Below, one piece after another: positions 1-64,000 of a stretch of DNA of 64,000 nt. The notes beneath the pieces were generated by a model. The model ran no database searches and was not told the origin of the DNA. It saw only the letters and a program-made list of their open reading frames with translations. The stretch lies in sequence record MW879344.1, one strand, 5' to 3'. Made by a program: the position numbers and the translations under genes. How positions within the stretch are numbered: position 1 is the stretch's first letter; every line of letters starts with the position of its first letter.

Positions 1-268
1 TATCTTCTCCTGAAGTCGCATAGTACTTCGCACTTTTTGTTCAATCACCTTTTTTCAAAAATGATAACATGAGGTTCAGGAAAATCTCGAAGGTACGTGA
101 AATCAAATACGAATTCTAAAAAATTTGGAGTACCCTCTAGACTTTTGCTGCGATCTCGAAAGTACAAAAAACATATAAGGAAGTGTGAAAATTTTATTGA
201 ATTGAAAAGTACTAAAGTACTATTTTGTACTGTACAAAAACACAGTACAAAATTAATTGAAATAAACC

Positions 269-297
269 TTGACGTGTTACGGGTGCGATGATATGAT
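269..297 (+). promoter_or_regulatory. sigma70-like promoter (extended -10) driving an ORF-less transcript
   Basis: TTGACG(269-274)-17 nt-TATGAT(292-297), preceded by TGn. Confidence 0.65.
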
Positions 298-303
298 GTA
301 TCC

Positions 304-566
304 AAGATGAAGAACACAGTTAGACACCTCTCTCGTTGACGCTGTATGAATCATCTAGTACTGGTAAATTGCCGAACATGTTGCCGCATGTTATTACTGG
401 TACGAAATGGGAATACCTTATTCCCCTCTCTCTTTCTCGCTATTGTTCAGGAAAGATTTAGTACTGAACGTTTGGAAGTAATACTGTACTAATTAGGATA
501 GTACTTTATAATGAGTTCTCATGAAGCACACGCTGGAGAATACATTATAAAGTACTATCCTTTTTT
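304..566 (+). ncRNA. Candidate structured RNA
   Basis: Lies between promoter 269-297 and hairpin+T6 at 495-566; internal stems with G-U wobbles (~357-408); no SD-led ORF. Confidence 0.35.
495..566 (+). terminator. Long hairpin/intrinsic terminator (19-bp perfect inverted repeat)
   Basis: AGGATAGTACTTTATAATG(495-513)/CATTATAAAGTACTATCCT(543-561), then T-run. Confidence 0.6.
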
Positions 567-667
567 GCATTGTACTATAAGAATAGAAGTACTGATAGAG
601 TACCTTTTGATAGATGGATTTGTTTTGAGGATTGTCTGAATTTTGGGTGTACTATCCCTATCTGCTA

Positions 668-795
668 TCTATAGATGGATAGACTTCTGGCAGTGTAGAT
701 GTATAGATGGTTGAACGTCTAGACAGCTATCCTTCTGGATGGCTAAATGTCTAGACTTCTAGATGGTTATCCCTCTAGACGTTTAGACGGCTAAA
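668..795. repeat. Degenerate 8-bp tandem array, 16 units, consensus ~YKKCTAGA
   Basis: Units in register: tctataga tggataga cttctggc agtgtaga tgtataga tggttgaa cgtctaga cagctatc cttctgga tggctaaa tgtctaga cttctaga tggttatc cctctaga cgtttaga cggctaaa. Confidence 0.7.
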
Positions 796-887
796 CGCTT
801 TTTTGTCTCGATTTTCCATTAGTTCCCCTTCCGCGTCTAGTTAGTACTAGGCAGAATCGAAAGGCGTCTTTTCGTGTTGACAGAGCT

Positions 888-916
888 ATATTATCAAACG
901 GTGATCCATTATGCAA
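888..916 (-). promoter_or_regulatory. Leftward sigma70-like promoter reading into the 8-bp array
   Basis: Minus strand TTGCAT-17-TAATAT. Confidence 0.5.
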
Positions 917-981
917 GGACTTTTTTCAATAAAAATAAATTTGACAAGTACAAACCGGATGTAGTACTATAATCACAACAA

Positions 982-1021
982 AGAGAAATTTGTAGCCCAC
1001 AGGGTGCCAAGATCCGCCTAT
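982..1021 (+). repeat. Promoter-proximal tripartite element, copy A
   Basis: AGAGAAAT..CCCACAGGGT..CTAT, 11 nt after -10 TACTAT(965-970); -35 TTGACA(941-946). Confidence 0.8.
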
Positions 1022-1056
1022 TAGAAATTAAATGCGAATGAGAATCATTACCGATT

Positions 1057-1097
1057 ATAGGTATATCTCCACACCCTCTGGGGTATCCGATTTCTCT
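1057..1097 (-). repeat. Tripartite element, copy A' (convergent with A)
   Basis: Minus strand AGAGAAAT..CCCCAGAGGGT..CTAT, 11 nt after TTGCAT-17-TATTAT (1109-1137). Confidence 0.8.
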
Positions 1098-1180
1098 CGT
1101 CTGAAATAATAATATCAAAGTACGGTATAAGATGCAAGGACTTTTTTCGTTTTTGGTGAAAATAGTTTAGATCGTTGTAT

Positions 1181-1325
1181 ACGTATAAAGGAAAGGATTT
1201 AAAAGGCGTACAGGTGGAGCGGGGCGAATGTATAGCAGTACTATATAAACGCCGTGTAATGGTTCCTATGCGTTATATGGGGGCGTGTACACGTATAAAG
1301 GAAAGAAACCATATAGCAGAACTAT
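1181..1325. repeat. Pair of short direct repeats in non-coding DNA
   Basis: ACGTATAAAGGAAAG at 1181-1195 and 1291-1305; TATAGCAG(T/A)ACTAT at 1231-1244 and 1312-1325. Confidence 0.6.
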
Positions 1326-1391
1326 TTTTAAAAAGATTGCATAAAGTACTTGCAAAGGTTTACCGGTATGATAATATCTATCTCGTCAACA

Positions 1392-1423
1392 CGACACCGC
1401 TCTTTAACAACTTGCTAGACAAT
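1392..1423 (+). promoter_or_regulatory. rrn-type boxA (NusB/NusE) antitermination site
   Basis: CGACACCGCTCTTTAACAACTTGCTAGACAAT vs E. coli rrn leader CGGCACTGCTCTTTAACAATTTATCAGACAAT (recalled from memory), 26/32 identical; boxA core GCTCTTTAACA exact; weak promoter TTGCAA(1350)/TAATAT(1372) upstream. Confidence 0.7.
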
Positions 1424-1479
1424 TACTTGATAGTGATTCTTCTCTTTAGAAATAAGGAAAAAGAAAAACAAAAAAGTAC

Positions 1480-1507
1480 TTGACAGCAAGAATGGAAAGT
1501 GTAGAAT
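1480..1507 (+). promoter_or_regulatory. sigma70-like promoter with A-rich UP element
   Basis: AAAAAGTAC-TTGACA-16-TAGAAT. Confidence 0.6.
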
Positions 1508-1514
1508 GTTGGTT

Positions 1515-1655
1515 ATCGAAAGGCGGTAAGGTTCGCCGGATGATAGGAAAGGGTAACAGGGCAAAATAAAGTACTGTTGCAGTGTGAAGCCGAAAGTGCT
1601 CACATAGCCTTATAAAAAGCTTACTAACTGTAAGTGACCTATCTACCGCCTAACG
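1515..1655 (+). ncRNA. Candidate multi-branched structured RNA (~140 nt)
   Basis: Closing stems AGGCGGTA(1521-28)/TACCGCCT(1644-51) and GATAGG(1542-47)/CCTATC(1638-43) enclose three hairpins, one with a GAAA tetraloop; own promoter; no ORF. Confidence 0.45.
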
Positions 1656-1784
1656 ATGTAACAAAAAAAGTTTCTAAGAAGTTGAAAAAAGTACTTGACG
1701 GATAGAAACGAAACGTAGTAATATGTGTTCAAGCCAAACGGCTTACCAAACAAACTAAACTAAACTTTTAAGAGGATTTAAATC

Positions 1785-2450
1785 ATGACTACTACCAACA
1801 ACGCAAAAGCTACCCGTATCACTCTGAACTCTATCGTTTTCGCCAATGCTCCAGTACTGGCAGCGGTTGCCGAAGGTGAACAGCCTCACAGCAAAGAAGT
1901 GATCGCACAGCACAAAACGCAGGTAGCGGAGTTTGTTGCAAATCAGGGTAAAGAACTGGCTGGCTACATTCTCGGCAAAGTTGAAACCCCTGACGTGATT
2001 CTGGCGATTCTGAAAGAAGCCGCTAAACAGGTTCCAGCAGTACAGAAACAACTGGCAGAAGAAGCCGCGAAAGCTGAAGCCGAAGCCGAAGCACAGCGTA
2101 AAAAAGACGCTGAAGCCGCTGAAGCGAAACGCAAAGCTGATGAAGAAGCACTTCAGGCCGAAAAAGATAAAATGTTGAAAATCCTTACTGATAGCGGTCT
2201 GGATCTGGAAATCGCTCAAACAATGGTCGCCGCTGGCCTGAAAGCAAAAGCACCAGCAAACGCACCGAAAAACAGCTACGAACGTGTAGCGGTAACGGTG
2301 AACGGCAAAGGCTATGATGTTCCAGTACGTGGGAACATGAGCGAAGAACTCAAAGCACTGGTTGCTAAAGACGGCGGGGATCGTGAAGCGTTTATCAACA
2401 AATACCGCAACGAACCAGCACCAGCAGCAGAAACCAACACCGCCGAATAA
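1785..2450 (+). CDS. Possible H-NS-like nucleoid/DNA-binding protein (221 aa)
   Basis: SD GAGGA; promoter TTGACG at 1695; Ala/Glu/Lys coiled coil, then LTDSGLDLE and a C-terminal TVNGKGYDVPVRGN..LKALVAKDG..EAFI resembling the H-NS DNA-binding domain; function tentative. Confidence 0.5.
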   Translation: MTTTNNAKATRITLNSIVFANAPVLAAVAEGEQPHSKEVIAQHKTQVAEFVANQGKELAGYILGKVETPDVILAILKEAAKQVPAVQKQLAEEAAKAEAEAEAQRKKDAEAAEAKRKADEEALQAEKDKMLKILTDSGLDLEIAQTMVAAGLKAKAPANAPKNSYERVAVTVNGKGYDVPVRGNMSEELKALVAKDGGDREAFINKYRNEPAPAAETNTAE

Positions 2451-2470
2451 TATCACGGCGTAACGCAAAA

Positions 2471-2490
2471 GGGGGCTAGTTAGCCCCCTA
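2471..2490 (+). terminator. GC-rich hairpin after the first gene
   Basis: GGGGGCTA-GT-TAGCCCCC; no clear U-run. Confidence 0.45.
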
Positions 2491-2562
2491 AGCCGTTCTA
2501 ACAGTACTGTAATGCAATCGGTTATAGTACTGTTAGAAACGCTTAAAACAGCGTACATTAAG

Positions 2563-2620
2563 GATTATCTGATAAATAAAAACGGTTGAAGTAATAACAA
2601 GCGTTTTTATAAGGATAATC
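2563..2620 (+). promoter_or_regulatory. SD-sequestering hairpin with late-promoter-like GATAAATA in the left arm
   Basis: GATTATCT/GGATAATC and TAAAAACG/CGTTTTTA stems; SD AAGGA at 2611-2615 partly paired. Confidence 0.5.
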
Positions 2621-2622
2621 AA

Positions 2623-3039
2623 ATGGGAAAACATTTATATAGGAAACCAGAACCCGCAAACGTTCAAGGCGTTTGCTGCGTAGAAGGTTGTAACAACTTA
2701 CAACAAGTAGTTAGAAAGGGCAAGTTTGGCCCATTGTGTTCACCTTGTGATCGTGCAAGGTACAACACAAAAGAAAAAGAGAAGTATGCAGGACTTACCA
2801 AATTATACGGACTAAGTAAAGAACAATATGATCTAATGTTGAGTGAGCAAAATCATTCTTGTTATATATGCGGTATAAAGGATATTGATTGCCCAAAATC
2901 AGTTTTACATGTAGATCATGATCACAGTACTGGAAAGATACGCGGTTTATTATGCCATCATTGCAATACTGGATTAGGACACTTTAAAGACAATGTAGAA
3001 CTGTTACAGAAAGCAATTGAGTACTTAAATCTTAATTGA
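2623..3039 (+). CDS. Endonuclease VII-family nuclease
   Basis: YGLSKEQYDLMLSEQNHSCYICG..LHVDHDHSTGKIRGLLCHHCNTGLGHFKDN: Zn-binding and His-Me motifs of the T4 gp49 family. Confidence 0.9.
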   Translation: MGKHLYRKPEPANVQGVCCVEGCNNLQQVVRKGKFGPLCSPCDRARYNTKEKEKYAGLTKLYGLSKEQYDLMLSEQNHSCYICGIKDIDCPKSVLHVDHDHSTGKIRGLLCHHCNTGLGHFKDNVELLQKAIEYLNLN

Positions 3040-3050
3040 GAGCGTAACAC

Positions 3051-3320
3051 ATGGAACTAAAACCAATTTCTGATCTGATTGATCGCAGTACTCGGATCGC
3101 CAGAACGATGACCGCCACCAGCCCGACAACATCGGTTTATAGTGGTTATCTGGCGTTTGTAGTTAATGGCGAATTAGTACAACGCAGGATCTACGATATG
3201 GCATATAATCATCTTTATGATTCTTGTATGTTCATAACTCACAAGAAAGTTAATTATGCCGTAAATCTTCCATGTAAGCCCCTTAGCGGTGCGTTTAACG
3301 CTGAATCACTAAAGGCATAA
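3051..3320 (+). CDS. Hypothetical protein
   Basis: ORF with SD-like GAG; followed by terminator 3331-3365. Confidence 0.6.
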   Translation: MELKPISDLIDRSTRIARTMTATSPTTSVYSGYLAFVVNGELVQRRIYDMAYNHLYDSCMFITHKKVNYAVNLPCKPLSGAFNAESLKA

Positions 3321-3330
3321 GGTAACATGT

Positions 3331-3365
3331 AAAACCGTGTAGGATCGTTCCTATGCGGTTTTTTT
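3331..3365 (+). terminator. Intrinsic terminator
   Basis: AAAACCGTGTAGGA/TCCTATGCGGTTTT + T-run. Confidence 0.7.
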
Positions 3366-3440
3366 ATTTGTCGAAAGTACTTGCAATAAGTTTTAAGTAC
3401 TGTAGAATATCCTATATCGAAACAACACGGAGTAAATGAA

Positions 3441-3665
3441 ATGAGATTAAGTAAACTGTTAGCGGAGTTGTCGAAGGTTGCAGAACTTGCGAAAGTACAC
3501 GGCAACAATGATCCCGATATTTCTTTTTGGCATGATGAAATTGAAACAATCGAACATTTAGAAGTATCATTCCCGCAAGATCTGGATGATGCCAGAATAC
3601 CGACTAAAGTACTATCGGCAACTGAGAAAGGAAACTTTTCATTTAGATTAGTACTACCAGAATAA
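3441..3665 (+). CDS. Hypothetical early protein
   Basis: SD GGAG; own promoter TTGCAA/TAGAAT 3381-3408. Confidence 0.75.
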   Translation: MRLSKLLAELSKVAELAKVHGNNDPDISFWHDEIETIEHLEVSFPQDLDDARIPTKVLSATEKGNFSFRLVLPE

Positions 3666-3723
3666 TCTTTACAAAAATGGGGTTGACAGCCAGCCCCAAA
3701 AAATGCAATAATATATACAAGCC

Positions 3724-3764
3724 AGAGAAATGGCGTAACCCACAGGGTGCAGAGATCCGTCCGT
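3724..3764 (+). repeat. Tripartite element, copy B
   Basis: AGAGAAAT..CCCACAGGGT..CCGT, 11 nt after TTGACA(3683)-18-AATAAT(3707-12). Confidence 0.8.
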
Positions 3765-3781
3765 AGAAAATTCAGTACTTA

Positions 3782-3822
3782 ATAGATATATCTCGGCACC
3801 CTCTAGGGTATCCGATTTCTCT
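3782..3822 (-). repeat. Tripartite element, copy B' (convergent with B)
   Basis: Minus strand AGAGAAAT..CCCTAGAGGGT..CTAT, 11 nt after TTGCTT-17-CATAAT. Confidence 0.8.
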
Positions 3823-3967
3823 CGTATGTAAGTATTATGCCAGTACTGAGAACATAAAGCAAGGGGTAAACGAAAATAAAAATTAAAATTCAAATGAAAA
3901 AAGTACTTGCATTAAGTTTTAAGTATTGTATACTTACCTTATCGAAACAAATGAAAGGATTTAAGAA

Positions 3968-4360
3968 ATGGAACGTAATGAGCAATTTAGATTAGTTCTT
4001 GAAGTACTGGAAAACATGCAAGCTTGTTTAGATGTTAATGATACATATGTGCGTATCAATGGCAAGAGTTTTAATCTTAATCGACATGCGGGGATCTGCT
4101 GGCATGTTCTCGCCTATACTCCTAATAGTGATTATTCAGGTATTGGGTTAGAATATCTTTCCCCGTTGTTTGTTAGTATGGGCTTACATCCTCATTATCC
4201 TGTAGAAATGCAGATCGTTAATGAGTTAGATCAAGCCCGTTGGATTCATTCAAAAGCAACAGATCAATATAATATCTTGGGCGAAGAAGGAAAGATCCGC
4301 CGTAAACTTTTAAAGGATTTGATTCAGTACTATAAAAAAGAGCTTGCAATTGAATCGTAA
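3968..4360 (+). CDS. Hypothetical early protein
   Basis: SD AAGGA; own promoter at ~3908-3935. Confidence 0.75.
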   Translation: MERNEQFRLVLEVLENMQACLDVNDTYVRINGKSFNLNRHAGICWHVLAYTPNSDYSGIGLEYLSPLFVSMGLHPHYPVEMQIVNELDQARWIHSKATDQYNILGEEGKIRRKLLKDLIQYYKKELAIES

Positions 4361-4399
4361 TACTGTATAATCTTTTATATCGAAACGGGAGATATAATC

Positions 4400-4855
4400 A
4401 TGAATAGCAAACAATTTCAAGATGCAACAAGAGAAGCCTTTTTGAAGTACTTCCCAAATGGCTACATTGGTATTTCTAAATTGTCAATTGGTGGCGGTTG
4501 TGGTATCTTCTGCGGGTTGATTGGTGACATTAATGATGTGGGCGGGAAGATCCGCATGAATGACCCAATGACAGTACGGGCATTCATTCATGATAATTTT
4601 TCATTCAATGACGAAACAACTGATTTAGAAAATGTTGTTATCGAATTCGATGGATCTTGGATCTCAGTACTTCCAGACAATCCACACAATTATTGTCAAT
4701 CTCACAAGGTGCCTAGTCGCAAGATTAACGCGGAGCCGTCAAAGGCATTAATTAATCTAGATAAGTACTTTAAACGCTTAAAGGATAGTGTAACCGAACA
4801 AGCTGGATTGAATCGTATTATTCAGCAAGAAAAGATCCCCGCAAAATATCTATAA
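4400..4855 (+). CDS. Hypothetical early protein
   Basis: SD GGGAG; own promoter. Confidence 0.8.
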   Translation: MNSKQFQDATREAFLKYFPNGYIGISKLSIGGGCGIFCGLIGDINDVGGKIRMNDPMTVRAFIHDNFSFNDETTDLENVVIEFDGSWISVLPDNPHNYCQSHKVPSRKINAEPSKALINLDKYFKRLKDSVTEQAGLNRIIQQEKIPAKYL

Positions 4856-4867
4856 TATATTGTCAAA

Positions 4868-4901
4868 AGTACTTGCATTAAAGTAGCGAGTACTTTACAA
4901 T
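4868..4901 (+). promoter_or_regulatory. Representative AGTACT-flanked sigma70 promoter
   Basis: AGTACT(4868)-TTGCAT(4873)-17-TACAAT(4896) with a second AGTACT at 4889; same layout at 3376, 5864, 7725, 8213, 11116, 13861, 16281. Confidence 0.75.
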
Positions 4902-4930
4902 AAGTTATCGTTAAGTGAGAGGATAAAAAA

Positions 4931-5065
4931 ATGTCAAAGATTGAAGCTTACAGAGCTGGACTGTATATGTTTACAGTACCGCCAGTAATAACCAACGCAT
5001 GGAAAGAAGTTGATTGGATCAATTTTATTGATTCTAATGGTAAATGGATGGTTCCTGTAGTATAA
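4931..5065 (+). CDS. Small hypothetical protein (44 aa, not in ORF track)
   Basis: SD GAGGA, MSKIEAYRAG...WMVPVV. Confidence 0.55.
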   Translation: MSKIEAYRAGLYMFTVPPVITNAWKEVDWINFIDSNGKWMVPVV

Positions 5066-5085
5066 TTTTAATTGAGGGTTTTACT

Positions 5086-5490
5086 ATGTTTTTACATGTA
5101 CGTGGTTTTGCTGGTGGCGGTTTCTGCTTTATGATTGATGATAAAGCGGTATCAGTACAAGAAGCATTGATCCAGAATGGTGGACGTTTCCACAAGGCAA
5201 CAATAAACGCATTGAACAGAAAGAACCTTTTTAATGAGTCAGATTTAAAAGCCTTTGAAGTACTGGCAGAATCATTACATAAAGGTTTAACGCCTTGCTC
5301 CATTCGTCAAATCCTGCGTAATGATTACGGGATCGACGTGTTAAAAACTGATTACCTTATGTTATCATCTTCTCAGGTTGAAGATCTTAAAACGGTTTAT
5401 AAGTACGCACGTTATAAGGTTCCTACGGGTTACGTATTGAAACATTCGCCAATGTACTACTTTTACAGGTATTTGAGCAACGTAAAATAA
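5086..5490 (+). CDS. Hypothetical early protein
   Basis: SD GAGGG before MFLHVRG. Confidence 0.75.
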   Translation: MFLHVRGFAGGGFCFMIDDKAVSVQEALIQNGGRFHKATINALNRKNLFNESDLKAFEVLAESLHKGLTPCSIRQILRNDYGIDVLKTDYLMLSSSQVEDLKTVYKYARYKVPTGYVLKHSPMYYFYRYLSNVK

Positions 5491-5495
5491 TTTAA

Positions 5496-5533
5496 AAAAG
5501 GGGTTGACTTCGGTCAGCCCTTTGTAGTACTAT
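5496..5533 (+). promoter_or_regulatory. Terminator-promoter cassette (PeSL-like)
   Basis: GGGGTTGAC-TTCG-GTCAGCCC-TTT hairpin containing -35 TTGACT(5504), -10 TACTAT(5528). Confidence 0.7.
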
Positions 5534-5544
5534 AGTATCACTCC

Positions 5545-5586
5545 AGCGAAATGGACTAACCCTATAGGGTGTAGTACTGTACCTAT
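5545..5586 (+). repeat. Tripartite element, copy C
   Basis: AGCGAAATGGACTAACCCTATAGGGT..CTAT, 11 nt after -10. Confidence 0.85.
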
Positions 5587-5679
5587 AATAAAAATAATTA
5601 AAATTCAAATGAAAAAGTACTTGCATTACGTATTGAGTCATGTATAATCATTATATCGAAAGCAAACGAGGATTTAACG

Positions 5680-5856
5680 ATGGATCATTTAATCGCATTA
5701 CTTAATGCCTTTTGTATTAAACATGGGTTAGTACCTGCTAGTGCCGATGAAATGCTAATCGAGTATTTGGGTACTGAAAATCCAGATCCTGCAATTGTTT
5801 CATGGTTACAAGCTTATATTGTACTGTGGGACTGTACAAGTGATTTAGGTTTATAA
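5680..5856 (+). CDS. Small hypothetical protein (58 aa, not in ORF track)
   Basis: SD GAGGA, own promoter; MDHLIALLN... Confidence 0.6.
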   Translation: MDHLIALLNAFCIKHGLVPASADEMLIEYLGTENPDPAIVSWLQAYIVLWDCTSDLGL

Positions 5857-5928
5857 TTAAAATAGTACTTGCAATAATATGTGAGTACTGTATAATTCTT
5901 TATATCGAAAACAAACGAGGATTTTTAA

Positions 5929-6357
5929 ATGAGAACATGTAAAGAGTGTGGTAATGATTGCAAGTTAGATGTAAATGAAATCGTTAACCATTATAACGAA
6001 GATGGGAAGATTGATTTTGATTTAGATGCGGATCATGTTGCAATTCCTGAATTAACCGACGCCGAAAGTAATATGCAAAATCCAGTACTACAAACGGCAT
6101 TCAATTTTTCCGGTGATGTACCTTGCATTAACTACGGGTTCAATTCTGGCGGTTATGAAAAATTCCAGTACTTTATTTGTGCTGATGGTGGTTGTTTAGG
6201 GATCGGGACTGTAATTAATGAGTTCCATAAAGTGAACTTTAATGATCCTGATGATAAGCAATGGTATATCGTAGGGGTTGAAGTTAATTACGAAAATACC
6301 GAACTGGTAGACGATCACACAGGGGATTACATACCAGCAGCATACAGCGAAAACTAA
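5929..6357 (+). CDS. Hypothetical early protein
   Basis: SD GAGGA; own promoter 5869-5896. Confidence 0.75.
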   Translation: MRTCKECGNDCKLDVNEIVNHYNEDGKIDFDLDADHVAIPELTDAESNMQNPVLQTAFNFSGDVPCINYGFNSGGYEKFQYFICADGGCLGIGTVINEFHKVNFNDPDDKQWYIVGVEVNYENTELVDDHTGDYIPAAYSEN

Positions 6358-6397
6358 ACAAAAGCAAAGGGGATCTATGATCCCCTTTTGAGGTTAT

Positions 6398-6661
6398 ATG
6401 AATTTACATTATTGTACCAGAAAATTAGTTGTTGCTTTTGATTGTAGTTCTGATAAAATACATTGTGTAATATACAGAAAGGGAACACCACGCACAGATC
6501 ACTGGAAAGTACTGCAATCCTATACAATGCAACGTAAAGGGTTTAAGCACCTTGATAGCAGGACACAAAAGGCATGTTTACGGCAAGTACTTAAAGTTAT
6601 GCGTAATCGTATTACACAGGCGTTACATGTTGCATTAACTACCAAGGATATGATAGAATGA
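6398..6661 (+). CDS. Hypothetical basic protein
   Basis: SD GAGG. Confidence 0.65.
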   Translation: MNLHYCTRKLVVAFDCSSDKIHCVIYRKGTPRTDHWKVLQSYTMQRKGFKHLDSRTQKACLRQVLKVMRNRITQALHVALTTKDMIE

Positions 6662-6825
6662 AATATGTAATCTATTATGATCGCAGTACTAAAAGCTGGT
6701 GGGGGTACTGGATTGATGAAAATGAAAATCAGTTAGGTGAAGCTGTTTTTGAATATCAAAAAGAAGATTGCCTGATACTCTTAGGAGAAGTCAAGGAAAA
6801 TCGTCGGAATTTAATTCAAAAATAA
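6658..6825 (+). CDS. Small hypothetical protein (55 aa, not in ORF track)
   Basis: ATGA overlap with upstream stop; MKYVIYYDRSTKSWWGYW. Confidence 0.55.
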   Translation: MKYVIYYDRSTKSWWGYWIDENENQLGEAVFEYQKEDCLILLGEVKENRRNLIQK

Positions 6826-6878
6826 ATGAAAAAAGTACTTGCATTCATGTGAGTACTTTTATATAATACTTACATCGA

Positions 6879-6920
6879 AGCGAAATTCGAATTGCCCACA
6901 GGGTGCGGAAGTATATCTAT
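6879..6920 (+). repeat. Tripartite element, copy D
   Basis: AGCGAAAT..CCCACAGGGT..CTAT, 11 nt after TTGCAT-17-TATAAT(6862-67). Confidence 0.85.
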
Positions 6921-7090
6921 AAAAAAGAATTAAAATTTAAATGAAAAAGTACTTGCATTAGATCGTGGATATGGTATTATAACTACATCGAAAGGCACTA
7001 AGGAAACAAATATGAAACGCTGGCATGAAGTACTGTTGTTCGTTTTGTTTATTCTGGTAACTTGTGTAAATTTTAATTGAGAGGTTCAAA

Positions 7091-7330
7091 ATGTCTTTAT
7101 ATAAAGTAGTAGTGAACTGTATTAGTGTTGGTATGGCTGGATCTCATACTCTGTTAGTATCTGGTGACTTCCCGCATATTAACGAGGCAAGAATAGGGAT
7201 CAATGAGTGGGCGGCTAATGAGTACGCCGGACGCTTAGATGTTAACGTAACATTTTTGAATCATTCAGATCAAATTTATGTTACTGATTTGAAATCATCA
7301 GATTATGATAAAGTTATTATAATGCGTTAA
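7091..7330 (+). CDS. Hypothetical protein
   Basis: SD GAGG. Confidence 0.7.
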   Translation: MSLYKVVVNCISVGMAGSHTLLVSGDFPHINEARIGINEWAANEYAGRLDVNVTFLNHSDQIYVTDLKSSDYDKVIIMR

Positions 7331-7432
7331 CTATATTATCAAAAGTACTGGACAAATCAACATCATTAGAGTATCATCTTTGTATCGAAGAAGATTGGTA
7401 TTGTTAATTAACTTTTAAGTGAGATATAATTA

Positions 7433-7711
7433 ATGAAAGCATACGAACATAAGACCATGACAGTTGCGGATCTTATTGCTAAACTGGAAAGTACTTATCC
7501 GAACAAAAACGCCGTTATCGTTGCGGATCTATGGGACGAAGACGATATTCGTGAAGTAGCACAGGATATTAATATTCAGCTCGACCGCGAAGAATGTCGA
7601 GTAGTAGCGGCTTATCTGGATGATACCGCAGATAAGACCAATGGTTATAATGATGATAACATTAAGTTAGCCATTTATCAAGTTATCAATTTGGGACTTA
7701 TTAATCCTTAA
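7433..7711 (+). CDS. Hypothetical protein
   Basis: SD GAGA; own promoter. Confidence 0.7.
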   Translation: MKAYEHKTMTVADLIAKLESTYPNKNAVIVADLWDEDDIREVAQDINIQLDREECRVVAAYLDDTADKTNGYNDDNIKLAIYQVINLGLINP

Positions 7712-7801
7712 CTATATTATCAAAAGTACTTGCAAATAGAAAGCGAGTACTTTATAATGAAGTTATTGAATCGGTACTTATTAACTAAGAGGAAGTATAT
7801 C

Positions 7802-8002
7802 ATGGCTCAAAAAGATCGTCGTTACTCAGTACAGGGTGAATTCACCGGAGCACCAAAGAAAGAGTTTGTTATTCGTTTCTGTGGTACGTTCGTTTCTGCT
7901 CATGCCACCCGCGATCTGGCTGATAAAGAAGTTGCCCGCCGCAAAGCTGAAATGGATACCCCGATGGTTAAATCGTCATGGTCAACAGTGGAGGCGGTAT
8001 AA
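7802..8002 (+). CDS. Hypothetical early protein
   Basis: SD GAGG before MAQKDRR; promoter 7730-7758. Confidence 0.75.
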   Translation: MAQKDRRYSVQGEFTGAPKKEFVIRFCGTFVSAHATRDLADKEVARRKAEMDTPMVKSSWSTVEAV

Positions 8003-8202
8003 TGTCAGTTGCTAAACACGCTACACGTGAATATAGCATTCACGACAAAGACACATCAGCATCAGACAATGGTTTATCACTGATCCGTGTTATTGAGTTA
8101 GTACCGGATCTGTCTAATGATGAATTGTGTAGCATCGTTGATCTGGAAGTGACAACCTCAATTGATATTAGTACTAATATCATTGTCATTCGCACGAAGT
8201 AA
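8002..8202 (+). CDS. Hypothetical protein
   Basis: TAATG coupling, SD GGAGG. Confidence 0.7.
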   Translation: MSVAKHATREYSIHDKDTSASDNGLSLIRVIELVPDLSNDELCSIVDLEVTTSIDISTNIIVIRTK

Positions 8203-8276
8203 ATTGATTAAAAGTACTTGCTTATTACTGGCGAGTACTTTATAATGGTTACACTATTAAGCGAGAGGATAACAAA

Positions 8277-8576
8277 ATGAAATTTACAGTACAAGTCGAA
8301 GGGGTTGATCTAGTATCAGTCGTCGCAGCATTACAAGAAGCCGCTAGACTTATCGAAGATGGGAATACTTCTGGATTTGATCGTAATGAAGATGGGAATT
8401 TTTATTTTGTAGAAGGCGATCAGCACTTGTTTAGTACTGGTGAATCATGTACAATGCATACAGCCGTTTGTGAAATGGTGGAGCGTTTACATCAAGGCAA
8501 TCATTATGATAATGATGAAGAACGGCAAGCTGATATTGATGTGATGAATAAATTACAAAAAGTAACAGGACGCTAA
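8277..8576 (+). CDS. Hypothetical early protein
   Basis: SD GAGGA; promoter 8218-8246; terminator AGTACTGG/CCAGTACT+T after. Confidence 0.75.
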   Translation: MKFTVQVEGVDLVSVVAALQEAARLIEDGNTSGFDRNEDGNFYFVEGDQHLFSTGESCTMHTAVCEMVERLHQGNHYDNDEERQADIDVMNKLQKVTGR

Positions 8577-8631
8577 ACAACAAGTACTGGTGAAATATCC
8601 AGTACTGTTTTTATATACAGCTTATTCTTTA

Positions 8632-8673
8632 ATAGATACATTTTCGCACCCTGTGGGTCAAAGACATTTCGCT
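8632..8673 (-). repeat. Tripartite element, copy E
   Basis: Minus strand AGCGAAAT..CCCACAGGGT..CTAT, 12 nt after TTGACA(8709-14)-17-TATTAT. Confidence 0.85.
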
Positions 8674-8802
8674 GTCTATGAAGTAATAATACAGTACTTT
8701 GGTAATGGTGTCAAGGATTAAATTAAAATTAAAACGAAAAAAAGCACTTGTAATTATCATGTAGTACTGTATAATCTTTTATATCGAAACGGGAGAATTG
8801 AA

Positions 8803-9105
8803 ATGAGATTTATCAAATACAGTTTGATAGGGTATTTTGGTATGGCATTACTTTGTACCGTACTTGTTATATGCATTACCGTATTAGATTATTTCGATGG
8901 TGATTTTTACGTTAAGTATATCTATGGTGGTTCACATTTCCGTTATGTAATTGAATTTGCATTACCTGCGATATTTAAAAGTAGCTTTTGGGGCGTACCG
9001 TGTGCTATACTGATAGCATGGAAAGTTGATCGTATCAAGGCGAATGATATGCATAACAATAGTATTAAAGAGCATTTTGGTATTGACTACCCTAAGAAGG
9101 ATTGA
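8803..9105 (+). CDS. Hypothetical membrane protein
   Basis: SD GGGAG; hydrophobic segments. Confidence 0.7.
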   Translation: MRFIKYSLIGYFGMALLCTVLVICITVLDYFDGDFYVKYIYGGSHFRYVIEFALPAIFKSSFWGVPCAILIAWKVDRIKANDMHNNSIKEHFGIDYPKKD

Positions 9106-9109
9106 TATA

Positions 9110-9355
9110 ATGAGTACCACATTGAAAGCACTGGTGTCATTATTATTCTCAGTACTGTTAACATTCTTATTGTTAACGGAGGCAAGAGATGGTATTGTAT
9201 GGCGGCTAACAATGTTAGCATATGAAATTGAAGATACTTGGTATTCTTTCTTGACATATGGTAGCAATGGGGTGTATGCTATATTTCTAGCTGGTATACT
9301 TTACATTTTATTTTGTTTAATGTTTGCTATGATGGGAGATAGTCATGAGAGTTGA
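9110..9355 (+). CDS. Hypothetical membrane protein
   Basis: SD AAGGA before MSTTLK; two hydrophobic helices. Confidence 0.65.
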   Translation: MSTTLKALVSLLFSVLLTFLLLTEARDGIVWRLTMLAYEIEDTWYSFLTYGSNGVYAIFLAGILYILFCLMFAMMGDSHES

Positions 9356-9385
9356 GCCAATCAGTAGAATTATTAAGTTAGCAAG

Positions 9386-9432
9386 TAGTACTGTCAAGAA
9401 TGAATATCCAAAAAATATTGTTGACAGTACTA
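9386..9432. promoter_or_regulatory. 12-bp inverted repeat carrying back-to-back TTGACA boxes
   Basis: TAGTACTGTCAA(9386-97)/TTGACAGTACTA(9421-32). Confidence 0.55.
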
Positions 9433-9509
9433 GCAGTACTGTGGTACATTTAGGTCAAGCAACAACGGGTTGCTATGATAAACGTGGTTTAATAAAATGA
9501 GGATTGAAA

Positions 9510-10367
9510 ATGGGTAAGCATATTTTTTGGGGTTGTTTAGGTCTGATTGGTTTACTCGCCATTGGTGCGTTGTTGGGTTCGTTCTATACGGTAGACCAAC
9601 AGGATCGCGGTGTAGTACTGACTAACGGTAAAATTACAGAAATTGCCGAGCCTGGTCTGAACTGGAAAAAGCCATTCGTTACATCGGTGATTGAAATTCC
9701 GGTAACTGGTCAGAACAAAAGTTATCCGAACCTTAAAGCGTACAGTCGCGATCAGCAGCCAGCAGATATGTCGGTTTCCGTATCGTTCGCCGTTCCAGCG
9801 GGTAAAGTGGGGGATCTGTATAGTACTTTCGGGACTATCGAAAACCTTACAGCACGTGTAATTGACCGTCAAGTACCGCAAGCAGTTGAAAACGTATTTG
9901 GTCAGTTTAACGCGATTACCGCCGTACAGGATCGTAATAAGTTAGTAACTAACTTAAACATTGCAATTAAAAAGGCGATGGAAAACTATCCAGTAATTAT
10001 TGAATCGGTACAGGTTGAAAACTTATCATTCAGCCCTGCATATGAAAAATCAATTGAAGAACGTATGCAAGCCGAGATTGCAGTAACTAAACGTGAGCAG
10101 GACTTTGCACAGGCTAAGATCTCTGCGTCAATCACGGTAGCCAACGCACAGGCCGAAGCTGATAGCCAGCTTGCTAAGGCAACAGCAGCAGCGAAAGCGA
10201 CACGCCTACAGGGTGAAGCTGATGCAGCAGCAATTAAGGCGAAGTCTGACGCACTTAGCAATAATCCGCAACTCGTACAGTTGGCAGCAGTTGACAAGTG
10301 GGATGGTGTACTACCTACGCAAATGGTTCCAGGTTCTACCGTTCCATTCGTGAATCTCAACAAGTAA
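9510..10367 (+). CDS. SPFH/band 7/prohibitin-family membrane protein
   Basis: N-terminal TM; YTVDQQDRGVVLTNGK..EPGLNWKKPF; coiled coil; LSNNPQLVQLAAVDKWDGVLP. Confidence 0.9.
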   Translation: MGKHIFWGCLGLIGLLAIGALLGSFYTVDQQDRGVVLTNGKITEIAEPGLNWKKPFVTSVIEIPVTGQNKSYPNLKAYSRDQQPADMSVSVSFAVPAGKVGDLYSTFGTIENLTARVIDRQVPQAVENVFGQFNAITAVQDRNKLVTNLNIAIKKAMENYPVIIESVQVENLSFSPAYEKSIEERMQAEIAVTKREQDFAQAKISASITVANAQAEADSQLAKATAAAKATRLQGEADAAAIKAKSDALSNNPQLVQLAAVDKWDGVLPTQMVPGSTVPFVNLNK

Positions 10368-10380
10368 TTGTATCACAAAA

Positions 10381-10405
10381 AGCCTCGCAAAGTCGAGGCT
10401 TTTTT
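10381..10405 (+). terminator. Intrinsic terminator
   Basis: AGCCTCG/CGAGGCT + T5. Confidence 0.75.
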
Positions 10406-10499
10406 ATTATGAACACAATTAAAATTCAAATGTAAAAGTACTTGTATTATATGGCTTATGCTGTTATAGTACTTATATCGAAGCACAGGAGATAATCAA

Positions 10500-10679
10500 A
10501 TGGAAGAACTATTGGAGTACTGGAAACGGTTTAGTAATGTACCAGTTAATAACAATGACGAGATAGAAGAAAGTTTCTTGCATTTTGATATTGGTACTGA
10601 TAGAATAGATGTGTGGCAATGGTTCGAAGCACAACATTCTGATTTTAATATATCAAAACTTTTAAGTGGAGAAGTATAA
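10500..10679 (+). CDS. Small hypothetical protein (59 aa, not in ORF track)
   Basis: SD AGGAG; IEESFLHFDIGTDRIDVWQWFE. Confidence 0.65.
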   Translation: MEELLEYWKRFSNVPVNNNDEIEESFLHFDIGTDRIDVWQWFEAQHSDFNISKLLSGEV

Positions 10680-11104
10680 TGAAAGTACTTTATATTAGTC
10701 AAGCCCCACAAGAAGTACAGAAAGCTTTTGGGCATGTACGGGCGTTGTTTCCTGATGTAAGTCAAGTACTTTATGATCAGGATTGTCGCTGGTGCTATGA
10801 AGGGGAAAACAATTACTTCCCTGATTTCGACACAAAAGAAGTTGATACAAATATACTTGAATCCGGTGCTGATTCACAGTATAATATTGAAGTACCAGTA
10901 CTTTACAAGATGTTTAAAGAAGTGCTGGTGGCTAAGTGTGAAGTACCAGATAAACCAACGGTAACACTTACACAGATCGACCATGATTTGTGGGAAGTAA
11001 ATGTAGGCGTGGCTGCACATACATGGGAAACTTTAGAATCTGGTTTAGCAGAATTTAAAGATTCGATTAATGAATATCAATTAAAAATTCCACGTTCTAT
11101 GTAA
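10679..11104 (+). CDS. Hypothetical protein
   Basis: TAATG coupling. Confidence 0.75.
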   Translation: MKVLYISQAPQEVQKAFGHVRALFPDVSQVLYDQDCRWCYEGENNYFPDFDTKEVDTNILESGADSQYNIEVPVLYKMFKEVLVAKCEVPDKPTVTLTQIDHDLWEVNVGVAAHTWETLESGLAEFKDSINEYQLKIPRSM

Positions 11105-11180
11105 TTATTACCAAAAGTACTTGACAGAAATTATCGAGTACTTTATAATAATCACATCAACCACACAAGAGGCACTAAAA

Positions 11181-11501
11181 ATGGAAAAGACAGTATATTG
11201 CGGCACAAGAACACTGGCACGTGAAGCAGCAAAAGAACTCAACGGCAAATTTAAAGATATGGGCAAAGATGCTCCATATGGTGAACGTTGGGTAGTACTG
11301 ATTGAAGTTCCAGACGTTCAAGAAGAAGTACATACTCAATTCGTTGATACTCTGCCAGAAGATGCAGTACGTGTACTGAATCAACCAACAGGCTTTAAAG
11401 GTGAACAGACGTTGAAGACTTCCAATAACAAGCCTGTACGGGTGTTGTGGCGTCGTTCTAAAGTTACTATGCGACTAGCCGCACATCTGGCGAAAGCTTA
11501 A
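11181..11501 (+). CDS. Hypothetical early protein
   Basis: SD GAGG before MEKTVYCG; promoter TTGACA(11121)-17-TATAAT. Confidence 0.8.
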   Translation: MEKTVYCGTRTLAREAAKELNGKFKDMGKDAPYGERWVVLIEVPDVQEEVHTQFVDTLPEDAVRVLNQPTGFKGEQTLKTSNNKPVRVLWRRSKVTMRLAAHLAKA

Positions 11502-11553
11502 CAGTAACCGATTGGGGGCGTTATATGCCCCCTTAATTAAGTGAGTACACTAC

Positions 11554-11796
11554 ATGAAAAAGGTTCAAGTAGATAGTACACAATTACGAATACATTTCAA
11601 GGCACAAACAAAAGTACTTGACAAAGCTATTCGTGTTGTGAAAGAATACAACACTGGTAAAGTAAGGCCAAGACGATTAGGGTGTGGATTGTTTTCAGTA
11701 CTGGATGTTTCCCGTAACGAGCGAATCGTTATTAAAGATAACACACTGAATCTAATGACGCATGAACAATATAATAAATTCGTTGAACGCCGTTGA
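11554..11796 (+). CDS. Small basic protein, possibly ParE/RelE-like fold
   Basis: RRLG..SVLDVSRNERIV..LMTHEQYN pattern; family call weak. Confidence 0.5.
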   Translation: MKKVQVDSTQLRIHFKAQTKVLDKAIRVVKEYNTGKVRPRRLGCGLFSVLDVSRNERIVIKDNTLNLMTHEQYNKFVERR

Positions 11797-11848
11797 CATA
11801 ATCCCCTAAATACGTATATAATAACTTATACGATTAGGGGATTTTATT

Positions 11849-12316
11849 ATGCCTGGAAAATTCAGATCCAAGAGTGGTGCTACACTAGCAGGACACTCTG
11901 ATAAATGGAGCGATGAGAATCGTTCAGCAAGTAGCCATGAAGCGGGGCAAGGCAGTAAAGGCAGTCGCAATCAAGGTACTGGCATTCAAGGAAAAATTAA
12001 CGCAATGCCATCACAGGGAATAGATACTTCCCGCATGGATAAATCAGAAAAGCTAAAGTACTTTAATTCATTAGGGTTACTACAGCCAGAACAAAAGCAA
12101 GAACTTTCTATAAAAACATGGCCTGATACTTTACGTAAAGTATTCAAAGACGAGCCAGTATATATCAAAGACATTACAGCCGCTTTAAAATCAGTACCGC
12201 AAGCAAACTACCCGCAAGCAGTACAAGCAGGATTCAACGCCACACAAGAGACAATGAATCAAACCGATGATGTTTATGACATATACGCCGCTATCATGCA
12301 AGCCATTCAGGGTTAA
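11849..12316 (+). CDS. Hypothetical protein with Gly/Ser/basic N-terminus
   Basis: SD AGGGGA inside hairpin AATCCCCTAA(11800-09)/TTAGGGGATT(11834-43); internal promoter TTGACA-18-TATAAT. Confidence 0.75.
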   Translation: MPGKFRSKSGATLAGHSDKWSDENRSASSHEAGQGSKGSRNQGTGIQGKINAMPSQGIDTSRMDKSEKLKYFNSLGLLQPEQKQELSIKTWPDTLRKVFKDEPVYIKDITAALKSVPQANYPQAVQAGFNATQETMNQTDDVYDIYAAIMQAIQG

Positions 12317-12384
12317 AAAAAAAGGGTTGACTTAGGTCAGCCCTTTTGCTATTGTATCAGTACTTAAACAAAAGGAACAAAATC

Positions 12385-12735
12385 ATGAGAAAACTTCTTT
12401 TAGCTACATTACTCTTTGCTGGTGCTGTAAACGCACAAACTTATGTTTGCAACACTTACACCGTATATCAGGGTGTTGGGAATGGTCAGTACAATAAAAT
12501 TGATAACAGTACGCCATCATTCAGTACTATCATCGAAACATCACGCGATGTAATTAAAGTGTATGTTAAAGGTGAAGAAAGTACGTATACCGAATTCTGG
12601 AAAGATTACAATGATTATCGTAATGATACCGGATTGATTAAACAGTCTGGTAATGAATTCGAAATCAAAACAGCGATTGAAGATCCTACAGGAACCGCAT
12701 ACATTCCAGTAAAAATAGAATACCATTGCAAATAA
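12385..12735 (+). CDS. Hypothetical exported protein
   Basis: SD AAGGA; signal peptide MRKLLLATLLFAGAVNA. Confidence 0.75.
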   Translation: MRKLLLATLLFAGAVNAQTYVCNTYTVYQGVGNGQYNKIDNSTPSFSTIIETSRDVIKVYVKGEESTYTEFWKDYNDYRNDTGLIKQSGNEFEIKTAIEDPTGTAYIPVKIEYHCK

Positions 12736-12788
12736 TTAAAATAAAGACTTGACTCGTTCAGGTCTTTTTTGTATACTATATTCAATCC

Positions 12789-12830
12789 AGCGAAATGGAC
12801 TAACCCTATAGGGTACATAAATGTATCTAT
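12789..12830 (+). repeat. Tripartite element, copy F
   Basis: AGCGAAATGGACTAACCCTATAGGGT..CTAT, 11 nt after TTGACT-17-TATACT. Confidence 0.85.
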
Positions 12831-12990
12831 TAGATATAGTACTGGATGTTTGTACAGTACTAAAAGAATTTAAAAATAAGATGAAAAAGTCCTTGCATTA
12901 AAATACAGATTTGCTATTATAACTACATCGAGAGGCGGCAATCTCTTGGTAAACAAACTTTAAAACATTTTAATTGAGAGAGAAATAAAC

Positions 12991-13323
12991 ATGGCTAACT
13001 TCAACGCACAGAACAAAGTAGATCGTACTCCTGCTCACACTTTAGAAGTAGGTACAATCGTAGTACACAACTACACTACATTCTGTCATGGTACTATTAC
13101 TGGCTATGCTCCAGATGGTGCTTACCATGTTTATTTCCCTACTGATATGGCACCTAACATGCCTAAGTATCAAGCTAACACAGTAGAAGCCACGCAAAAC
13201 CGTACCCGTACATTGACGGCTGGATCTGGTTTCTTTGTAAGCAAACACAAGTCATTCGCGTCTATTCGTGAACTACAACGCAAGTACCGCCAGAAAGGTG
13301 CTGCACTGGAAATGTTAGCATAA
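12991..13323 (+). CDS. Hypothetical early protein
   Basis: SD GAGAG; highly-expressed codon usage. Confidence 0.8.
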   Translation: MANFNAQNKVDRTPAHTLEVGTIVVHNYTTFCHGTITGYAPDGAYHVYFPTDMAPNMPKYQANTVEATQNRTRTLTAGSGFFVSKHKSFASIRELQRKYRQKGAALEMLA

Positions 13324-13395
13324 CAAATTAAAAAGGGGTTGACAATGTTCAGCCCCTTTGTTATAGTATTAGTACTTAAACGAGAGGATAACAAT

Positions 13396-13617
13396 ATGTT
13401 TACTGCATTAGAATCTTTGGTTAGAGAAGAAGTTTCGGAAGAAGAAGTAAAAGCAGGTTTAAAACTGCGTGATCTTTGCATCCAGAATGATCTGGATATT
13501 CCCGAAGTACTAATGACGTTGCATTACTTCAATGGTATTGAACCAAAATTAATCATTGACAAAGTATCAGCGTTAAACACGCCGTTACTTGAAAATGCAA
13601 TGCATGTACTGCATTAA
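13396..13617 (+). CDS. Hypothetical protein
   Basis: SD GAGGA before MFTALES. Confidence 0.7.
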   Translation: MFTALESLVREEVSEEEVKAGLKLRDLCIQNDLDIPEVLMTLHYFNGIEPKLIIDKVSALNTPLLENAMHVLH

Positions 13618-13789
13618 TGAAAACTATTATTAATGCAATCATTCTATCATTTATAATGATACTAGTACAACGTCAAACATCCTTCCCACTGCTTTGTATT
13701 ATAGCAGTACTGACAGGATTGTTAATTTATAAATGGTAAAAATAAAGGCTTGACACGTTCAAGCCTTTTTGTTATAGTACTATCAATCC

Positions 13790-13831
13790 AGCGAAATGGA
13801 CTAACCCTATAGGGTGTATAAATGTATCTAT
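13790..13831 (+). repeat. Tripartite element, copy G
   Basis: Identical 26-nt core, 11 nt after TTGACA-17-TATAGT. Confidence 0.85.
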
Positions 13832-13946
13832 AATAAAATAATTAAAATTTAAATGAAAAAAGTACTTGCAATAAGTTTTAAGTACTGTATAATGTTTTAC
13901 ATAGGGTAAGCAATACCGCTTACCCATATTAAGTGAGAGAATCAAA

Positions 13947-14522
13947 ATGAAATTTACTGAACTGAATGCTGAACAACAAGCTAGAGCAATTGAAGTACAT
14001 CGTGATATTAACGTAGATTATCAAGAATGGAATGATTTTGTTAAAGAAGAACATCATTCTAAACTTGAATTAGTTGGGTTCGATGGTGTAGAATCTGCTT
14101 ATTCTGGTTTTTGGTCACAAGGTGACGGTGCTAGTTTTACGGCTAGTTCATTAGATATTGAAAAGTTTTTACGTTCACAAAAACGCTGGACTTACTATCG
14201 TCCATTGCATGAAATGATTCGCATTAACGAATTGTGGGTTAAAGTTGTTCGTACTACACATCATTATTGTCACGAAAATACTACACAAGCAGAATTACAT
14301 GGTGAGCATTACATTGACTTAACTCCACGTCAAGAAAAATTATATGAAGAACTGGAAAAGGAAATAGATGCATATATAACTAATGCAGGTCAAGAATACT
14401 ATCGTGCTCTGAACAATGAATATAATGATCTAGTTTCAGATGAACAAGTCAAGGAAACAATAATAGCTAATGAAATGGAATTTGAAGAAGATCCACGCGA
14501 AAGCTGCGTAACTTATATCTAA
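13947..14522 (+). CDS. Hypothetical acidic early protein
   Basis: SD GAGAG; SGFWSQGDGASF motif. Confidence 0.8.
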   Translation: MKFTELNAEQQARAIEVHRDINVDYQEWNDFVKEEHHSKLELVGFDGVESAYSGFWSQGDGASFTASSLDIEKFLRSQKRWTYYRPLHEMIRINELWVKVVRTTHHYCHENTTQAELHGEHYIDLTPRQEKLYEELEKEIDAYITNAGQEYYRALNNEYNDLVSDEQVKETIIANEMEFEEDPRESCVTYI

Positions 14523-14860
14523 ATTCAAAATAGGGATTGACAAGTTCAATCCCTTTTGATACTATATCAGTACTGAAACGGAGTTATATGAAAAAGAAAT
14601 ATATAGTTCTGTACAGTACTTTAAACGAAGCTTACATTCAAGGCCAAAAAATGGAACGCATTGTTCAAGTACTGATTGTTATTTTATTCATTTTGTACTG
14701 GATACTGTAATGCGAATAATCAAGTACTACAATGGTGTAAGTATTAAAATGATTGATACCGATCATTTTGTAGTACAGAAAGGCCGTATAAAAATTACTT
14801 GCAAACGTGCCGTAATTGCATTATACTATTTCTATCAACTAATCATTAAGTGAGAAGAAA

Positions 14861-15196
14861 ATGAGAAAACCAAACGTAGAATTACTTTGCGATTCACATC
14901 ATGGCGTTTACATTCCGCAAATTATGATCCATCGTCTTAAAGACAATGGTTGGCGTAATATCCCACTTAATGCCGTGGAAGTACTTTCGCATCCAGATAA
15001 TGAAGATTATTGGGATACATGGAATCAAGTACTTGACAATGCTGAATGGCATGATGAATACACTACACAAGTCTTTAAGCTACATCATGATGGTGACTTG
15101 TGGGCGTATTGTGAAGCGTCAATGTCGCCTACAGAGTATCATAACATGTTCGGTGAATATCCTGAATGGTTCAATGAAGAACTCGAAGAAGCTTAA
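14861..15196 (+). CDS. Hypothetical acidic early protein
   Basis: SD-like GAGAAG; HHGVYIPQ..YWDTW..LHHDGDLW. Confidence 0.8.
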   Translation: MRKPNVELLCDSHHGVYIPQIMIHRLKDNGWRNIPLNAVEVLSHPDNEDYWDTWNQVLDNAEWHDEYTTQVFKLHHDGDLWAYCEASMSPTEYHNMFGEYPEWFNEELEEA

Positions 15197-15254
15197 AAGA
15201 ATTACAAAAAGTACTTGACTACGGTCAGGTACTTTGTTATAGTTATATTACTCC

Positions 15255-15296
15255 AGCGAAATGGACTAACCCTATAGGGTACAGTACTGTACCTAT
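15255..15296 (+). repeat. Tripartite element, copy H
   Basis: Identical core, 11 nt after TTGACT-17-TATAGT; flanks nearly identical to copy C for ~60 bp. Confidence 0.85.
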
Positions 15297-15408
15297 AATA
15301 AAAATAATTAAAAATTTAAATGAAAAAGTCCTTGCACAATAGAATACAGTCGGTATAATAGATACATAGGTTAAGGGAATGGCTCTTAACCAGATAGGAG
15401 TACTGAAA

Positions 15409-15807
15409 ATGACTTATACCAAAACCCCAGAACAGCAACTGTTGGATGATGCAATCAGAGCTGATCAGAAAACAGAAGTTGAAAAACGTATTGCAATTGA
15501 GCGTAAAATACTTCGGTTTGTGTTCAAGTATGTAATAAAATCCGGTATGTCAGTTTCTTGTTTTGATGGTGAAGAATGGTATTTGAAACGCTGTACTAAA
15601 ATCAATACTATCATGGAAGAAATCCAATCGGTTGATGAAGAAAGTTTCCGTTTCCGTAAAGAAGATGGCACTATCTTTGGCGGCATTGTATGCATTTATG
15701 GTAATGGTAATTATGGCTATGATGTAATCTCTGATAGTACTTACAATGATGAATTCAATGAATGGTATAAACCAATTGATGAGTACATTGATGGTCTTCA
15801 AAAATAA
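15409..15807 (+). CDS. Hypothetical early protein
   Basis: SD AGGAG before MTYTKTPEQ. Confidence 0.75.
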   Translation: MTYTKTPEQQLLDDAIRADQKTEVEKRIAIERKILRFVFKYVIKSGMSVSCFDGEEWYLKRCTKINTIMEEIQSVDEESFRFRKEDGTIFGGIVCIYGNGNYGYDVISDSTYNDEFNEWYKPIDEYIDGLQK

Positions 15808-15861
15808 TTAAAAATAGGGGTTGACGAGAATCAGCCCTTTTTGCTATAATAATTCCAATGA

Positions 15862-15903
15862 AGCGAAATTCTCTAACCCTATAGGGTGCGGAAGTGTATC
15901 TAT
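15862..15903 (+). repeat. Tripartite element, copy I
   Basis: AGCGAAATTCTCTAACCCTATAGGGT..CTAT, 11 nt after TATAAT(15845-50). Confidence 0.85.
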
Positions 15904-16024
15904 ATCTTTTAGTACTGTATATCTGTACAGCAAAAATAAATTAAAAATAAGATGAAAAACAGCTTGCAATGTAATGCTGGTGGATGTATTATATCTATAT
16001 CGAAACAGCAACGGGGTACAAGAA

Positions 16025-16264
16025 ATGGCTAATAAAGAATTTGAATTTAAAGTTAGAAAATGGTCAGATACTAATGCTAGACCATTTGATGTAGTACTGT
16101 TGGACTATCTCAAAAACAATCAGCATTATCAACCTAACGTTGAATTCAGTACTGAAGCCTTAGCCAATCAACATTTGGTTTCGTTGCAAAATTCAGTACT
16201 TAACAATCCTGATAGTGTTAACTTTATTCGTGATCATTGGCCTGTTGATGGCGGCATCGAATAA
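16025..16264 (+). CDS. Hypothetical protein
   Basis: SD GGGG before MANKEF. Confidence 0.7.
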   Translation: MANKEFEFKVRKWSDTNARPFDVVLLDYLKNNQHYQPNVEFSTEALANQHLVSLQNSVLNNPDSVNFIRDHWPVDGGIE

Positions 16265-16347
16265 AAATTTAAACGTAAAAAGTACTTGACTACATCAGTT
16301 GAGTACTTTAAAATAGAATCTTAATCAACGCAATAGGAAACGAAATC

Positions 16348-17241
16348 ATGAAAATGTACAAAGGTATCGCAGGTAAAGCAATCAAAGAAAACCGTCCACT
16401 GCTAAGATCAGAACTGGAACTGGTTGTTCCTTCTATCTTTTCAAGTACTGGACACGAATCACGTTCAGCACGGTTCGCACCTGTTGCAACAATTGACGTT
16501 GTTGACCGCTTAGCAAAGGAAGGTTATCAACCATTCTTTGCGATTCAGTCAAATGTACGCGACGAATCTAAACGTGAATTTACTAAACATATGCTGCGTT
16601 TCCGTCAGCATGATGGTAAAACATCCGGCGAATCTAATGAGATCATTCTCGTTAACGCCAACGATGGCACAAGTGCCTATCAATTGATGGCTGGTCAATT
16701 CCGTTTCGTTTGTGCTAATGGTCTAGTTATGGGCAACATGAAGCATAACACAAAGATCTATCACAAAGGTAACAACATCATGGATGACGTTATCGAGGGC
16801 GTTTACACTGTAGTAAAAGACTTTGATAACATCGAACGTTACAAACATGAAATGCAACGTATCCAGCTTAATGATGTAGAGCGTAAGACATTCGCCACCG
16901 CTGGCTACCTCATGAAAGAAGGTTTGCCAGAAAGTGGTTCACTGGATGACGCTGTTTATAACCCATTACAGTTGTTATCACGCAATGGCCTGAACAGCCT
17001 TGACCAGTACGATAACAGCTTATACAGTACTTTTAACACTGTACAGCAGCACTTAATTAACGGCGGTCAACGCTCATTCATGGAAGATCGTAACGGTCGT
17101 ACCCGCCGCCGTTCAAGCCGTGGAGTTACTAATATCAATAAGAACATTGACATTAATAGTAACTTATGGCAACTCGCTACTGCACTGGTAGAAAAGAATA
17201 CTAAGGTTGTGCATGATATTGTTGACGCACAATTATCATAA
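16348..17241 (+). CDS. DUF932/DUF945-family phage/plasmid protein
   Basis: PSIF..H.SRS.RF..V.T..V...L.KEGYQPF...S.VRD..KR.FTKHMLRFR; EIILVNANDGTSAYQLMAG.FRFVCANG. Confidence 0.85.
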   Translation: MKMYKGIAGKAIKENRPLLRSELELVVPSIFSSTGHESRSARFAPVATIDVVDRLAKEGYQPFFAIQSNVRDESKREFTKHMLRFRQHDGKTSGESNEIILVNANDGTSAYQLMAGQFRFVCANGLVMGNMKHNTKIYHKGNNIMDDVIEGVYTVVKDFDNIERYKHEMQRIQLNDVERKTFATAGYLMKEGLPESGSLDDAVYNPLQLLSRNGLNSLDQYDNSLYSTFNTVQQHLINGGQRSFMEDRNGRTRRRSSRGVTNINKNIDINSNLWQLATALVEKNTKVVHDIVDAQLS

Positions 17242-17262
17242 TAATTAAGTACTAAAATCATG

Positions 17263-17313
17263 TAAGGGGTTGACACTTGTCAGCCCCTTTTGCTATACTT
17301 CTTTTACACCAAC
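17263..17313 (+). repeat. 51-bp duplicated terminator-promoter cassette, copy 1
   Basis: 49/51 identical to 17681-17731; differs only in the hairpin loop. Confidence 0.85.
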
Positions 17314-17329
17314 CGGAAAGGAAAAACAA

Positions 17330-17677
17330 ATGTTAGATGTATACGTAAGATCAGATTTAGTTTCAAATGGTCGCAATGAGTTCGGTACTGAACAAGAAAA
17401 AACAGAGTACTATATCATTGCTGAATCATCAAGCGGTCAACGTATTAGATTAGATAGTGTATCAATTGTTAATAGAGAATACACTGATTCACAATGTACT
17501 GAGTACTTAGAACGTATCGTTACTAAAATTAAAAATCATTTAGCTGGTGGCGGAAAATTAAATCTAGATTACTGGTACGAAATTGATCCTTGCTATGGTT
17601 CACAACGTTACATTGATTTAGATAGTACTGGTTACTTCTATAAGCGTGAGAAACGCGAAGATTCTTATAAAAATTAA
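17330..17677 (+). CDS. Hypothetical protein
   Basis: SD AAGGA before MLDVYV. Confidence 0.75.
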   Translation: MLDVYVRSDLVSNGRNEFGTEQEKTEYYIIAESSSGQRIRLDSVSIVNREYTDSQCTEYLERIVTKIKNHLAGGGKLNLDYWYEIDPCYGSQRYIDLDSTGYFYKREKREDSYKN

Positions 17678-17680
17678 TAC

Positions 17681-17731
17681 TAAGGGGTTGACAATAGTCA
17701 GCCCCTTTTGCTATACTTCTTTTACACCAAC
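17681..17731 (+). repeat. 51-bp duplicated terminator-promoter cassette, copy 2
   Basis: See 17263-17313. Confidence 0.85.
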
Positions 17732-17744
17732 AAAGGAAAGTATT

Positions 17745-17963
17745 ATGACTATACAAGAAAGTAGTATGACTAGACAAGAAATAATTAAAGCGGCGAACAA
17801 AGTACTGTCATACAACCATCTCGAAATGATGGAAGCTATGGAAAGAGTACTAGGCACGTTTGGCGAAGATAATAAAGATGAATTCGCCGCTGTCTATGAT
17901 GAAGTACAGGATATTTTATATCCTCATGGTACTGGTGAAGATGCAGTATACTGCGAAAATTAA
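17745..17963 (+). CDS. Hypothetical protein
   Basis: SD AAGGA before MTIQES. Confidence 0.7.
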   Translation: MTIQESSMTRQEIIKAANKVLSYNHLEMMEAMERVLGTFGEDNKDEFAAVYDEVQDILYPHGTGEDAVYCEN

Positions 17964-18024
17964 TATTTGACAACCGCTGTCAGTACTGATATACTGGCAG
18001 CATATTAAACGAGAGGATACAATC

Positions 18025-18204
18025 ATGGTACAAGAAGATATGACTGAATTGCGTAAACGCTGGTATGATCTGGCACGTGCGGGTACTGCGATCACTGGTG
18101 ATAACAGAACGCTATTCAATACACTGGATGGCTGGCAGCGTCAAGAACTAAAGAATGCATATGTTCAGGGCATGACTGATGAAGTTCAGACATGGGATGA
18201 ATAA
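18025..18204 (+). CDS. Small hypothetical protein (59 aa, not in ORF track)
   Basis: SD GAGGA, own promoter; MVQEDMTELRKRW. Confidence 0.65.
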   Translation: MVQEDMTELRKRWYDLARAGTAITGDNRTLFNTLDGWQRQELKNAYVQGMTDEVQTWDE

Positions 18205-18258
18205 TTAAAAAGAAAGGCTTGACTTCGGTTGAGCCTTTTGCTATAGTACTATCAATGC

Positions 18259-18300
18259 AGCGAAATGCACTAACCCTATAGGGTGCCAAGATCCGCCCGT
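18259..18300 (+). repeat. Tripartite element, copy J
   Basis: AGCGAAATGCACTAACCCTATAGGGT..CCGT, 11 nt after TTGACT-17-TATAGT. Confidence 0.85.
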
Positions 18301-18391
18301 AAAATATATTAAAATTCAAATGAAAAAGTACTTGACTTATATCTACTGAAATTGTATTATGTATCTATTGAAAGCAAACGAGGGCAATACC

Positions 18392-18664
18392 ATGAGAGTT
18401 ACTACACTGATTAAGAAGCTGTTCGGTAAAGATTCAATCTCTGACTACATGGAAGTACTGGATGATGATGAAAAGAAATCAGTACTTGAGTACTACGCTA
18501 TTCAAATGGATGAAGATGCAAGCGAACCAGATTACTTTGTTAAGTACTGGCAGGATGGATTATATACTGTTAAAGATATTAACGGTAATGTTATCGTGCA
18601 TACATATAATGTGCGACTGCTAAAAGAAAAGTTAAAAGTACTTGCAAACAAGTCTAAGGTTTAG
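18392..18664 (+). CDS. Hypothetical protein
   Basis: SD GAGGG before MRVTTL. Confidence 0.7.
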   Translation: MRVTTLIKKLFGKDSISDYMEVLDDDEKKSVLEYYAIQMDEDASEPDYFVKYWQDGLYTVKDINGNVIVHTYNVRLLKEKLKVLANKSKV

Positions 18665-18720
18665 TATTATATATTCATCGGGAGGCAATACCGCTTCCCT
18701 TCTTAATCAGGAGCTTCACC

Positions 18721-19122
18721 ATGAACTTCACTACTAACTCTTTCAATGATGTACTGGTACTGGCTAAAACCTTCGGCGTTGCTGCACTGGATTATGCAGT
18801 ACAGAACAACACTATTAACATTGCATTCCCTGCACTGGTCAGAGAATGTAAGAGATGGGCAACTCGTCAAATCATTGAATTGCAGAATGTCAATGATGGC
18901 AACGTAGAGTACAGTATTGATGCTGTATTCAAGGCAGAGTTAGTACTGGATCAGTACGATACTAACCTGAATGACATTACTGTTGTTCGTACAGGGTTCG
19001 GTGCTTACACTAAGCCAGTGCGTCAGGCAATGCAGGACGGCGACATTAACGCTGATACATTAGAGTATATCCTTAATGATGTACGCCAGCGTAATGAAGC
19101 ACGTAAGGTGCTCGGCCTCTAA
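18721..19122 (+). CDS. Hypothetical early protein
   Basis: SD AGGAG; host-like codon usage. Confidence 0.8.
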   Translation: MNFTTNSFNDVLVLAKTFGVAALDYAVQNNTINIAFPALVRECKRWATRQIIELQNVNDGNVEYSIDAVFKAELVLDQYDTNLNDITVVRTGFGAYTKPVRQAMQDGDINADTLEYILNDVRQRNEARKVLGL

Positions 19123-19191
19123 CAAAGTACTTGACAATACATCAAGCCACTGGCATACTGTCGGTGGCTTTGTCTATTAGGAGATACCAAC

Positions 19192-19398
19192 ATGTTTAAT
19201 GTAGTAGGTTGTTTAGGCGTTACCATCGGTCAGGCTGATAGTATTGATACAGCTATCACTCTAGTACAGTCACAGATAACAGTGAGCGATAAGAAGCGTA
19301 CAGCTATGCGTAACGCACTGCAACGCCTCAAGGTAGGCCAGCAGTACCAGATAGACTACGGCGGCACAGGCTGCACCGTACAGCGTGTAGAAGGGTAA
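19192..19398 (+). CDS. Hypothetical protein
   Basis: SD AGGAG. Confidence 0.7.
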   Translation: MFNVVGCLGVTIGQADSIDTAITLVQSQITVSDKKRTAMRNALQRLKVGQQYQIDYGGTGCTVQRVEG

Positions 19399-19547
19399 GC
19401 AGTACTATGTTATACCCATTTTTATATTAATTCAAAAAATATCTTATACAAAATAAAAGTACTTGACTTTTAAAATGTATAAGGTATTGGTTAACTTTTC
19501 TGTATATAACGTTGAAGGACTATGCAAAATTTTTTTGCTTACTAAAG

Positions 19548-19595
19548 GCCAGTAATGCTTAGCACCCCTATAATCGGGGTATAGGTATTACTGGC
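19548..19595. other. Long GC-rich imperfect inverted repeat at the end of the early region
   Basis: GCCAGTAATGC..ACCCC-TATAATC-GGGGT..GTATTACTGGC. Confidence 0.55.
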
Positions 19596-19612
19596 TATAC
19601 TATTTGGAGTAA

Positions 19613-20185
19613 ATGATGGAATATGAAAAGATAAAAGAAATGTTTTTAAAAGTTTGGCCTATACTAATCCCACTCATGCCCCCATTAAATCAGTACAGTA
19701 CTCCTATTGATAATGAATACTTCGCGGAGTACATAACTTTCTCCCCGAATCATATCTTCAGGATATACGGTAATGGTGGTACTAAGTTATCTGACATACT
19801 ATTTGAAATCAGTTACAATACTGAAACGAAATACTTCAGTACTTTTACTGAGGACACTATACGTATTGCACACTGGAAGAAAGATTTACCTCGTTTCTAC
19901 GCCCTTCATGATCCAGATAACTCTAAGGAGAATGGTCAGGGATATACTTTCATCCAGTACCCATGTGATACTGATTATTTCTTTCAGAGGATGACAGTAC
20001 AAAATACGTTAGAATATGAAGAATATGAATTATGGGATACTGAAGTAATGGTTATGCAAGAAGTACTCTCTGACCATCCTGCATTAAGTATAGGTTTAGT
20101 ACTACGTGATGAGTATCTTACACCTGATGATGTAATTAAGATAGGAGTAGAGTTCTTTGAAAAGATGTGGGAAAATAAAAAATGA
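19613..20185 (+). CDS. Paralog family I protein
   Basis: YPCDTDYFFQRMTV motif. Confidence 0.75.
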   Translation: MMEYEKIKEMFLKVWPILIPLMPPLNQYSTPIDNEYFAEYITFSPNHIFRIYGNGGTKLSDILFEISYNTETKYFSTFTEDTIRIAHWKKDLPRFYALHDPDNSKENGQGYTFIQYPCDTDYFFQRMTVQNTLEYEEYELWDTEVMVMQEVLSDHPALSIGLVLRDEYLTPDDVIKIGVEFFEKMWENKK

Positions 20186-20841
20186 TTAAACTTATACAAT
20201 TCGTTAATGTATGTAAATCATTAATAGAATGGCATAGTTTACGGACTTCCAACACATCCATTGTTATGAATGATGATAGAATACAATTAAGTACTGGTAA
20301 TGAGTATCGTGTACTGTCAGGTGAATCTGGAGCTATTGCAACTAGGTTAGAATTTTATCTATCAGAATATAGACAGGATGTTACATTAGTACGATTATCG
20401 AGACATATGGATTTACACATAAAATTAAGAGATGATTATTATTTCTTAATGAATGAAGATAATCTTTTACAATTTGGCATACTCAAAGAAACTACTGGAG
20501 TATTGAGAAAGCTTGCTGAGTACCTTCCATTTCTCGATAAAGATACACCGTACAACCATGATACCTTAGAAGCTTTAGAGTTTCAGTACTTGACTAAGTA
20601 CAGTATTAATGAAGTACAAGCAATGATTGTTTATCATTTACTTCGAGAGTACAGGAAAGATTACCCAGCACATACATTAACTTCAAAGTACACTCCATCG
20701 TTAGCAATTAATTTTAAAGTACTTGAGGAATGCACAGTACAAGAGTTGCTAGAGATGAACAATCATATACGGAATAAAATAGATGAACTTCAACTTCAAG
20801 TACTATCCAAAATTGAAAGAAATATTAAAACTAATGTCTAA
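20182..20841 (+). CDS. Paralog family I protein
   Basis: TLEALEFQYLTKY. Confidence 0.75.
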   Translation: MIKLIQFVNVCKSLIEWHSLRTSNTSIVMNDDRIQLSTGNEYRVLSGESGAIATRLEFYLSEYRQDVTLVRLSRHMDLHIKLRDDYYFLMNEDNLLQFGILKETTGVLRKLAEYLPFLDKDTPYNHDTLEALEFQYLTKYSINEVQAMIVYHLLREYRKDYPAHTLTSKYTPSLAINFKVLEECTVQELLEMNNHIRNKIDELQLQVLSKIERNIKTNV

Positions 20842-21382
20842 GTTCAATACTAACATTACGGATGATATAGAGTATCGTGATGATATATTATCAGTAAGAT
20901 TGGTGAGAGTACGTGATGATCGTATGACATTTGATATACATGCAATTGGTTTTGATTATAATCATCCAGTACTTAGCATGACGTGGTGTTATAATAACGA
21001 TGTAGATATTTTTTCTAGATTTTTCTACAGTACAGATACATTTATAAGTGCAGTTTATAGTACTACTAATATGAGCAAGTTCCATTATGAAGTTAATGAA
21101 AGTATTCATGTAAAGAAGGTATGCAAGTTGGATTATCCTTTACGGGAAGAACAAGTGTTTCAGGAGTTGACTAGATTTAATTTACCGTCCGAAGAATCAA
21201 TTACGACATTCATGGATACATCTTATGAAGTACTGAATGGTAGTACTAAGTTTAGTTCTTTCTCTTTTCATCCACATAGTTTAGATGCAAAAAATGAAAC
21301 AGAGATGGATAATATGGTACAATCTATATTGGAAAGGTTAGAGAAGTTGTATCTTGAAAATGACGCAATTTTAAAAGACTAA
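20834..21382 (+). CDS. Paralog family I protein
   Basis: DYPLREEQVFQELTRF. Confidence 0.75.
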   Translation: MSKFNTNITDDIEYRDDILSVRLVRVRDDRMTFDIHAIGFDYNHPVLSMTWCYNNDVDIFSRFFYSTDTFISAVYSTTNMSKFHYEVNESIHVKKVCKLDYPLREEQVFQELTRFNLPSEESITTFMDTSYEVLNGSTKFSSFSFHPHSLDAKNETEMDNMVQSILERLEKLYLENDAILKD

Positions 21383-21467
21383 ATAAATGTTATCTTAAAA
21401 ATTGTTGTATAAAAAATAGTCAAAAAAAAATTTCCGCTTCTAATGATTGCTGTCAAGATAAAATGGC

Positions 21468-21495
21468 GGGGTCGAGGGGGCGGCGGGAGCGTGGG
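21468..21495 (+). other. G-quadruplex-like G-rich tract
   Basis: GGGG-TCGA-GGGGG-CGGC-GGG-AGCGT-GGG in an AT-rich intergenic region. Confidence 0.55.
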
Positions 21496-21503
21496 AAGTA
21501 ATT

Positions 21504-22100
21504 ATGGAATCGATGATAGTACTAAAAGATTTTTACGAAAAGTTTGCTGCACCGATAGCTGATGCTGGATTATTGAGTACTGCAAAGAACACCAAGACCT
21601 TAGAATGGGGAGGTCGAGTTAAAGGGTTAAGATATACATTTACCAGTACTGATTCTTATACAAGTGTTAAGTTAGTAGATGAAACTGATTATACCTTTGC
21701 ATTAGATGCAGTATGTTATCGTGAACAAAACGGTGCTATCAATGCAACTCGTACATTTTTCACGAGTCCTACATGGACAGAGATATACACTGGTACAGGA
21801 TTTAGTACTACAAAAATTAATGTATGTCACCGAGATGAAAGTGAATTTCGTCGGGACATGAACTATCCGATATTAGAAGAAGAATACTTTCAGAATAGTA
21901 CTATGATTGAATTAGAAGAAGAATCTTTCTATCAGTACTTCATGGGATTTGAACCAGCAGCTATAGAGTTATGTTTAAAATTCTCCCACGTTGATAATGG
22001 TGTAGAGTTAGCGAGGACAGTGCTAAATGATAATACTTTAATTAATAACATATTAATGCAATTGAATATTCTTATCATGACATATAAGAGACAAAAATGA
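21504..22100 (+). CDS. Paralog family I protein
   Basis: NYPILEEEYFQNSTM. Confidence 0.75.
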   Translation: MESMIVLKDFYEKFAAPIADAGLLSTAKNTKTLEWGGRVKGLRYTFTSTDSYTSVKLVDETDYTFALDAVCYREQNGAINATRTFFTSPTWTEIYTGTGFSTTKINVCHRDESEFRRDMNYPILEEEYFQNSTMIELEEESFYQYFMGFEPAAIELCLKFSHVDNGVELARTVLNDNTLINNILMQLNILIMTYKRQK

Positions 22101-22609
22101 GTGAGAAGATTTATAAACAGGCTAGAAAGTACTGTGATAAGTTTTTAAGATTACACAAAGTACTTTCTGGCGTACATGAGAAAATTAAAAAGAATTCGTG
22201 GAGAAATTCACCCTTTAGTACTAATCGGTACATGGTAAATCTAGACATTAATAAGACGGGAATTATAATGAAAATGGCTAGGGGAAAATATAATTCTTAT
22301 GAAGTACATTATCATCTAGCACCATATACACACAGAGATTCACAGCGTAGAAATAATTTTTATGTTATTACGGATCATACTAAATTTATACATTGTAGTA
22401 CTAAAACAGTTCAAGACTTACGTGATGTATCAGTTTATGATGAATGTTTAGCATTTCAATTAAGTACTGTATATACGGACAGTGAATTATTTGATTATTA
22501 TTGTTGTTCGATGTTACATACTGCGGGTTTTCGTGGAGCGTGTAGGACTAATGTTCATCATAGTACATGGAAAGCTTTATATCTACAAGCTTTAAGTATT
22601 GGTGGCTGA
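22097..22609 (+). CDS. Paralog family I protein
   Basis: DECLAFQLSTVY. Confidence 0.7.
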   Translation: MSEKIYKQARKYCDKFLRLHKVLSGVHEKIKKNSWRNSPFSTNRYMVNLDINKTGIIMKMARGKYNSYEVHYHLAPYTHRDSQRRNNFYVITDHTKFIHCSTKTVQDLRDVSVYDECLAFQLSTVYTDSELFDYYCCSMLHTAGFRGACRTNVHHSTWKALYLQALSIGG

Positions 22610-23198
22610 TATGCAAGAGTATAAAATTTTGACAGATATTGCTTCTGAACTATATAAGATTCGGAACAAAACAATAGAATATTCGGTATCTGATGGAATA
22701 GCTGCATCTTTATGGCCTGAGAGGAAGCCATTCACATCGTACACATTTAAAGTAAGCGGTCCATTAGAGACATATACATCTAAGTACTATAAATTTGTAT
22801 TAAGCAGTATGCACCATTCAGAAAACGCAGTTGCTTTTGCGGAGTTATGTACACTTGAGGTTTGTTTTGATACGGCTTGGTATATTAATAGTATCGATCA
22901 TCACAGGGGTAGAATATCATTAAACAATGTTAACATGGATGTTTTATCCATATGTCATGATAGTACTGACAATTCTGCTATGATAGTACTGAGAGATGAA
23001 GTAATTACAGAAGAATGGTTATTTCAATTAATGACTAAGTTTGATATTCCATTTTATGAAGACGTATTAGTACTGAACAGTATAAGGACGGATTTATTTA
23101 AATTTCCATATAATGTTAGTTTTTGTATAAGGTATTCAAAAGAACATTTACAGAATTTTTTGTTTAAGATTAAGGATTTTTTACATGACCAGAGCTGA
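22599..23198 (+). CDS. Paralog family I protein
   Basis: ITEEWLFQLMTKF. Confidence 0.75.
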   Translation: MVADMQEYKILTDIASELYKIRNKTIEYSVSDGIAASLWPERKPFTSYTFKVSGPLETYTSKYYKFVLSSMHHSENAVAFAELCTLEVCFDTAWYINSIDHHRGRISLNNVNMDVLSICHDSTDNSAMIVLRDEVITEEWLFQLMTKFDIPFYEDVLVLNSIRTDLFKFPYNVSFCIRYSKEHLQNFLFKIKDFLHDQS

Positions 23199-23754
23199 AT
23201 TAATTCAGAGTAGTACTATGTATCGTCTTCTTGGTGCTTATAAAATCTTCAAAGAGAAGGAAAAAAAGTACAAGGGGAAGTTATATAATTTTACTTTATA
23301 TGATTACAACGATAGTGGTTATGATTTAGAATGTTCGCATCATGGATTATATATTTGGCCTAATGGTGAAGACAGAGATGATAATCAAATCTTTAGTATT
23401 GAATGCTTGAAAGATGACCAATGGTGGGTTCAATCATTATTGAATGACTATGAGTTTTCTATTACTCCACGCGAGGCAGTTGAAATCAATGTTGGTGATC
23501 ATTTAGACCTTGACAAAAGCAACCTATATGTGTATAATCATCAGGATGAAGAAGAATTATTTGAGGAATATCCAGAAGAATGGTTTTTTCAACAACTGAC
23601 CGTACAGGACATAATTCCTTTTGAACAATTTAAAGAAGAAGTTAAGTTCTGTAAGAAAATACTTTCTCACGGTATAGATGAGTATGATAGAATCTTTATC
23701 TTTAATTTAGAGAAATTTAATATCAATCTGTTAGAAGGGTTTAAGGAAATATGA
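23185..23754 (+). CDS. Paralog family I protein
   Basis: YPEEWFFQQLTVQD. Confidence 0.75.
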   Translation: MTRAELIQSSTMYRLLGAYKIFKEKEKKYKGKLYNFTLYDYNDSGYDLECSHHGLYIWPNGEDRDDNQIFSIECLKDDQWWVQSLLNDYEFSITPREAVEINVGDHLDLDKSNLYVYNHQDEEELFEEYPEEWFFQQLTVQDIIPFEQFKEEVKFCKKILSHGIDEYDRIFIFNLEKFNINLLEGFKEI

Positions 23755-24179
23755 TAGTTTTCCATGCTAGTACTGTTCAGATTACAAACTTTTACATTCC
23801 TTACGGTGGATTACATTTAGGTGGTATGCACAGTGCTTTGGAATGTGCCTTACGGAAGGTCTATACAGGCCGTGAAGCTGGTATTGATGTGGATACGGTG
23901 TACATTCACCGTTGTTTTCTTAAAGCACTGAAGCCGTTTGAGGCTGATGATATGGGAAGTGATGCATCATGGAAGCGATTAAATCAAACATTAATAGCTA
24001 CTGCTACAGATTTCGATTGTATTAAATATACGAACAAGTACGAGGTTGACGTTGTTCCATCCTATTGTTTATTTGATGCGAGTTTAGTTGAAATCCTTGA
24101 TTGTAGTACTATGCATATGGATATGGCAGAAGATATATTACATGGGACATACACAGATGACTACCGGTACGAGTACTAA
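23751..24179 (+). CDS. Putative ADP-ribosyltransferase-fold protein (ART-PolyVal-like)
   Basis: VFHAS..F..GGLHLG..A; FDCIKYTNKYE..SYCLFD pattern. Confidence 0.5.
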   Translation: MIVFHASTVQITNFYIPYGGLHLGGMHSALECALRKVYTGREAGIDVDTVYIHRCFLKALKPFEADDMGSDASWKRLNQTLIATATDFDCIKYTNKYEVDVVPSYCLFDASLVEILDCSTMHMDMAEDILHGTYTDDYRYEY

Positions 24180-24732
24180 AGAAGTACTTTTAGATAAAGA
24201 GTTTCGAATTTCAATGAAGATGTTTGATTTCATGAAGAAGATAAATTTAATATTCATGAATGATTATAAAAATGAATTAGAAACTTCACACAGTATTAAT
24301 GTTGGTGATGATACAAGTTATACGCTAAAAATGATCAAAGATAAGGCATTTTACATTACCAGAACACGCTCAGAATTTTATTCACAAATATTATTACATG
24401 TTGAATATGAATCGTATTATACTGGAAGAAACTATTTTGGAGCAGGAAGAACGTACTTACATTTTTCACCACTATTGAATAGTGATTGTATAGTACAAGA
24501 TAGTGCTTATATTTTGAAGTACCCATATGATTTTGATGAGGCGGCACATTTTCAGGCAATGACACAGAATCATATAACTATTGAAGAAAATTACATGTAC
24601 GCATCTGAATTAATGAAAGCAGTACATTCAGATTCATTTATTTGGGCTGAAATAGTTACTTCTGAAATTGAAGAAGATGAGTACGAGTATTTTGAGAAAT
24701 TGATAAAATATTTCAGGGATTCGATATGCTAA
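24157..24732 (+). CDS. Paralog family I protein (start uncertain)
   Basis: YPYDFDEAAHFQAMTQ. Confidence 0.7.
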   Translation: MTTGTSTKEVLLDKEFRISMKMFDFMKKINLIFMNDYKNELETSHSINVGDDTSYTLKMIKDKAFYITRTRSEFYSQILLHVEYESYYTGRNYFGAGRTYLHFSPLLNSDCIVQDSAYILKYPYDFDEAAHFQAMTQNHITIEENYMYASELMKAVHSDSFIWAEIVTSEIEEDEYEYFEKLIKYFRDSIC

Positions 24733-25172
24733 ACATAATTGAAAACATTGATCCAATTAATTACATCATTCAGGATGTATTAAATAACATCAATGGATTA
24801 GAGTTAACTCCACGTAATAATTTTTATATTGGTGAAGGATACTCACTTGACATACAAGAAGTTCGTAAGAATTCGTATAAGTTAAAAGTACGAACAAATA
24901 ATTTACAAGATTTATGTAATATTGCGTTTGATAAGAAGAATCTTATTATTCGTTACAGTCCTGAGTTTTTCTTTGTACAAGAAGGTGCAGCGTTAAGCAC
25001 GAACTTGTTTGAGGGACTGTTTAGTTTAGAGGAACTACCTAATGCGTTCAGGAATAATAGTACTGTATTCGGATTAGGTGTAGAATTTGATCATGCTACA
25101 ATGATGGAAACCATTGAACTGTGCCGTAGAATTCGTGATGATTTCTTGCGGAAAATTGCTACGCAAAAATAA
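24726..25172 (+). CDS. Probable divergent paralog family I protein
   Basis: EELPNAFRNNSTVF. Confidence 0.65.
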   Translation: MLNIIENIDPINYIIQDVLNNINGLELTPRNNFYIGEGYSLDIQEVRKNSYKLKVRTNNLQDLCNIAFDKKNLIIRYSPEFFFVQEGAALSTNLFEGLFSLEELPNAFRNNSTVFGLGVEFDHATMMETIELCRRIRDDFLRKIATQK

Positions 25173-25191
25173 AAGACACTCATGGATGAGT

Positions 25192-25199
25192 TATAAATA
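25192..25199 (+). promoter_or_regulatory. T4-type late promoter
   Basis: TATAAATA upstream of ORF 25253. Confidence 0.5.
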
Positions 25200-25252
25200 C
25201 TTTTAGAGCACTAAAAGATGTGCTAAAAATACAAGTTCAAGGGAGTGAACAC

Positions 25253-25732
25253 ATGAATAATCTTATTCAAAAAGACAGCGGGCCGATTGATGATGTGATC
25301 ACTCAAGACGCTTTTGAAGTACATGGACTAATGTTTAATATTAAAGATATTGTGCAATGTCTGTTTTTGTGCAGTGCAACTATGCATGAATTTTTTAATA
25401 ACCCGATGTGTAATTGTTTTGCTGTTACTATTAACAGTAATGATAAATGGGTTATGGCTACACCCATGACAATGAATACTGAATTCAATGAATGTGTAAT
25501 GCGTAACAACAAAGAAAAAACTCCACAATCTGAAGTAGAAAAACTACGTAACACGTATACTAAACCCGATGAGAAACACATACTTATGTTTTTATCGAAG
25601 GGATATGTTATGGATAATTTTACTGTACAAGAGAGTTATCATGATTTTCTCTTTACAGAAGGTGAACCACATGTTATGATTACTGCGGAAGACATTGAGA
25701 GTCTAACATTAAAAAATCCTTACTTGGAGTAA
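25253..25732 (+). CDS. Hypothetical (probably late) protein
   Basis: SD GGGAG before MNNLIQ. Confidence 0.75.
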   Translation: MNNLIQKDSGPIDDVITQDAFEVHGLMFNIKDIVQCLFLCSATMHEFFNNPMCNCFAVTINSNDKWVMATPMTMNTEFNECVMRNNKEKTPQSEVEKLRNTYTKPDEKHILMFLSKGYVMDNFTVQESYHDFLFTEGEPHVMITAEDIESLTLKNPYLE

Positions 25733-25735
25733 AAA

Positions 25736-25903
25736 ATGGCGAAGTCAAAGAAGAAAGTACAAGAAGCACCTGATGTTCAAAATTTTGTTGCTAAACATAT
25801 GAATACTTTCAACAAAGCAAAAACTTTTGTAGATCAAAAGAAAGAATTTAAAAATGGTAAAACCAAACACAAAGGACGTGGCTATGAAGGCACGTCCTTT
25901 TAG
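25736..25903 (+). CDS. Small basic protein (55 aa, not in ORF track)
   Basis: SD GGAG; NFVAKH.NTFNKA.TFVDQKK..K.KHK pattern typical of small T4-like proteins. Confidence 0.7.
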   Translation: MAKSKKKVQEAPDVQNFVAKHMNTFNKAKTFVDQKKEFKNGKTKHKGRGYEGTSF

Positions 25904-25921
25904 CATTTCAGGGGTATACTA

Positions 25922-26791
25922 ATGTTAGATTTTAAAAAGCATTCAGTACAAGAAATATTGGATTACGCACGTGAACAAAATCGTAATACTGATACAAGAA
26001 GTTTTGTACTTGGGTATGATAACGAATGTAATGTAATGTTATTATCAAAATGGCAAGATATTGGTGATTGTAGAGCTAAGGTTTATCCTAAAGGATTTTC
26101 TGTACAGCGTGAACAGAAATATATCTTCTATTATAGTAAGTATAATAATTTTACAACTTATAGTTTTGAAAATGTTTCTTTCAGTACTAAGTACAATAAG
26201 AAAACCAAGACTGAAGAAATTAAAACTAAGATGTACAAATTAAGTAACAAGACTGTTGATATACAAACTGACAGTCAAACTTATACAACTACGTATGAAG
26301 ATTTACGTATTAAAGAACGATTATTCAGAAATGGGTGTAGTACAATTGATGTAGATTTTCCTATAGTACTTTATCAGAACGGTGTTGTTAGTAGTAGGAC
26401 TTTTGGTGGTACTCACATATATGAAAAATATAATAGTAAAGGCGTTTGTACTTTATGTAACTTTAGCTTTTACTATAAGGGAAATCATGCAACTGTTCAA
26501 ATGTATTATGATAAAAAGAAAGGTGCAACATTTTGGATGAATTCTGGTACGGGTAAAACACATTTATATGTAAGAGATAATATAAGAATTCCAGAAATTA
26601 AAGAAGCAGGTATTGAGTACTTGTTTAATGATTTGAATATGTGGAATATAGATTTACTTATGTTCGGTGCAGAAAATTTTGAATGTATAGAGTTCGCCAA
26701 AAAACATCTTATTCAATTACTCGACAAACATAAAAACCGTTTTGGTACAGCATTGGAAAAAATAAGGATACAGAGTGAAAAGAAAGATTAA
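25922..26791 (+). CDS. Hypothetical protein
   Basis: 289-aa ORF, SD GGGG. Confidence 0.8.
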   Translation: MLDFKKHSVQEILDYAREQNRNTDTRSFVLGYDNECNVMLLSKWQDIGDCRAKVYPKGFSVQREQKYIFYYSKYNNFTTYSFENVSFSTKYNKKTKTEEIKTKMYKLSNKTVDIQTDSQTYTTTYEDLRIKERLFRNGCSTIDVDFPIVLYQNGVVSSRTFGGTHIYEKYNSKGVCTLCNFSFYYKGNHATVQMYYDKKKGATFWMNSGTGKTHLYVRDNIRIPEIKEAGIEYLFNDLNMWNIDLLMFGAENFECIEFAKKHLIQLLDKHKNRFGTALEKIRIQSEKKD

Positions 26792-27098
26792 ATTCAAAGA
26801 TGGTGCTCCAAAATACATATGGCTCGGCAATCGTGGATTTCCTAACAAACATGAAGTACTGACATGGCATGATGAATCGATAATCCGAGTTAGTGATGCT
26901 CCTAGTTATCGTGGTGCATTGGAGAGAATTTATACCTTTAGTAAGCTTACTAACAATGAAACGGAAACTGCAAAATACGAATTCGCATTATGTCATTACT
27001 TAGATGATGAAGATGAGGACACGTTTTATCTTTTATTACAACCATTCAGTGAGTGGCATAAAATGATTGATATGGACAATAAAGATGAAACAACATAA
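26775..27098 (+). CDS. Hypothetical protein
   Basis: GTG start, SD AAGGA. Confidence 0.65.
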   Translation: MKRKIKFKDGAPKYIWLGNRGFPNKHEVLTWHDESIIRVSDAPSYRGALERIYTFSKLTNNETETAKYEFALCHYLDDEDEDTFYLLLQPFSEWHKMIDMDNKDETT

Positions 27099-27142
27099 TT
27101 TTTTTTGGTATAATATACGCACCTAAACATGAGGTATAAACA

Positions 27143-27538
27143 ATGAACAAAACGCATTCAACATCACTAAAAGCTATTACTGGTGTAATACTAATTAACA
27201 AAGACGGTGAAGATCATTTGTACTGCATTGATGATATGCAGCATACAAAGCACTTTACTATTGGTCAAATTTTCAATGCAGTACGAGTACTGTATGGTAA
27301 AGAAGTACATGAGTACGGTAAATTATGGCCTCACTATAAAGTTGATGAGGTAGTTTCGAATGATTGGAAAGCAATTCAGTCAGCAATGGAAAGTTGCACA
27401 TCAGATTATGATTTCCTAGTTGAAGCATGTAAACAGCTTAACGAGGAAGTACCTGAGATTGTACCACGAGATAAAGTACAACAACGTTTAGAAATGTATA
27501 AAGAGACAGTAATTAAGATTGCATCTCAAGCACAATAA
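27143..27538 (+). CDS. Hypothetical protein
   Basis: SD GAGG. Confidence 0.75.
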   Translation: MNKTHSTSLKAITGVILINKDGEDHLYCIDDMQHTKHFTIGQIFNAVRVLYGKEVHEYGKLWPHYKVDEVVSNDWKAIQSAMESCTSDYDFLVEACKQLNEEVPEIVPRDKVQQRLEMYKETVIKIASQAQ

Positions 27539-27559
27539 TTTATTATAAAGGAATATAAT

Positions 27560-27910
27560 ATGTCAAATGGAAGCGACAACAAATTCAATATGTTCGATGG
27601 TCTAGATGTAGAAAAAACTCGTAAAGTTCTTCACGATGAAGACCATGAAACAAGTACTGATGAAGTATCTGAAGTACCTGATGAAATTGTAAGTATTACA
27701 ATGAAGACAGATACTCGTAAGAAATATGCAGCAGCAGTTGTTGCACGTTCGCAGGAAGAATATGACACATATGTTATTGGTCATTATTTCGAAACACTAA
27801 TTCATCCAGAAACTAAGCAAGAGTACCAAGTTAAAGTTACTGTACTTAAACCTGAAGTTAATCCAATGGAATTAATGCGTCCTGCATACGCTTACAGTAC
27901 TAATCACTAA
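27560..27910 (+). CDS. Hypothetical acidic protein
   Basis: SD AAGGA; terminator follows. Confidence 0.75.
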   Translation: MSNGSDNKFNMFDGLDVEKTRKVLHDEDHETSTDEVSEVPDEIVSITMKTDTRKKYAAAVVARSQEEYDTYVIGHYFETLIHPETKQEYQVKVTVLKPEVNPMELMRPAYAYSTNH

Positions 27911-27954
27911 TAATAAAAAGGGGCTATATGCCCCTTTTCGCATAGGAAAAATAA

Positions 27955-28290
27955 ATGAGTACAGGTCAAATTGTTACGTTAGCTTATATGCTGGTAGGTA
28001 TTGTAGTAAGTTTATACATTGTATTATCGTATATTCGTGGTGTATTTGAGTACATAAAACAGTTATATACGGCTAGGTATGTAAAACCAAGGGAAATTAA
28101 AATACAATTCGGCAATAGTTTACATAGTACAAATTATGAACATTGGACAATTGTAATAGGAATTTCATTTCTACTAACTATTATGCATATTTTTTGTGCA
28201 TTATTTATATGGCCTGTATTCTCTGTGTGGTTGATTAGTTATACGATACGTGTGGCACGAGAAAAGAACTTTGGTTCTGGAGATTATTAA
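27955..28290 (+). CDS. Hypothetical membrane protein
   Basis: SD AGGA; two TM segments. Confidence 0.7.
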   Translation: MSTGQIVTLAYMLVGIVVSLYIVLSYIRGVFEYIKQLYTARYVKPREIKIQFGNSLHSTNYEHWTIVIGISFLLTIMHIFCALFIWPVFSVWLISYTIRVAREKNFGSGDY

Positions 28291-29063
28291 TGTTATCAAT
28301 TAAAGATTTAATAACATGTCAACGTACTTGGGATGATAAAATAAGAACAATCGCAAACATGATTGATCCTAAGTTACTATCCATTTTATCATATGAAGAC
28401 ATATTCAATGACAAGTACAAGGATGATACTCTACAAGAAAAATATACAGAAATAGTTTATCCATTAATTGTAGAGTATAAAAAAGAATTTAAAGAATTAA
28501 GAGACAAATATCTATTGGATTATATTAATGATATGGGTAATGTACTTGATTCATTGGGCTATTATGTCGATTCAGGTGAAGAAGCAGGTAATGTACTTGA
28601 TTCAATTACTAATGATTTCATTCCATGTGTTGAAATTGAACATGTATGGAATTATGTATACAATGAACTTCAGATAGATATTCATCGACCGTTTTGGGTA
28701 AGAAGTGGATACAGTTTAGTTGGTAATAATGAATATGTATCAGTAGAGAGTAATAGTTCTCCATCAAAATTTATTGAATACAATAGAAATAAATTTAATA
28801 GAAGTTATGGTGAAAAGCGAATAGATATATTTAAAAGATCGGTACGTCAGGCTGATGAACTATTTGATTATGATATTCATATTCAACCTCTTTCTAAATT
28901 CGAAGATGATAAATTACCTAACAATTATAATGATGCAGTACGTAGGCATTTAATTTTACGTCATGCATTAGAAAATCAAAATTTAATAGAAGACAATGCA
29001 CATTACATATCAAAGATTACAGAAGAAGGTGAAGTGCAGTTCTTGGTAACGGGATATTTTTAA
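28290..29063 (+). CDS. Hypothetical protein
   Basis: TAATG coupling, 257 aa. Confidence 0.8.
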   Translation: MLSIKDLITCQRTWDDKIRTIANMIDPKLLSILSYEDIFNDKYKDDTLQEKYTEIVYPLIVEYKKEFKELRDKYLLDYINDMGNVLDSLGYYVDSGEEAGNVLDSITNDFIPCVEIEHVWNYVYNELQIDIHRPFWVRSGYSLVGNNEYVSVESNSSPSKFIEYNRNKFNRSYGEKRIDIFKRSVRQADELFDYDIHIQPLSKFEDDKLPNNYNDAVRRHLILRHALENQNLIEDNAHYISKITEEGEVQFLVTGYF

Positions 29064-29848
29064 TGTTTTTAAAATTCTTTTTAACACTCAATAATTCAAC
29101 AGGTAGATTGGTTGGTGGAAATTCAGGAAAAAATAAATTACTAGTTAGTACTCATAACGATCACAAAAAGGAACGGCATGAGACTATAACATTTAACAAT
29201 GTACTAGATTCATTCATGCGTTCCATTGATAATCCTACTCGTTTCGACTTCGGTCTTAATCAGACTAGAGAAATATTAATCAACATTTCTGATGAAGCAA
29301 TGTTCCAATTAGAAACATTATCTGTACCAGAAAATTGTTATTGTACCTATAATTTAAATACTAAGTTAATTGGATTTGGTAACAATATGGCTGAAGCAGA
29401 AGAAGCGACACAGGAAGATAATTTTGGATGGGGATACAAATCTAAAAGTTCTAATAATGATTTATTCTTTAATTATTTTGTTGAGATGCCAACAGTACTA
29501 CCTTATAAATTTACTGTACCTGATGTATTTTATGAGCAAGTACTTCAAGAACTGAAACCATATATTGTTAATGAAAAACTTCATATATTCAAAGGATTCA
29601 GTGATTTTGTACTAAAGAGCAGTAAAGAAATAACTGAGTATTTTGATAATTATTATACTGAAGTTTATGATGAATCTAAGATACGTTCATTATCACCATT
29701 TAAGAAGTCCGAGATGCGTAAAGTGATTGAATGGTTCATGGAGGATGATATTGACATTGTAGCCAATAAAGAATCCTTAGCTATTGAGTATGGTACTATA
29801 GGTATTTTGTGTAGAAAAATAATGAATGTTTCTGGTGAAACGTTCTAA
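29063..29848 (+). CDS. Hypothetical protein
   Basis: TAATG coupling, 261 aa. Confidence 0.8.
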   Translation: MFLKFFLTLNNSTGRLVGGNSGKNKLLVSTHNDHKKERHETITFNNVLDSFMRSIDNPTRFDFGLNQTREILINISDEAMFQLETLSVPENCYCTYNLNTKLIGFGNNMAEAEEATQEDNFGWGYKSKSSNNDLFFNYFVEMPTVLPYKFTVPDVFYEQVLQELKPYIVNEKLHIFKGFSDFVLKSSKEITEYFDNYYTEVYDESKIRSLSPFKKSEMRKVIEWFMEDDIDIVANKESLAIEYGTIGILCRKIMNVSGETF

Positions 29849-29869
29849 AAAAATGTGTTATAATATATA

Positions 29870-30309
29870 GGACAGCAAGATAGCTGTCCTTTTTTAATTG
29901 AGAAAAACTCTGAATGGCCTTGTTAAACAAGGAAGTTTTAACCCTGATCCTATCGAAAAGTAGATGGCAGATGAGTAGATCATTCAGTACGAACAGCAAA
30001 AGAAACCCGTTAGAAGTACGTGCAGTCAATCAAATGCGACATAAGACACTGAGATCACGGCGATGCGGCTGTATAAAGCATGACAGTACTACATAAGTTC
30101 ATGCCTAGATAGACATATAGGATCGCACCTACCTAATGTATAAGGGAGTCAAAAATGCGATTGATTTATTACAATATAGATCCGTCCAGAATTTGACAAG
30201 TACTGAAGCTGTTCATGTAGCTTTTGTACTAAGTGTAGTAAGACTACGACCGTTGTATAGAACCGCGATAGGGAGAAACCGGACAACCCGCTTCCGCTCA
30301 ATTAAGAAA
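29870..30309 (+). ncRNA. Candidate large structured ncRNA (~420-440 nt)
   Basis: Extended -10 TGnTATAAT(29856-64); 13-bp closing stem TTTTTTAATTGAG(29890-902)/CTCAATTAAGAAA(30297-309) with a G-U pair; many internal stems; ~700-bp gap without a credible ORF. Confidence 0.55.
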
Positions 30310-30545
30310 TTCGTGACATGAAATTGCTATGACTATCATCGTCAGTTTTATTCTTCCCTCCCGATGGGGGGATGAAAATGCATCAACAAATCTCGTCAGT
30401 ACTATTAAGTAAGTAACTATAGAATGTAAATTCAGAATGAACGTAGTGCTAACGAAGTTCAGAATGAATTTACTGGAACATCACAAGATGTTCCTTGTAT
30501 AATGAGAATCAGCAAAGTACTGATTCTATGTAAAGTGAGATGTAA

Positions 30546-31073
30546 ATGAAAGTTGTATACAAATGCAAAAATACGGACACAGTACTTGATTCCGTAGATA
30601 TGAGTACGTTTAATGGTTATATTATTCAAGTGGAGAAAGGAAACAAAATCAGCAATATTACAGAAGTTTATAAGAATGTAGTACTTGCTAAGATTAGTTT
30701 ACGACCCTCCAAAACACCACTCATACACAAAGTTGAATACAATGGTCATATAGAATACCGTTACAATAACAACAATGTTAGTAGTGTTTATTATGAATTT
30801 AATGATAAAAAATATGGAGAGTACTTAAAATTTGATTTGAATGGAATACTTTTGGATAGGATTTTCTATTACGAAGGAAAGGATGTAACTTCAGATATAA
30901 TTCAATTTCTTGGTTACACTGATGATTTATCTTCATTTAAGAATTATGAATTTAAAGAAGATGAACTGTTTAACATCATGATGAAGTACGGTTTTTATTT
31001 TAGATTTCGCAATGAATCGGAACGGGATAGTTCTGAATTTGACCGTATCACAGAGTACTGTCAACACATATAA
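30546..31073 (+). CDS. Hypothetical protein with MORN-like segment
   Basis: YEFNDKKYGEYLKFDLNGILL..FYYEG; C-terminal EDELFNIMMKYG. Confidence 0.75.
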   Translation: MKVVYKCKNTDTVLDSVDMSTFNGYIIQVEKGNKISNITEVYKNVVLAKISLRPSKTPLIHKVEYNGHIEYRYNNNNVSSVYYEFNDKKYGEYLKFDLNGILLDRIFYYEGKDVTSDIIQFLGYTDDLSSFKNYEFKEDELFNIMMKYGFYFRFRNESERDSSEFDRITEYCQHI

Positions 31074-31081
31074 GGAAATAT

Positions 31082-31621
31082 ATGGAAGATAATGAAAAAC
31101 AACAATCAGTACATTTTAGTTCTGCATCTAATACATGGGATACTCCTGATGAATTTTATCAGAAACTAAATGCTGTTTGGAATTTCACATTAGATCCTGC
31201 TGCAATGGCAGAAACAGCTAAATGTGAAAAGTACTATACACCTGAAACTGATGGATTAGCTCACTCATGGAGTGGTGAAACTGTTTGGTGTAATCCCCCT
31301 TATGGTCGTGAAATAAAGAAATGGTTTAAAAAGTTCGATGAAGAATTCAAAGAAAATGGAACTACTATTATTGCATTACCACCAGCAAGAACAGATACTT
31401 TGTACTTTCACAAGTACGTACAAGAATCAGCAACAGCAATATGCTTTGTAAAAGGCCGATTAAAATTTGATAATAGAAATCTTCCTTCATGGACAGAAGA
31501 CGGTTCTCATAAAAAATCTGGTGCACCTTTTCCTAGTATGCTTGTTATATATGATAATGATTTAACAGACGATAAAATTAAAGTACTACAAGAATTAGGT
31601 TTCGTAGTGCGGCCTTGGTAA
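31082..31621 (+). CDS. Phage DNA N6-adenine methyltransferase (phage Dam-like family); specificity unknown
   Basis: WDTPDEFY..FTLDPAA; VWCNPPYG catalytic motif; PARTDT; GRLKF; APFPSM. Confidence 0.9.
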   Translation: MEDNEKQQSVHFSSASNTWDTPDEFYQKLNAVWNFTLDPAAMAETAKCEKYYTPETDGLAHSWSGETVWCNPPYGREIKKWFKKFDEEFKENGTTIIALPPARTDTLYFHKYVQESATAICFVKGRLKFDNRNLPSWTEDGSHKKSGAPFPSMLVIYDNDLTDDKIKVLQELGFVVRPW

Positions 31622-31627
31622 TTACTT

Positions 31628-32179
31628 ATGAATAAAACTTGTATAATGATGTATGGGAGAATGAATCCAGTACATTTAGGTCATGGCTTATTATTTGATG
31701 TATGTTTAAGTACCATGAATCAAATACCAAATTCTGAAATACGAATTTACATGAGCACTACTGTAGATAGTATAAGTAATCCTATTCCTCATTGTTTTAA
31801 AATGAATATGGTTCAAGATTACTTTCCAAGTATTTTTCCTTATATGCAACAGGCACAAGAAGGAACATTATTTGGTACATTAGAAAAGATAGATACTGAG
31901 TTTGATAATTTAGTACTAGTATGTGGTGAAGATAGATATGAACATTTTAATAATGTACTTCACAAATATAATGGTACTTTATATGAATTTGATGAATTAT
32001 CTGTTCGCACTTATGGTGGTCCTCGTGAGTATAATAAGTACAGTGCTACAAATTTGAGACAGGCTATACGAGATAATAATTACAAGGAATTTTGTACCTT
32101 CTTGCCTAATAGGGGTGAAGCTATGAATGAGAAGTACTACGAAATTATTTCTCATTTTATGGGAGTAAACAACTATTGA
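31628..32179 (+). CDS. HIGH-superfamily nucleotidyltransferase (cytidylyltransferase-like)
   Basis: GRMNPVHLGH, CGEDR, SATNLRQAI. Confidence 0.85.
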   Translation: MNKTCIMMYGRMNPVHLGHGLLFDVCLSTMNQIPNSEIRIYMSTTVDSISNPIPHCFKMNMVQDYFPSIFPYMQQAQEGTLFGTLEKIDTEFDNLVLVCGEDRYEHFNNVLHKYNGTLYEFDELSVRTYGGPREYNKYSATNLRQAIRDNNYKEFCTFLPNRGEAMNEKYYEIISHFMGVNNY

Positions 32180-32460
32180 TGCTTTATAAATTGAATCAAA
32201 TGTTTTGGGATGAGAATGAAAGTACTGGTTATAGGCATGTTAGTGTTGAATATAATGGTCGTGTACTAATGGCTGTAACCGCCCACAACGTGTCAAAGGT
32301 GTGGTCATCTAGGATTATTCCAATGGGATTTTCATTTGAACTGGATGAGGTAGAAGCGTTTTCAGGACTATTTGAAGTACTTCCTTCGTTGATGAAATTC
32401 ATGTGTACTGAATCATTAAGTTCAGAAGAAATGCAGAATTTTCTCTTGACAATCCAGTAA
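32179..32460 (+). CDS. Hypothetical protein
   Basis: TGATG coupling. Confidence 0.65.
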   Translation: MLYKLNQMFWDENESTGYRHVSVEYNGRVLMAVTAHNVSKVWSSRIIPMGFSFELDEVEAFSGLFEVLPSLMKFMCTESLSSEEMQNFLLTIQ

Positions 32461-32506
32461 AAGTATTATACAATCTATGAACAACAAAAATTAAGAAGGT
32501 AAATGA

Positions 32507-33088
32507 ATGAGCAGTTTAATGACCAAAACTTTTGCTAAGTACTTGCGTTTAGGAATCACACCTAGACCAGTTCGTGGTAATTGGAAAGATGGCGATTACA
32601 TGTATAGCATCTATCATGGTGATGTTCAGTACGCCATTGATGATACTGGAGACTATGAGATTGACCACGATGTTGATTATATCTTAGATTGTTTACAATC
32701 TAGAGCAACAATTATTGATCGTAATCACAAATTGATTAGTGAAATCTATGAGCATCTAATGGGTGTACTAGACACTGATATTTGGGTACGAGTTGGTGTA
32801 GGTATGCAGCTTAATGTTGTTTTTGGTTCAGTGGATGGAGAAATTGCTACGTTCATGATGGACTTTGAAGATATGGAAGCATTCAATAAGTTAGTTGAAG
32901 AAATCAAAGCTCAAATCTTGGAAGAAACAAATAAAGAACCGATAGTTGAACAATCAGACTATTTTACTTTAATCTTACATAACCGTGCGGATATTAAATT
33001 GTTCAAAGGTTACTATAACCCAAAAGTTCGTATCCATTTTATGGATGAGTTCGAAGATGATGACGGAGATGATGATGAAGAAGACTGA
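32507..33088 (+). CDS. Hypothetical acidic protein
   Basis: SD AAGG; own promoter TTGACA/TATACA. Confidence 0.75.
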   Translation: MSSLMTKTFAKYLRLGITPRPVRGNWKDGDYMYSIYHGDVQYAIDDTGDYEIDHDVDYILDCLQSRATIIDRNHKLISEIYEHLMGVLDTDIWVRVGVGMQLNVVFGSVDGEIATFMMDFEDMEAFNKLVEEIKAQILEETNKEPIVEQSDYFTLILHNRADIKLFKGYYNPKVRIHFMDEFEDDDGDDDEED

Positions 33089-33773
33089 TTACACAAAATT
33101 ACGTACTAAGATCCTTGGAATTATTGAGGGTCTAACGATGTTTGATAGCAAGTACTTTAACGTTCGCCGTGCCTTAGTGTATGCAGAACATGTACATTGC
33201 AATCAACGCCGAGATGGTACTCCTGAATTTTCACATCAACTTGAAATGCTTTCTCTAGCATTGAGTTTGCATAACTCTCTATTGAAACCATATGAAGTTT
33301 ATATGGCTATTATCATTCATGATACAATTGAGGATTATCCGCATACTCAACCAGAACTGGCTCAGATGTTTCCTGATGTAGTTAATTATAGTCGAATCTT
33401 ATCTAAATTTAATGATTCAGATTTAAGTACGTACTATAATTATTTTGCACAAATTGCAGCATGTGAAGTGTGTTCTGTTGTAAAATTGATTGACCGTATT
33501 CATAATCTTAGTACTGCACCTGGTGTATTCAGCACTGCAAAGATTGGAGAGTACTGTGACGAAGTAGATATGTATTTCCTTAGTATGATGCATATTGCAA
33601 AAAGTAATTTCAATCAACGAGAAGTATATGAAGTACTTAAATTTATTCTTCAAAATGAAGTCCGTACTATTCGTGCATTTTTACGTTTAGCGGAAGCAAA
33701 GGAAGAAGAAGAACGTAAGACAATCAGTGCATCTGAATTAGTCCAACGTCTAAAAAGGAATGAACGAAAATGA
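33075..33773 (+). CDS. RelA/SpoT-type HD hydrolase (small alarmone hydrolase, Mesh1-like)
   Basis: A..YAEHVH.NQRRDGTP.FSH; IIHDTIED; VKLIDRIHNL. Confidence 0.85.
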   Translation: MKKTDYTKLRTKILGIIEGLTMFDSKYFNVRRALVYAEHVHCNQRRDGTPEFSHQLEMLSLALSLHNSLLKPYEVYMAIIIHDTIEDYPHTQPELAQMFPDVVNYSRILSKFNDSDLSTYYNYFAQIAACEVCSVVKLIDRIHNLSTAPGVFSTAKIGEYCDEVDMYFLSMMHIAKSNFNQREVYEVLKFILQNEVRTIRAFLRLAEAKEEEERKTISASELVQRLKRNERK

Positions 33774-34825
33774 GTTTTGAAAAACAACGTAATATTATTA
33801 CACGTACACTAGGCGAAGATAATATTCGCCTTTTAACTACAACTAAAGCTATTTTAGCAGGTGGTGCAATAACTTCGATCTTTAGTGGAAAAGACATTAA
33901 TGATTTTGACATTTACTTTCGCAGAATAGAAGATTTAATTACATTTATTCGTAATGCTTATTGTGATGAAGACAATCTATCTGATGAAGAATTTGTAGAT
34001 TTAGCACCATTTTCATTAATCTGTACAAGCTATACTAATCGTAGTATTACTTTTAATGTTGATGAATTAAAGATTCAATTAATTCATTTTGATTATTTTG
34101 ATTCTATTCAGAAAATTTTTGATAGTTATGATTTCCATCATAATATGGGAGCATATGATTTCAGTACTTCAGAGTTTGTTCTGGATGAGCATTTCTTAAC
34201 AGATATTGCAGAACGTAGACTTACTTTTAATGCAGGTACTAAGTACCCAATTATGAGTACTTTGCGTGTTTCCAAATATGTTGATCGTGGATATAAGATT
34301 TCTAAGAAGGAAATGTTCAAGATTGCACTAGCAGTTGCTAAACTAAACATTGAATCATGGGAAGAATTAGAAGATCAGCTAAGTGGTTTTTATGGAATTG
34401 ATGTTCGTAAAATGTTTGATAAGACGCAAGAATTTAGTATTGATACTGCTATTGAAATGTTAGATTTAGTTGAAGAATTACCAGAGCAAAGTACTGATAT
34501 TCATCCTACATTGAAAGATCTTCTATTTAATATTGAAGGTTCTCCGATTAAAGACCAACGTATCTTTTTCAAACAAGTACAAGATAACGGGATAAATTTT
34601 GTGTCTTTACATAGTGGGACTGAAACATTTGGTACAGATCAAATAACCGCATGTGATGGTATGGCAGTATATTGTACTTTTGAAGAAGCGAACAGTACAT
34701 ATTTCTTCAGAAAAAATTTCCATATTGCTATTTTGCAATTAGTGGAAGGTGAAGTTGAAATGAAGGGTGATAGTCTAGTACTTACTGGTGCAGTAAAACT
34801 TTTGGGAACAAAGGAGCCAACTTAA
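33770..34825 (+). CDS. Nucleotidyltransferase, CCA-adding/poly(A) polymerase head-like
   Basis: LAGGAITSIFSGKDINDFDIYF (GG..DxD); YDFHHNMGAYD; ATGA overlap with the HD gene. Confidence 0.7.
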   Translation: MSFEKQRNIITRTLGEDNIRLLTTTKAILAGGAITSIFSGKDINDFDIYFRRIEDLITFIRNAYCDEDNLSDEEFVDLAPFSLICTSYTNRSITFNVDELKIQLIHFDYFDSIQKIFDSYDFHHNMGAYDFSTSEFVLDEHFLTDIAERRLTFNAGTKYPIMSTLRVSKYVDRGYKISKKEMFKIALAVAKLNIESWEELEDQLSGFYGIDVRKMFDKTQEFSIDTAIEMLDLVEELPEQSTDIHPTLKDLLFNIEGSPIKDQRIFFKQVQDNGINFVSLHSGTETFGTDQITACDGMAVYCTFEEANSTYFFRKNFHIAILQLVEGEVEMKGDSLVLTGAVKLLGTKEPT

Positions 34826-34992
34826 TGTGGTACTTAGAAGTTTGTCAAGATAATTCAGAAACATCGTATGAAACAGTGTTTACTGGATTATATAATACAA
34901 AGAAAGAAGCAGAGGATGAAGGAGCTACTTGGTTTAGGGGTTTAAAGATTATTAAATTCGTACCAATTAGGTCTGAAACCAAAACAGTTTAA
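34825..34992 (+). CDS. Small hypothetical protein (55 aa, not in ORF track)
   Basis: TAATG coupling, SD AGGAG. Confidence 0.55.
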   Translation: MWYLEVCQDNSETSYETVFTGLYNTKKEAEDEGATWFRGLKIIKFVPIRSETKTV

Positions 34993-35033
34993 GGGAGTAA
35001 TGTAGCAAGTTTATTCACAAGGAGTGTGGAGCG

Positions 35034-35765
35034 ATGGTAGATCGTATTAAATTTGCAACTGAAATGGCGAACGAGTTGAACATGGCTAATTTTCAGTCTT
35101 TAACATCCGTAATGGCAGAATACGCAACTGCTGGTGCGGTAGATGGTGTTCAATGTGGTCAAGCTAATATGTTAGCTGATGTATATAGTACTTTAAGTAG
35201 TACACAATATTCAGTAAAAACATATAAGGATGACTTTGTTTCGTTATATATGAACGGTGTAGTTCAAGAAGAACGTAGATATACTGATCCAATTATTGAA
35301 CGTAGAGTAGCGGGAGTTTCTGATCCTAATGGAGAACCGCATATTGTACTTCAGGAAGTACTTCAAGATATTCGTGAGAATGAAGAAAAGAGTAAAGACT
35401 TTTACTGTGTGCAAAACACTGAGACTGTATTACTTGGATATAGTGAAGATGATCAATATTTCTATTTTAGATTGACCGAAATGCCATATGAATATGAACC
35501 TCCTGCTATAGTAGATGTAAAATACTTTACGGATCGTAGCAAGAACTTTAATAAACATGTTGGTAACCGTACATCAATTGTTGGTTTCAATGAAGATGGT
35601 ATTCAGATTTATGAATGGGTACATCCTAATAACCAAACATACACGAGATGTTTGAAGAAGCGTTATTGTTTAGAAGATGCTGATTCATTCTATTTCAAAA
35701 TAGAAAAACAATCATATTCACGTCCTGATAATTCAGTACTAATGGGTATGGTTCATATTTGCTAA
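35034..35765 (+). CDS. Hypothetical protein
   Basis: SD GGAG; terminator follows. Confidence 0.75.
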   Translation: MVDRIKFATEMANELNMANFQSLTSVMAEYATAGAVDGVQCGQANMLADVYSTLSSTQYSVKTYKDDFVSLYMNGVVQEERRYTDPIIERRVAGVSDPNGEPHIVLQEVLQDIRENEEKSKDFYCVQNTETVLLGYSEDDQYFYFRLTEMPYEYEPPAIVDVKYFTDRSKNFNKHVGNRTSIVGFNEDGIQIYEWVHPNNQTYTRCLKKRYCLEDADSFYFKIEKQSYSRPDNSVLMGMVHIC

Positions 35766-35812
35766 CTAAAATGCCCTGATAGTATCGGGGCATTATTTTA
35801 TCTGGAATATTC

Positions 35813-36106
35813 ATGATAGATTTAAACAAAACGGATTATGTAACTATACTAATAGAGGCAGCTAAAATTCTGGATGGAACTTTAGTACAAAAACCTACTG
35901 GTGAAGTAATTTATACATTAGAAACTGAAAAACCCAATAAAACATATACTTATAATGATTGGGGTAGATATGAAAAAGAATACGGAATGGTTTACTTGAA
36001 GCATGAAAATGGTGTATACTATTCTTATCCAAAGAATAAAATGTTAAAAGTTACTATTTACAAGTACGATTTACAAAAATATATTGACGAAACGTGCGAA
36101 TATTGA
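35813..36106 (+). CDS. Hypothetical protein
   Basis: ORF in gene-dense strand. Confidence 0.65.
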   Translation: MIDLNKTDYVTILIEAAKILDGTLVQKPTGEVIYTLETEKPNKTYTYNDWGRYEKEYGMVYLKHENGVYYSYPKNKMLKVTIYKYDLQKYIDETCEY

Positions 36107-36167
36107 TTGACATGGGCTGTCAATCGGTGATATGATGTACATCTACTTAATTACGAGAGATAAAGAA

Positions 36168-37328
36168 ATGACTAATAAAACCAGTACAGAAATCATGTTT
36201 GATGATCTGATGACCTTGACTGCAAAAAACGATGCGTTTATGTGGAAAGACTTCACCTCTGTAGGTGGTGGTACTTTTCGTATCTTCTCTTATCGTCTTG
36301 CGAGTTATTCTGACTTTTTAGAGCGAAATGCTTTAGAATGTCGTGGCAGTATGTTCCTAATTAATGAAGATTGTACATATAATCGTGTTGCATCTCGGAC
36401 TCCACAAAAGTTCTTTAATGCATATGAAAATCCGTTCACTATGTATGATAAAAGTATTCTTAGTAATGAGATTGCGATTGTTATGGATAAGCTTGACGGT
36501 TCTATTATTAGTACTTTCATGGATGTAGATTATATTGTCCGTACTAAATCACATGCATCTTTAAATTCTGATCATGCTTTTAACAGTACTGCATTGCTTC
36601 ATAAAGATAAAGAATTTTACGAAGAAGTATATCAGGCAGAAATTTGCGGATATACGGTTAATATGGAGTATACATCTCCAGAGTTCCGTATTGTTCTTCC
36701 ATATCAAGAAGATGGTTTAACAGTATTAAATTTACGTCATCGCCATGATGGAACGTTGTTAATCGGTAAAGAATTGGAAGCTACATTCCCATTACTTTAT
36801 GCCCGTTCTGTATTTGCGAAGTACGGTGAAATTGACAGTACTTTCCCAATGCGTGAAACATTGTATGAAAGTATTGAAGCAGTTCGCTCTATGACTGACA
36901 TTGAGGGATATGTATTGATCCTTAAAGATGGTCGTATGTGCAAGATTAAAACTGATTGGTACAGTGCATTACATTTTACTAAGGATAGTATTAATGTTGA
37001 TTCTCGTCTGTACGAAGCAGTAATTAATGGTGGTTCTGACGATTTAAAACAAATGTTCGGTACTGATTTGTACAGTATGAAAAAGATTGAAAAAATGGAA
37101 CAGCTTGTTTTTTCTTGCTATAATAAGCTAGTACATGATGTTGAAACGTTCGTAGAAGCGAACAAACACATGGAACGAAAAGACTATGCTTTAAAAGTTC
37201 AGGCAGAATTACCAAATGAGCTTGGAAAACCAGGTCTAGCATTTAGTCTTTATAATTCTAAGCCCGTAGATTATAAAGGTACGATGTTAAAATACATGAA
37301 GGAAGTCCTTAAAGATTTCGAAGTTTAA
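36168..37328 (+). CDS. rnlA: RNA ligase 1 (T4 RnlA-like)
   Basis: FRIFSYR, ECRG, KFFN, DKLDGS adenylation motif, EGYV..KIKTDWY. Confidence 0.92.
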   Translation: MTNKTSTEIMFDDLMTLTAKNDAFMWKDFTSVGGGTFRIFSYRLASYSDFLERNALECRGSMFLINEDCTYNRVASRTPQKFFNAYENPFTMYDKSILSNEIAIVMDKLDGSIISTFMDVDYIVRTKSHASLNSDHAFNSTALLHKDKEFYEEVYQAEICGYTVNMEYTSPEFRIVLPYQEDGLTVLNLRHRHDGTLLIGKELEATFPLLYARSVFAKYGEIDSTFPMRETLYESIEAVRSMTDIEGYVLILKDGRMCKIKTDWYSALHFTKDSINVDSRLYEAVINGGSDDLKQMFGTDLYSMKKIEKMEQLVFSCYNKLVHDVETFVEANKHMERKDYALKVQAELPNELGKPGLAFSLYNSKPVDYKGTMLKYMKEVLKDFEV

Positions 37329-37356
37329 GGACGTAATAGCCTAACAAGGAGTAGTG

Positions 37357-37593
37357 ATGGCTAAACCGAAGTATAATTCAAAGAAGGGCGATGTACGAAC
37401 TCCTGAAGAACATAGAAAAATATTAGAAGAAATTGACGCTTTGCAAAGTGAACGCTCAAGGAAAGGAGTTGTGAAAAGTGCAAAGCGTCTTAAAAATACT
37501 TTTGGTGTTAGTAGTACTATGTATAAGAAGGAACGTAAGCCAAAAAACAAAAAACCAAAGATTTATGATTTAGGAAGATATGCACGTGAATAA
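37357..37593 (+). CDS. Small basic hypothetical protein
   Basis: SD AGGAG. Confidence 0.7.
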   Translation: MAKPKYNSKKGDVRTPEEHRKILEEIDALQSERSRKGVVKSAKRLKNTFGVSSTMYKKERKPKNKKPKIYDLGRYARE

Positions 37594-37810
37594 TCCTCGT
37601 AGAATTGATCTTACAAAGGTTATGTACCATGAACGTGAATTTTATCTTATTCCATCTAGCGTCCTAACCGTTTATGATAAAATCGAAATGGTAAGATACG
37701 TTAAAGCAATTGGTGATACAGCCTTTATTGTCGATGACGAAATGTACTTCGATGAGGGAGCATATTTCAACTTGACGATGAAGTACTGTGACAAATACGT
37801 ATTCATCTAA
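37580..37810 (+). CDS. Hypothetical protein
   Basis: SD AGGA. Confidence 0.65.
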   Translation: MHVNNPRRIDLTKVMYHEREFYLIPSSVLTVYDKIEMVRYVKAIGDTAFIVDDEMYFDEGAYFNLTMKYCDKYVFI

Positions 37811-37822
37811 AAGGAGATTTCC

Positions 37823-38047
37823 ATGAAAGTAGAAGTAGAACATAGTATTATTCAAGACATGTCGGTAATTAAATTTTTATCTTTAAAAGATTATCACCGA
37901 GCACTTGACTTTTTAGATACGAATGGGTTATCATGGACACCTCTTAAATATAGTTCTCGCTTAGACACCGCTAGTATACGTGTCAGTGAGGGCGTATTAA
38001 ACATCATTACAAATAAATTTGGAATAGGAAAATCATGCCAACATTAA
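37823..38047 (+). CDS. Hypothetical protein
   Basis: SD AGGAG. Confidence 0.65.
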   Translation: MKVEVEHSIIQDMSVIKFLSLKDYHRALDFLDTNGLSWTPLKYSSRLDTASIRVSEGVLNIITNKFGIGKSCQH

Positions 38048-38961
38048 CAGTAACAGTAGGACTTCCAGGATGTGGTAAAACCACTTGGGCGAACGAGCAA
38101 GTACGTACCGCACGGTCTAAGACTGTGAACGTAAATCTTGATGACCTTCGCCAAACAATGGCTGGTTCCCATAGTAACTACAAGTTCCGTAAAGACAACG
38201 AACAGTACGTGCAAGACGCACAGTACAGTGCAGCGGAACATGCAGCAGCTAATAACTGGAACATCATTGTATCCGACACGAACTTGAATCCTACAGTTCG
38301 TGGAAAGTGGAAAGAATTTGCCAAAAAGCATAATTACACTTATAAAGAACAAAGCTTCTTAGAAGAATTCAAGAAAGATAAAACTTTCTCTCATGATTTC
38401 TTTGCAGTTAAAGGTTTTGTTAAACAGTGTAAAGACCGCAACCTTATGCGTGAGAAATCTGTACCAGAAGATGTAATTGATGGTATGGCTGAAAAGTACT
38501 TCTATAGTGCAATGAAGGTTCAGACACCAACTTTACAAGATTTGGAAGAAGCGATCATTGTAGATATTGATGGTACTCTTGCACATATGGACGGTAAACG
38601 TGGCCCATACGAAGAAAATAAAGTACTTGTAGATTCACCAGATCCTGAAGTAATTTTGTCAGTACTGGCTGAAAAGAACTATTTGAATCGTAAAGTGATC
38701 ATCATGAGTGGTCGTCATGAAACTTGTCAAGAAGATACTGAGGCGTGGTTGCAGAAGTACGGAGTTCCATACGATCATATCTTCATGCGTAAAGCTGATG
38801 ACAACCGTTCAGATGATATTGTAAAGTACGAACTTTACATGGAAAATGTACACAACAAATTCAAAGTTGTAAAAGTCTTTGATGATCGCGATCAGGTGGT
38901 CGTAATGTGGCGGCGTTTGTTGGGTCTTAAAGTTTATCAGGTTGGTTTTGGTAACTTCTAA
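38035..38961 (+). CDS. pseT: Polynucleotide 5'-kinase/3'-phosphatase
   Basis: P-loop GLPGCGKT; HAD DIDGT; SGR, RKADDNRSD, FDDRDQVV. Confidence 0.95.
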   Translation: MPTLTVTVGLPGCGKTTWANEQVRTARSKTVNVNLDDLRQTMAGSHSNYKFRKDNEQYVQDAQYSAAEHAAANNWNIIVSDTNLNPTVRGKWKEFAKKHNYTYKEQSFLEEFKKDKTFSHDFFAVKGFVKQCKDRNLMREKSVPEDVIDGMAEKYFYSAMKVQTPTLQDLEEAIIVDIDGTLAHMDGKRGPYEENKVLVDSPDPEVILSVLAEKNYLNRKVIIMSGRHETCQEDTEAWLQKYGVPYDHIFMRKADDNRSDDIVKYELYMENVHNKFKVVKVFDDRDQVVVMWRRLLGLKVYQVGFGNF

Positions 38962-39015
38962 TATAAAGGGGATAGAAATATCCCCTATTTTAATTAAGAT
39001 AAAGGAGATTGTACT

Positions 39016-39213
39016 ATGTCAGTTAGTGTTATATATAGAATTAAAAAACTAAATCATGTAGATGATTATGATATTATTATCCATGAAGATAATTATTACT
39101 TTGAAAAAGGTACTACCCTTGTTCATGGTGGCGGTATTAGAGAAGTACTTGAACTAAAATATCCAACTGATAAGTTCAGAATTAATGTAGAAATTGCCAT
39201 TCATAGGGGTTAA
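39016..39213 (+). CDS. Hypothetical protein
   Basis: SD AGGAG. Confidence 0.65.
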   Translation: MSVSVIYRIKKLNHVDDYDIIIHEDNYYFEKGTTLVHGGGIREVLELKYPTDKFRINVEIAIHRG

Positions 39214-39217
39214 ATTA

Positions 39218-39478
39218 ATGTATACTATACAAGATAAAATGCTTATTAGAAGTATTGGTGATTTGATTATTTCAGATCCATCAATGTTTAAAACTATTTG
39301 CATTGGTGAAAATGTAACTACTATATTTCCACCAATGAAAGATTTAGTAGAGTATTTGTATAGTACTGATTATTTTGATTTAATTACTATTAAAAGTTTA
39401 GTTGATGATATTGATGATATATCTATTCGTAATATATTCCAATCAGCTATACGACAATGGAATAATTCTAATGGGTGA
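39218..39478 (+). CDS. Hypothetical protein
   Basis: SD AGGGG before MYTIQDK. Confidence 0.6.
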   Translation: MYTIQDKMLIRSIGDLIISDPSMFKTICIGENVTTIFPPMKDLVEYLYSTDYFDLITIKSLVDDIDDISIRNIFQSAIRQWNNSNG

Positions 39479-39671
39479 TGTTATACATATAAAAACCAAA
39501 ACACGTTGTCAAATATGTGGCGATGGTTATGCAGATGAAAATTTCATGATTGGTAGATGTTGTGGGCTTCCATTAATTGAAGTACCTTACACAAAAGAAG
39601 ATTATGAAAATGATCGTATTAGGCAAGAAATAATTCAAGATATTATGAATAAAAAATTTGATTGGGATTAA
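39471..39671 (+). CDS. Small protein with Cys pairs
   Basis: CQICG..RCCG. Confidence 0.6.
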   Translation: MGDVIHIKTKTRCQICGDGYADENFMIGRCCGLPLIEVPYTKEDYENDRIRQEIIQDIMNKKFDWD

Positions 39672-39674
39672 AAT

Positions 39675-39878
39675 ATGCTTAGAACTATCTATCTATTTTA
39701 TTACACCAGCTATGAAATAGTAGATCATGATGAAGATGGTGCAGTATATTCAAATGAACGTAACGATTTAGGAGCGTTCTACGATTTTCAAACAGGATTA
39801 GAGTACTATCAACATATGTACCCTAGTAAACAAATACAATATCAAACTATCCAGATAATGGATTCAATTGAGGAATAA
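39675..39878 (+). CDS. Hypothetical protein
   Basis: Contiguous ORF. Confidence 0.6.
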   Translation: MLRTIYLFYYTSYEIVDHDEDGAVYSNERNDLGAFYDFQTGLEYYQHMYPSKQIQYQTIQIMDSIEE

Positions 39879-39880
39879 TT

Positions 39881-40048
39881 ATGGGCTTTATTGCTTTTCT
39901 AATTTGGCTTTTTCTGATGGTGATTACCTTCATTAAAGCACGTGACTTCGGTCGTTCTAAGCTACTATGGGTTATTATTGGTTTAGTACTATCACCAATT
40001 CTAGCACTTATCGGTCTACTAATTTTGGGGAAATCTGATGACAATTGA
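39881..40048 (+). CDS. Small membrane protein (55 aa, not in ORF track)
   Basis: SD GAGGA; two TM segments, ARDFGRSKLLW..GLVLSPILALI. Confidence 0.6.
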   Translation: MGFIAFLIWLFLMVITFIKARDFGRSKLLWVIIGLVLSPILALIGLLILGKSDDN

Positions 40049-40439
40049 AATTAAACTAAACGATAAAACATATGAACTTCCAACTGATATTGATATTATG
40101 GATGAACCAGATGATGAACGTGTCATTAAACTAAGCCTTACTCGTGAAGGTATGACTGAAGGTATCTGGATCGTTATTCATGAAAAAGACCTAGAAGATT
40201 ATCAGAATAATGTAGTAGATGAAGAATATACCCGCGTATGCTCTCTATCTAATCATGCAGTTTGTGGTATTCCTTGGGGTGCATATGTTCCTTATAAACT
40301 TCAGGGTGGTGATCGACCGATTGCAGTATTTGAAGATATTATCAATACTGAAACTGATGAAGTCTTTTTCCCTGCTAAAGTACTAGCAGCTTACAAAGAA
40401 GCAAATCCAGAATCTGAAGAAGATTCAGAAGAAGAATAA
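40038..40439 (+). CDS. Hypothetical acidic protein
   Basis: EGIW..GIPWG; terminator follows. Confidence 0.75.
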   Translation: MTIEIKLNDKTYELPTDIDIMDEPDDERVIKLSLTREGMTEGIWIVIHEKDLEDYQNNVVDEEYTRVCSLSNHAVCGIPWGAYVPYKLQGGDRPIAVFEDIINTETDEVFFPAKVLAAYKEANPESEEDSEEE

Positions 40440-40486
40440 AGTAACATTCTAGCCGGAGAGATCCGGCTTTTTCTATAGGTATAGAT

Positions 40487-40840
40487 ATGAGCGAAAGACA
40501 ATTTGGTGGATACCAACGAGAACTAGAACTTCATGGTAGAATCGACAATTCAGATTCACGTGAATCATTTTATAGCAACTTAATGGTAATTTATGAACTA
40601 GTAGTAGATTTTGATGATGATTATTGGGAAGATGATGAAGATGCAGATCCCAATGACATGTTCAGAAATTACACATCATTAACTCCTGAAGTACTAGAAC
40701 ATATTCGTACTGGAATTAAAATCGATGGCGAAAGTGCTAGTGGTGAAATTGATTTCATGTTTGATATGTTAGAAGGGGGTGACATGAATGATTCATTCGG
40801 AACAGAAGGTTGGCGTCATCGTTTGGGATGGGATGAATGA
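40487..40840 (+). CDS. Hypothetical acidic protein
   Basis: SD AGGT. Confidence 0.7.
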   Translation: MSERQFGGYQRELELHGRIDNSDSRESFYSNLMVIYELVVDFDDDYWEDDEDADPNDMFRNYTSLTPEVLEHIRTGIKIDGESASGEIDFMFDMLEGGDMNDSFGTEGWRHRLGWDE

Positions 40841-41046
40841 CAGTACTTTCTATTGTATGCATCGTATATTGTATCGGTGCTCTACTAACATTTATAGTCG
40901 GTGGCTATGTATCAGGTTCATTTAAAGATGGAATATTTGGTATAATTTTCGCTGCCGCTTTTGCATTCTTTTGGTTCTATACTATTCCTGCAATGTTCTA
41001 TGAAGAATATGGTAGAGAACAAAGGAAGAAACGGAGAAAGAAATGA
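40837..41046 (+). CDS. Small membrane protein
   Basis: ATGA overlap; two TM segments. Confidence 0.65.
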   Translation: MTVLSIVCIVYCIGALLTFIVGGYVSGSFKDGIFGIIFAAAFAFFWFYTIPAMFYEEYGREQRKKRRKK

Positions 41047-41285
41047 AAAAATTATTAGCAGTATTAGTATTGGCATTTACCATAACTGGTTGTGATGGTA
41101 GTGCGGAAGACCGCACAGGAAATTATACATTACCATCTGGATTACAAGACTGTCAAATATATCGTCTTGCAGCAGATGGTATTGGAAAAACTTTATATGT
41201 AGTACGTTGTCCTAATTCAAACACATCAACTACCTTTAGTTCTGGAAAAAATGACTCCACTACTGTCTCAAATATTGGAGGTTAA
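41043..41285 (+). CDS. Putative lipoprotein
   Basis: Signal peptide with lipobox ITGC. Confidence 0.7.
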   Translation: MKKLLAVLVLAFTITGCDGSAEDRTGNYTLPSGLQDCQIYRLAADGIGKTLYVVRCPNSNTSTTFSSGKNDSTTVSNIGG

Positions 41286-41286
41286 T

Positions 41287-41643
41287 ATGTCTAAAGTTTA
41301 TGTAGCACTTGATGGTACTGAATTTAGTACAAAGGAAGCAGTATTAGAATACCAAAAGCTATCTGAATTAGCAGGTGTTGAATATACTGAAAAACGTAAA
41401 GAATTTTTAATTCTTCGAAATCTATCATTAAATGCATTGGATGCAGTACTTCAGTTTCAAGAAGAATGTCCACATGAATATGTAACTCTTAAAGCATGTT
41501 CAGATACTGGAAATTATGATCGTTCTCAAGATTCATATTGGTATGAAATACGCTGTAAATGTTGTGAAAAATATTGGACAGAAGATCAGTCAGATTCTCA
41601 ATATAGAGGTTCTAGTGATTCTAAAGTTGAAAGGATACGATAA
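41287..41643 (+). CDS. Hypothetical protein with Cys cluster
   Basis: SD GGAGG; CPH..CKCC. Confidence 0.7.
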   Translation: MSKVYVALDGTEFSTKEAVLEYQKLSELAGVEYTEKRKEFLILRNLSLNALDAVLQFQEECPHEYVTLKACSDTGNYDRSQDSYWYEIRCKCCEKYWTEDQSDSQYRGSSDSKVERIR

Positions 41644-41894
41644 TGATTGTAGCAATGCATATTACAAGTGAATCGTGTGATCACTATTTGGAATTATTTG
41701 TTGATAAAACAGTAGAGCAAATAAAAGAAGAATTATATGACAATATGGAAATGTATGAACCAGTTAGTGATTATGCAGTAACCTTTGATGATAGTACTAC
41801 AAAATCTGAAAGAAAAGAAGTAAATGATATGCTATCAGATTGGTATGATGATTCATGGAATCGGGATGAAGATGACGGTGATGAAGATGAATAA
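41643..41894 (+). CDS. Hypothetical acidic protein
   Basis: TAATG coupling. Confidence 0.65.
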   Translation: MIVAMHITSESCDHYLELFVDKTVEQIKEELYDNMEMYEPVSDYAVTFDDSTTKSERKEVNDMLSDWYDDSWNRDEDDGDEDE

Positions 41895-42141
41895 AGAAAA
41901 GGTAGGAATAGAATTCACTCTACTTAATAGTTGGGAAGGGTGGGATGAACATGGTGTAGCTGATTTATATTTTTATGATGTAAAGCTAAAGCCAGAAGTA
42001 TTTGGTGAAGATTTTCTTAAACAATACGAAGGTAAGAAAATGGATTTAGGTATGTACCTTTCTATTTCAGTTATTGAAGTATATGTGGAAGGTGAAGATG
42101 AACCAGTACTAATTAAAGACGTGAAGTTGAGTCTAATCTGA
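41887..42141 (+). CDS. Hypothetical protein
   Basis: Overlaps upstream stop. Confidence 0.65.
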   Translation: MNKEKVGIEFTLLNSWEGWDEHGVADLYFYDVKLKPEVFGEDFLKQYEGKKMDLGMYLSISVIEVYVEGEDEPVLIKDVKLSLI

Positions 42142-42174
42142 GTCGTAGACTCAGTTTTAATTGAGGAAATAATA

Positions 42175-42771
42175 ATGAACAAAGAACAAATTGAACAAGA
42201 GATTTCTGATTTAACAAACCGTAATACTGAAATTCGTACAATTATCAATCCATATGAAACTGAATTAAGTTCTAATTGGGAACGTATAGAACGTTTAAAT
42301 GATCGTTTAAGTGCTATTGTTTCCTCTCAGTTGGAAACGGAAGAAGAACAAATCCCTTACTTCTTACAGGCAGAAAATGGCATGGAACACTACCGTAAGA
42401 GTCAACAATTTTTTGATTCTATGGGTTTCATGAGTAGCGGTTATTACCCTGAAACAAATCAAAAATGTTTGCAAATTGTCTTGTATAAAGACCGTTGTCG
42501 TGATACAATGATGAAAGATTCAATCAAAAAAGTACTTCCATTTATTTTACCTGCTCAAGATGATACAGTAGGTGAGGTAAAACGGTTTGGTTTATTTGAA
42601 CATACTCTTTCAGAAGGTGGATCTTATAATGTTCGTTATGTTGTAAGTACTGGTGAATGGCAATTAACCATAATGCGTTGGAGTCGGTTTAGTGTAGTAT
42701 ATTATAATACTGATTTAGATGCATTTATTGAATATTGTTCACAGAATCATTATTATACGGAAGAATATTAA
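42175..42771 (+). CDS. Hypothetical protein with N-terminal coiled coil
   Basis: SD GAGG. Confidence 0.8.
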   Translation: MNKEQIEQEISDLTNRNTEIRTIINPYETELSSNWERIERLNDRLSAIVSSQLETEEEQIPYFLQAENGMEHYRKSQQFFDSMGFMSSGYYPETNQKCLQIVLYKDRCRDTMMKDSIKKVLPFILPAQDDTVGEVKRFGLFEHTLSEGGSYNVRYVVSTGEWQLTIMRWSRFSVVYYNTDLDAFIEYCSQNHYYTEEY

Positions 42772-42772
42772 T

Positions 42773-43024
42773 ATGATATTATTTGCTATTCTATATTCAA
42801 TAGGTTTTATTTTTACTATTTTGTATTATATTGTTTATAACATAAATTGTGTCGAGAATGGAGAAGTTTCATTCAGTGATATTATTTTTTGTTCAGTACT
42901 ATCATCAGTTGGATGGTTGTTAGTTCCAATGATTGGATTGGCTGAATTAATTGAAAAAAATTATGGTGAAGGTATTAGTAAATTTTTTAATACTCCACTA
43001 TTTAAATCTAAGGATGTAACATGA
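42773..43024 (+). CDS. Membrane protein
   Basis: Two TM segments. Confidence 0.65.
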   Translation: MILFAILYSIGFIFTILYYIVYNINCVENGEVSFSDIIFCSVLSSVGWLLVPMIGLAELIEKNYGEGISKFFNTPLFKSKDVT

Positions 43025-43800
43025 GTCATGTAAAAGTTCTGGATATTCCAGATGAAAAAAATGTTTACATCATTGGTGATATTCACGGTAATTTTGATTT
43101 ATTTCAAAAAACGCTGCACGAAATAGGAATCACCGATGATGATGTACTAATTAGCGTTGGTGACCTAGTTGATAGAGGTCGCAATAATGCAAAAATGCTA
43201 TTTGAGTTTTTGAATAAAGAAAATAGACATATGGTACTTGGAAATCACGAAGATATGATGATGCGTGGGCGTACTAGTAGAGAATGGTATTTCAACTGGT
43301 TGCAAAACGGTGGACAAACAACATTAGATGAAATTGGTGCACCAGGTATCGACCATTTCTGTACTTTATTAGAAGATGTTCCACATTTAATTGAAGTAAA
43401 CCATCGTGGATATAAATTAGGTATTGCACATGCGGGAATACCACATTATCCAAGTATTAATGATTGGGAAACTATTAAACAATGGACTGAAGATAATGGT
43501 GAATATCGTTATCAACTTCTATGGGATCGTGATGCAATTCAAATGGCAAGATATGATTTTGAACTTTCTGAAAAAGAAAAATTAGAACGTATCGTGGCTG
43601 GGGTTGATTATGTAATTCATGGTCATACTGGTGTTCCACACAAAGTTGCTTTTGGTAATCGTGTGTGGATTGATACTCAATTCCGTAGTGGTCAATTTAC
43701 TATTGCAACAATGGACGATGATCATCTGATGAAGTACTATACTATAGTTCCAGATGAATGGGGTTCAGATGTTGGTTATGAAATAAGGGAAACAAAATAA
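43021..43800 (+). CDS. Ser/Thr protein phosphatase (PphA/NinI-like metallophosphoesterase)
   Basis: GDIHG, GDLVDRG, GNHE, HAG, HGHT..IDT. Confidence 0.9.
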   Translation: MSHVKVLDIPDEKNVYIIGDIHGNFDLFQKTLHEIGITDDDVLISVGDLVDRGRNNAKMLFEFLNKENRHMVLGNHEDMMMRGRTSREWYFNWLQNGGQTTLDEIGAPGIDHFCTLLEDVPHLIEVNHRGYKLGIAHAGIPHYPSINDWETIKQWTEDNGEYRYQLLWDRDAIQMARYDFELSEKEKLERIVAGVDYVIHGHTGVPHKVAFGNRVWIDTQFRSGQFTIATMDDDHLMKYYTIVPDEWGSDVGYEIRETK

Positions 43801-44282
43801 TGCGTTTATACAGTATCACAAATATGTATACCGATGGAATTCATGCAGGTATTCAAACACAGCATAGTACAGTAAGACTATTTGTAAAATATGACAAATC
43901 TAGAGGTGATTATTTCCCACAAGAAGATATGTTATATGATTGGGCATATGATCATGAAACTACTGTAGTACTAAATGGTGGTATGCATGATTCACTTATG
44001 GAAGTACTAAATCAATTGCAAGAATGGGAACGCCATAATGCAAATGAAGTACTACCATTTGCTCCATTTTTTGAACCAGGTATTAATAATGCATTAACTA
44101 GTATCAGTATTATTATGCCACAAGATGCAATTGATTTTATGTCTGAAATTCGTGCAAAGAAACCACGAAATGATGTTATGACTCCAGAGTATACAGAGTT
44201 GTATCATAATATTCATGTAGCTTACGGGCGTCATGCATTTAAACTATTTGAACTAGTTGCATTCCTACCACTTGCAAAATAA
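43800..44282 (+). CDS. Peptidyl-tRNA hydrolase 2-like phage protein
   Basis: GIHAGIQTQH..W..DHETTVVLNGG..FFEPGINNALTSI. Confidence 0.55.
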   Translation: MRLYSITNMYTDGIHAGIQTQHSTVRLFVKYDKSRGDYFPQEDMLYDWAYDHETTVVLNGGMHDSLMEVLNQLQEWERHNANEVLPFAPFFEPGINNALTSISIIMPQDAIDFMSEIRAKKPRNDVMTPEYTELYHNIHVAYGRHAFKLFELVAFLPLAK

Positions 44283-44292
44283 GGTAAATCAA

Positions 44293-45525
44293 ATGAGTAC
44301 TAAAATTCCTGAGAAGTTTTATGTTTCGCGTGTATATCGTAGTGCAGAAGAAATTCTAGGTTTCATGGTTGTGGCTGATAATGAAAGTACTAAAACTTTC
44401 CAGAAAGCCAAAGAAAGGGCTGATGGATGGACACGACATAATAAGAATCCGCTGGATGCTATCTATGTGGACAACAAACCACGTTCTGGTTTCCGTTTAG
44501 TTACAAATGTAAGTCGTTATAGTACTTCCAATGTGGTATGGCGTATTATGCACCCTGAAGGTTTTGAATTTGAAATCACTTCTGATAACATGTGTGATCT
44601 TTTAGAAACTAATACTATTGTTGAAGGTGAATTCCAAGATGAATTATTCTTCACACACAATCGTAAATTAGTTAATCAGAAGACTAAACTCTTTGCTGAA
44701 ATGATTCGCCAAGAAGAAAAGAAAAAAGCCACAATTGAGAAAGTTAAAGAACTAGAACCTGGATGTTTAATTAGTGTACCGAATCAGTACAGTTATCGTA
44801 ATCCACCACCGCCACCAGATAAGTATGTGTATTGTGGTAAGTTCCATTCTATTACAGTTAATCGTAATAAGCCTATGGTTCTTGGTGCAAAAAGCTCACT
44901 ACGTTATGTGGTTCGTGAAGTTAGTACTGGTAATTATTACTGTCTATCTAAAATTTCTGATGCATTTACCCCACTTGAACATTATGCAGATATTGATCGT
45001 GAAAAAGTCATTAATGAATTTAATGAACAAATCCGCAGTGATAAAGTTCAAATTGTACGTTATTATCAATCTGGTTATGTTGATAATGCAATTGAACCTT
45101 TGTTAATTAATGATAAGCCATTTACAAAAGATAAATTAAAAATGGAATTCATTAAACAACCTATGAAAGATATTTCAGTAATTGATGATACAAAAATCTA
45201 TGTTTATAATGAACAACGAGTTTTTGGATTCGGACTTATGAATAATGGTGGTCATTGGTATGTTAGCACAGATAAAAATGCGTACAGTAATCATAGCATG
45301 GTAGCTTCTAAACTATTAGTATATCCAATTTCTTCTATTAATGAACAAAATGTTCCACAAATCTCAGTGGATTTATCTGAACATAAAGGAATTGATCATT
45401 ATAGTAGTAGTGGTAATGTATTTGGTGTACGTGATCGTTATGGTCGTAGTGGTAGTAAACCAGAACTACGTCACGTTGATATTCCAGAAAACATTGAAGT
45501 AGGATATTACACACTAGGGGAATAA
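44293..45525 (+). CDS. Hypothetical protein (410 aa)
   Basis: SD AAGG before MSTKIP. Confidence 0.85.
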   Translation: MSTKIPEKFYVSRVYRSAEEILGFMVVADNESTKTFQKAKERADGWTRHNKNPLDAIYVDNKPRSGFRLVTNVSRYSTSNVVWRIMHPEGFEFEITSDNMCDLLETNTIVEGEFQDELFFTHNRKLVNQKTKLFAEMIRQEEKKKATIEKVKELEPGCLISVPNQYSYRNPPPPPDKYVYCGKFHSITVNRNKPMVLGAKSSLRYVVREVSTGNYYCLSKISDAFTPLEHYADIDREKVINEFNEQIRSDKVQIVRYYQSGYVDNAIEPLLINDKPFTKDKLKMEFIKQPMKDISVIDDTKIYVYNEQRVFGFGLMNNGGHWYVSTDKNAYSNHSMVASKLLVYPISSINEQNVPQISVDLSEHKGIDHYSSSGNVFGVRDRYGRSGSKPELRHVDIPENIEVGYYTLGE

Positions 45526-45552
45526 TATTCCCCACCGTTATAAGGAAATAAC

Positions 45553-46968
45553 ATGTCAGTACTTGATATTATTTTAAAAATTAAAAAAACAGCCAGTACT
45601 AATTCGAAGAAAGATATTCTTAAAGAAAATATTGATAATGAAGATTTAAAGCGTGTAATTAAACTCGCCCTTGAACCTTCTATTGTTAGTGGTATTAAGA
45701 AAATTCCAGAACCAATTACTACTGACAAAAATCTTACTCTTTCTGAAGCTCTAACCTCATTAGATGCACTTTACTCTCGTACTGTAACTGGTAATGCAGC
45801 CCGTCAATTTCTTGGTGAACTATTAGGTTCAGTAAATGAATTTGATGCAGACATTATTCGCCGCGTAGTACTAAAGAATTTAGATTGTGGTATTCAAGAA
45901 AAAAATGCTAATGATGTATTTGGTAAACAATTTATCAAAGATGAACCTTATATGAGGTGTTCATTAGTAGATGAAAAAACTGTTAAGAATATTACATCTT
46001 TCAAAACTCATGGATATGCAGTTATTGAAACAAAAATGGATGGTCAATATCTTAACAGTACTATTGTAAATGATTCATTATTGTGTACCTCACGTAATGG
46101 TAAAATTTATGATTTTCTTGGCATGAAAGATGAAGATATGATTCGTCTAGCAAAAAATGTTCAAGCATTGGATTCCCGATTCAGTTCTGGTGTAGTGTTT
46201 AATGGTGAATGTTTAATCATGGGTGATGATGGTAAAGTAGTTAACCGTGAAACTGGTAATGGTATTATTCAGAAAGCTGGTAAGGATACAATGTCCGATT
46301 CAGAAGCAATGCGTGTAGTGTTTGTATTGTGGGATGTTATACCATATGATGCATTTTGTAATGGTATTTGGGAAGTTGAAAGACAAGAACGCCGTGAACT
46401 ATTAGAGAAAGCAATTAGTACGTTGGAATCAGAATTTGTTCGTTTAGTACATTATCGTAAAGTAAAAGATATTGGAGAAGCTTTTGATTTTAATACTGAA
46501 ATGATTGATGCTGGTGAAGAAGGTTCAGTACTAAAATGTGAAAGTGGTATATGGAAATCTCACACCTCACCAAAACAATTGAAAATGAAATTGAAGATGC
46601 AATTTGATTTACGTATTATTGGTTTCAATGAAGGTGAAGGTAAACGTAAAGGAATGCTTGGTGCAATTCTTTTAGAATCTGAAGATGGAGTTATCACCGT
46701 TGGATGTGGTACGGGAATCAAAGAAAAAGATAACGAGTGGACATTCCAAAGTATTTGGGATAAACGTGATGAGTTGATGGGAAAAATCGTAATGGTTGAA
46801 AGCACCTCATTAACAAAAGATAAGCGTACTGGTAAAATGAGTATCTTCCTACCATCTTTCCAAGAATTCCGATTCGATAAAGATGTAGCTGATACATATG
46901 AACGTATTCTTGAAATTCGTGAATCTGCTGTACATGTTCTTCGTGAAAAATTGGCAAGGTTAGAATGA
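45553..46968 (+). CDS. lig: ATP-dependent DNA ligase (T4 gp30-like)
   Basis: ETKMDG, SRNGK, FNGEC, EEGSVLK, KMKLK, OB-fold with LPSF. Confidence 0.95.
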   Translation: MSVLDIILKIKKTASTNSKKDILKENIDNEDLKRVIKLALEPSIVSGIKKIPEPITTDKNLTLSEALTSLDALYSRTVTGNAARQFLGELLGSVNEFDADIIRRVVLKNLDCGIQEKNANDVFGKQFIKDEPYMRCSLVDEKTVKNITSFKTHGYAVIETKMDGQYLNSTIVNDSLLCTSRNGKIYDFLGMKDEDMIRLAKNVQALDSRFSSGVVFNGECLIMGDDGKVVNRETGNGIIQKAGKDTMSDSEAMRVVFVLWDVIPYDAFCNGIWEVERQERRELLEKAISTLESEFVRLVHYRKVKDIGEAFDFNTEMIDAGEEGSVLKCESGIWKSHTSPKQLKMKLKMQFDLRIIGFNEGEGKRKGMLGAILLESEDGVITVGCGTGIKEKDNEWTFQSIWDKRDELMGKIVMVESTSLTKDKRTGKMSIFLPSFQEFRFDKDVADTYERILEIRESAVHVLREKLARLE

Positions 46969-47342
46969 TAATTTACACTAAAAGTACTTATATGGAGCCT
47001 AGACAGGCTCTATATTTTGTTCCATATTTGGATAAACATAGTTCATTACATGGTATTATTGATACAAAATTAATTTTTCAAAGTGATTTTATATCAATCA
47101 TAGATATTGATAAAAACGCACACAAAGTAATGAAAAATAGGTACGAACCACTTGACAGCATGTGGAATTCTGGTACACTATTATCTCGAATCCGAGATGA
47201 AATTCAAATAGGTTCAGAGACTGAAGGGGCGGCATATTCTTATAGTCGTAAATTCAAGTACAGTAATAAATTTGATATTTCATTGTGCGAAAACTTTGAA
47301 GAATATATAAAGGCTCTCTATGAAATTCACAGAAATTTCTGA
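46965..47342 (+). CDS. Hypothetical protein
   Basis: ATGA overlap. Confidence 0.65.
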   Translation: MIIYTKSTYMEPRQALYFVPYLDKHSSLHGIIDTKLIFQSDFISIIDIDKNAHKVMKNRYEPLDSMWNSGTLLSRIRDEIQIGSETEGAAYSYSRKFKYSNKFDISLCENFEEYIKALYEIHRNF

Positions 47343-48123
47343 TATTCACGGCGAAATTGATTTTATTAAAGAATTACCAGATCAAAAAGATACTATTCTT
47401 TTGATTCCTGGTGATATTCATGAAGTAAAAACATACTCTGCGTATCGTTCTATTGTAGAAGTACTTGTTAATAAGTACAAAGATGTTGTTATGGTTCCAG
47501 GAAACCACGAATATTACCGTAGTAACATAACTAAAGTACATCGTAAATTAAAAGAACTTGATGATGAGTTTAGTAATTTTCATTTCCTACAAGATGACTT
47601 TCGGGTATTCGAAGATGGAACTGATAAAGTACTTGTTCTTGGTGGTACATTGTGGACTGATTTTGATGGTGGAAATCCGTTAAGTAAGATTATGGCAAAA
47701 TCAATGATGAATGATTATCGCTATATTCGTCATGGGACTCCTGAATATTATTGGGGTCGTAAATTGATTCCTGATGACGTTGAATTTTTCCATTACAAAA
47801 CCAAACAATTTATCAAAAATTGTGTTGACAAACACCGTGAAATGTGCGATAATCTAAAAATAGTGGTGATGACCCACCATGCACCAAGTTTTCAAAGTGT
47901 TGATTCACGGTATGCGAATGACAGTTCGAACGGGTTTTATTGTTCTAACATGGATTACTATGTTGGTGATATTAATGCCAACGTTTGGGTACATGGTCAT
48001 GTACATTCATCTCATGATTATATGATTGGTGATACCCGTATTATTTGTAATCCACGTGGTTATGGAAATGTTCACACAAATGAAAATAAAAAATTTGACA
48101 GTACTCTAACATTTGAGGTATAA
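47320..48123 (+). CDS. Calcineurin-like metallophosphoesterase
   Basis: SDIHG, GDI, GNHEYY, THHAP, HGHVH. Confidence 0.9.
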   Translation: MKFTEISDIHGEIDFIKELPDQKDTILLIPGDIHEVKTYSAYRSIVEVLVNKYKDVVMVPGNHEYYRSNITKVHRKLKELDDEFSNFHFLQDDFRVFEDGTDKVLVLGGTLWTDFDGGNPLSKIMAKSMMNDYRYIRHGTPEYYWGRKLIPDDVEFFHYKTKQFIKNCVDKHREMCDNLKIVVMTHHAPSFQSVDSRYANDSSNGFYCSNMDYYVGDINANVWVHGHVHSSHDYMIGDTRIICNPRGYGNVHTNENKKFDSTLTFEV

Positions 48124-48125
48124 TC

Positions 48126-48551
48126 ATGGGTAGTTCAGATTCGTTAATCAAACTAATGTCAATGGTTGCTAATAAAACACAAGTAACTATTAACGATCAA
48201 GCCATGTCATTTAGTGAAATGACCATCAAGAGAACATCTGATGGTGGAACTGTTGTTATGATTGATGGTGTTCCGGCTATCGGTGATGATGTAGTCATTA
48301 ACATTGAAGTAAATGGTGATGTTGAATCTATTATGTTAGGTTCAGGTACAATTACTTGTGCCAATGTTACCAATGGTATTAAAACAGTTTCAGGGGATGT
48401 ATTCTGTGAGAATGTTCATGGGAATATTACCAGTACATCAGGGGATGTACAATGTGATGATGTAGCTGGGAACGTAAGTACTGTTTCTGGTGATGTAGAT
48501 TGTGACGATATTGGCGGGAACGCAAGTACAATATCTGGCGACATTAACTAA
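48126..48551 (+). CDS. Beta-solenoid protein (DUF4097-like SGDV repeats)
   Basis: Repeated T.SGDV.C..V.GN units. Confidence 0.7.
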   Translation: MGSSDSLIKLMSMVANKTQVTINDQAMSFSEMTIKRTSDGGTVVMIDGVPAIGDDVVINIEVNGDVESIMLGSGTITCANVTNGIKTVSGDVFCENVHGNITSTSGDVQCDDVAGNVSTVSGDVDCDDIGGNASTISGDIN

Positions 48552-48563
48552 TAAGGATAAATT

Positions 48564-49223
48564 ATGACTACTAATACTATTTCTATTCCATACGTACTAG
48601 AGCGTTCTAGTGAAGGTGAACGTTCTTATGATCTAGCATCTCGTATGATGCAAGACCGCATCATCATGATTGACCATCAATTTGATGAAGCAATGGCACA
48701 CGTTGTTAAAATGCAGTTAATGTATCTTGATGCACGTAGTAGTCAACCAATTTCTATCTACATTTCAAGTCCTGGTGGTTCAGTACATGACGGTCTTGGT
48801 ATTCGTGATGTAATTGGTAACTGTCGTTCACCTATCAAAACTATTGTTATGGGATATGCTGCAAGTATGGGATGCTATCTACAATCAGTTTGTGGTACTA
48901 AAGGCCAACGTCTTGCTGGACAAAACGCTTTTATCATGGCACACCAAGTATCCAGTGGTACTAAAGGTCTAGTAACTGATCAAGAAATTGCATTGAATCA
49001 TACTAAATCTTTGAACAAACTACTAACTTCACAAATTGCTGAAGCATGTGGTGTCTCTCATGAACAATTCCTAAAAGATTGTGATCGTGATTTGTGGCTA
49101 AATGCAGAAGAAGCTCTTAACTATGGTGAGTTCGGATTCATCGATGGTATTTTGGTTGGTGAACGTAATGAAAAAGGTCAATACAAAGTTAAACGCCGTA
49201 ATGACGTGATTGATTGGGTATAA
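48564..49223 (+). CDS. clpP: ClpP protease proteolytic subunit
   Basis: IPYV.E..ERSYD..SR..DRII; SPGG; AASMG (Ser), HQ (His), DRD (Asp) triad intact. Confidence 0.95.
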   Translation: MTTNTISIPYVLERSSEGERSYDLASRMMQDRIIMIDHQFDEAMAHVVKMQLMYLDARSSQPISIYISSPGGSVHDGLGIRDVIGNCRSPIKTIVMGYAASMGCYLQSVCGTKGQRLAGQNAFIMAHQVSSGTKGLVTDQEIALNHTKSLNKLLTSQIAEACGVSHEQFLKDCDRDLWLNAEEALNYGEFGFIDGILVGERNEKGQYKVKRRNDVIDWV

Positions 49224-49226
49224 CGA

Positions 49227-49514
49227 ATGTCTAAAAAACTAATTCGTGGGGGAGAAGTCCCCCAATCTGCTGAAGTATTAAGTACTTCAGAATTTATGGA
49301 TGTTGCACTGGAACAAATTTCCAGTACTGCATTATCAGTAAAGGGTTCCAACGAAGCTGAACCAGTTCTAACAGCTATGTCAGATATTTTGGATTTAATG
49401 TGTTCGTTCTTAAAAGCAAAGAATATTGAACCAACCGCATTATTTGAACATGCAGAAGTACTAAGGGAAACAGAAGGAACTTTCGAAAAGAAAGTAGCAG
49501 TAACTAAGGAGTAA
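49227..49514 (+). CDS. Hypothetical protein
   Basis: Contiguous ORF. Confidence 0.7.
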   Translation: MSKKLIRGGEVPQSAEVLSTSEFMDVALEQISSTALSVKGSNEAEPVLTAMSDILDLMCSFLKAKNIEPTALFEHAEVLRETEGTFEKKVAVTKE

Positions 49515-49518
49515 TACA

Positions 49519-49965
49519 ATGGCTAATAACGATCAATACAAAACAGGGTATGATTTCTTTCAGAAAAGTACTGAACTTCTATCCCCTGAACAGTTGAAAC
49601 AAATGCACCCTCTATTTCGTCGTGGGTATCGTACTGCACAAGAAGATTTGATGAAGAAATCAAATAAAACATTCCCAACAGTACTTAGTGATATTCCACG
49701 TAGACCTGTAACATTTGTTCCTGACGTGAAAGATATTCTCGCGGCTACTCGTCGCCCTCGTATGAATAAACTACATCTTCCACAAATGGAACCAATTTTG
49801 AATCTATTAGTATCATCTGTAGAACGTGAAAAAGATAAAATTACACGTTATGCTGATGTTGTTCGTCTAGTTGATGAGAAATTTAATATTATTTTACAGT
49901 ACGGTTATGATAGTGGTGTTCTAAATGAGCATGATTTAAAGCAGTATAACTACGACCCAAAGTAA
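49519..49965 (+). CDS. Hypothetical protein
   Basis: SD AGGAG. Confidence 0.75.
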   Translation: MANNDQYKTGYDFFQKSTELLSPEQLKQMHPLFRRGYRTAQEDLMKKSNKTFPTVLSDIPRRPVTFVPDVKDILAATRRPRMNKLHLPQMEPILNLLVSSVEREKDKITRYADVVRLVDEKFNIILQYGYDSGVLNEHDLKQYNYDPK

Positions 49966-50012
49966 TTAAAAAGGCCACTTAACTGTGGCCTTAAATATTT
50001 TAAGGATTATTT

Positions 50013-50564
50013 GTGAGATTACAACCTTATACACCAGAACAAACAGATCAACTACTAGCAGATATTAAATTTATTGCAACACATGCAGTAATTGTAAATG
50101 TTGAAGCAGTGGAAATTCTAGAAAAGAAATATGCAGAGTACTTAGAGCATTTTCGATGGACACTTTTTAAGTGGAAACCATTAGATAAAAAAGGATTTGT
50201 AGAATCATTGTATATCTATAAATCTTATATTATTGAAAACAATCCATCTGATGGATATTCACGAAGTACTTTTCAAGAACACTTTTTGAATGAACCAAGT
50301 AAATTTTATCGTGGTGAAACATTTCATTTTCGTTTATATCAACACCAATTAGAAAAATATGGTGTACCATTAATTACAGAAGATGAAAATAAAATAATTA
50401 AGATTGCATCAGAATTAACTGATTTCATGTTCGATTATGACTTTCATAAAAAATACTCAGTACTTGTAAATTATGCACATCGACCGTTTGAATTTGATGA
50501 AGTAGATATTGGTTGGATTGAAAGAGTAAAGCGTTATAAGAAATTAGTGGAGTCTAATCTATGA
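50013..50564 (+). CDS. Paralog family II protein
   Basis: C-terminal YAHRPFEFDEVD. Confidence 0.75.
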   Translation: MRLQPYTPEQTDQLLADIKFIATHAVIVNVEAVEILEKKYAEYLEHFRWTLFKWKPLDKKGFVESLYIYKSYIIENNPSDGYSRSTFQEHFLNEPSKFYRGETFHFRLYQHQLEKYGVPLITEDENKIIKIASELTDFMFDYDFHKKYSVLVNYAHRPFEFDEVDIGWIERVKRYKKLVESNL

Positions 50565-51088
50565 ATTACCAATTATCAGAAGAACAAAGTCGTGATGTTA
50601 TATTGCAGTTAGAAAATTATATTCCCATAATTAATAAACTAAATGAAGTTGCATATAATTTCATGATGAATTATTATAAAACCTATGTTACTAATGGTCA
50701 ATATTTTTTTGGATATATGTCGGAAGATAAGTTTTTCAAAAAGTTAGGTTCAAGAAGTGAATTTTTTGCTGTATATATGGAAGATGAAAATATTCATAGA
50801 GTGAGAGCAAGTACTCTTTTTATGGGATTTAATAATAAATTTTTGCGTAAACATGGAATTATTATTGAACCAGTTGATGCAGAAGTTATTTTTGAATCAG
50901 TTGCCTGTCCACGTCAAGATGCTTCTATTATTAATAAAGTACGAACTTTACAACATTTCCTTTCTGAATATGCAAATGTTCCGTTCAAGTTAGGTACAGA
51001 AGAATTAGAATTATATGAAAGAATTAAAACTGTAAATGCGAAACGTATAAAAGTACTTTCAGATGTTGGAGTAGAATATGATTTATAA
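50561..51088 (+). CDS. Paralog family II protein
   Basis: YANVPFKLGTEE. Confidence 0.75.
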   Translation: MNYQLSEEQSRDVILQLENYIPIINKLNEVAYNFMMNYYKTYVTNGQYFFGYMSEDKFFKKLGSRSEFFAVYMEDENIHRVRASTLFMGFNNKFLRKHGIIIEPVDAEVIFESVACPRQDASIINKVRTLQHFLSEYANVPFKLGTEELELYERIKTVNAKRIKVLSDVGVEYDL

Positions 51089-51572
51089 AAAATTATCACC
51101 AAGAGAAACATCTATTTGGATTAAAAACATTAATAAAGTTATAGACTTGAATGAACAGCTAATGATAATGGTTCGTGCTCGTTATAATTTTATGGATGCT
51201 GAATATCAAGAAAAGTACTATTCAGGTTGGAAAAGATTCTTTTATGAAAGTCGTTGTCATATTGTTTTTGGTAATATATACCAACATGGATCTTGGTTCT
51301 TTAAACTAAACAAGATGACTCCTTGGACTCGTGCTGAATTGAATATGGATTATCATACTGATAACTATTATGAAAATTGGAAGCGTAAGCTAAAAATGAC
51401 AAAAGAACGTTGGACTAAATATGCAGAACAACCATTCCAAGTTGAAGAAAAGGATGTAATCTTTTATCAGGAAATGGTAGAATTTCACCAAAAAACAATT
51501 AAAATTGCCGAAAAGCTAGGGATAGAATATGAAACATACAACTTGGATGAAGATCGCAAAGATAGTTGCTGA
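51078..51572 (+). CDS. Paralog family II protein
   Basis: YAEQPFQVEEKD. Confidence 0.75.
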   Translation: MIYKKLSPRETSIWIKNINKVIDLNEQLMIMVRARYNFMDAEYQEKYYSGWKRFFYESRCHIVFGNIYQHGSWFFKLNKMTPWTRAELNMDYHTDNYYENWKRKLKMTKERWTKYAEQPFQVEEKDVIFYQEMVEFHQKTIKIAEKLGIEYETYNLDEDRKDSC

Positions 51573-51999
51573 TGAAAGTAAATGTATTTCTCAACATGTT
51601 GGTGCGGTTATTGTAAAAAATGACCGTATTGTAAGTACTGGATATAATGGAACACCATCTAAGCAACAAAACTGTTGTGATGCAAATTCTCATTTAGTCA
51701 ATGACGGGTTTCAAGATTGGGTATCAGATGATGCCCGACATGAGCACCACTCATGGAGCCAGCTTCACGAGCTACATGCAGAGCACAATGCTCTTTTGTA
51801 TGCAAATCCCCTTGACAGAGATGGAGCAACGTTGTATTGTACTCTACAGCCTTGCTTTGTGTGTTCATTGCTCATTGCGGGATCGGGAATTAAACGTGTG
51901 ATTTATGAGACTGAATATCATCGTACACCAGTAGAAGCACTTGACGTTTTGAAAAATGCTGGTATAATTGTTGAAAGACTTTCGGACATTGAGGAATAA
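51529..51999 (+). CDS. cd: dCMP deaminase
   Basis: STGYNG, HAEHNAL, PCFVC. Confidence 0.92.
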   Translation: MKHTTWMKIAKIVADESKCISQHVGAVIVKNDRIVSTGYNGTPSKQQNCCDANSHLVNDGFQDWVSDDARHEHHSWSQLHELHAEHNALLYANPLDRDGATLYCTLQPCFVCSLLIAGSGIKRVIYETEYHRTPVEALDVLKNAGIIVERLSDIEE

Positions 52000-52002
52000 A
52001 AA

Positions 52003-52275
52003 ATGAAATTGATTATCTTTTTTGCTATTGCCCTTATCGTATTTGCTATTTTAGCAATGATCATAAAGTCCACATTAGATAGCAAAGATGTGTCTTATGG
52101 TAAAAAGAAAAACACTCGTAACTTTAAGGTTCGCTTTGATGCGGCTGCGGAAAAGTACTATATTGTGAACGAGCTTCAAACGCATGACGAACCCGTTGTT
52201 AATTGGTTAGGTAAACGTGTCATGTACAAAGAAAAGCCAAAAGCAGAATTTGTAACTGAAAAATTGAATGCATAA
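52003..52275 (+). CDS. Membrane-anchored hypothetical protein
   Basis: SD GAGGA; N-terminal TM. Confidence 0.7.
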   Translation: MKLIIFFAIALIVFAILAMIIKSTLDSKDVSYGKKKNTRNFKVRFDAAAEKYYIVNELQTHDEPVVNWLGKRVMYKEKPKAEFVTEKLNA

Positions 52276-52300
52276 AAAAGGAGCCTATGGCTCCTTTTTT
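52274..52300. terminator. Bidirectional intrinsic terminator
   Basis: AAAAAAGGAGCC-TAT-GGCTCCTTTTTT between convergent genes. Confidence 0.8.
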
Positions 52301-52320
52301 GTTTTTAAGTAATTGTAAAA

Positions 52321-53226
52321 TTAAGCAGTTACTGTTACGACACAAGTATCGGTTTTAGAACCGTCAGTTGTTGTCACAGTAATAGTACTTGTACCAACTG
52401 CTACAGCAGTAATTAAACCACTTGAGCTAACAGTTGCTGTTGCTGGAGTACCAGAAACATAAGTTACTGCCTTATTACTTGCAGTAGATGGGGCAATAGT
52501 TGCAGTTAGTTGTTGGGTTGTAGTTCCAGCTAGGCTTAGAGATACAGTTTTTGGTGCTAGGGTAACTCCAGTTACAGCAGTGGTCACAGTTACTACACAA
52601 GTATCGGTTTTAGAACCGTCTGATGTTGTAGCAGTGATTGTTGCAGAACCATTAGCTACAGCAGTAACCAATCCAGTACTTGAAACAGTAGCCTTTGTTG
52701 TATCATCAGAAGACCATGCAATAGATTTATCGGTTGCATCAGATGGTGCCACCGAAGCATCTAGTTGAGAAGTAGCCCCAACTTTTAGTGCAAGTGTATC
52801 AGGAGTTACAGTTACTCCAGTTACAGCCACAGGGTCTTGACCCTGACCTTGATAGTTAGTTAAGAATACTGCACTACCATCTTGTAGAACAACTTTGTTT
52901 AGAAGCAAGCGAACTGCGAAACCTACAACATCACCAGCAGTATCTTTAATGCTAATGCAGAAAGTTCCATTAGCTAAGTTATCAGCTATATCAGAATTAG
53001 AATCCGCCGGATCTAAATCTACACCGGTTTTATCTACACCAGTAATTTTTACGAAAGGATAAACGGTTGCACCGTCAGCAGAAAGCAAATCAAACATATT
53101 GATTGAACGTTGCTTACTGATGCGTACATTTGTTAATTTAGTACCATCGGCTAGAACAGCAGCATCAACGTTGATGCCATCTACACCGAATGGTGACTTA
53201 TTACGACCAGCAATTGGTTTTCCCAT
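52321..53226 (-). CDS. Virion-associated protein with two Ig-like (Big_2) domains
   Basis: VAVTGVTV.P..L.VG.T.QL.A.V.P..A.DK...W.S; GSKTDTCVVTVT twice; SD AGGAG; late-like GATAAATA/TATAAATG upstream; only credible minus-strand gene. Confidence 0.9.
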   Translation of the reverse strand: MGKPIAGRNKSPFGVDGINVDAAVLADGTKLTNVRISKQRSINMFDLLSADGATVYPFVKITGVDKTGVDLDPADSNSDIADNLANGTFCISIKDTAGDVVGFAVRLLLNKVVLQDGSAVFLTNYQGQGQDPVAVTGVTVTPDTLALKVGATSQLDASVAPSDATDKSIAWSSDDTTKATVSSTGLVTAVANGSATITATTSDGSKTDTCVVTVTTAVTGVTLAPKTVSLSLAGTTTQQLTATIAPSTASNKAVTYVSGTPATATVSSSGLITAVAVGTSTITVTTTDGSKTDTCVVTVTA

Positions 53227-53418
53227 AATTAATCTCCTAGAGAATCATTTATATAATAATATTTATCCAGCCAAGGACTAATATATATTTATTAGGATTT
53301 CCTTGACATAAATGTGAAGATTTGATATACTCTTTTGGTCTTAGAGACAATTAAATCTGAAGTATTTACTGAAAAAAAGTTGAAACATCAGAAAAAAATC
53401 TGTTATAATATAAACATC

Positions 53419-53462
53419 AAAGCGATGTAGCTTTGGCAACAATGACTAAGGGAGTCTTAGAA
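53419..53462 (+). promoter_or_regulatory. Conserved two-hairpin 5' leader, copy 1 (NMNAT gene)
   Basis: AAAGCGATGTAGCTTT-N10-ACTAAGGGAGTCTTAGA; promoter TTGAAA(53380)-18-TATAAT(53404). Confidence 0.7.
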
Positions 53463-54530
53463 ATGAAAAATGAAAAAGTATATGTATATATTGGTCGCTT
53501 CCAAATGGCACATAAAGGCCATGAGGAAACAATTAAACATGCACTAGAAAATGCAGACCGTTTGGTAATTCTTGTTGGTTCGTCTGACCTTGCACGTGAT
53601 CCTAAAAATCCGTTCAGTTTCACAGAACGTCAACAGGTACTGGATGCTATGAGTACTCGTTTAGCACAAGAAGAATGGGCTAAAGGGCGTTCGGTTAAGA
53701 TTAACATCTTACCAATCCACGATTACGTTTATAACAACAGCAAATGGTTAAAAGAAGTACATGAACAGGTTAAATCTGTAACTGTCAGTTCTGATATTAC
53801 TATTACTGGTTGTCAGAAAGAAGCTGACGAAAGTACTTTCTATTTGAACTTCTTTCCACAATGGAAACAGGATTTCATTGAAGAACTTAAAGTTGATGAA
53901 GCAACTATCAACAGTACTGAGATTCGCAATCAATTCTTCAGTACTAAACAAGTTCCAACGATTCTTCCAGAGGAAACTCAAGAGTTCCTAGAGAAGTTCA
54001 TGCACACTAAACCAATGGTGTTTGATAATTTGATTGGTGAATTTAACTTCATTAATCGTTATCGTTCTGAAATGATCGAAAAGTTACCATTTAAAACTAT
54101 CCCATTTATTACTGGTGATGCTTTGGTAATTTGTGCTGGTCATGTTCTATTGGTTAAACGCCGCACATTCCCAGGAAAAGGTCTATATGCACTTCCTGGT
54201 GGATTCTTCGATTCTGAACAAGATGGTGATCAAGTAGATGCCGCGATTCGTGAATTAAAAGAAGAAACCAAAATTGATGTTCCAGTAAAAGTACTTTATG
54301 GTTCTATCCGTGAAAGTATGGAATTCGGTGATAAAAACCGTTCTCTACGCTGGCGTATCATTACTAAGTGTGCGTACATCCAACTTCAGGACAATACTTT
54401 ACCAAAAGTAAAAGGTGCTGATGATGCTGAAAAAGCATTCTGGATGCCACTTGGTGATTTGGTTAACAACCGTGATAAATTCTTTGAAGACCATTTGAGT
54501 ATCATTGATACTTTCTTAGGTATTCTGTAA
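53463..54530 (+). CDS. nadM: Bifunctional NMN adenylyltransferase / ADP-ribose Nudix hydrolase (NadM-Nudix, NatV-like)
   Basis: GRFQMAHKGH, NPF, NSTEIR; Nudix GLYALPGG..AAIRELKEET; FFEDH. Confidence 0.92.
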   Translation: MKNEKVYVYIGRFQMAHKGHEETIKHALENADRLVILVGSSDLARDPKNPFSFTERQQVLDAMSTRLAQEEWAKGRSVKINILPIHDYVYNNSKWLKEVHEQVKSVTVSSDITITGCQKEADESTFYLNFFPQWKQDFIEELKVDEATINSTEIRNQFFSTKQVPTILPEETQEFLEKFMHTKPMVFDNLIGEFNFINRYRSEMIEKLPFKTIPFITGDALVICAGHVLLVKRRTFPGKGLYALPGGFFDSEQDGDQVDAAIRELKEETKIDVPVKVLYGSIRESMEFGDKNRSLRWRIITKCAYIQLQDNTLPKVKGADDAEKAFWMPLGDLVNNRDKFFEDHLSIIDTFLGIL

Positions 54531-54538
54531 GAAATATT

Positions 54539-54561
54539 GGAGTACTTCGGTACTCCATTTT
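54539..54561 (+). terminator. Intrinsic terminator with UUCG loop
   Basis: TGGAGTAC-TTCG-GTACTCCA-TTTT. Confidence 0.75.
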
Positions 54562-54573
54562 AAGTGAGGTCTA

Positions 54574-55095
54574 ATGCTTTACTGTCAACCGAATAGTTTT
54601 TATGATGAAATGATGTATGTATCAGAAAATAATGAGAGATTTTTAAAGAAACTCGCATTGACAGAATACAAAATACCTGATACAGTGCTAAATCTTGAAC
54701 CTATTGGATACCTAATAAAAATAGTTCTTACTGAACCAGATTTTTATGGCAATGATAAAATTATTGCATTACGAACTTTTGGTGTTAATGATTCATTAAC
54801 AATGACACCAAATTGTACTTATATGAGTGTTTATTATGCAATGATTGCAGAAGGTTCATTACTTATATCTAAACCAACCACTTCATATGTTTATATGAAT
54901 GATGAAGGTGAAACGATATATAAGACTTCTGATGAGTATGGTGATGAATATCATTACCGAATAGAAGATATTGCAAAAAGTAAAAGTAATGATATATATG
55001 CATTAGATGCTTATGTATATTATAGCTCTAGGTTATTTCGTCCAGATAATATCATGGCGAAAATACCAACATTTTTATTAAAAAACATGGCATAA
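54574..55095 (+). CDS. Hypothetical protein
   Basis: SD GAGG. Confidence 0.7.
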   Translation: MLYCQPNSFYDEMMYVSENNERFLKKLALTEYKIPDTVLNLEPIGYLIKIVLTEPDFYGNDKIIALRTFGVNDSLTMTPNCTYMSVYYAMIAEGSLLISKPTTSYVYMNDEGETIYKTSDEYGDEYHYRIEDIAKSKSNDIYALDAYVYYSSRLFRPDNIMAKIPTFLLKNMA

Positions 55096-55107
55096 GCCAT
55101 CAACCTG

Positions 55108-55150
55108 AAAGCGTTGTAGCTTTCACACCTATACTAAGGGAGTCTTAGAT
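55108..55150 (+). promoter_or_regulatory. Conserved two-hairpin 5' leader, copy 2 (NAMPT gene)
   Basis: AAAGCGTTGTAGCTTT-N9-ACTAAGGGAGTCTTAGA. Confidence 0.7.
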
Positions 55151-56629
55151 ATGAAAAACTTAAATGTAAACTTTATTCTTAATGTTGATTCTTACAAAAC
55201 TGGTCACGGTTTTATGATGAAAGATGGCGTTGTAGCTCTCGAATCAAACATCATTGCCCGTAAACCATCCAAATTCACTACACATGTTGTGATGATGGGT
55301 ATTCAGTACTACCTACAAGAGTACTTGGATATTGTTATCACTGTAGATGACATTGACGAAGCAGAACATGAAACAAACCAACGTGGTGATGATTTTGATC
55401 GCGGCTTTTGGGAGCATATTGTAGAAGTGCATGGTGGTAAAATTCCATTGCATATTCGTGCTATTCCAGAAGGTACATTGGTTCCTGTTGGTTGTCCTTT
55501 GGTACGTTCTTTCAGTACTGATGAACGTGTAGCAGTTATTGCAAGCTACATTGAAACTCAGTTACAACGTGCAATTTGGTTCCCAACAACTGTTGCAAGT
55601 AATGCTCGTAGCATTAAAGAATTTTTAGCAGATACTATGGAACGTCATGCTGGTCATCGTTTTGTAGATTATCATCTTCATAACTTCGGGGATCGTGGTG
55701 CATCAAGTTTCGAATCAGCAATTCTTGCTGGTATGTCACATGCAACTGTATTCAGTGGTTCTGATTGTTTATCTGCTAACCGTTACATCAAACATTACTA
55801 TAATACTGACAAATCATATTTGACCAGTGTTACTGCAAGTGAACATAGTGCAACTTGTTCTAACTCTGATGCAGACAAACGTGATGACTTCAATATGGCA
55901 GTCAAAATGGTTCGTTTGTGGGAGAAGAAAGTTGACAAGTACATTGCAAATGGTTCTGTTGGTGTACCACCAATTGTTTCAGTAGTAATCGATACTTACG
56001 ATGCGTACCGTTTCGTTCGTGATTATATCGGTACTCGGTTAAAAGCGACAATTGAAGAAATCGGGAAACGTTGCCCTGGTGCTAAACTTGTTATGCGTCC
56101 AGATAGTGGCGACCCAACAACTATGCCAATCGAAATCATCGAACTATTGATGGAAAAATTTGGTAGTACTGTAAATGCACAGGGATTCAAAGTACTTCCA
56201 GCATTTATCGGTGTTATCCAAGGTGATGGCATCAATGAAACCAGTATTCGTCAGATTGTTTCTAATCTAGATGACAAAAAACTTTCTATTGAAAACCTTG
56301 TTTTCGGTATGGGTGGTAAACTTGTTCATCCTGAAGCTGGTCGTGATACTTATTCTTTCGCAATGAAAGGATCTGCACAGCAACTTGAAGATGGTACTTG
56401 GGAAGATTTATTCAAAGACCCAATTACCGATGTTGGTAAACGTTCTCTCCGTGGTCGTGTAACGACTTATGAATGCACCAATACTCACAAAATCATTGCT
56501 GAGCGAATTGAATTACAAGAAGTCAATCCATTTTTGAAAGATATGATGGTTGATATGTACATTGACGGTGTTATCATGAATCTTAGTACTTTTGATGAAG
56601 TACGGGAACGTGCTAATAAAGGTCTATAA
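55151..56629 (+). CDS. nadV: Nicotinamide phosphoribosyltransferase (NadV/NAMPT)
   Basis: DSYKTGH, LHNFGDRG, ASEHS, VIDTYD, RPDSGDP, IQGDG, FGMGG..RDT..FAMK. Confidence 0.93.
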   Translation: MKNLNVNFILNVDSYKTGHGFMMKDGVVALESNIIARKPSKFTTHVVMMGIQYYLQEYLDIVITVDDIDEAEHETNQRGDDFDRGFWEHIVEVHGGKIPLHIRAIPEGTLVPVGCPLVRSFSTDERVAVIASYIETQLQRAIWFPTTVASNARSIKEFLADTMERHAGHRFVDYHLHNFGDRGASSFESAILAGMSHATVFSGSDCLSANRYIKHYYNTDKSYLTSVTASEHSATCSNSDADKRDDFNMAVKMVRLWEKKVDKYIANGSVGVPPIVSVVIDTYDAYRFVRDYIGTRLKATIEEIGKRCPGAKLVMRPDSGDPTTMPIEIIELLMEKFGSTVNAQGFKVLPAFIGVIQGDGINETSIRQIVSNLDDKKLSIENLVFGMGGKLVHPEAGRDTYSFAMKGSAQQLEDGTWEDLFKDPITDVGKRSLRGRVTTYECTNTHKIIAERIELQEVNPFLKDMMVDMYIDGVIMNLSTFDEVRERANKGL

Positions 56630-56721
56630 TATTTTGGGGGCTTTTGCCCCCTTCTTTTTAAGTTAAATAGAGTTATTAAAAGACAAATATAATCAATTTT
56701 ATAATTGAAAATGAGAAAAAT

Positions 56722-56922
56722 ATGAATATTTTTATGGCAGTACTAAGCATTTTCTGCTATATCTTTATAGGTTATCTGGCCTATCATGATCACAGAGAAA
56801 AGTTTAAAGAAGAACCAAATAAGAAAGTTAAGAAAGTACTTTATGCTACAACAGCGATAACATTATATGTTTTAATCGGATTCTTTTTAGCAGTACTTTT
56901 GTACTTGATTTTAACCATGTAA
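56722..56922 (+). CDS. Small membrane protein
   Basis: Two TM segments. Confidence 0.6.
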   Translation: MNIFMAVLSIFCYIFIGYLAYHDHREKFKEEPNKKVKKVLYATTAITLYVLIGFFLAVLLYLILTM

Positions 56923-56931
56923 GGGAGTATA

Positions 56932-57378
56932 ATGGCTGGAAAAGGATTTGTGGGTCTATCACTGGATATTGACCAAGCTAAAGAAATTCAAAGAATATTT
57001 AAAATTGCTGGTGTAGATTGCTTGACACCATCAAAATTTCATGTTACTGTTATGTACGATGAAGACGAGCCGGAAATTGATGTTCTTCCGAATGACAAAA
57101 AATATTCTGCAACTATTACTGGCGTTGAACGTCTTGGTAAAGTAGGTTCAAAATATGAAGCTATTGCACTAATATTGGAATCATCTGAAATTAGTCAACG
57201 GCATAAAGAACTAAAAAACGCTGGATTTAAACATAAATTTCCAGATTTTAAATGTCATATGAGTGTACTTTATCAACCATCAGATACCGATTTGGATTTG
57301 ATTGAATTGATATATAAACTTGGGGTATTACCAGAAGAATTGACATTTGGTAATGAACATTTAGGTAATACAAAATAA
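56932..57378 (+). CDS. acb1: 2H phosphoesterase, T4 gp57B/Acb1-like (anti-CBASS candidate)
   Basis: HVTV and HMSV 2H motifs with Acb1-like spacing; ALILES..RH..K..GFKHKFPDF..H.S..Y matches the gp57B pattern. Confidence 0.75.
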   Translation: MAGKGFVGLSLDIDQAKEIQRIFKIAGVDCLTPSKFHVTVMYDEDEPEIDVLPNDKKYSATITGVERLGKVGSKYEAIALILESSEISQRHKELKNAGFKHKFPDFKCHMSVLYQPSDTDLDLIELIYKLGVLPEELTFGNEHLGNTK

Positions 57379-57388
57379 GTAGGTTGTT

Positions 57389-57604
57389 ATGAAAAACGAC
57401 TTGAGCGATAATGAAAAACGACTGTACAGCGGGGCGTGGGTAGATGAACATTCTTGTGCAAATAATAAAGTGACATGTATACGTTGCTTTGGTAGTTACA
57501 TTATACGTGAAGCCCCACGCTCAGTACCAGGAACTGATGGATATTATATTAAAGAACCACAGTGTCCTCATTGTAAATGTCGTTTATATTTTTCACATCT
57601 ATAG
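57389..57604 (+). CDS. Small Zn-ribbon protein
   Basis: CIRC..CPHC. Confidence 0.65.
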   Translation: MKNDLSDNEKRLYSGAWVDEHSCANNKVTCIRCFGSYIIREAPRSVPGTDGYYIKEPQCPHCKCRLYFSHL

Positions 57605-57612
57605 GAATACAA

Positions 57613-58404
57613 ATGGAACTCGAAAGCTTTCTTTTAAATCGTGGACAACCACGCCTAGTATTTGCAACTGGTGCTGGATTATCAAAAGAATCTGGTATTA
57701 ATACTTTCCGTGACGCTGACGATGAAGGCTTGTGGGATCAGTACAATGTGGATGAGATTTGTAATATTGCAACTTTCCATATTAATTATCAAAAAGTACA
57801 TCATTTTTATAATATGCTTCGTGTAAATTTAGCAAATGTTGAACCAAATATTGGTCACCATATAATTGCTGAATACCAACAACTATATGGTCATGACCGT
57901 GTATTACATATTACTGCTAATGTTGATGATTTGGCAGAACGTGCTGGCGGTACAGCTATGCATGTTCATGGTAAACTGACTGAAGTGGTAGAACCATATA
58001 GTACCAATAGTGAGGATTATGAAGTACTGACCGTTGGTTATGAGAATTTCACCCCAACACCAGGAATTATTTCTAAACCAAATATTGTAATGTTTGGAGA
58101 AGGTTACTGGTTCACCGATGGTGTACGTAAACCAATTTATGATGATCTATATCGAGTACTTGATAATTTAACGTCACAAGATACCGTTATTATTATTGGA
58201 TCATCTGATACTGTAATTCCTTGGTCTGTGTATGTTGGTTTAGCTACACCTGCTGAAACACTTAATGTGAATCCAGAAGCCCATGAAAAAGATGATTACT
58301 TTACTTATAATATGTACCAACCAATAAGTAATTCAGTAACAATGATCGATCAGTACGTTCATTCCCGTATGGATCGTCCTGATTATAGCAATGAAGAATA
58401 CTAA
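57613..58404 (+). CDS. Sir2-family NAD-dependent enzyme (no Zn-binding cysteines)
   Basis: GAGLSKESGINTFRD, TANVDDL.ERAG, HVHG, KPNIVMFGE, IGSS. Confidence 0.9.
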   Translation: MELESFLLNRGQPRLVFATGAGLSKESGINTFRDADDEGLWDQYNVDEICNIATFHINYQKVHHFYNMLRVNLANVEPNIGHHIIAEYQQLYGHDRVLHITANVDDLAERAGGTAMHVHGKLTEVVEPYSTNSEDYEVLTVGYENFTPTPGIISKPNIVMFGEGYWFTDGVRKPIYDDLYRVLDNLTSQDTVIIIGSSDTVIPWSVYVGLATPAETLNVNPEAHEKDDYFTYNMYQPISNSVTMIDQYVHSRMDRPDYSNEEY

Positions 58405-58413
58405 GGTTATTTT

Positions 58414-59322
58414 ATGATAGGTTATGAAGAAATTGAATTTGGTACACGCTCAGATCGTTTTGACTGTGTATTCGTGTGGATTTACGCACGTAATTGCACC
58501 CCGTATACTGGCTACCCTTATAATGACATTCCAAATGTTAGTCTAGTACTAACAGAATTGCGATATGACGGTTTATTTGGAGCAGTGGGTGGAGCAGTAG
58601 AAGCAGATGATTTGAATCTAGAAGTTGCAGTACATCGTGAAGCAATGGAAGAAATTGCATATGATTTGCCTATTGAACGTTTAGAACCTCTGGCAACATA
58701 TAAAAATAAAATGAGTGGTTCTCATATTCATAGTTTCTCATTAGAAGTAACTTATGAAGAACTGCTTGAAATACGCAAGAACGCATATAACGGCGAGCAT
58801 TTTAATGCTGAGAATGCAGGTATTAATTTACTTCATATTTGTCGGTACTTAAAAGGTGGAAAAGTCGAATGTGGTTGGAATACAATTCTTGAACAGAATT
58901 TTGTTAGTACTTCTAAATTAGAACTAATGAAACTTGCTCGTACTAAAAATCTTGTCATTAATTATGTTGATGACAGTAAAGCTCATACGGGTTCTTACAA
59001 GATGTTTATTGATGATCTTCGTGATGTTGAACAGTACTATCCAAATGAAGAATTTGTTGTGGTACGTACATATCAAGAAGCTGTTCAATATGTAAAAGAA
59101 CATGGTATGCCATCTTTTGTGTCATTTGATCATGATTTGGGTGATACTGTTAACAAAGATGAAGAAACAGGATATACATTTGCTAAGTACTTAGTGGATT
59201 ATATGATGGATAATCGGATTGCAGTACCTTTCGAATATCATGTTCATAGTGCAAATCCAGTTGGTGCCATGAATATTATGTCCTATTTGGAAAACGCATT
59301 TAAATTTATTCGGAGTTTATAA
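58414..59322 (+). CDS. NUDT16-like Nudix hydrolase fused to a cyclic-phosphate-processing receiver-like domain
   Basis: ELRYDGLFGAVGG..REAMEEI; C-terminal MFIDDLRD..VVRTY..SFDHDLG..TGY..HSANPVG. Confidence 0.75.
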   Translation: MIGYEEIEFGTRSDRFDCVFVWIYARNCTPYTGYPYNDIPNVSLVLTELRYDGLFGAVGGAVEADDLNLEVAVHREAMEEIAYDLPIERLEPLATYKNKMSGSHIHSFSLEVTYEELLEIRKNAYNGEHFNAENAGINLLHICRYLKGGKVECGWNTILEQNFVSTSKLELMKLARTKNLVINYVDDSKAHTGSYKMFIDDLRDVEQYYPNEEFVVVRTYQEAVQYVKEHGMPSFVSFDHDLGDTVNKDEETGYTFAKYLVDYMMDNRIAVPFEYHVHSANPVGAMNIMSYLENAFKFIRSL

Positions 59323-59624
59323 TGAAACGCATGTTTTGGTCAGCATTGTTAGCTGCATTTATAGTTTGGGTAATTTCTTGGGCGGTAACTTCAGGTAAAA
59401 GTACTGAACACCAAAACGTATATTATAATACTGGACAAATTGTTGCATTGGGTCAATGTAAAGGTGGAGAATGTTCATACCAATATAAAGATAATACTGG
59501 CTCATTGCAATATGCAACATCATCAAAACCAGTTAGTTTAGGCCAACTGGTATATCAAGAATGTTGGTACGAGGAAGCAAAAGGAGATCGCTGCTACGTC
59601 GAGTACCAACCTAGCAAAAATTAA
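59322..59624 (+). CDS. Membrane-anchored hypothetical protein
   Basis: TAATG coupling; N-terminal TM. Confidence 0.7.
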   Translation: MKRMFWSALLAAFIVWVISWAVTSGKSTEHQNVYYNTGQIVALGQCKGGECSYQYKDNTGSLQYATSSKPVSLGQLVYQECWYEEAKGDRCYVEYQPSKN

Positions 59625-59696
59625 TGGTATTTTAGAGTATTAAATACTATTAGTTAATACAAAGTGTTATGCACACAAACTATAAAAAGGATGTTT

Positions 59697-61151
59697 ATGA
59701 AACGATATGTTCTTGACACAAACGTGATTCTTAGTGACCCACATGCAATTCTTGCATTTGAAGGTTCACATGTTATTCTTCCATTCACAGTACTAGAAGA
59801 ATTAGATTCCATTAAGAGTCGCAAAGTTGATATTAGTAGAGATGCACGTGTTGCGGTTCGCAATATTAGTGCTATTCTTGAAGGTGCAACTCATGAAGAA
59901 ATTGCCACCACTGGTGTTCCAATTTCACGTACTCACACCAATATTCACGAGGATACCCGTCTTTTTGTTCTAACCATTGAAGAACTTGATGCAATTAAAA
60001 CATTAACTGGAACTACTTCAGATGATGTTGAATATGCAAAAAATGAAACTCTACGTAATAGCACTGTACCAGATGATAAAATTATTCTAGTTGCAAAACT
60101 AAGTAATTCTGTACTAGTAACTCGTGATATTAATATGCGAATTAAAGCACTTGCATATGGTGTTGAAGTTCAAGATTATCGTCATGATGTAACAATCGAA
60201 GATTCTGATTTGATTCATACTGGTCACCATGAAGTTGAAGGTTCTATTTGGGATCGCCTTGGTACTGTTTATTCTGAACAACATGGCACCAAACTATTAC
60301 ACTTCGTACCAAAGGATCAAGTTGATTTCCTACCACCAAATATTTGTGTAGGCGATTTCGTTTATGACGAAGCTGATGTACTTTTTGTTTATGAAGGTGA
60401 AGGTGCACGTTTAGATGAGAATGATGAACCAATTGATGATGAGCAATATGTTGCCTTTATTGATGTTGGGCAATCTTCTGCACTAAATCGTAAAGTTTGG
60501 CATATCAAAGCTAAAAATATCCAACAAGCTATGGCAATTAACAGTATTATGGATAGTGATGTTCATATTACAGTACTATTAGGTTCAGCAGGTACTGGTA
60601 AGACTCTAATTACAATGGCATGTGCGTTAGATCTAGTAATGGAACTAAAGCATAAAAACAAACGTTATGAACGTATTATTTTCTCCAAAACCCAAGATTC
60701 CCAATTCGAAGATATTGGTTTCTTACCAGGTACTGAAATGGAAAAAGTAATGCCATTCTGTGGTGCGGCAGTTGACGCATTGGAATATCTACACAAAGAT
60801 GATGCAAATCCTCAAGGATCAATCGATGAGATTTTAAAACGTAATAAGTTTCAATTCAAAGCATTGAACTTCGTTCGTGGACGTAGTTTCATTAATACAA
60901 TTCTTATTGTAGATGAATTCCAAAATATTACTCCTGCACAAGCAAAAACCATTTTGACTCGTGCTGGTGAGAACTGTAAAGTAATCATTATGGGTAACTT
61001 ATCTCAGATTGACAATAAGTTTGTAAGTCCAACTAATAGTGGATTAACTTATGTTACTGAGAAGTTCAAAGATTGGGAAGGTTGTAGAATCATTGAACTA
61101 GAAGGTGTTGTTCGTTCACCACTAGCTGCTTTTGCAGAAGAAAATCTATAA
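59697..61151 (+). CDS. phoH: PhoH-family ATPase with N-terminal PIN domain
   Basis: VLDTNVIL, EELD, PDDKI, VTRDINMR; GSAGTGKT; RGRS; DEFQN; TRAGE; RSPLA. Confidence 0.93.
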   Translation: MKRYVLDTNVILSDPHAILAFEGSHVILPFTVLEELDSIKSRKVDISRDARVAVRNISAILEGATHEEIATTGVPISRTHTNIHEDTRLFVLTIEELDAIKTLTGTTSDDVEYAKNETLRNSTVPDDKIILVAKLSNSVLVTRDINMRIKALAYGVEVQDYRHDVTIEDSDLIHTGHHEVEGSIWDRLGTVYSEQHGTKLLHFVPKDQVDFLPPNICVGDFVYDEADVLFVYEGEGARLDENDEPIDDEQYVAFIDVGQSSALNRKVWHIKAKNIQQAMAINSIMDSDVHITVLLGSAGTGKTLITMACALDLVMELKHKNKRYERIIFSKTQDSQFEDIGFLPGTEMEKVMPFCGAAVDALEYLHKDDANPQGSIDEILKRNKFQFKALNFVRGRSFINTILIVDEFQNITPAQAKTILTRAGENCKVIIMGNLSQIDNKFVSPTNSGLTYVTEKFKDWEGCRIIELEGVVRSPLAAFAEENL

Positions 61152-61198
61152 TATTGTTGGGGATACTTATGTATCCCCTTTTTATTAAGGAAGAATAT

Positions 61199-61633
61199 AT
61201 GGAAATATATCTATCAGGAATAGTACTGAAATTAAATGAACCAAATCATAATGGTAGAATTTATTCACAGAAAGAAGTTTCAAAAAATATTAGTAATTTG
61301 CAAACTGATATATTAAGCGGGTCATTGCTTTCTGAAATTGATCCACTTGAGAGAACTACAACTATTAATTTAGATAATGTCGGTGGTTTAGTTGCACGGT
61401 TAGAAATTGTAAATGATAACTTAGAAAGTACTGTTCAAATATTACCAACGGTTCGAGGCCAGCAGCTTATTAGAATGTTGGAAGGTAATGGTGAAGTATT
61501 TTTAAGTTCTCGCGGTACTGGTCAAATTGATAGTGATGGAAATGTTACTAATTATGAATTAATTACAGTTGATATTTTACCATTCCACCTATGCGACGAC
61601 CCCGATAAAATTTGCAAAGTGATAGTGAAATAA
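61199..61633 (+). CDS. T4 gp21-like prohead protease paralog, possibly inactive
   Basis: NHNGRIYS, SSRGTG, ITVDI; SEIDP where active enzymes have GEL.HP. Confidence 0.65.
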   Translation: MEIYLSGIVLKLNEPNHNGRIYSQKEVSKNISNLQTDILSGSLLSEIDPLERTTTINLDNVGGLVARLEIVNDNLESTVQILPTVRGQQLIRMLEGNGEVFLSSRGTGQIDSDGNVTNYELITVDILPFHLCDDPDKICKVIVK

Positions 61634-61693
61634 TTGAAACAGCAGTGAAAATTGTGGTATAATGTACCCATAACAAAAGAGAAGGAAACAAAG

Positions 61694-61948
61694 ATGGCTA
61701 AGCAAAACGATAAAGATGTAAAAAGTACCCGCAAAGAACTTATGTACAAAAACGAGCAGCTTGAGAATCTATTAGAGCTACGCCGCAAGGGTATTCTAAC
61801 CCGTCAGCAGTTCCGTCTATTGACCTTTGATAAAGGTCTACAGGGCAGCACCAAGGGTTCTCCACTAATCGAAGTGTTCGAGTTGGAGAAACAAGGAAAG
61901 GGTAAACCAGTCCTTGTCCAAAAAGTTCGTCAATGGACTCGCACTTAA
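61694..61948 (+). CDS. Small basic protein with own sigma70 promoter
   Basis: TTGAAA(61634)-18-TATAAT(61658); SD AAGGA. Confidence 0.75.
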   Translation: MAKQNDKDVKSTRKELMYKNEQLENLLELRRKGILTRQQFRLLTFDKGLQGSTKGSPLIEVFELEKQGKGKPVLVQKVRQWTRT

Positions 61949-62076
61949 TTTCTGGCCTGTTTTGATATAAACAACATAAATAAGTTTACAATAATAAAAA
62001 TATTTTTGACTCCATGTTGTTTATATTACATTCTTTTAAGGCCACGCAATGTGGCCTTTTTTATTGGAAAAATAAA

Positions 62077-62802
62077 ATGATTAACAAAGAAGAAGTAAGT
62101 AAAGCAGCACGAGAAATTGTTCATCACATTATTCTAGATAATATCTATGGATATTTCGAAGAATTAGGTACACCAAATATTGTTGTGTACGGTTCATTCA
62201 TCGAAATGACTTCTGGTTTTGATGTGAAGCCAAATGATATTGATGTTACGATTGTACTTGATGGGGAGTTACCTGAACCACGTCATAAATCATTCTATTT
62301 AAACTTTGTTGAACTACCAATTAATGTAGAGTATATGAGTCGTGAATCATTTCAAAAAGAATTGCATTCATTTCAACCAAAGTACTTTATGTGCACAGCT
62401 ACTCCTGAACTAAGTGAAGAAATTGATTCTGTATGGAAGAATAAAGAAATTCACGAAGTACGTTCTGGTATAAGTTCAGTAACTTCCAAAGCCTTTGATA
62501 AAGGTCGTAAAAAACTACTAGTTGAAGATGACTATGATGAAGTACTAGGATTAAAAAATATCTATCATGCGTTTAAGTTTCCAATTTATGCTAAATGGCA
62601 TTTCTATCCAGAATTGGCTGAACGTGATTATATTACAGACATTCAGTACTTGAATGAGATTCATAAAGGAATTTATGAGGCTTACAATAATAGTACTGGC
62701 ACATTAGAAGAACGTTGTGCGGCGGTTGTACAATTTGCTAAACCACATCATTTATCATTGATGACTGGCTTCCGCATACTATTTCCTAAAAAGGTAGAAT
62801 AA
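62077..62802 (+). CDS. Pol-beta-superfamily nucleotidyltransferase
   Basis: VVYGS..NDIDVTIV. Confidence 0.7.
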   Translation: MINKEEVSKAAREIVHHIILDNIYGYFEELGTPNIVVYGSFIEMTSGFDVKPNDIDVTIVLDGELPEPRHKSFYLNFVELPINVEYMSRESFQKELHSFQPKYFMCTATPELSEEIDSVWKNKEIHEVRSGISSVTSKAFDKGRKKLLVEDDYDEVLGLKNIYHAFKFPIYAKWHFYPELAERDYITDIQYLNEIHKGIYEAYNNSTGTLEERCAAVVQFAKPHHLSLMTGFRILFPKKVE

Positions 62803-63014
62803 TGATAGTGTTTATAATTATTGGAATGGTTTTATTATTTCTATTTGGCCTCGCTGCTATTATTGGAAGTGTTATTATTCCAATGTATGTATGTGCATGG
62901 ACAGGAAAAGTATCAAAGGGTGAGATTGCAATCAGTATTATAATGTTTGTAATTGGTGCATTTTCATGGTACTATGTGTTTTCTCATATGAGTCTCAACA
63001 TAGGTATTAGTTAA
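62802..63014 (+). CDS. Small membrane protein
   Basis: TAATG coupling; two TM segments. Confidence 0.6.
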   Translation: MIVFIIIGMVLLFLFGLAAIIGSVIIPMYVCAWTGKVSKGEIAISIIMFVIGAFSWYYVFSHMSLNIGIS

Positions 63015-63151
63015 TGGGTGAAATTATTTTTGCATTAATTGAATGTTTAGTTGAATTAATGTGTATGGGTGCAGCAGGATTTTGGATTGTTATGTGTATT
63101 TTAGCAATTGCTGCTGTTGCTGGTTTTGGTTATTGGGCATATATTTGTTAA
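63014..63151 (+). CDS. Small membrane protein (45 aa, not in ORF track)
   Basis: TAATG coupling; hydrophobic. Confidence 0.5.
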   Translation: MGEIIFALIECLVELMCMGAAGFWIVMCILAIAAVAGFGYWAYIC

Positions 63152-63228
63152 GGAATTAAAATGATATTACTTATAAAAGGGCGAATGACTTTCCGATTAT
63201 GAATTTTTAATCATAATAAGGAGGACAT

Positions 63229-63771
63229 ATGTTCTTTAAGCAAAAATTTAAAATCTGCTATGATAATGGCAATTTCGTAGAAGTTGATGATTTATTAGGA
63301 TATATTGGTTACACTTACGGTGCAGCCGAAGCATTCTACCAAAGAATGAAATTCACTGTTAAAATTGATAAAAGTAGCTTCTGGTCATATTCACATTCAA
63401 GTATGAATGATTTGGTTCAAACATTTTACTTATTCACTGAAAACAATATCATGATTTCTCCTGAATTGTTTAAAGGTGAGTACTTAAAATATCGTAATCT
63501 AGAAACTCAAATTTGGCACAGAAATCGTTTATATTCAATGAAACAATGGCGTCATTTCAATTATCGTCGCAGTCATACGACTACCTATGATCGTCGTATG
63601 GAAACTATCGCAGAACGCCGAGCTATTGCTGGTGTTGTGAAAGAAGAAGGTGAACCAGAATTTCGTGGTCGCCGCCGTTGTATTCCTAATCCGTGGGATG
63701 ATATAATGGCTCGTCGCAGTCTTTCTTGGAAAGATTGTACAAAAAGAAAACGTCAATATAAAGGAAGCTAA
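63229..63771 (+). CDS. Hypothetical basic protein
   Basis: SD AGGAGG; C-terminal PNPWDD..SWKDCTKRKRQY. Confidence 0.75.
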   Translation: MFFKQKFKICYDNGNFVEVDDLLGYIGYTYGAAEAFYQRMKFTVKIDKSSFWSYSHSSMNDLVQTFYLFTENNIMISPELFKGEYLKYRNLETQIWHRNRLYSMKQWRHFNYRRSHTTTYDRRMETIAERRAIAGVVKEEGEPEFRGRRRCIPNPWDDIMARRSLSWKDCTKRKRQYKGS

Positions 63772-63798
63772 ATGCTTCCTTTTTTCTTAGGAAAAATC

Positions 63799-64000
63799 AT
63801 GAACTCTGATGATCTATTACAAGCACGAACATTACTAAATGAACTTACTGTTGAAGGTCGAAGCTTTGCTGCAACTCGTTATATGTTTAATAACGAACCA
63901 TCATACCAAGATAACAAATATTCATCTGAATTAATTAACTGGATGAATACAAATAATCTAATAGTACTATCCAGTACTTACGATTTAGATTCCTACTATA
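63799..64000 (+). CDS. Partial ORF running off the window
   Basis: SD AGGA before MNSDDLLQAR; open to 64000. Confidence 0.55.
   Translation, partial: MNSDDLLQARTLLNELTVEGRSFAATRYMFNNEPSYQDNKYSSELINWMNTNNLIVLSSTYDLDSYY

Follow-up and report, generated by a model that had tools for sequence, protein, structure and literature searches.

AGTACT pairs anchored to the -35 and -10 boxes of early promoters in a jumbo phage clade: candidate operators of a proposed early off-switch

Introduction

Early promoters of phage T4 contain UP elements and serve the host sigma70; they are followed by a middle class with an extended -10 and no normal -35 box. The T4 switch (AsiA/MotA, Alt/Mod) acts on the protein side, with AsiA acting on sigma region 4 and blocking -35 recognition. 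TF1 of Bacillus phage SPO1, an HU-family protein that recognises hydroxymethyluracil DNA, favours phage over host DNA, occupies sites within early promoters and inhibits the transcription of early genes. In cyanobacteria, the short palindrome HIP1 (GCGATCGC) is the most abundant genomic word whatever the reading frame, and selection preserves it although single sites come and go. At the YefM-YoeB operators, a small dimeric repressor reads a pair of sites and occludes the promoter (PMC1802561). For phage CBB, RpoD-like promoters with an UP-like element have been predicted (PMC5259590). They correspond to the promoters treated here and lie in the equivalent early/terminal-repeat region of a sister genus; the CBB paper does not mention AGTACT, a second site or a genome-wide excess (PMC5259590), and we found no published description of the paired-site signature in the literature.

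Here, we analyse the first 64 kb (the window) of Erwinia jumbo phage pEa_SNUABM_49 (pEa49; 358 kb, Eneladusvirus; MW879344.1). RaK2-like jumbo phages include candidates for the control of fire blight and Klebsiella, and the timing of their gene expression is what is at stake.

Results

Eight predicted promoters carry two AGTACT sites at fixed positions

A preliminary description of this DNA had listed eight pairs of AGTACT sites bracketing the -35/-10 spacer of early promoters, and a pattern check of the window recovered all eight AGTACT-N14/15-AGTACT pairs exactly where they had been placed. Three pairs have a site-to-site distance of 20 bp (3376, 5864, 13861) and five a distance of 21 bp (4868, 7725, 8213, 11116, 16281). 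The relation to the promoter boxes is equally constant. In 8/8 pairs, the last T of site 1 is the first T of the -35 box (TTGCAA/TTGACA-type), and the -10 box (TAnnnT) begins after a gap of 1 nt from the end of site 2. All eight are predicted sigma70 promoters, matching TTGACA and TATAAT at 9-12 of 12 positions with spacers of 16 or 17 bp (16-18 bp allowed). Each site is locked to its adjacent hexamer, so the site spacing of 20 or 21 bp simply tracks the 16- or 17-bp spacer. At this distance of two turns, both sites lie on one face of the helix, as had been proposed. Two copies of one palindrome, set a constant distance apart and against or across the promoter hexamers, match the layout of a paired-palindrome operator for a dimeric repressor.

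All eight predicted early promoters lie on the + strand. The 20-bp class consists of 3376-3408 (site 1, 3376-3381; -35, 3381-3386; site 2, 3396-3401; -10, 3403-3408, TAGAAT), 5864-5896 (sites at 5864-5869 and 5884-5889; -10, 5891-5896) and 13861-13893 (sites at 13861-13866 and 13881-13886; -10, 13888-13893), the last with an UP-like upstream block. In orthologues of promoter 3376 in Yen904 and CBB, both sites are unbroken despite an altered spacer. The 21-bp class consists of 4868-4901 (site 1, 4868-4873; -35, 4873-4878; site 2, 4889-4894; -10, 4896-4901), 7725-7758 (sites at 7725-7730 and 7746-7751; -10, 7753-7758), 8213-8246 (sites at 8213-8218 and 8234-8239; -10, 8241-8246), 11116-11149 (sites at 11116-11121 and 11137-11142) and 16281-16314 (sites at 16281-16286 and 16302-16307; -10, 16309-16314, TAAAAT). 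Promoter 11116 is a perfect TTGACA-17-TATAAT and is predicted to control a conserved gene pair.

Single-site promoters and accompanying elements

Twelve more predicted early promoters, on the + strand between 1345 and 19500, carry AGTACT solely at the -35 box, to which it is fused (site 1 starting at 1345, 1475, 1690, 3902, 5616, 6834, 6948, 10437, 15210, 18327, 18637 and 19458). Site 2 is present in only 8 of about 20 early promoters of pEa49, and at several single-site promoters its position holds a remnant with one or two mismatches. Three companions had been ascribed to the pairs, and each belongs to a subset. The upstream block (AATTAAAATTYAAATG...) is real but occurs mainly at promoters with site 1 only (3902, 5616, 6948, 10437, 18327); among the eight pairs it accompanies 13861 alone. 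ATCGAA(A) is found downstream of the 20-bp class (3376, 5864) but not the 21-bp class, and the converse holds for a stem-loop followed by TTT.

The stem-loops raise the question of whether the pair represents the arms of a + strand RNA hairpin that terminates or insulates upstream read-through and is fused to the next promoter. Arms in the 21-bp class reach 11-13 bp, and the mean fold is -13.6 kcal/mol on the + strand versus -9.6 on the - strand; at promoter 4868, for example, the complementary arms are extended and the RNA fold is -13.4 kcal/mol. Mismatches on the + strand are of the G-U type, the arm varies whenever the -35 box does, and a T-rich tail comes after. TTGAC is also embedded in true terminator hairpins at the neighbouring promoters 12320, 12743, 13744, 15816 and 15208. 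Yet a stable stem with a U-tract does not appear wherever the pair occurs. The 21-bp class folds at about -13.5 kcal/mol, whereas RaK2 promoters and the 20-bp class keep both sites with arms of 6 bp only, at -4 to -8 kcal/mol and with no strand asymmetry. Moreover, promoter 3376 already has a canonical terminator directly upstream, and the hairpins have a 9-nt loop and A/U-rich stems. We regard this explanation as quite unlikely.

Position and conservation set the pairs apart from background

In shuffled sequence, 0.03 pairs are expected in the window, although this null is too lenient, since AGTACT itself is so abundant there. At the real site density, the window should contain 2.5 pairs (Poisson P=0.004) and its first 20 kb should contain 1.6 (P=0.0003), with the caveat that promoters within a genome are partly paralogous copies and counts inside one genome are thus non-independent. 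An explanation by background enrichment had been named as part of what would overturn the proposal. Such a background exists, yet it leaves the fixed positions and the pairing unexplained.

Fixed positions, clade-wide conservation and purifying selection make a stronger argument than pair-count statistics. In four divergent genomes (pEa49, fHe-Yen9-04, CBB, RaK2), the top AGTACT positions at sigma70-like promoters lie 5 nt ahead of the first base of the -35 box and 7 nt ahead of that of the -10 box. Among short distances separating AGTACT sites, only 20 and 21 bp are over-represented, with 74 pairs versus about 24 expected in the four genomes. Among orthologous dual-site promoters, identity is 56/56 positions in site 1 and 58/59 in site 2, against 59/95 (62%) in the middle of the spacer, 39/49 in the rest of the -35 box and 56/60 in the -10 box. 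The sites, at 98-100%, are therefore more strongly conserved than the neighbouring DNA. In IMG/VR, all contigs with several dual-site promoters belong to the ~350-kb jumbo clade or exceed 100 kb. The signature is also specific to the early class: no AGTACT lies within 60 bp of middle promoters (TGAAACG...TGGTATAAT), and at late promoters the word occupies no fixed position.

AGTACT across the genome

AGTACT is the most frequent hexamer genome-wide, with 1065 copies (~11x expectation) in all three reading frames; the window holds 282 copies versus 18 expected. Its density is 6.4/kb in the first 20 kb, 2.8/kb elsewhere and 41 sites/kb in promoter windows. Non-coding DNA has 3.8/kb versus 2.9/kb in coding DNA, falling to ~2.9/kb once promoter sites are subtracted. 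As a top word that is frame-independent and keeps its count while sites turn over, AGTACT behaves as a highly iterated palindrome of the HIP1 kind. The pEa49 genome is purged of 28 other palindromic hexamers and of all GCGC. Selection for AGTACT genome-wide, regardless of reading frame, argues for something reading it.

It could be that the promoter sites are a by-product of this genome-wide drive, the layout having been spread by cassette duplication with no role in control. Selection for ~1000 copies per genome would then fill any free sequence, including promoter flanks and hairpin stems. Indeed, AGTACT is in excess throughout the genome and in every frame, is found in terminator stems (e.g. 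8583-8606) and takes up a third, "cheap" position overlapping the -10 box as TATAGTACT; long upstream blocks common to early promoters suggest shared descent. Several observations are hard to reconcile with this idea. Of the more than 12 positions available, just two are occupied, and site 2 cannot count as the cheap option because it has no letter in common with the -10 box. RaK2 keeps the layout even though the surrounding sequence is unalignable, and the sites are better conserved than the -35 box. Intergenic DNA outside promoters does not exceed coding DNA in AGTACT density, whereas promoters are ~14x richer, and middle promoters lack the sites, as do late ones at any fixed position. A by-product is on balance unlikely.

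Methylation of the sites

A later-expressed phage methyltransferase was proposed to modify both sites and alter sigma70 recognition, which would amount to an epigenetic switch. A Dam-type phage N6-adenine methyltransferase (PF05869; TIGR01712-like) is encoded at 31082-31621 on the + strand, downstream of a middle-type promoter at 29836. It is kept in 5/5 clade genomes tested and is the sole methyltransferase family found in all five. However, the known target of this family is GATC, as in phages T1, HP1 and VT-2. An N4/N6 methyltransferase at 87 kb (PF01555) is present in only 3/5 genomes, and its absence from RaK2 and 121Q speaks against it as the AGTACT writer. No C5 or D12-class enzyme (PF00145, PF02086) was found in pEa49; a search for MT-A70 was uninformative, as its controls gave no match either. 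In addition, the methylatable A/C at -37/-36 and -16/-15 fall outside both hexamers read by sigma70, and an 11-fold enrichment is not required of a modification target. The methylation version of the switch is weak, and we consider it highly improbable.

Candidate readers

The protein encoded at 1785-2450, suggested earlier as a reader, has no counterpart in CBB or RaK2 and so cannot be the clade-wide one; it is not conserved outside Eneladusvirus, and its Pfam match is weak and sub-threshold. Thirty early proteins yielded no DNA-binding Pfam domain, and most early proteins belong to no known family. The HU family (PF00216) is absent from five clade genomes, in a search that did match control genomes, and the AbrB/MazE and RHH_1 families are absent clade-wide. 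The one small HTH regulator with an annotation, CBB_511, has no counterpart in pEa49, Yen904 or RaK2. A conserved phage sigma70-like factor does not account for a palindrome that extends into coding DNA, and a role at the middle promoters is more likely for it. The SlmA-binding site (GTGAGTACTCAC) has GT/AC flanks around an AGTACT core, but full sites number only 2-4 per genome, and G is under-represented (6-7%) in the base immediately preceding the core, contrary to the SlmA flanks.

A YefM-YoeB-like reader was sought in the conserved early pair formed by 11181-11501 and a ParE-like gene (11554-11796), which is a candidate lead. The 11181-11501 protein has no Pfam or PDB sequence match, a single homologue cluster in a large protein search and no usable protein-atlas match. 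Its AlphaFold model (pLDDT 68.5) gave no Foldseek match at E<=0.001.

Discussion

The architecture of the sites, their restriction to early promoters, their conservation and the selection acting on them are established here. What reads the sites, and to what effect, is a matter of interpretation. We favor, at a probability of roughly 40%, the view that both sites are operators at which a putative AGTACT-reading factor blocks the access of host RNA polymerase to the early promoter class. Such a factor would read the palindrome throughout the phage genome and is probably both phage-encoded and a symmetric dimer. On early promoters it would occupy -40 to -35 and -19 to -14, two helical turns apart on the same DNA face, where it would get in the way of sigma region 4/alpha-CTD and of the contacts that the polymerase makes just upstream of the -10 box. 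Its accumulation would turn down the entire class. We infer both protein binding at the sites and repression as its effect: an AGTACT-reading factor probably lies behind the early promoter sites, and its most likely action is to turn early genes off. The near-consensus -35 and -10 boxes and the UP-like element are already present, so an activator is not needed. Thus, of the class-wide early switch put forward in the preliminary description, the conserved, selected and class-specific site pair stands; a repressor was not identified, and the methylation route fares poorly.

Alternatively, the sites may provide extra contacts for host RNA polymerase that strengthen early promoters, one site as an extended -35/UP-proximal element and the other as a spacer element, much as additional conserved positions occur in T4 early promoters. 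According to Estrem et al., the proximal UP subsite consensus is reportedly AAAAAARNR, and the A-tract with AGTA that precedes the -35 box fits it. CBB promoters have likewise been described as RpoD-like with an UP-like element (PMC5259590). It seems unlikely, though, that two different polymerase modules would prefer the same 6-bp palindrome. The GTAC positions are left free in the UP consensus, site 2 displaces the extended -10 TG that middle promoters do use, and the genome-wide AGTACT excess goes unexplained. Extra contacts are a very unlikely account of the sites.

Occlusion by an AGTACT-reading factor can be extended to the genome as a whole. AGTACT may be a sequence-encoded "self" tag of an unmodified genome, with one reader that acts on ~1000 sites and is also the master off-switch of early promoters; we offer this as a tentative and rather doubtful proposal. 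The ~1000 bound sites would serve protection, compaction or recruitment, while the two precisely placed sites would let the same reader shut off the early promoters used by the host polymerase. If one reader does have both roles, a virus with unmodified DNA would tell its own genome from that of its host, and this would be coupled to transcription control. In practical terms, a pair locked to the -35 and -10 boxes in every genus tested is a concrete, mutable handle on the early switch, and the paired sites are a natural bait for whatever factor reads AGTACT, the most striking signature of these genomes.

Finally, the known systems each share part of this picture. Like the YefM-YoeB (and Axe-Txe) operators, the phage promoters carry paired 6-bp palindromes with a GTAC core (TGTACA there) that overlap the promoter hexamers (PMC1802561). 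The YefM-YoeB sites are 12 bp apart centre to centre, whereas the phage pairs are 20-21 bp apart, and one autoregulated operon contrasts with a whole promoter class plus ~1000 further genome copies. No YefM/Phd-type protein was found in the phage, which has the conserved ParE-like gene and its upstream partner (11181-11796). The comparison with SPO1 differs in that HU-family genes are absent from the clade, whose DNA, itself unmodified, would be marked as "self" by a sequence word. As in T4, UP-element early promoters for host sigma70 give way to a middle class with an extended -10; the T4 block is on the protein side, and the one proposed here is on the DNA side. AGTACT resembles HIP1 as a genome word, but it is viral, 6 bp long and held at fixed positions in one promoter class. 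If the "self"-tag proposal is true, such a reader acting as an off-switch through the paired sites would do on the DNA side what AsiA does in T4 or TF1 in SPO1, with no need for base modification.

Paired AGTACT sites in predicted early promoters

The window corresponds base for base to positions 1-64000 of Erwinia phage pEa_SNUABM_49 (pEa49; MW879344.1), which has a genome of 358,049 bp, belongs to the genus Eneladusvirus and has Erwinia amylovora as its host. Its near kin are Serratia phage BF and Yersinia phage fHe-Yen9-04; farther kin are CBB, GAP32 and XbC2 (Mimasvirus) and RaK2 (Alcyoneusvirus). By alignment, the first ~20 kb of the window match the direct terminal repeat (22 kb) of CBB, the early region. 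Products encoded here include an endonuclease VII-domain protein (2623-3039), an SPFH/Band-7 protein (9510-10367) and a DUF932 protein (16348-17241), amid mostly small, family-less neighbours. A minus-strand open frame of 267 codons (1755-2558) overlaps nearly all of the annotated plus-strand gene 1785-2450.

Two copies of AGTACT separated by 14 or 15 nt had been described at eight predicted early promoters, and all eight are present: three with sites 20 bp apart (3376, 5864 and 13861) and five with sites 21 bp apart (4868, 7725, 8213, 11116 and 16281). In every pair, the last T of site 1 forms part of the -35 box (TTGCAA, TTGACA, TTGCTT or TTGACT), and a TAnnnT -10 box begins after one base beyond the end of site 2. 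The promoter spacer is 16 bp long where the sites are 20 bp apart and 17 bp long where they are 21 bp apart; with this geometry, site 1 falls at -40 to -35 and site 2 at -19 to -14. The distance from each site to its own hexamer is constant; hence, inter-site spacing tracks promoter spacer length. The site centres lie two helical turns apart, bearing out the proposal that both occupy the same helix face. Two further elements of the preliminary description apply more narrowly. The shared A/T-rich upstream block is found mostly before promoters with site 1 only and accompanies just one of the eight pairs (13861), while the recurring ATCGAA(A) follows the 20-bp class and not the 21-bp class.

AGTACT occupies other promoter positions as well. 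A third, rarer arrangement overlaps the -10 box as TATAGTACT (e.g., 10468-10473); of the four genomes compared (pEa49, fHe-Yen9-04, CBB and RaK2), three contain 4-7 instances each. Near the start of the record (490-570), two convergent promoter-like units each carry AGTACT one base 5′ of TATAAT, at 500 on the plus strand and 556 on the minus strand; such units recur near the end of the fHe-Yen9-04 genome.

A genome-wide excess of AGTACT

What the preliminary description overlooked is that AGTACT is the commonest hexamer both in the window (282 copies versus 18 expected) and in the whole pEa49 genome (1065 versus about 98). With amino-acid sequence and codon usage both taken into account, 115, 14 and 62 copies would be expected in the three coding frames; they hold 464, 131 and 329. 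The Ser-Thr and Val-Leu dipeptides are themselves inflated in pEa49 coding DNA. The excess is thus no codon effect. It is conserved across the clade of RaK2-like jumbo phages, with 1008 copies in fHe-Yen9-04, 1235 in CBB, 1114 in Kaldavass, 1105 in XbC2, 1011 in GAP32 and 937 in RaK2; PA5oct, Atu_ph07 and XacN1 show no enrichment of the octamer AAGTACTT. At short evolutionary range, purifying selection acts on individual sites: AGTACT sites of pEa49 are 65% conserved in fHe-Yen9-04 and 56% in CBB, versus 39% and 28% for hexamers overall. In RaK2, 19% are conserved against a background of 15.5%; sites have turned over while the total count was maintained. G is seldom found immediately 5′ of AGTACT (6-7%), and RaK2 prefers the longer palindrome TTCAGTACTGAA. 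Meanwhile, the 358 kb of pEa49 lack 28 of the 64 palindromic hexamers and the tetramer GCGC altogether, and GCGC is likewise absent from fHe-Yen9-04, CBB and RaK2. Loss of restriction-type sites is extreme in pEa49, and AGTACT alone is spared.

This background is real, yet it does not account for the promoter pairs, which are non-random. Given the actual AGTACT density, chance would yield 2.5 pairs across the window and 1.6 across its first 20 kb; the eight observed exceed both values (P=0.004 and P=0.0003, respectively). Among short distances between AGTACT sites, only 20 and 21 bp are over-represented in the four genomes (74 pairs versus about 24 expected), and in each genome AGTACT peaks at the same two positions of sigma70-like promoters. 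About 20 promoters of the RaK2 early cluster (225-243 kb) have the paired layout, in sequence that cannot be aligned with pEa49. Within orthologous dual-site promoters, identity is 56/56 positions in site 1 and 58/59 in site 2, versus 59/95 in the mid-spacer, 39/49 in the remaining -35 box and 56/60 in the -10 box. The density of AGTACT per kb is 41 in twenty early promoters, 6.4 in the early region and 2.8 in the remaining genome. All non-coding DNA holds 3.8 per kb versus 2.9 in coding DNA; by our arithmetic, the non-coding value without promoter sites is about 2.9. Searching IMG/VR with the dual-site promoter pattern gave about 60 single hits, a number compatible with chance given 16 specified bases, and every contig with multiple promoter hits either belonged to the roughly 350-kb RaK2-like clade or exceeded 100 kb.

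Hairpins, methylation or operators

It is plausible that the 21-bp pairs are terminator-promoter fusions. In this class, complementarity runs past the hexamers to 11-13 bp, the RNA is more stable on the plus strand (about -13.5 kcal/mol) than on the minus strand (-9.6), mismatched positions are of G-U type, and changes in the arm go with the -35 variant; adjoining promoters also carry TTGAC inside genuine terminator hairpins. The long arms, the strand bias and these nearby terminators are what make the fusion plausible for this class. However, RaK2 promoters and the 20-bp class retain both sites despite arms of just 6 bp, so a hairpin cannot explain the pair in general. Terminator hairpins with TTGAC in the 5′ arm lie at 12320-12347, 12743-12767, 13744-13768, 15208-15235 and 15816-15839. 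They have a fused look, with TTGAC as a -35 box and the T-tail entering a -10-like hexamer that has TG in front of it; for several, no gene follows nearby. Two AGTACT pairs are spaced 18 bp apart. In that at 8583-8606, just past a gene end, the two copies make up the arms of a terminator-like hairpin (AGTACTGG...CCAGTACT, followed by a T-run), so AGTACT also features in terminator stems. The arms of the other (12838-12861) are partly complementary, with no T-run behind.

The pairs had been read as an early shut-off switch worked by a repressor or by methylation. Two DNA methyltransferase genes were found in pEa49. The PF01555 enzyme (genome 86969-87829) is common to fHe-Yen9-04 and CBB and missing from RaK2 and 121Q. 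The Dam-type PF05869 enzyme (31082-31621; TIGR01712-like) occurs in each of the five genomes examined; in pEa49 its gene follows a middle-type promoter at 29836. The known target of the Dam-type family is GATC, the methylatable bases of both sites fall outside the hexamers read by sigma70, and a modification target needs no 11-fold enrichment; for these reasons, methylation of AGTACT as a direct epigenetic switch is unlikely. The shut-off reading is partly supported: the sites resemble operators, and no repressor was found among the candidates considered.

Comparison with other promoter classes sets the paired sites apart as a feature of the predicted early class. Middle-type promoters combine a TGAAACG box with an extended -10 box (TGGTATAAT), as at 29836-29875, before the coding gap at 29.9-30.5 kb. 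None of the 10 in pEa49 has AGTACT within 60 bp, and their TG sits exactly where early promoters have site 2. This class is likely read by a phage sigma70-family factor (genome 332177-333166, beyond the window) that is kept from pEa49 to RaK2 at 33% identity. Late TATAAATA promoters have no AGTACT at any fixed position.

Judged by their sequence and placement, the paired sites look like operators. The 6-bp palindrome suggests a symmetric dimer. On one helix face, with site 1 abutting -35 and site 2 filling -19 to -14, an AGTACT-bound protein would be in competition with sigma region 4/alpha-CTD, as well as with the contacts polymerase makes upstream of -10. The predicted early promoters already have near-consensus hexamers and a UP-like element, the latter also noted at CBB promoters (PMC5259590), so an activator would be unnecessary. 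Because of this, and because of the expected competition with polymerase, we favour repression by occlusion, in which the same putative factor that would read AGTACT genome-wide shuts off the early class. Our literature search found no published mention of AGTACT in these phages.

Candidates for the reader, and a precedent

No DNA-binding Pfam domain was detected among thirty early proteins, and no HU, AbrB/MazE or RHH_1 family member was found clade-wide. The protein encoded at 1785-2450, put forward in the preliminary description, is restricted to Eneladusvirus, and an HTH regulator of CBB was rejected since it is not conserved. Few early genes extend to RaK2; those that do encode the proteins at 3051-3320, 5929-6357, 11181-11501, 11554-11796, 13947-14522, 17330-17677, 18025-18204 and 18721-19122. 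One adjacent pair among them comprises a 106-aa protein (11181-11501), whose 43-aa N-terminal domain is conserved and whose tail is basic, and an 80-aa ParE-like protein (11554-11796). The pair is directly preceded by the perfect-consensus dual-site promoter at 11116 and stays together in eleven clade loci, RaK2 and 121Q among them, a stability unusual for the fast-changing early region. Searches linked the 106-aa protein to no known family and no solved structure, and structural comparison of its model (pLDDT 68.5) gave no significant neighbour. As the reader of AGTACT, this pair is only a lead.

A precedent is provided by the YefM-YoeB operator, in which paired TGTACA palindromes lie over the promoter and the corepressor is a toxin of the RelE/ParE superfamily (PMC1802561). 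The phage promoters likewise carry paired palindromes with a GTAC core, and the pair at 11181-11796 includes a ParE-like partner. The architecture looks like a previously undescribed variant of operator-in-promoter control, coupled to a palindrome that is abundant genome-wide.

Follow-up and report, generated by a model that had tools for sequence, protein, structure and literature searches.

Sequence comparison establishes positions 29836-30494 of the analysed window (the first 64 kb of the 358-kb genome of Erwinia jumbo phage pEa_SNUABM_49) as an independent gene, predicted to encode a highly structured non-coding RNA of ~600 nt whose family is absent from Rfam. The genome holds exactly five copies, identified both by BLAST and by a covariance model (R1) built on the core of the 3' domain (the 30234..30322 stretch); they are labelled c1-c5 here, c1 being the copy in the window. 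Five evenly spaced copies, together with further copies in bacterial chromosomal islands, suggest that replication may start at this element and that the islands copy it.

A non-coding RNA gene in a coding gap

The gap spans 29849-30545, between the stop codon of the upstream CDS (29846-48) and the downstream gene (30546-31073). All four ORFs within it carry frameshifts and one to six in-frame stops in nearly all relatives, the closest included, and they are broken already in Yen9-04 and GAP32. The gap is therefore non-coding, and the first-pass annotation was right to regard the two ORFs it listed here as spurious. The GC content of the element is 0.41-0.435, compared to about 0.30 in the flanks, and the MFE z-score differs between the strands (-2.13 for +, +0.38 for -). 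Since G.U outnumbers A.C in the proposed pairs by 451 to 122, the + strand is the folded one. Nucleotide identity of the region is 70-90% across phage genera; for phage CBB, only about a third of proteins were shared in a published comparison (PMC5259590). Taken together, covariation, the excess of G.U pairs, the disruption of the ORFs in relatives and a conserved promoter argue that the RNA gene is real. The features listed in the first-pass annotation are all present in the sequence where it had placed them, and its description of a large, ornate non-coding RNA holds: the region is non-coding and conserved, with its own conserved promoter and a covarying fold that includes two pseudoknots. 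Many deposited genomes contain spurious ORF annotations that recognition of this gene corrects.

Screening of the whole 64-kb window against Rfam 15 at gathering thresholds (a scope that includes ROOL, GOLLD, HEARO, OLE, raiA, RNase P, tmRNA, group I/II introns and 6S) gave no match, and ARAGORN found no tRNA or tmRNA gene in the window. This agrees with the previous statement that the RNA lacks the hallmarks of tmRNA, RNase P RNA and group I/II introns. At E<=10, searches with three different copies (c1, c4 and one island copy) returned nothing but noise from unrelated sRNA/snoRNA models that scored far below threshold, in keeping with the earlier suggestion of a possibly undescribed class. 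It is very improbable that a known family (group I intron, RNase P, tmRNA or ROOL/GOLLD/HEARO) was missed, that the fold arose by chance or that the gap holds unannotated small proteins. The Rfam group I intron models are known to be insensitive, which would favour a missed family, but the three copies are divergent and none of them matched any such family even at E<=10, in line with the negative ARAGORN result; chance cannot explain the covariation, and the broken ORFs speak against small proteins. A group I/II intron was also rejected on the grounds that the upstream CDS has its own stop and that the flanking proteins are separate conserved families; the own promoter, and a terminator that ends the upstream gene in c1 and c4, point the same way. 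The motif ACAACCCGCUU bears what we take to be a loose resemblance to the CR-V region of RNase P.

A covarying fold with two pseudoknots

The ~600-nt RNA is predicted to form at least 14 helices and two pseudoknots, with ~100 near-invariant nucleotides in loops and junctions. Covariation, a check that the first-pass annotation had suggested, was evaluated in 67 non-redundant homologues, with slid partners as the control. In two helix sets, 88.0% and 94.2% of pair cells were held, compared to 31-47% for slid partners, and both-sided changes were observed in 32 of 37 and 33 of 47 pairs (65 of 84 together). The covariation scores were 0.478 and 0.605, as against at most 0.098 and 0.147 after sliding, and none of 500 shuffles reached the observed values. 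Compensatory substitutions that mark a structured non-coding RNA thus exceed controls that keep relatedness.

All of the following elements lie on the + strand. P1 (CTGAATGG/TCATTCAG, 29910-17/29980-87; 85.9% paired, 8/8 pairs compensatory) contains hairpin P2 (CCTTG/CAAGG, 29918-32; 4/4 compensatory), hairpin P3 (29949-67; 91.3% paired, 5/5 compensatory) with the conserved loop GAAAAGUA, and the conserved strand CAGAUGAGUAG (29968-78). P4 (29993-97/30068-72; 93.3% paired, 4/5 compensatory) encloses conserved AAAAGAAACCCGU, P5 and CAAUGCGGC. P5 itself joins CCGU (30007-10) to ACGG (30057-60) and is 97.6% paired, and its top (30011-56) is one of two alternative cassettes that are swapped among paralogues. 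These are followed by the variable hairpin P6 (GCATGA/TCATGC, 30078..30104; 85.3% paired, 6/6 compensatory) and hairpin P7 (UAGG 30118-21/CCUA 30128-31; 83% paired, 3/4 compensatory), the latter flanked by the conserved junction CUAGAUAGACAUAU and near-invariant UAAGGGAG (within 30105..30147). P8 (GUCAAA/UUUGAC, 30148..30198), which is based on alignments and the MFE fold, carries the conserved module ACAAUAUAGAUCCGUCCAGAAUUUG, which c4 and c5 have in P13 instead, at about position 30300. Hairpin P9 (AGTAC..AAGCT/AGCTT..GTACT, 30199..30230) is 94.8% paired with 10/10 pairs compensatory, and its loop supplies one side of pseudoknot PK1 (UUCAUGU 30212-18/ACAUGAA 30316-22; 98.3% paired, 7/7 compensatory), for which the five paralogues use four different sequences. 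The core of the 3' domain comprises P10 (GTAG/CTAC, 30234-48), invariant CGACCGUUG (within 30234..30322), P11 (30264-68/30311-15; 98.8% paired), P12 (GGGAG 30271-75/CUUCC 30291-95; 100% paired, 4/5 pairs covarying) with the conserved loop AAACNGNNCAACCCG, and P13 (30297-308). The second pseudoknot, PK2 (GUUGY 30252-56/RCAAC 30283-87), is 100% paired and has one covarying pair (CG 41/UA 23/AU 3).

Helices P1, P2, P6, P9 and P10 had been noticed in the single sequence before, and among the 67 sequences they are 83-95% paired with compensatory changes at nearly all pairs. Two other pairings proposed at that stage failed: the 13-bp end-to-end stem (29890-902/30297-309) is complete (13/13) in this phage only, dropping to 11/13 without compensation in its closest relatives and to 6-9/13 in more distant ones, and the long-range GGAAGT/GCTTCC pairing is displaced by P12, in which CUUCC finds its fully paired partner in GGGAG. 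A helix closing the 5' domain (YYCU 29908-11/AGGG 30143-46) is compatible with the data, yet it was omitted because it shows only Y-for-Y changes and overlaps with P1. Likenesses to the hammerhead and the sarcin-ricin loop (CUGAUGAG-like, AGUACGA) were dropped, as the bases concerned vary.

Downstream of the core, the small hairpin P14 (30329..30345; 64.7% paired, register uncertain) ends in box 1 (UCGUCAG). Hairpin P16 (CCUCCC/GGGGGG, 30357-71) is 94.5% paired with only C/U opposite G, and it accounts for a hairpin previously placed within 30348-30378. Near-invariant GGGGGGAUGAAA (within 30357..30398) lies between P16 and box 2 (UCGUCAG, 30392-98), and the two boxes (YCGUCAR) vary in step in four independent lineages. 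A leader peptide at GGGGGGAUGAAA..CGUCAG was rejected, since the conserved bases fall in two different reading frames in different copies. Each of the five copies contains GGGGGGAT once, the + strand of the 358-kb genome having no further occurrence, and the G6 run is confined to these five loci. The A+T-rich tail (30399..30494), which is the predicted 3' region of the RNA, contains ACGNAGUG motifs, the hairpin GTAAATTCA/TGAATTTAC (30426-34/30465-73) and a terminal hairpin GGAACAUC/GAUGUUCC (30475-94). Compensatory changes in Eneladus/Mimas orthologues support the former (30426-73), which had also been listed before. The 50 nt past box 2 have a GC content of 0.24 versus 0.41 in the core, although intergenic DNA here is A+T-rich anyway, and this stretch lies ~530 nt from the start site, not directly behind the promoter.

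Promoter, 5' hairpin and right border

The predicted promoter (29836..29864, + strand) consists of a -35-like TGAAACG (29836-42), which overlaps the end of the upstream CDS, and a TG-extended -10 (TGTTATAAT, 29856-64), with a 17-nt spacer from TGAAAC to TATAAT. The extended -10 had been recognised at first sight, and its TGnTATAAT does not vary among the 11 syntenic orthologues examined; in 50 of 53 family members, a similar box (TGnTAYAMT) precedes the core by 260-400 nt. Both the -35-like box (TGAAACG/GGGACA) and the extended -10 are conserved, and an own promoter is recognisable in four of the five copies of this genome. The class of promoters with TGAAACG and TATA is known from phages CBB and GAP32, and in CBB it is found mostly upstream of a region with many DNA-synthesis genes (PMC5259590).

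The 5' hairpin (29869..29895, + strand; AGGACAGC-loop-GCUGUCCU plus U6) was detected by the terminator scan and by stem covariation. Its stem (29870-89), proposed in the first-pass annotation, has compensatory changes in relatives, and because U6 follows, it also reads as an intrinsic terminator. The hairpin at 29869-95 thus reads as the terminator of the upstream operon and, upon read-through, would become the 5' stem-loop of the RNA. In other paralogues this hairpin is missing or has no U-run. A terminator closes the upstream gene in c1 and c4, and c2, c4 and c5 contain a terminator-like hairpin with U7-9 inside the conserved region and upstream of the G6 run; in c1 a terminator-like hairpin comes immediately after the start site. 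On the right, a separate TG-extended -10 (TGTATAAT, 30496..30503, + strand), conserved in Eneladus/Mimas orthologues, is read as the putative promoter of the downstream gene (30546-31073) and would mark the limit of the element.

Five ancient paralogues

The copies lie at about 30, 93, 175, 260 and 337 kb, and the intervals between them are 63, 82, 84, 77 and 52 kb. Such even spacing has p = 0.001-0.006 under random placement, and p = 0.0002-0.0003 in a related 366-kb contig. All five are encoded on the + strand, even c2, whose neighbours on both sides are minus-strand genes, and nearly all genes of the genome point the same way. The paralogues group by type across genomes, so each position has been anciently retained and not homogenised; comparison of the related jumbo phages, in which each of the five is syntenic, shows these paralogues to be ancient. 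Members of the family, of which there are about 120 instances, were found in Eneladus-, Mimas-, Asterius- and Alcyoneusvirus, so that it covers at least four genera of 350-kb phages, and the RNA could serve as a marker for this phage group and for candidate satellites in metagenomes. The public sequencing runs that contain the stretch are mostly DNA metagenomes; four runs labelled as RNA, two of them probably DNA, yielded only short contigs of relatives.

No shared function was found among the genes downstream of the five copies, which include unknowns, DUF5856 and ADP-ribosylglycohydrolase, with portal and baseplate neighbours. T4-like genes in these phages comprise a gp20-type portal, endonuclease VII and a baseplate protein, and a T4-like replisome has been discussed for CBB (PMC5259590). 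The genome annotation includes a 'ribonuclease H' gene (196560-197546).

The differences among paralogues bear on a trans-acting role, in which a large RNA, abundant from five genes, would either self-assemble (ROOL, GOLLD or OLE type) or act as a ribonucleoprotein scaffold or ribozyme. We consider such a role a main rival of the origin reading given below, possible but less probable than not. It would suit the size of the RNA, its many invariant unpaired nucleotides, the conserved loops GAAAAGUA and AAACNGNNCAACCCG and the two pseudoknots. PK1 is paralogue-specific and always self-matching, and could be intermolecular, sorting the copies into homo-oligomers; the YCGUCAR boxes co-vary in the four lineages as if one partner read both. 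Covarying loop pairings of ROOL and GOLLD that had initially been interpreted as tertiary contacts turned out to bridge separate molecules, and covariation cannot separate intra- from intermolecular pairing (10.1101/2024.12.08.627333). However, multi-copy genes need neither even spacing nor fixed positions and tend to homogenise, whereas the paralogues here are ancient and position-specific. The island copy would be a decoy or exploit the same phage or host partner, but no partner-candidate protein common to the islands and this phage was found.

Copies in bacterial islands

Integrase/cI/cro islands of 8-10 kb that also bear defence cargo carry one copy each. Such islands were found in a complete chromosome of Serratia fonticola and in assemblies that are labelled as Serratia sp., Enterobacter chinensis, Enterobacteriaceae and Buttiauxella (MAG). 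The copy is invariably at the island edge, with transcription inward. The islands encode a Tyr or large Ser recombinase, a CI-like S24 repressor, an HTH_35 Cro-like protein and a small resolvase, and their defence cargo is DarT+ARH+helicase or TIR+STAND. No capsid or conjugation genes were detected within the 8-10 kb islands, and no replication initiator was recognisable among the island genes examined. With an integrase and a regulatory switch, and free of transfer or structural genes, the islands have the gene content of putative satellites. Islands with integrase and defence cargo were demonstrated experimentally to be satellites of jumbo phages, their hijack mechanism being left open (PMC12595487). 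None of 12 island proteins had a tblastn match in the phage genome, and the RNA element is the only sequence found to be common to the islands and this phage. PHROGs, Pfam and PADLOC assigned no function to the 233/286-aa backbone proteins.

The position of the island copies, which converge on cI and lie upstream, in the sense direction, of cro, the 233/286-aa gene and LprI, would fit a cis-acting transcription element: a long leader that alters the RNA polymerase transcribing it (processive antitermination, HK022 put/EAR type) or licenses read-through in some other way, by which phage-triggered transcription would run through cI (antisense) into the cro operon. Its recurrence about every 70 kb on the same strand as most genes, the terminator-like hairpins inside or beside the element and the lack of a clear 3'-end terminator also agree with this. 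Known antiterminator RNAs measure 70-120 nt, though, unlike the 600 nt here; most copies precede a further promoter-like box of the downstream gene, and the downstream genes have no common function. The c1 terminator cannot be overcome by the RNA, since it precedes the RNA, and the Serratia fonticola island has no sense-direction gene for at least 3 kb past the element. A role of this kind is thus improbable.

Even less probable, in our opinion, is that the element acts mainly as DNA, as a handle for recombination or homology or as a cluster of protein-binding sites, with the RNA fold being secondary; the islands would then keep the most conserved stretch of the helper for recombination-dependent replication. 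In favour of this, plasmids that merely share homology with T4 are replicated during infection (PMC3016281). The element is also, at the nucleotide level, the best conserved part of the 3.4 kb compared with metagenome contigs, and it has repeated boxes and ACGNAGUG motifs. Nevertheless, at least 65 compensatory pairs, the G.U excess and the conserved promoter reveal a folded + transcript under selection, in islands too. Moreover, identity to the phage copies compared falls to about 70% in some island copies, which would be poor substrates for homologous recombination.

A possible T4-type replication origin

We tentatively propose that each copy is a cis-acting origin of the T4 type whose transcript primes replication, and that the satellite-like islands copy this origin; we consider this the best of the readings discussed here, although it is less probable than not. 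A phage-type promoter would fire during infection and the nascent RNA would fold; its structure, aided by the G6 run, both YCGUCAR boxes and the A+T-rich stretch behind them, would keep the transcript hybridised as an R-loop. The RNA 3' end would then prime the leading strand in the direction of transcription, which is the direction of nearly all genes, and five sites about 70 kb apart would allow fast copying of the 358-kb genome. An island with one inward-pointing copy at its edge could be amplified by the replisome of the infecting phage, and its concatemers, like those of T4 origin plasmids, could be packageable, making the island a satellite of jumbo phages.

Several findings are consistent with the origin model: the copy number of five, even spacing, a single strand, anciently kept positions, the TGAAACG-class promoter, the G6 run at the five loci only and the A+T-rich stretch past box 2. 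In T4, at least five origins are active early; oriF and oriG combine a middle-mode promoter with an A+T-rich unwinding element, and the origin transcript makes an R-loop and primes the leading strand one way (PMC3016281). Plasmids that bear an origin or are homologous to the phage replicate as concatemers in T4-infected cells (PMC3016281). On the other hand, GC skew tracks gene orientation and has no break at the five loci, and ~100 near-invariant nucleotides with two pseudoknots are more reminiscent of a ribozyme, a protein-binding RNA or a self-assembling RNA. Even spacing and a single orientation would suit a cis-acting transcription element equally well, and the origin model leaves the internal terminator-like hairpins (c2, c4 and c5) and the post-start hairpin of c1 unexplained.

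The complete scenario, that the five RNA genes are origins of Rak2-like jumbo phages acting via a folded primer or licensing RNA and that the islands are both replicated and packaged, is slightly more doubtful still. If true, phages would have their first origin class based on RNA structure, and the mechanism by which satellites hijack jumbo phages, so far missing, would be in hand. The RNA family offers three functional handles that are lacking in ROOL, GOLLD and OLE (fixed copy number with even spacing, a phage-specific promoter and presence in islands), and it could therefore reveal how giant T4-related genomes begin replication or organise transcription, and explain how jumbo-phage satellites recognise and exploit their helpers.

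Comparison with known systems

Large, highly conserved RNAs are rarely found in bacteria or phages, and the majority of the known classes have turned out to be ribozymes, ribonucleoproteins or self-assembling cages. ROOL, GOLLD and OLE resemble the RNA described here in their length (500-800 nt) and their intricate covarying structure; ROOL and GOLLD are encoded by phages or prophages, and their covarying loop pairings can be intermolecular (10.1101/2024.12.08.627333). In contrast to them, our RNA has no Rfam match, forms five evenly spaced paralogues with own promoters and resides in Enterobacterales jumbo phages and chromosomal islands. It is also not beside tRNA genes, of which the window has none, the tRNA block being at 270-320 kb. 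The put and EAR elements are cis-acting nascent RNAs that alter the behaviour of the polymerase downstream, and phi29 pRNA multimerises by covarying loop-loop pairs; these RNAs differ in being 70-174 nt long and single-copy, and no likeness to them was detected. T4-type packaging motors are not known to require RNA.

Long non-coding transcripts in coding gaps have also been observed in PA5oct, a distantly related, Rak2-related jumbo phage, whose ncRNA001-004 are 236-619 nt long, two of them highly expressed throughout infection (PMC7318152). As homologues, ncRNA001 and ncRNA002 were rejected: neither matched the core model or had a conserved motif by eye. For the islands, the closest parallel is the satellite I55 with phage JPTI55, in which small islands likewise have integrase and defence cargo and no transfer genes; islands of the I55 type are specifically packaged and transduced by the jumbo phage (PMC12595487). 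They differ in belonging to Pseudomonas and in that no shared RNA or cis element was reported for them; the islands described here are candidate satellites in Enterobacterales.

With regard to priming, ColE1 RNA II is a transcript of ~550 nt with its own promoter, whose folding decides on a persistent G-rich hybrid with the template and on priming. RNA II has been cited as a parallel to the T4 origin transcript (PMC3016281). It differs from the present RNA, with which no likeness in sequence or structure was found, and here a phage replisome and five copies per genome would be involved. T4 oriF and oriG resemble our loci in that the phage is T4-related and has several sites; the phage promoter class with an ordinary -10 and the downstream A+T-rich stretch are possible counterparts, one-directional priming being a proposal here. 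Nonetheless, the T4 origins need only about 100 bp and have no common motif and no conserved RNA fold (PMC3016281), whereas in the element described here a covarying structure of ~600 nt, including about 100 near-invariant bases, is maintained across four genera.

Genomic context of the RNA gene

BLAST assigned the window to positions 1-64000 of MW879344.1, the 358,049-bp genome of Erwinia phage pEa_SNUABM_49 (genus Eneladusvirus, species Eneladusvirus BF), with identical window and record coordinates. The RNA locus occupies a 697-bp gap flanked by conserved hypothetical genes at 29063-29848 and 30546-31073, the second of which is followed by genes for a Dam methylase and then a cytidylyltransferase. 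This gene order and a gap of 690-740 bp are retained in Yersinia fHe-Yen9-04, Cronobacter GAP32, Pectobacterium CBB, Xanthomonas XbC2 and Erwinia Kaldavass, and likewise in phages of E. coli, Salmonella and Klebsiella that belong to Asteriusvirus or lie near it. GC content is 0.41-0.435 within the gap and about 0.30 outside it. All sequence features listed in the first-pass annotation were found in the sequence. It had judged two ORFs here to look spurious, and the four ORFs of 50-77 codons overlapping the gap contain frameshifts and stops even in the closest relatives. Different spurious small ORFs are annotated in this gap across several deposited genomes; hypothetical ORFs on either strand run across the RNA gene in fHe-Yen9-04 (L002:1614-2095 of the retrieved stretches), Salmonella 7t3 (L008:1546-2146), Erwinia Kaldavass (L004:1547-2205) and Klebsiella Muenster (L154:1117-1718). 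Such ORFs, unlike from genome to genome, are almost certainly spurious. Elsewhere in the genome, about 35 tRNA genes are clustered at 270-320 kb, among them one with anticodon CTA at 290410-290485 (L016:26410-26485; labelled tRNA-Pyl in the record), a possible amber suppressor.

No Rfam 15 family reached threshold in the window, and searches at E<=10 with 1 kb, with one paralogue and with one bacterial copy returned only noise. ARAGORN found neither a tRNA nor a tmRNA, in agreement with the earlier remark that tmRNA hallmarks are missing. This RNA is described neither in Rfam, nor in the searched literature, nor in the annotations of 65 phage records, and we therefore rate it as a new RNA class, where the first-pass annotation had suggested a possible one. 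A survey of viral contigs that lists over ten thousand structured-RNA candidates reports motifs of only 29-151 nt (PMC10690425).

Conserved fold of the RNA

The plus strand folds better than shuffled sequences (z = -2.13), unlike the minus strand (z = +0.38). When 11 syntenic gaps were aligned, invariant blocks alternated with variable hairpins, and a search pattern of two invariant blocks located homologues in IMG/VR (50 loci), metagenomes (72) and a genome collection (7). The 121 complete instances comprised 95 unique sequences, 67 of them below 94% identity, on which pair counts were made. In the 5' domain (29903-30150), 88.0% of cells are paired over 37 pairs, compared with 66.9% after shuffling and 31-47% with slid partners, and in 32 pairs both partners changed (covariation score 0.478; shuffled 0.150, slid <=0.098). 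The 3' domain (30196-30404) has 47 pairs with 94.2% of cells paired (shuffled 74.3%, slid partners 41-47%), 33 of which changed on both sides (score 0.605; shuffled 0.228, slid <=0.147). Covariation among homologues had been proposed as a check in the first-pass annotation, and helices P1, P2, P3, P4, P6, P7, P9, P10, P11 and P12 all covary. Its 13-bp terminal stem and long-range GGAAGT/GCTTCC pairing are not conserved in relatives, while its remaining local helices are correct.

Two pseudoknots were also detected. PK1 joins the P9 loop UUCAUGU (30212-18) to ACAUGAA (30316-22), with compensatory changes in all seven pairs and 98.3% of cells paired. PK2 joins GUUGY (30252-56) to RCAAC (30283-87) and pairs in every one of the 67 sequences; its single variable pair covaries (CG 41, UA 23, AU 3), and the other four are set by the search pattern and hence carry no evidential weight. 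Among the proposed pairs, G.U outnumbers A.C by 451 to 122, and the plus strand is therefore the folded one.

Transcription signals

The extended -10 box TGnTATAAT is invariant in all 11 orthologues of c1, the copy in the window, and 50 of 53 copies have a TGnTAYAMT box 260-400 nt 5' of the CGACCGUUG block. Seventeen bases upstream of the -10 is TGAAACG, replaced in other copies by GGAACA or GGGACA; the TGAAACG class corresponds to the 'divergent RpoD-like' promoters of CBB and GAP32, found mostly upstream of a region rich in DNA-synthesis genes (PMC5259590). Over the whole genome, TGnTATAAT is present 64 times on the plus strand against 22 on the minus strand, which suggests some 40 real extended -10 promoters; where it precedes an RNA gene, it is combined with a TGAAACG/GGGACA box lying 17 nt further upstream.

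In c1, a hairpin with an 8-bp stem (29869-90) and U6, a full intrinsic terminator, begins five bases after the -10 box. Given this order, the hairpin both terminates the upstream unit and would be the first structure of the new transcript; all c1 orthologues keep this arrangement (29856-29895), and their stems covary. Transcripts from this promoter may escape termination if the start site lies inside the 5' arm of the hairpin and so shortens the stem. The paralogues c2, c4 and c5 each have a terminator-like hairpin (U7-9) within the conserved stretch, after box 1 and before the C4/G6 hairpin (P16). The conserved unit continues into an A+T-rich tail containing ACGNAGUG motifs and reaches a terminal hairpin (30475-94), 3' of which the next gene has a separate extended -10. 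These analyses demonstrate a conserved, independently promoted and elaborately folded plus-strand RNA.

Distribution among phages

The family was found in Eneladusvirus, Mimasvirus and Asteriusvirus, and the covariance model added an Alcyoneusvirus member, Klebsiella phage Muenster (70 bits). A divergent form on metagenome contigs L094, L106, L134, L146 and L101 (GC 0.42-0.45) shares the 3' core and has a quite different 5' domain; both of its boxes read ACGAAG instead of CGUCAG. The RNA-seq-defined ncRNA001 and ncRNA002 of PA5oct, a distant relative, account for up to 5% of phage reads (PMC7318152). They were ruled out as family members by comparison and covariance model, lie in the long terminal repeat (L068:764-999 and 14452-14902) and are unrelated to the family. 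Jumbo phages of the wider clade may thus carry several unrelated large RNAs.

Five evenly spaced paralogues

BLAST matched the core at 4-5 places per genome in the phage records. Exactly five copies were found in the full pEa_SNUABM_49 genome, both by BLAST and by R1, a covariance model of the 3' core (74-97 bits; next match 22 bits). Each occupies a separate 600-800-bp coding gap, and all lie on the plus strand: c1 (29849-30545), c5 (93176-93833), c2 (174993-175795, with minus-strand genes as neighbours), c4 (259293-260031) and c3 (336345-336956). The inter-copy distances of 63, 82, 84, 77 and 52 kb are more even than expected for five random points on a circle (minimum gap p = 0.006, maximum gap 0.001, spread 0.002); a related 366-kb contig gave p of 0.0002-0.0003, although the genomes are syntenic and the tests not independent. 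A cis-acting antitermination or leader element, with which orientation and spacing are compatible, is improbable, as the size of the RNA does not fit and most copies are followed by a separate promoter-like box.

Across genomes, copies group with others of the same paralogue type; the duplication is therefore old, and every position has been retained. Modules have moved among paralogues: P5 is capped by one or other of two cassettes, and the motif ACAAUAUAGAUCCGUCCAAAAUUUG is in P8 of some and P13 of others. The PK1 sequence varies between paralogues yet matches itself in each. The direct YCGUCAR boxes (30339-45 and 30392-98) covary in four independent lineages (CGUCAA, UGUCA, CGACAA and ACGAAG), and GGGGGGAT occurs five times on the genome's plus strand, once per copy. 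Directly downstream of c4 is an ADP-ribosylglycohydrolase gene (260032-260961; L015:46032-46961; Pfam E 1e-70), whose product may be a counter-defence against DNA ADP-ribosylation.

Copies in bacterial islands

In a genome scan, one complete chromosome, that of Serratia fonticola GTA-SR07, proved to carry the element. The scan also detected it in assemblies labelled Serratia sp. 2723, Enterobacter chinensis and Enterobacteriaceae RIT714, in two Enterobacterales MAGs, and on a 2.8-kb contig within a MAG labelled Clostridium; the bacterial loci searched scored 76-86 bits. All placeable copies lie where the core genome (GC 0.5-0.6) meets a ~8-10-kb A+T-rich island, such as that of E. chinensis (JARDVI010000005.1; L148:5909-16417). 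The backbone comprises an integrase, either of the tyrosine type with 433 aa or a large serine recombinase of 520-560 aa, together with a small resolvase, a protein with an LprI domain, a 233- or 286-aa uncharacterised protein, a Cro-like HTH_35 protein and a CI-like S24 repressor, with whose gene the RNA gene is convergent. The defence cargo is DarT with an ADP-ribosylglycohydrolase and a UvrD-like helicase, TIR with a STAND (nSTAND) NTPase, or nSTAND3; the S. fonticola island differs in having a serine recombinase and two ParB/RepB-like genes. The ADP-ribosylglycohydrolase accompanying DarT is different from the phage enzyme downstream of c4. These integrative islands occupy different chromosomal sites (hofB-nadC, next to thiM, next to rof/tilS).

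All three arrangements have the RNA gene at the edge of the island, with transcription directed into it, and island copies retain the promoter, entire core and tail. None of 12 island proteins searched by tblastn has a homologue in the phage genome, and no recognisable replication initiator was found among the island genes examined. A Pseudomonas jumbo phage was reported in 2025 to package and transduce specifically islands with an integrase, defence cargo and no transfer genes; the hijack mechanism was left open and RNA is not mentioned (PMC12595487).

Possible function

The five phage copies are fixed, evenly spaced and co-oriented, and the satellite-like islands carry single inward-pointing ones. 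From these positional regularities we infer a function in cis on the carrier DNA molecule. Origin firing is the best-documented such function in T4-related phages, and by this analogy the element may, tentatively, be a T4-type cis-acting replication origin. T4 uses at least five origins early, and T4-infected cells replicate, as concatemers, plasmids with an origin or mere homology (PMC3016281). If the element is such an origin, the helper's replisome would amplify an island bearing one inward-pointing copy. Origin-like parts would be the phage-class promoter, the G6 run, which occurs nowhere else on that strand of the genome, and the A+T-rich stretch behind box 2 (GC 0.24). The element spans ~550 nt from start site to boxes, a length comparable to that of ColE1 RNA II.

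Against an origin, T4 origins require no RNA fold, GC skew is featureless at the five loci, and loops and junctions are invariant to a degree that suggests a ribozyme, protein-binding or self-assembling RNA. The strongest competing explanation is a trans-acting RNA like ROOL and GOLLD. In those RNAs covarying loop pairings proved intermolecular, and PK1 is open to the same reading; we consider this rival only slightly less likely than an origin. Compared with the large non-coding RNAs described so far, the RNA stands apart in its combination of fixed copy number, even spacing and sharing with satellite-like islands, for which there is no described parallel among them.

Follow-up and report, generated by a model that had tools for sequence, protein, structure and literature searches.

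The Erwinia giant phage of record MW879344.1 has two NAD-recycling genes, natV and nadV, and the stretch of its genome analyzed here (64,000 nucleotides, called the window below) raises a question about them. Why do two genes that are separated by a terminator and an unrelated reading frame start with nearly the same RNA leader? And, if this leader is a control element, what could act on it?

The locus and its two leaders

The gene natV (53463–54530, + strand) encodes a bifunctional NMN adenylyltransferase/Nudix ADP-ribose pyrophosphatase, with the Pfam domains PF01467 and PF00293 (CTP_transf_like and NUDIX) and a corresponding annotation in relatives; nadV (55151–56629, + strand) encodes a nicotinamide phosphoribosyltransferase (NAMPT), with PF18127 and PF04095 (NAMPT_N and NAPRTase). 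These domains agree with the identities, NMNAT-Nudix and NAMPT, proposed in an initial annotation. By Pfam, the locus holds the gene pair of the phage NAD+ reconstitution pathway 2 (NARP2), namely a NadV of the NAMPT type and an NMNAT(-Nudix) NatV. As far as the titles and abstracts of the NARP2 papers tell, that pathway is made of the same two genes that bear the leader, and nothing in these titles and abstracts hints at a leader RNA common to both.

The separation of the two genes, also part of the initial annotation, could be located: a terminator-like hairpin with a UUCG loop followed by UUUUAA lies 3' of natV (54538–54557, + strand), and next comes ORF173, a conserved hypothetical frame of 173 aa (54574–55095, + strand). 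A further terminator-like hairpin lies 3' of nadV (56636–56651, + strand). Upstream of natV, on the + strand, there are two sigma-70-like promoters, each a consensus match only: TTGACA-17-TATACT at 53303–53331, which agrees at 11 of 12 consensus positions, and a proximal TTGAAA-18-TATAAT at 53380–53409, with a TG before the −10 box. From the proximal promoter, the natV transcript is predicted to start 1–3 nt 5' of hairpin 1; relatives keep this −35/−10 layout, with the −10 box 7–9 nt 5' of hairpin 1. Inspection for the promoter consensus found no good promoter directly upstream of nadV, so that its leader probably sits inside a longer transcript, unlike that of natV.

Motif search and folding found both hairpins before both genes, on the + strand, as near-identical leaders. 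Hairpin 1, seen also by covariation, occupies 53418–53435 at natV (stem CAAAGC/GCUUUG, loop GAUGUA) and 55107–55124 at nadV (stem GAAAGC/GCUUUC, loop GUUGUA). It lies where the initial annotation had placed it; the description given there has to be amended, because the stem includes an extra outermost pair and counts 6 bp (C/G-AAAGC with GCTTT-G/C). This outermost pair is compensatory between the copies, being C-G at natV and G-C at nadV. Hairpin 2 reads CUAAG-GGAGU-CUUAG in both cases (53446–53460 and 55134–55148) and holds the Shine-Dalgarno GGAG in its loop (53451–53454 and 55139–55142). The two-hairpin structure is the minimum-energy fold of each leader. Hairpin 2 is moderately stable, ranking 32 and 41 among 286 gene starts in the phage, so that alone it cannot strongly block the ribosome.

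The underlying sequences are rare. AAAGCG(A/T)TGTAGCTTT occurs at 53419–53434 and 55108–55123, the sole matches in the window at up to two mismatches (0.13 expected by chance), and ACTAAGGGAGTCTTAGA at 53445–53461 and 55133–55149, the sole matches at up to three. Each copy of ACTAAGGGAGTCTTAGA is followed by ATGAAAAA and by the start codon, at 53463 for natV and 55151 for nadV. The earlier remark that the leader appears nowhere else in the window holds under this mismatch-tolerant search.

The leader is structured, conserved and confined to natV and nadV

Do relatives keep the leader, and do they keep it for these genes? The initial annotation had allowed that the motif might be missing in relatives or stand before unrelated genes; in four related genomes (355–378 kb) each motif has exactly two copies, and these precede natV and nadV only. 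In the near-identical genome of pEa47, a scan for hairpins over its full length gave no other convincing copy.

Motif and covariation, which the initial annotation proposed to look for upstream of phage nadV/natV homologs, are both present there. Across 27 leaders of Rak2-like jumbo phages, five of the six core pairs of hairpin 1 change on both sides, and the closing pair is solely C-G or U-G, the U-G wobbles being able to pair on the coding strand only. Each of the six core pairs is formed in 89–100% of cells, none of 500 shuffles attains the score observed, and the loop retains the pattern G-N-(N)-G-N-A. By these substitutions, hairpin 1 is a conserved RNA helix; hairpin 2, by its recurrence letter for letter, is conserved as sequence. 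Its 15-mer CUAAG-GGAGU-CUUAG precedes both genes in all Eneladusvirus and Mimasvirus genomes examined, in XaC1 and in Vibrio phage 2.275.O, and it is identical where the proteins share just 35–55% identity. In the Vibrio phage the exact 15-mer stands before both genes despite the 5.3 kb and nine genes between them. K64-1 has it before nadV only, with a flipped pair in hairpin 2 of natV, and keeps both leaders though no ORF173 lies between the genes. At the place of hairpin 1, natV of XaC1 and nadV of Vibrio phage 2.275.O carry a different hairpin.

The leader extends well beyond these phages. A wider motif, in which a hairpin 1 usually with the loop G-AUAGA-C is followed by a Shine-Dalgarno hairpin abutting the AUG, is found ahead of both genes in unrelated phages (dozens of contigs) and, among bacteria, in Thiothrix, Teredinibacter, Hahellaceae and Campylobacterota; it spans distant phages and no fewer than two bacterial phyla. 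Among 45 phage and bacterial leaders, all six pairs of hairpin 1 and four pairs of hairpin 2 covary, and 89% of cells are paired vs 54% in shuffles. The spacer between the hairpins is A/U/C-rich, about 9–20 nt long and unconserved in length and sequence; hairpin 2 has the Shine-Dalgarno sequence in its loop, which in many members is GGAUU or GGAAC and lacks GGAG, and its 3' arm ends at the AUG. The loop of hairpin 1 differs by lineage (AUAGA, GUAGU, GGGGU, GAUGUA, GCGAA), and one variant is common to both leaders of a genome (AUAGA, GGGGU, GGAGU, G-N-N-GUA). Such sharing within a genome could stem from gene conversion or leader duplication instead of a co-evolving partner.

A covariance model of the two-hairpin leader of the G-AUAGA-C class, built in the present analysis and named R1, gave 70 matches in 72 phage loci, nearly all on the coding strand and directly 5' of natV, nadV or a small ORF heading a natV or a nadV operon. 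In Thiothrix lacustris and in the phage record G002 it matches the natV and nadV leaders only. Its best match in the window and the whole pEa47 genome (24 bits, E 0.09) is antisense inside a CDS and was taken as chance. R1 found no match in the cultured phages Milchi, ACP17 and VspSw_1, outside the Rak2-like group, nor in mtp5 and Aeromonas phage 25, and gave a weak match at nadV of RsoM2USA. It also found none in skuden, W22, ICP1 and PAK_P2, phages with a PRPS-like gene beside a NadV-like gene, which we take to be of the NARP1 type.

How do the leaders of the window relate to this class? They fit in their position on the coding strand, directly 5' of natV, nadV or the operon of these genes, as well as in the covarying hairpin 1 stem of 5–9 bp and in a hairpin 2 whose loop contains the Shine-Dalgarno sequence and whose 3' arm lies beside the AUG. 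Their hairpin 1 loops are C-GAUGUA-G and C-GUUGUA-G, not AUAGA closed by G-C, which makes the window leader a variant and not a canonical member. The R1 scores are not significant (14.8 bits, E about 6 for nadV; natV not listed), so that their place in the wider family is argued from context and architecture. A link between the local and general forms is the natV leader of G002, which has both a G-AUAGA-C hairpin 1 and the exact CUAAGGGAGUCUUAG. In a FastTree phylogeny the Rak2-like NadV clade is sister to the loci L091 and L092, whose nadV has the classical leader; the automatic motif labels on this tree are crude and undercount members.

The wider motif is apparently undescribed so far. Rfam returned only chance snoRNA rows and tRNAs, both for the region 52800–55600 at E up to 10 and for 13 related loci at the gathering threshold, where no riboswitch family appeared, and literature on nadV- or NAD-linked RNA motifs and riboswitches yielded no description of the leader.

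How the leader may act

The covariation of hairpin 1, the occurrence before natV and nadV only, the retention when the genes lie 5.3 kb apart and the wider phage and bacterial motif bear out what the initial annotation had suggested: a pathway-specific cis-regulatory RNA for the coordinated control of translation is strongly supported. The three mechanisms offered with that suggestion fared differently, in that autoregulation by an enzyme leads, a metabolite switch is possible and less favored, and a RegB site is unsupported.

As for the mechanism, the comparisons lean toward a joint reading, in which the window leader would be the Rak2-like jumbo-phage version of the widespread two-hairpin natV/nadV leader, and this leader a translational operator specific to the pathway, to which a trans factor binds, perhaps NatV or NadV. 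Both leaders are copies of one structured mRNA element belonging only to natV and nadV, and the element would act on translation initiation. A trans-acting factor would recognize the loop of hairpin 1, and possibly also the similar loop of hairpin 2, and would set the ease with which hairpin 2 opens for the ribosome, so that both enzymes are adjusted together. What the comparisons show is the element's structure, its conservation, its specificity for the two genes and its wide range; we infer the level of action (translation), the existence of the factor and its identity.

The best candidate for the factor would be a protein that travels with the motif, that is, NatV or NadV itself, in a form of autogenous control. 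No third protein is conserved in the leader-bearing loci, and this, together with the loop variants shared within a genome, points to a co-travelling factor. There is precedent for both enzymes. PyrR, a protein of the phosphoribosyltransferase fold that binds leader hairpins, offers one for NadV, although it works by transcription attenuation and on a different hairpin; NadR (an NMNAT) and NrtR (a Nudix protein), in which enzyme domains act as NAD regulators, offer one for NatV, although both of these bind DNA by means of an added HTH domain, of which natV here has none. The NatV and NadV proteins that go with the motif do not exceed the motif-free ones in length, and so show no sign of an added RNA-binding domain.

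Two other candidates were set aside. Apparent clusters of small ORFs, which looked like a third conserved gene, have coordinates mostly antisense inside nadV or natV. ORF173 was considered as a regulator and probably does not belong to the control element: it matches no Pfam family and an unnamed PHROG only, and it is the frame missing between natV and nadV in K64-1. Its AlphaFold model has a pLDDT of 85, and Foldseek gives weak ITPase/Maf-like rows only (E 6e-3, TM about 0.3).

The logic proposed for a translational operator is that of known phage systems. The operators of T4 gp43 and RegA and the hairpins of the MS2/PP7 coat proteins are likewise short hairpins at or just 5' of the ribosome-binding site, recognized via the loop, where a bound protein prevents initiation, so that control is autogenous or coordinated. 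The present leader differs in having two hairpins, in serving two metabolic genes and in occurring also in bacterial chromosomes, and its factor is putative; Pfam found no RegA homologue in three genomes, a weak negative since the control was also silent.

Could the RNA itself be the sensor? The main rival explanation, which we consider unlikely, is a small riboswitch whose two hairpins jointly recognize an NAD-pathway metabolite (nicotinamide, NMN, ADP-ribose, PRPP or NAD+) and so change access to the Shine-Dalgarno sequence. It would account for a motif spread over distant phages and at least two bacterial phyla that have no common regulator gene, and for a regulon confined to two enzymes of one pathway; the overlap of hairpin 2 with the Shine-Dalgarno sequence is also found in many translational riboswitches. 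However, nucleotide conservation is limited to two terminal loops of 5 nt, one being the Shine-Dalgarno sequence itself, and the spacer is not conserved. Nor does a loop of hairpin 1 that depends on lineage suit a pocket for a universal metabolite, and in the aligned leaders no conserved loop-loop or pseudoknot pairing (of hairpin 1 with hairpin 2 or with the spacer) is seen by eye.

The closest riboswitch in architecture, guanidine-II (mini-ykkC), shares the two small hairpins, the variable linker, conserved nucleotides only in the terminal loops and a hairpin 2 over the Shine-Dalgarno sequence. Its loops are ACGR, whereas those of natV and nadV (GAUGUA or GUUGUA, and GGAGU) are neither mutually alike nor self-complementary and have no Rfam match, and the genes belong to NAD salvage instead of guanidine detoxification. 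The NAD+-I (nadA motif) and NAD+-II (pnuC motif) riboswitches are also cis-acting leader RNAs before NAD-related genes, and NAD+-II sequesters the Shine-Dalgarno sequence too; they serve other genes (nadA, pnuC) in other taxa, and the natV/nadV leader has no internal-loop pocket or pseudoknot. Their models were among those that matched neither the window region nor the 13 related loci in the Rfam searches above.

Quite improbable is a constitutive cassette, in which hairpin 1 shields the 5' end of the mRNA from decay, hairpin 2 presents a strong Shine-Dalgarno sequence, and the element merely travelled with the genes. The start of natV hairpin 1, 1–3 nt past the predicted transcript start, is the usual site of stabilizing 5' hairpins, and the replacement hairpins of XaC1 and Vibrio phage 2.275.O point the same way, as do the Shine-Dalgarno hairpins that precede nadV even where hairpin 1 is absent. 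Yet a stabilizer requires a stem and not a conserved loop, while here the loop is conserved and the stems vary freely; the nadV copy does not lie at a predicted transcript start; genomes of 350 kb with hundreds of genes use the element for no other gene; and the 15-mer of hairpin 2 has outlasted the divergence of the proteins noted above.

A timing site for a GGAG-specific endoribonuclease, by which both mRNAs would be turned off after the early phase as with T4 RegB, is very improbable. The GGAG unpaired in the loop of hairpin 2, an exposed Shine-Dalgarno region, does resemble the preferred substrates of T4 RegB, but Thiothrix and other bacteria have the same leader ahead of their chromosomal nadM and nadV, and many members have no GGAG in this loop. 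A search for REGB_T4 (PF10715) in three Rak2-like genomes gave no match, which weighs little since the controls also gave none.

Least probable of all is that the leader acts as DNA, as the operator of a dimeric repressor of NAD genes such as NrtR, NadR or a phage protein. Such genes are often controlled by NrtR or NadR (PMC2330246), and both hairpins are inverted repeats that closely follow a promoter. But the arms vary freely while pairing is kept, the U-G wobbles can pair on one strand only, the centre that is conserved lacks symmetry, and the leader sequences contain neither the NrtR palindrome (21 bp, core GT-N7-AC) nor the NadR box (TGTTTA-N6-TAAACA), in the consensus forms given in PMC2330246.

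Control of NAD salvage

What would such a leader mean for the phage? Together, NadV and NatV rebuild NAD+ and let phages overcome defence systems that deplete it; the control of their genes is not addressed in the literature found. That phages and bacteria alike conserve a gene-specific leader suggests that NAD salvage has a post-transcriptional control of its own. With a length of about 50 nt and clear covariation, this RNA is suited to binding, reporter and structure work, and the motif reliably marks the starts of natV and nadV in metagenomic phage contigs.

If the leader senses a metabolite or an enzyme, it would represent a new class of regulatory RNA for NAD metabolism and would also provide a compact sensor part. 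In a bolder and rather unlikely version, it may be a new miniature two-hairpin riboswitch class, or an enzyme-bound RNA sensor, that reads a breakdown product of NAD+, such as nicotinamide or ADP-ribose. Were this so, phages and some bacteria would switch on the rebuilding of NAD+ exactly as the immune systems that deplete it fire.

A shared leader before natV and nadV

The genes that follow the two leaders are natV, an NMNAT-Nudix fusion with its ATG at 53463, and nadV, the NAMPT gene, with its ATG at 55151. As the initial annotation had described, both are preceded by a near-identical leader of two hairpins: hairpin 1, AAAGCG(A/T)TGTAGCTTT, lies at 53419-53434 and 55108-55123, and hairpin 2, ACTAAGGGAGTCTTAGA, at 53445-53461 and 55133-55149. 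The minimum-energy RNA fold consists of these two hairpins for both copies and for four relatives, and neither string has a further match in the window, even at 2 or 3 mismatches, in keeping with the claim that the leader occurs there only twice. The separation of the genes by a terminator and an unrelated ORF also held, as the interval contains a terminator-like hairpin and a 173-aa ORF. Tandem sigma-70-like promoters (n=2; 53303-53409), each with 11/12 consensus positions, precede natV, whereas nadV has no comparable promoter directly upstream.

The intervening ORF173 (54574-55095) is fast-evolving, with 22-67% identity among relatives, and K64-1 lacks it at this position. It has no Pfam family and its sole PHROG match is an unnamed one; AlphaFold models it confidently (pLDDT 85), but the Foldseek rows are weak and ITPase/Maf-like, including two nucleotide-binding defence-related entries, KomBC and Lockin. 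On the 3' side of nadV, 56932-59322 holds successive genes with likely counter-defence or NAD-related roles. First come genes for an Acb1-like 2H phosphoesterase (56932-57378) and a phage zinc-binding protein (57389-57604); a Sir2-family protein (57577-58404) follows, and the last gene (58414-59322) joins a Nudt16-like Nudix to a cyclic-phosphate receiver domain.

Positions 53300-56700 match Erwinia phage pEa_SNUABM_49 exactly and Serratia phage BF at 99.6% identity. Both are Eneladusvirus jumbo phages of 355-358 kb, a genus to which Mimasvirus (GAP32, CBB, XbC2), Asteriusvirus (EJP2), and Alcyoneusvirus (K64-1, RaK2) are related. The 15-mer CUAAGGGAGUCUUAG of hairpin 2 shows no variation ahead of natV and nadV in Eneladusvirus, Mimasvirus, and XaC1; in K64-1 the nadV copy is likewise unchanged, and the natV leader reads CUUAG-GGAGUA-CUAAG, with a flipped pair and the helix kept. 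In Vibrio phage 2.275.O, where NadV is 55% identical and natV and nadV are 5.3 kb and nine genes apart, the exact 15-mer stands just 5' of each ATG, with no other copy in 349 kb.

Is the leader also used by unrelated genes? In whole-record pattern scans of pEa47, fHe-Yen9-04, GAP32, and CBB, each motif occurs exactly twice per genome, always 5' of natV and nadV. The pEa47 genome, near-identical to the source and assembled from 18 pieces, was moreover scanned for any similar-loop hairpin, and only the natV and nadV copies are followed by a Shine-Dalgarno (SD) hairpin and ATG. The leader was therefore found before no unrelated gene. Elsewhere in the pEa_SNUABM_47 genome, outside the window, a gene start at 93199-93227 carries a comparable hairpin with the SD in its loop (GACUAAC-GGAG-UUAGGC) and lacks hairpin 1; the stability of this hairpin, -7.3 kcal/mol, is the highest among the 286 gene starts scanned.

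Covariation and the wider family

In the Rak2-like phages, the jumbo-phage group that includes the source, hairpin 1 stems include CAAAGC/GCUUUG, GAAAGC/GCUUUC, CAAGGU/GCCUUG, CCAAC/GUUGG, AGAAC/GUUCU, GACAGC/GCUGUC, GCCGCU/GGCGGU, AGAGAGU/GCUCUCU, and GUAGC/GCUAC, while the loop is constant as G-N-(N)-G-N-A with a C-G or U-G closing pair. Across 27 natV and nadV leaders of this group (22 sequences in a smaller alignment) hairpin 1 covaries: 5/6 core pairs are altered on both sides and 4/6 form in all sequences, a covariation reached by 0/500 shuffles, and pairing is lost when the partner columns are slid. Hairpin 1 is thus a conserved RNA helix: its U-G wobbles pair on the coding strand only and its arm sequences lack conservation, the signature of RNA rather than of a DNA operator.

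An IMG/VR exact-match scan for the 15-mer found one unrelated phage, G002 (172.6 kb), where it precedes a natV of only 35% identity; both G002 leaders carry the hairpin 1 loop GG-AUAGA-CC. The search was also extended to 79 viral loci whose NadV is a distant relative (30-41% identity), and most have a common plan 5' of natV and nadV: a variable stem with a G-AUAGA-C cap, a G-poor spacer, and a hairpin with an A-GGA(G/U)(U/C)-U loop, its 3' arm abutting the AUG. In many cases the whole leader starts immediately downstream of a promoter belonging to the gene. Chromosomal nadM-Nudix and nadV are preceded by this plan too in Thiothrix, Thiofilum, Thiolinea, and Teredinibacter, and in MAGs of Hahellaceae, Alteromonadaceae, and Campylobacterota; Shinella, Pararhizobium, and their relatives lack it. 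Among 45 phage and bacterial leaders, covariation extends to 6/6 pairs of hairpin 1 and four of hairpin 2, and 89% of cells are paired, against 54% in shuffles.

R1, a covariance model of this general form built from these 45 leaders and with rough E-values, gave 70 matches at E up to 1 in 72 viral loci, almost all on the coding strand and ending where natV, nadV, or the small first ORF of a natV or nadV operon begins. Start codons in metagenomic loci were chosen by a simple rule, and a few were wrong (e.g. L143 and L152, which were corrected). Whole-genome searches returned natV/nadV leaders only, with two matches each in Thiothrix lacustris and G002 and one in each of two further bacterial genomes, and confirm the specificity of the wider family. 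The window leaders are not significant with R1 (nadV leader, 14.8 bits, rough E about 6), so that the Rak2-like form is, by this model, a divergent variant. It is linked to the general form by the same two genes, position, and architecture, and by the hybrid natV leader of G002. A fourth link comes from the NadV tree (FastTree, midpoint root), whose motif labels undercount members: the Rak2-like clade, with support 98, has as its sister group (support 100) the viral loci L091/L092, where the classical leader precedes nadV.

In some phage contigs the leader lies 5' of a small ORF (85-123 aa, function not assigned) just upstream of natV or nadV (L135:2361-2681, L139:6290-6661, L244:1215-1481, L092:1789-2046). 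In L135 and L139 this ORF and the start of natV overlap; the leader thus seems to govern the opening gene of a small operon. The natV leaders of a Munch-like group have a second, unpaired (G)AUGUAG copy just 5' of hairpin 1 and directly after the -10 box, repeating its loop plus closing G (L043:740-755, L014:1738-1750, L016:1742-1750, L088:2244-2254). Hairpin 1 loops also resemble 16S rRNA helix 24, in the same sense and without complementarity: GG-AUAGA-CC is similar to GG-AUUAGAUAC-CC of the 790 loop, and the minor loop class GGUAGUC equals the stretch next after it (natV leaders L104, L106, L108, L109; bacterial genome G006, contig 1, 435363-435386; 16S string verified in a Thiothrix genome). 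Chance or rRNA mimicry may account for the resemblance.

Rfam 15 holds no family matching the leader, and full-text searches returned no description of a leader RNA of nadV or natV; nor is one mentioned in the papers checked on NARP2 (the NadV + NatV NAD+ reconstitution pathway) and NrtR or in the Breaker-laboratory surveys. The leader is apparently undescribed; with limited coverage of subscription journals, this negative is no proof.

How the leader may act

With the SD inside hairpin 2 and the AUG immediately after, the leader stands where it can act on translation initiation. The stability of hairpin 2 is no more than moderate, with ranks of 32 and 41 among 286 phage gene starts; we infer that control needs something more. 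The conserved loop of hairpin 1 is the obvious recognition point. The reading we favour is a protein partner co-travelling with the genes, in the simplest case NatV or NadV, because no third protein is common to the natV/nadV loci, the regulon in the R1 whole-genome searches is natV and nadV alone, and loop types match within genomes: G-N-N-GUA in Rak2-like phages, AUAGA in at least 8 distinct genomes, and the unusual GGGGU in L119 and GGAGU in L122. Gene conversion between leaders could also produce such sharing.

As for other explanations, a riboswitch is possible, but the conserved positions all fall in two terminal loops, the spacer varies freely, the loop differs from lineage to lineage, and inspection of the aligned leaders revealed no conserved loop-loop or pseudoknot pairing. 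A passive stabiliser with a strong ribosome-binding site would account for the position of the natV copy just after a promoter, but leaves the conserved loop, the gene specificity, and the promoter-less nadV copy unexplained. The GGAG cleavage site of RegB type that had been suggested found no support: no such nuclease was found in three Rak2-like genomes, a weak negative, and the bacterial copies and members with GGAUU or GGAAC loops do not fit. A DNA operator is wholly improbable because of the covariation pattern, and NrtR and NadR consensus sites (PMC2330246) are absent from the leaders.

As for the favoured protein partner, PyrR is a precedent for a pathway enzyme acting as regulator, as NatV or NadV would be here. 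The candidate may likewise be compared with NadR and NrtR, in which pathway enzymes or their domains serve as regulators (PMC2330246). Taken from sequence comparison, the covariation, the natV/nadV specificity, and the wide distribution strongly support the original proposal that the leader is a pathway-specific cis-regulatory RNA.
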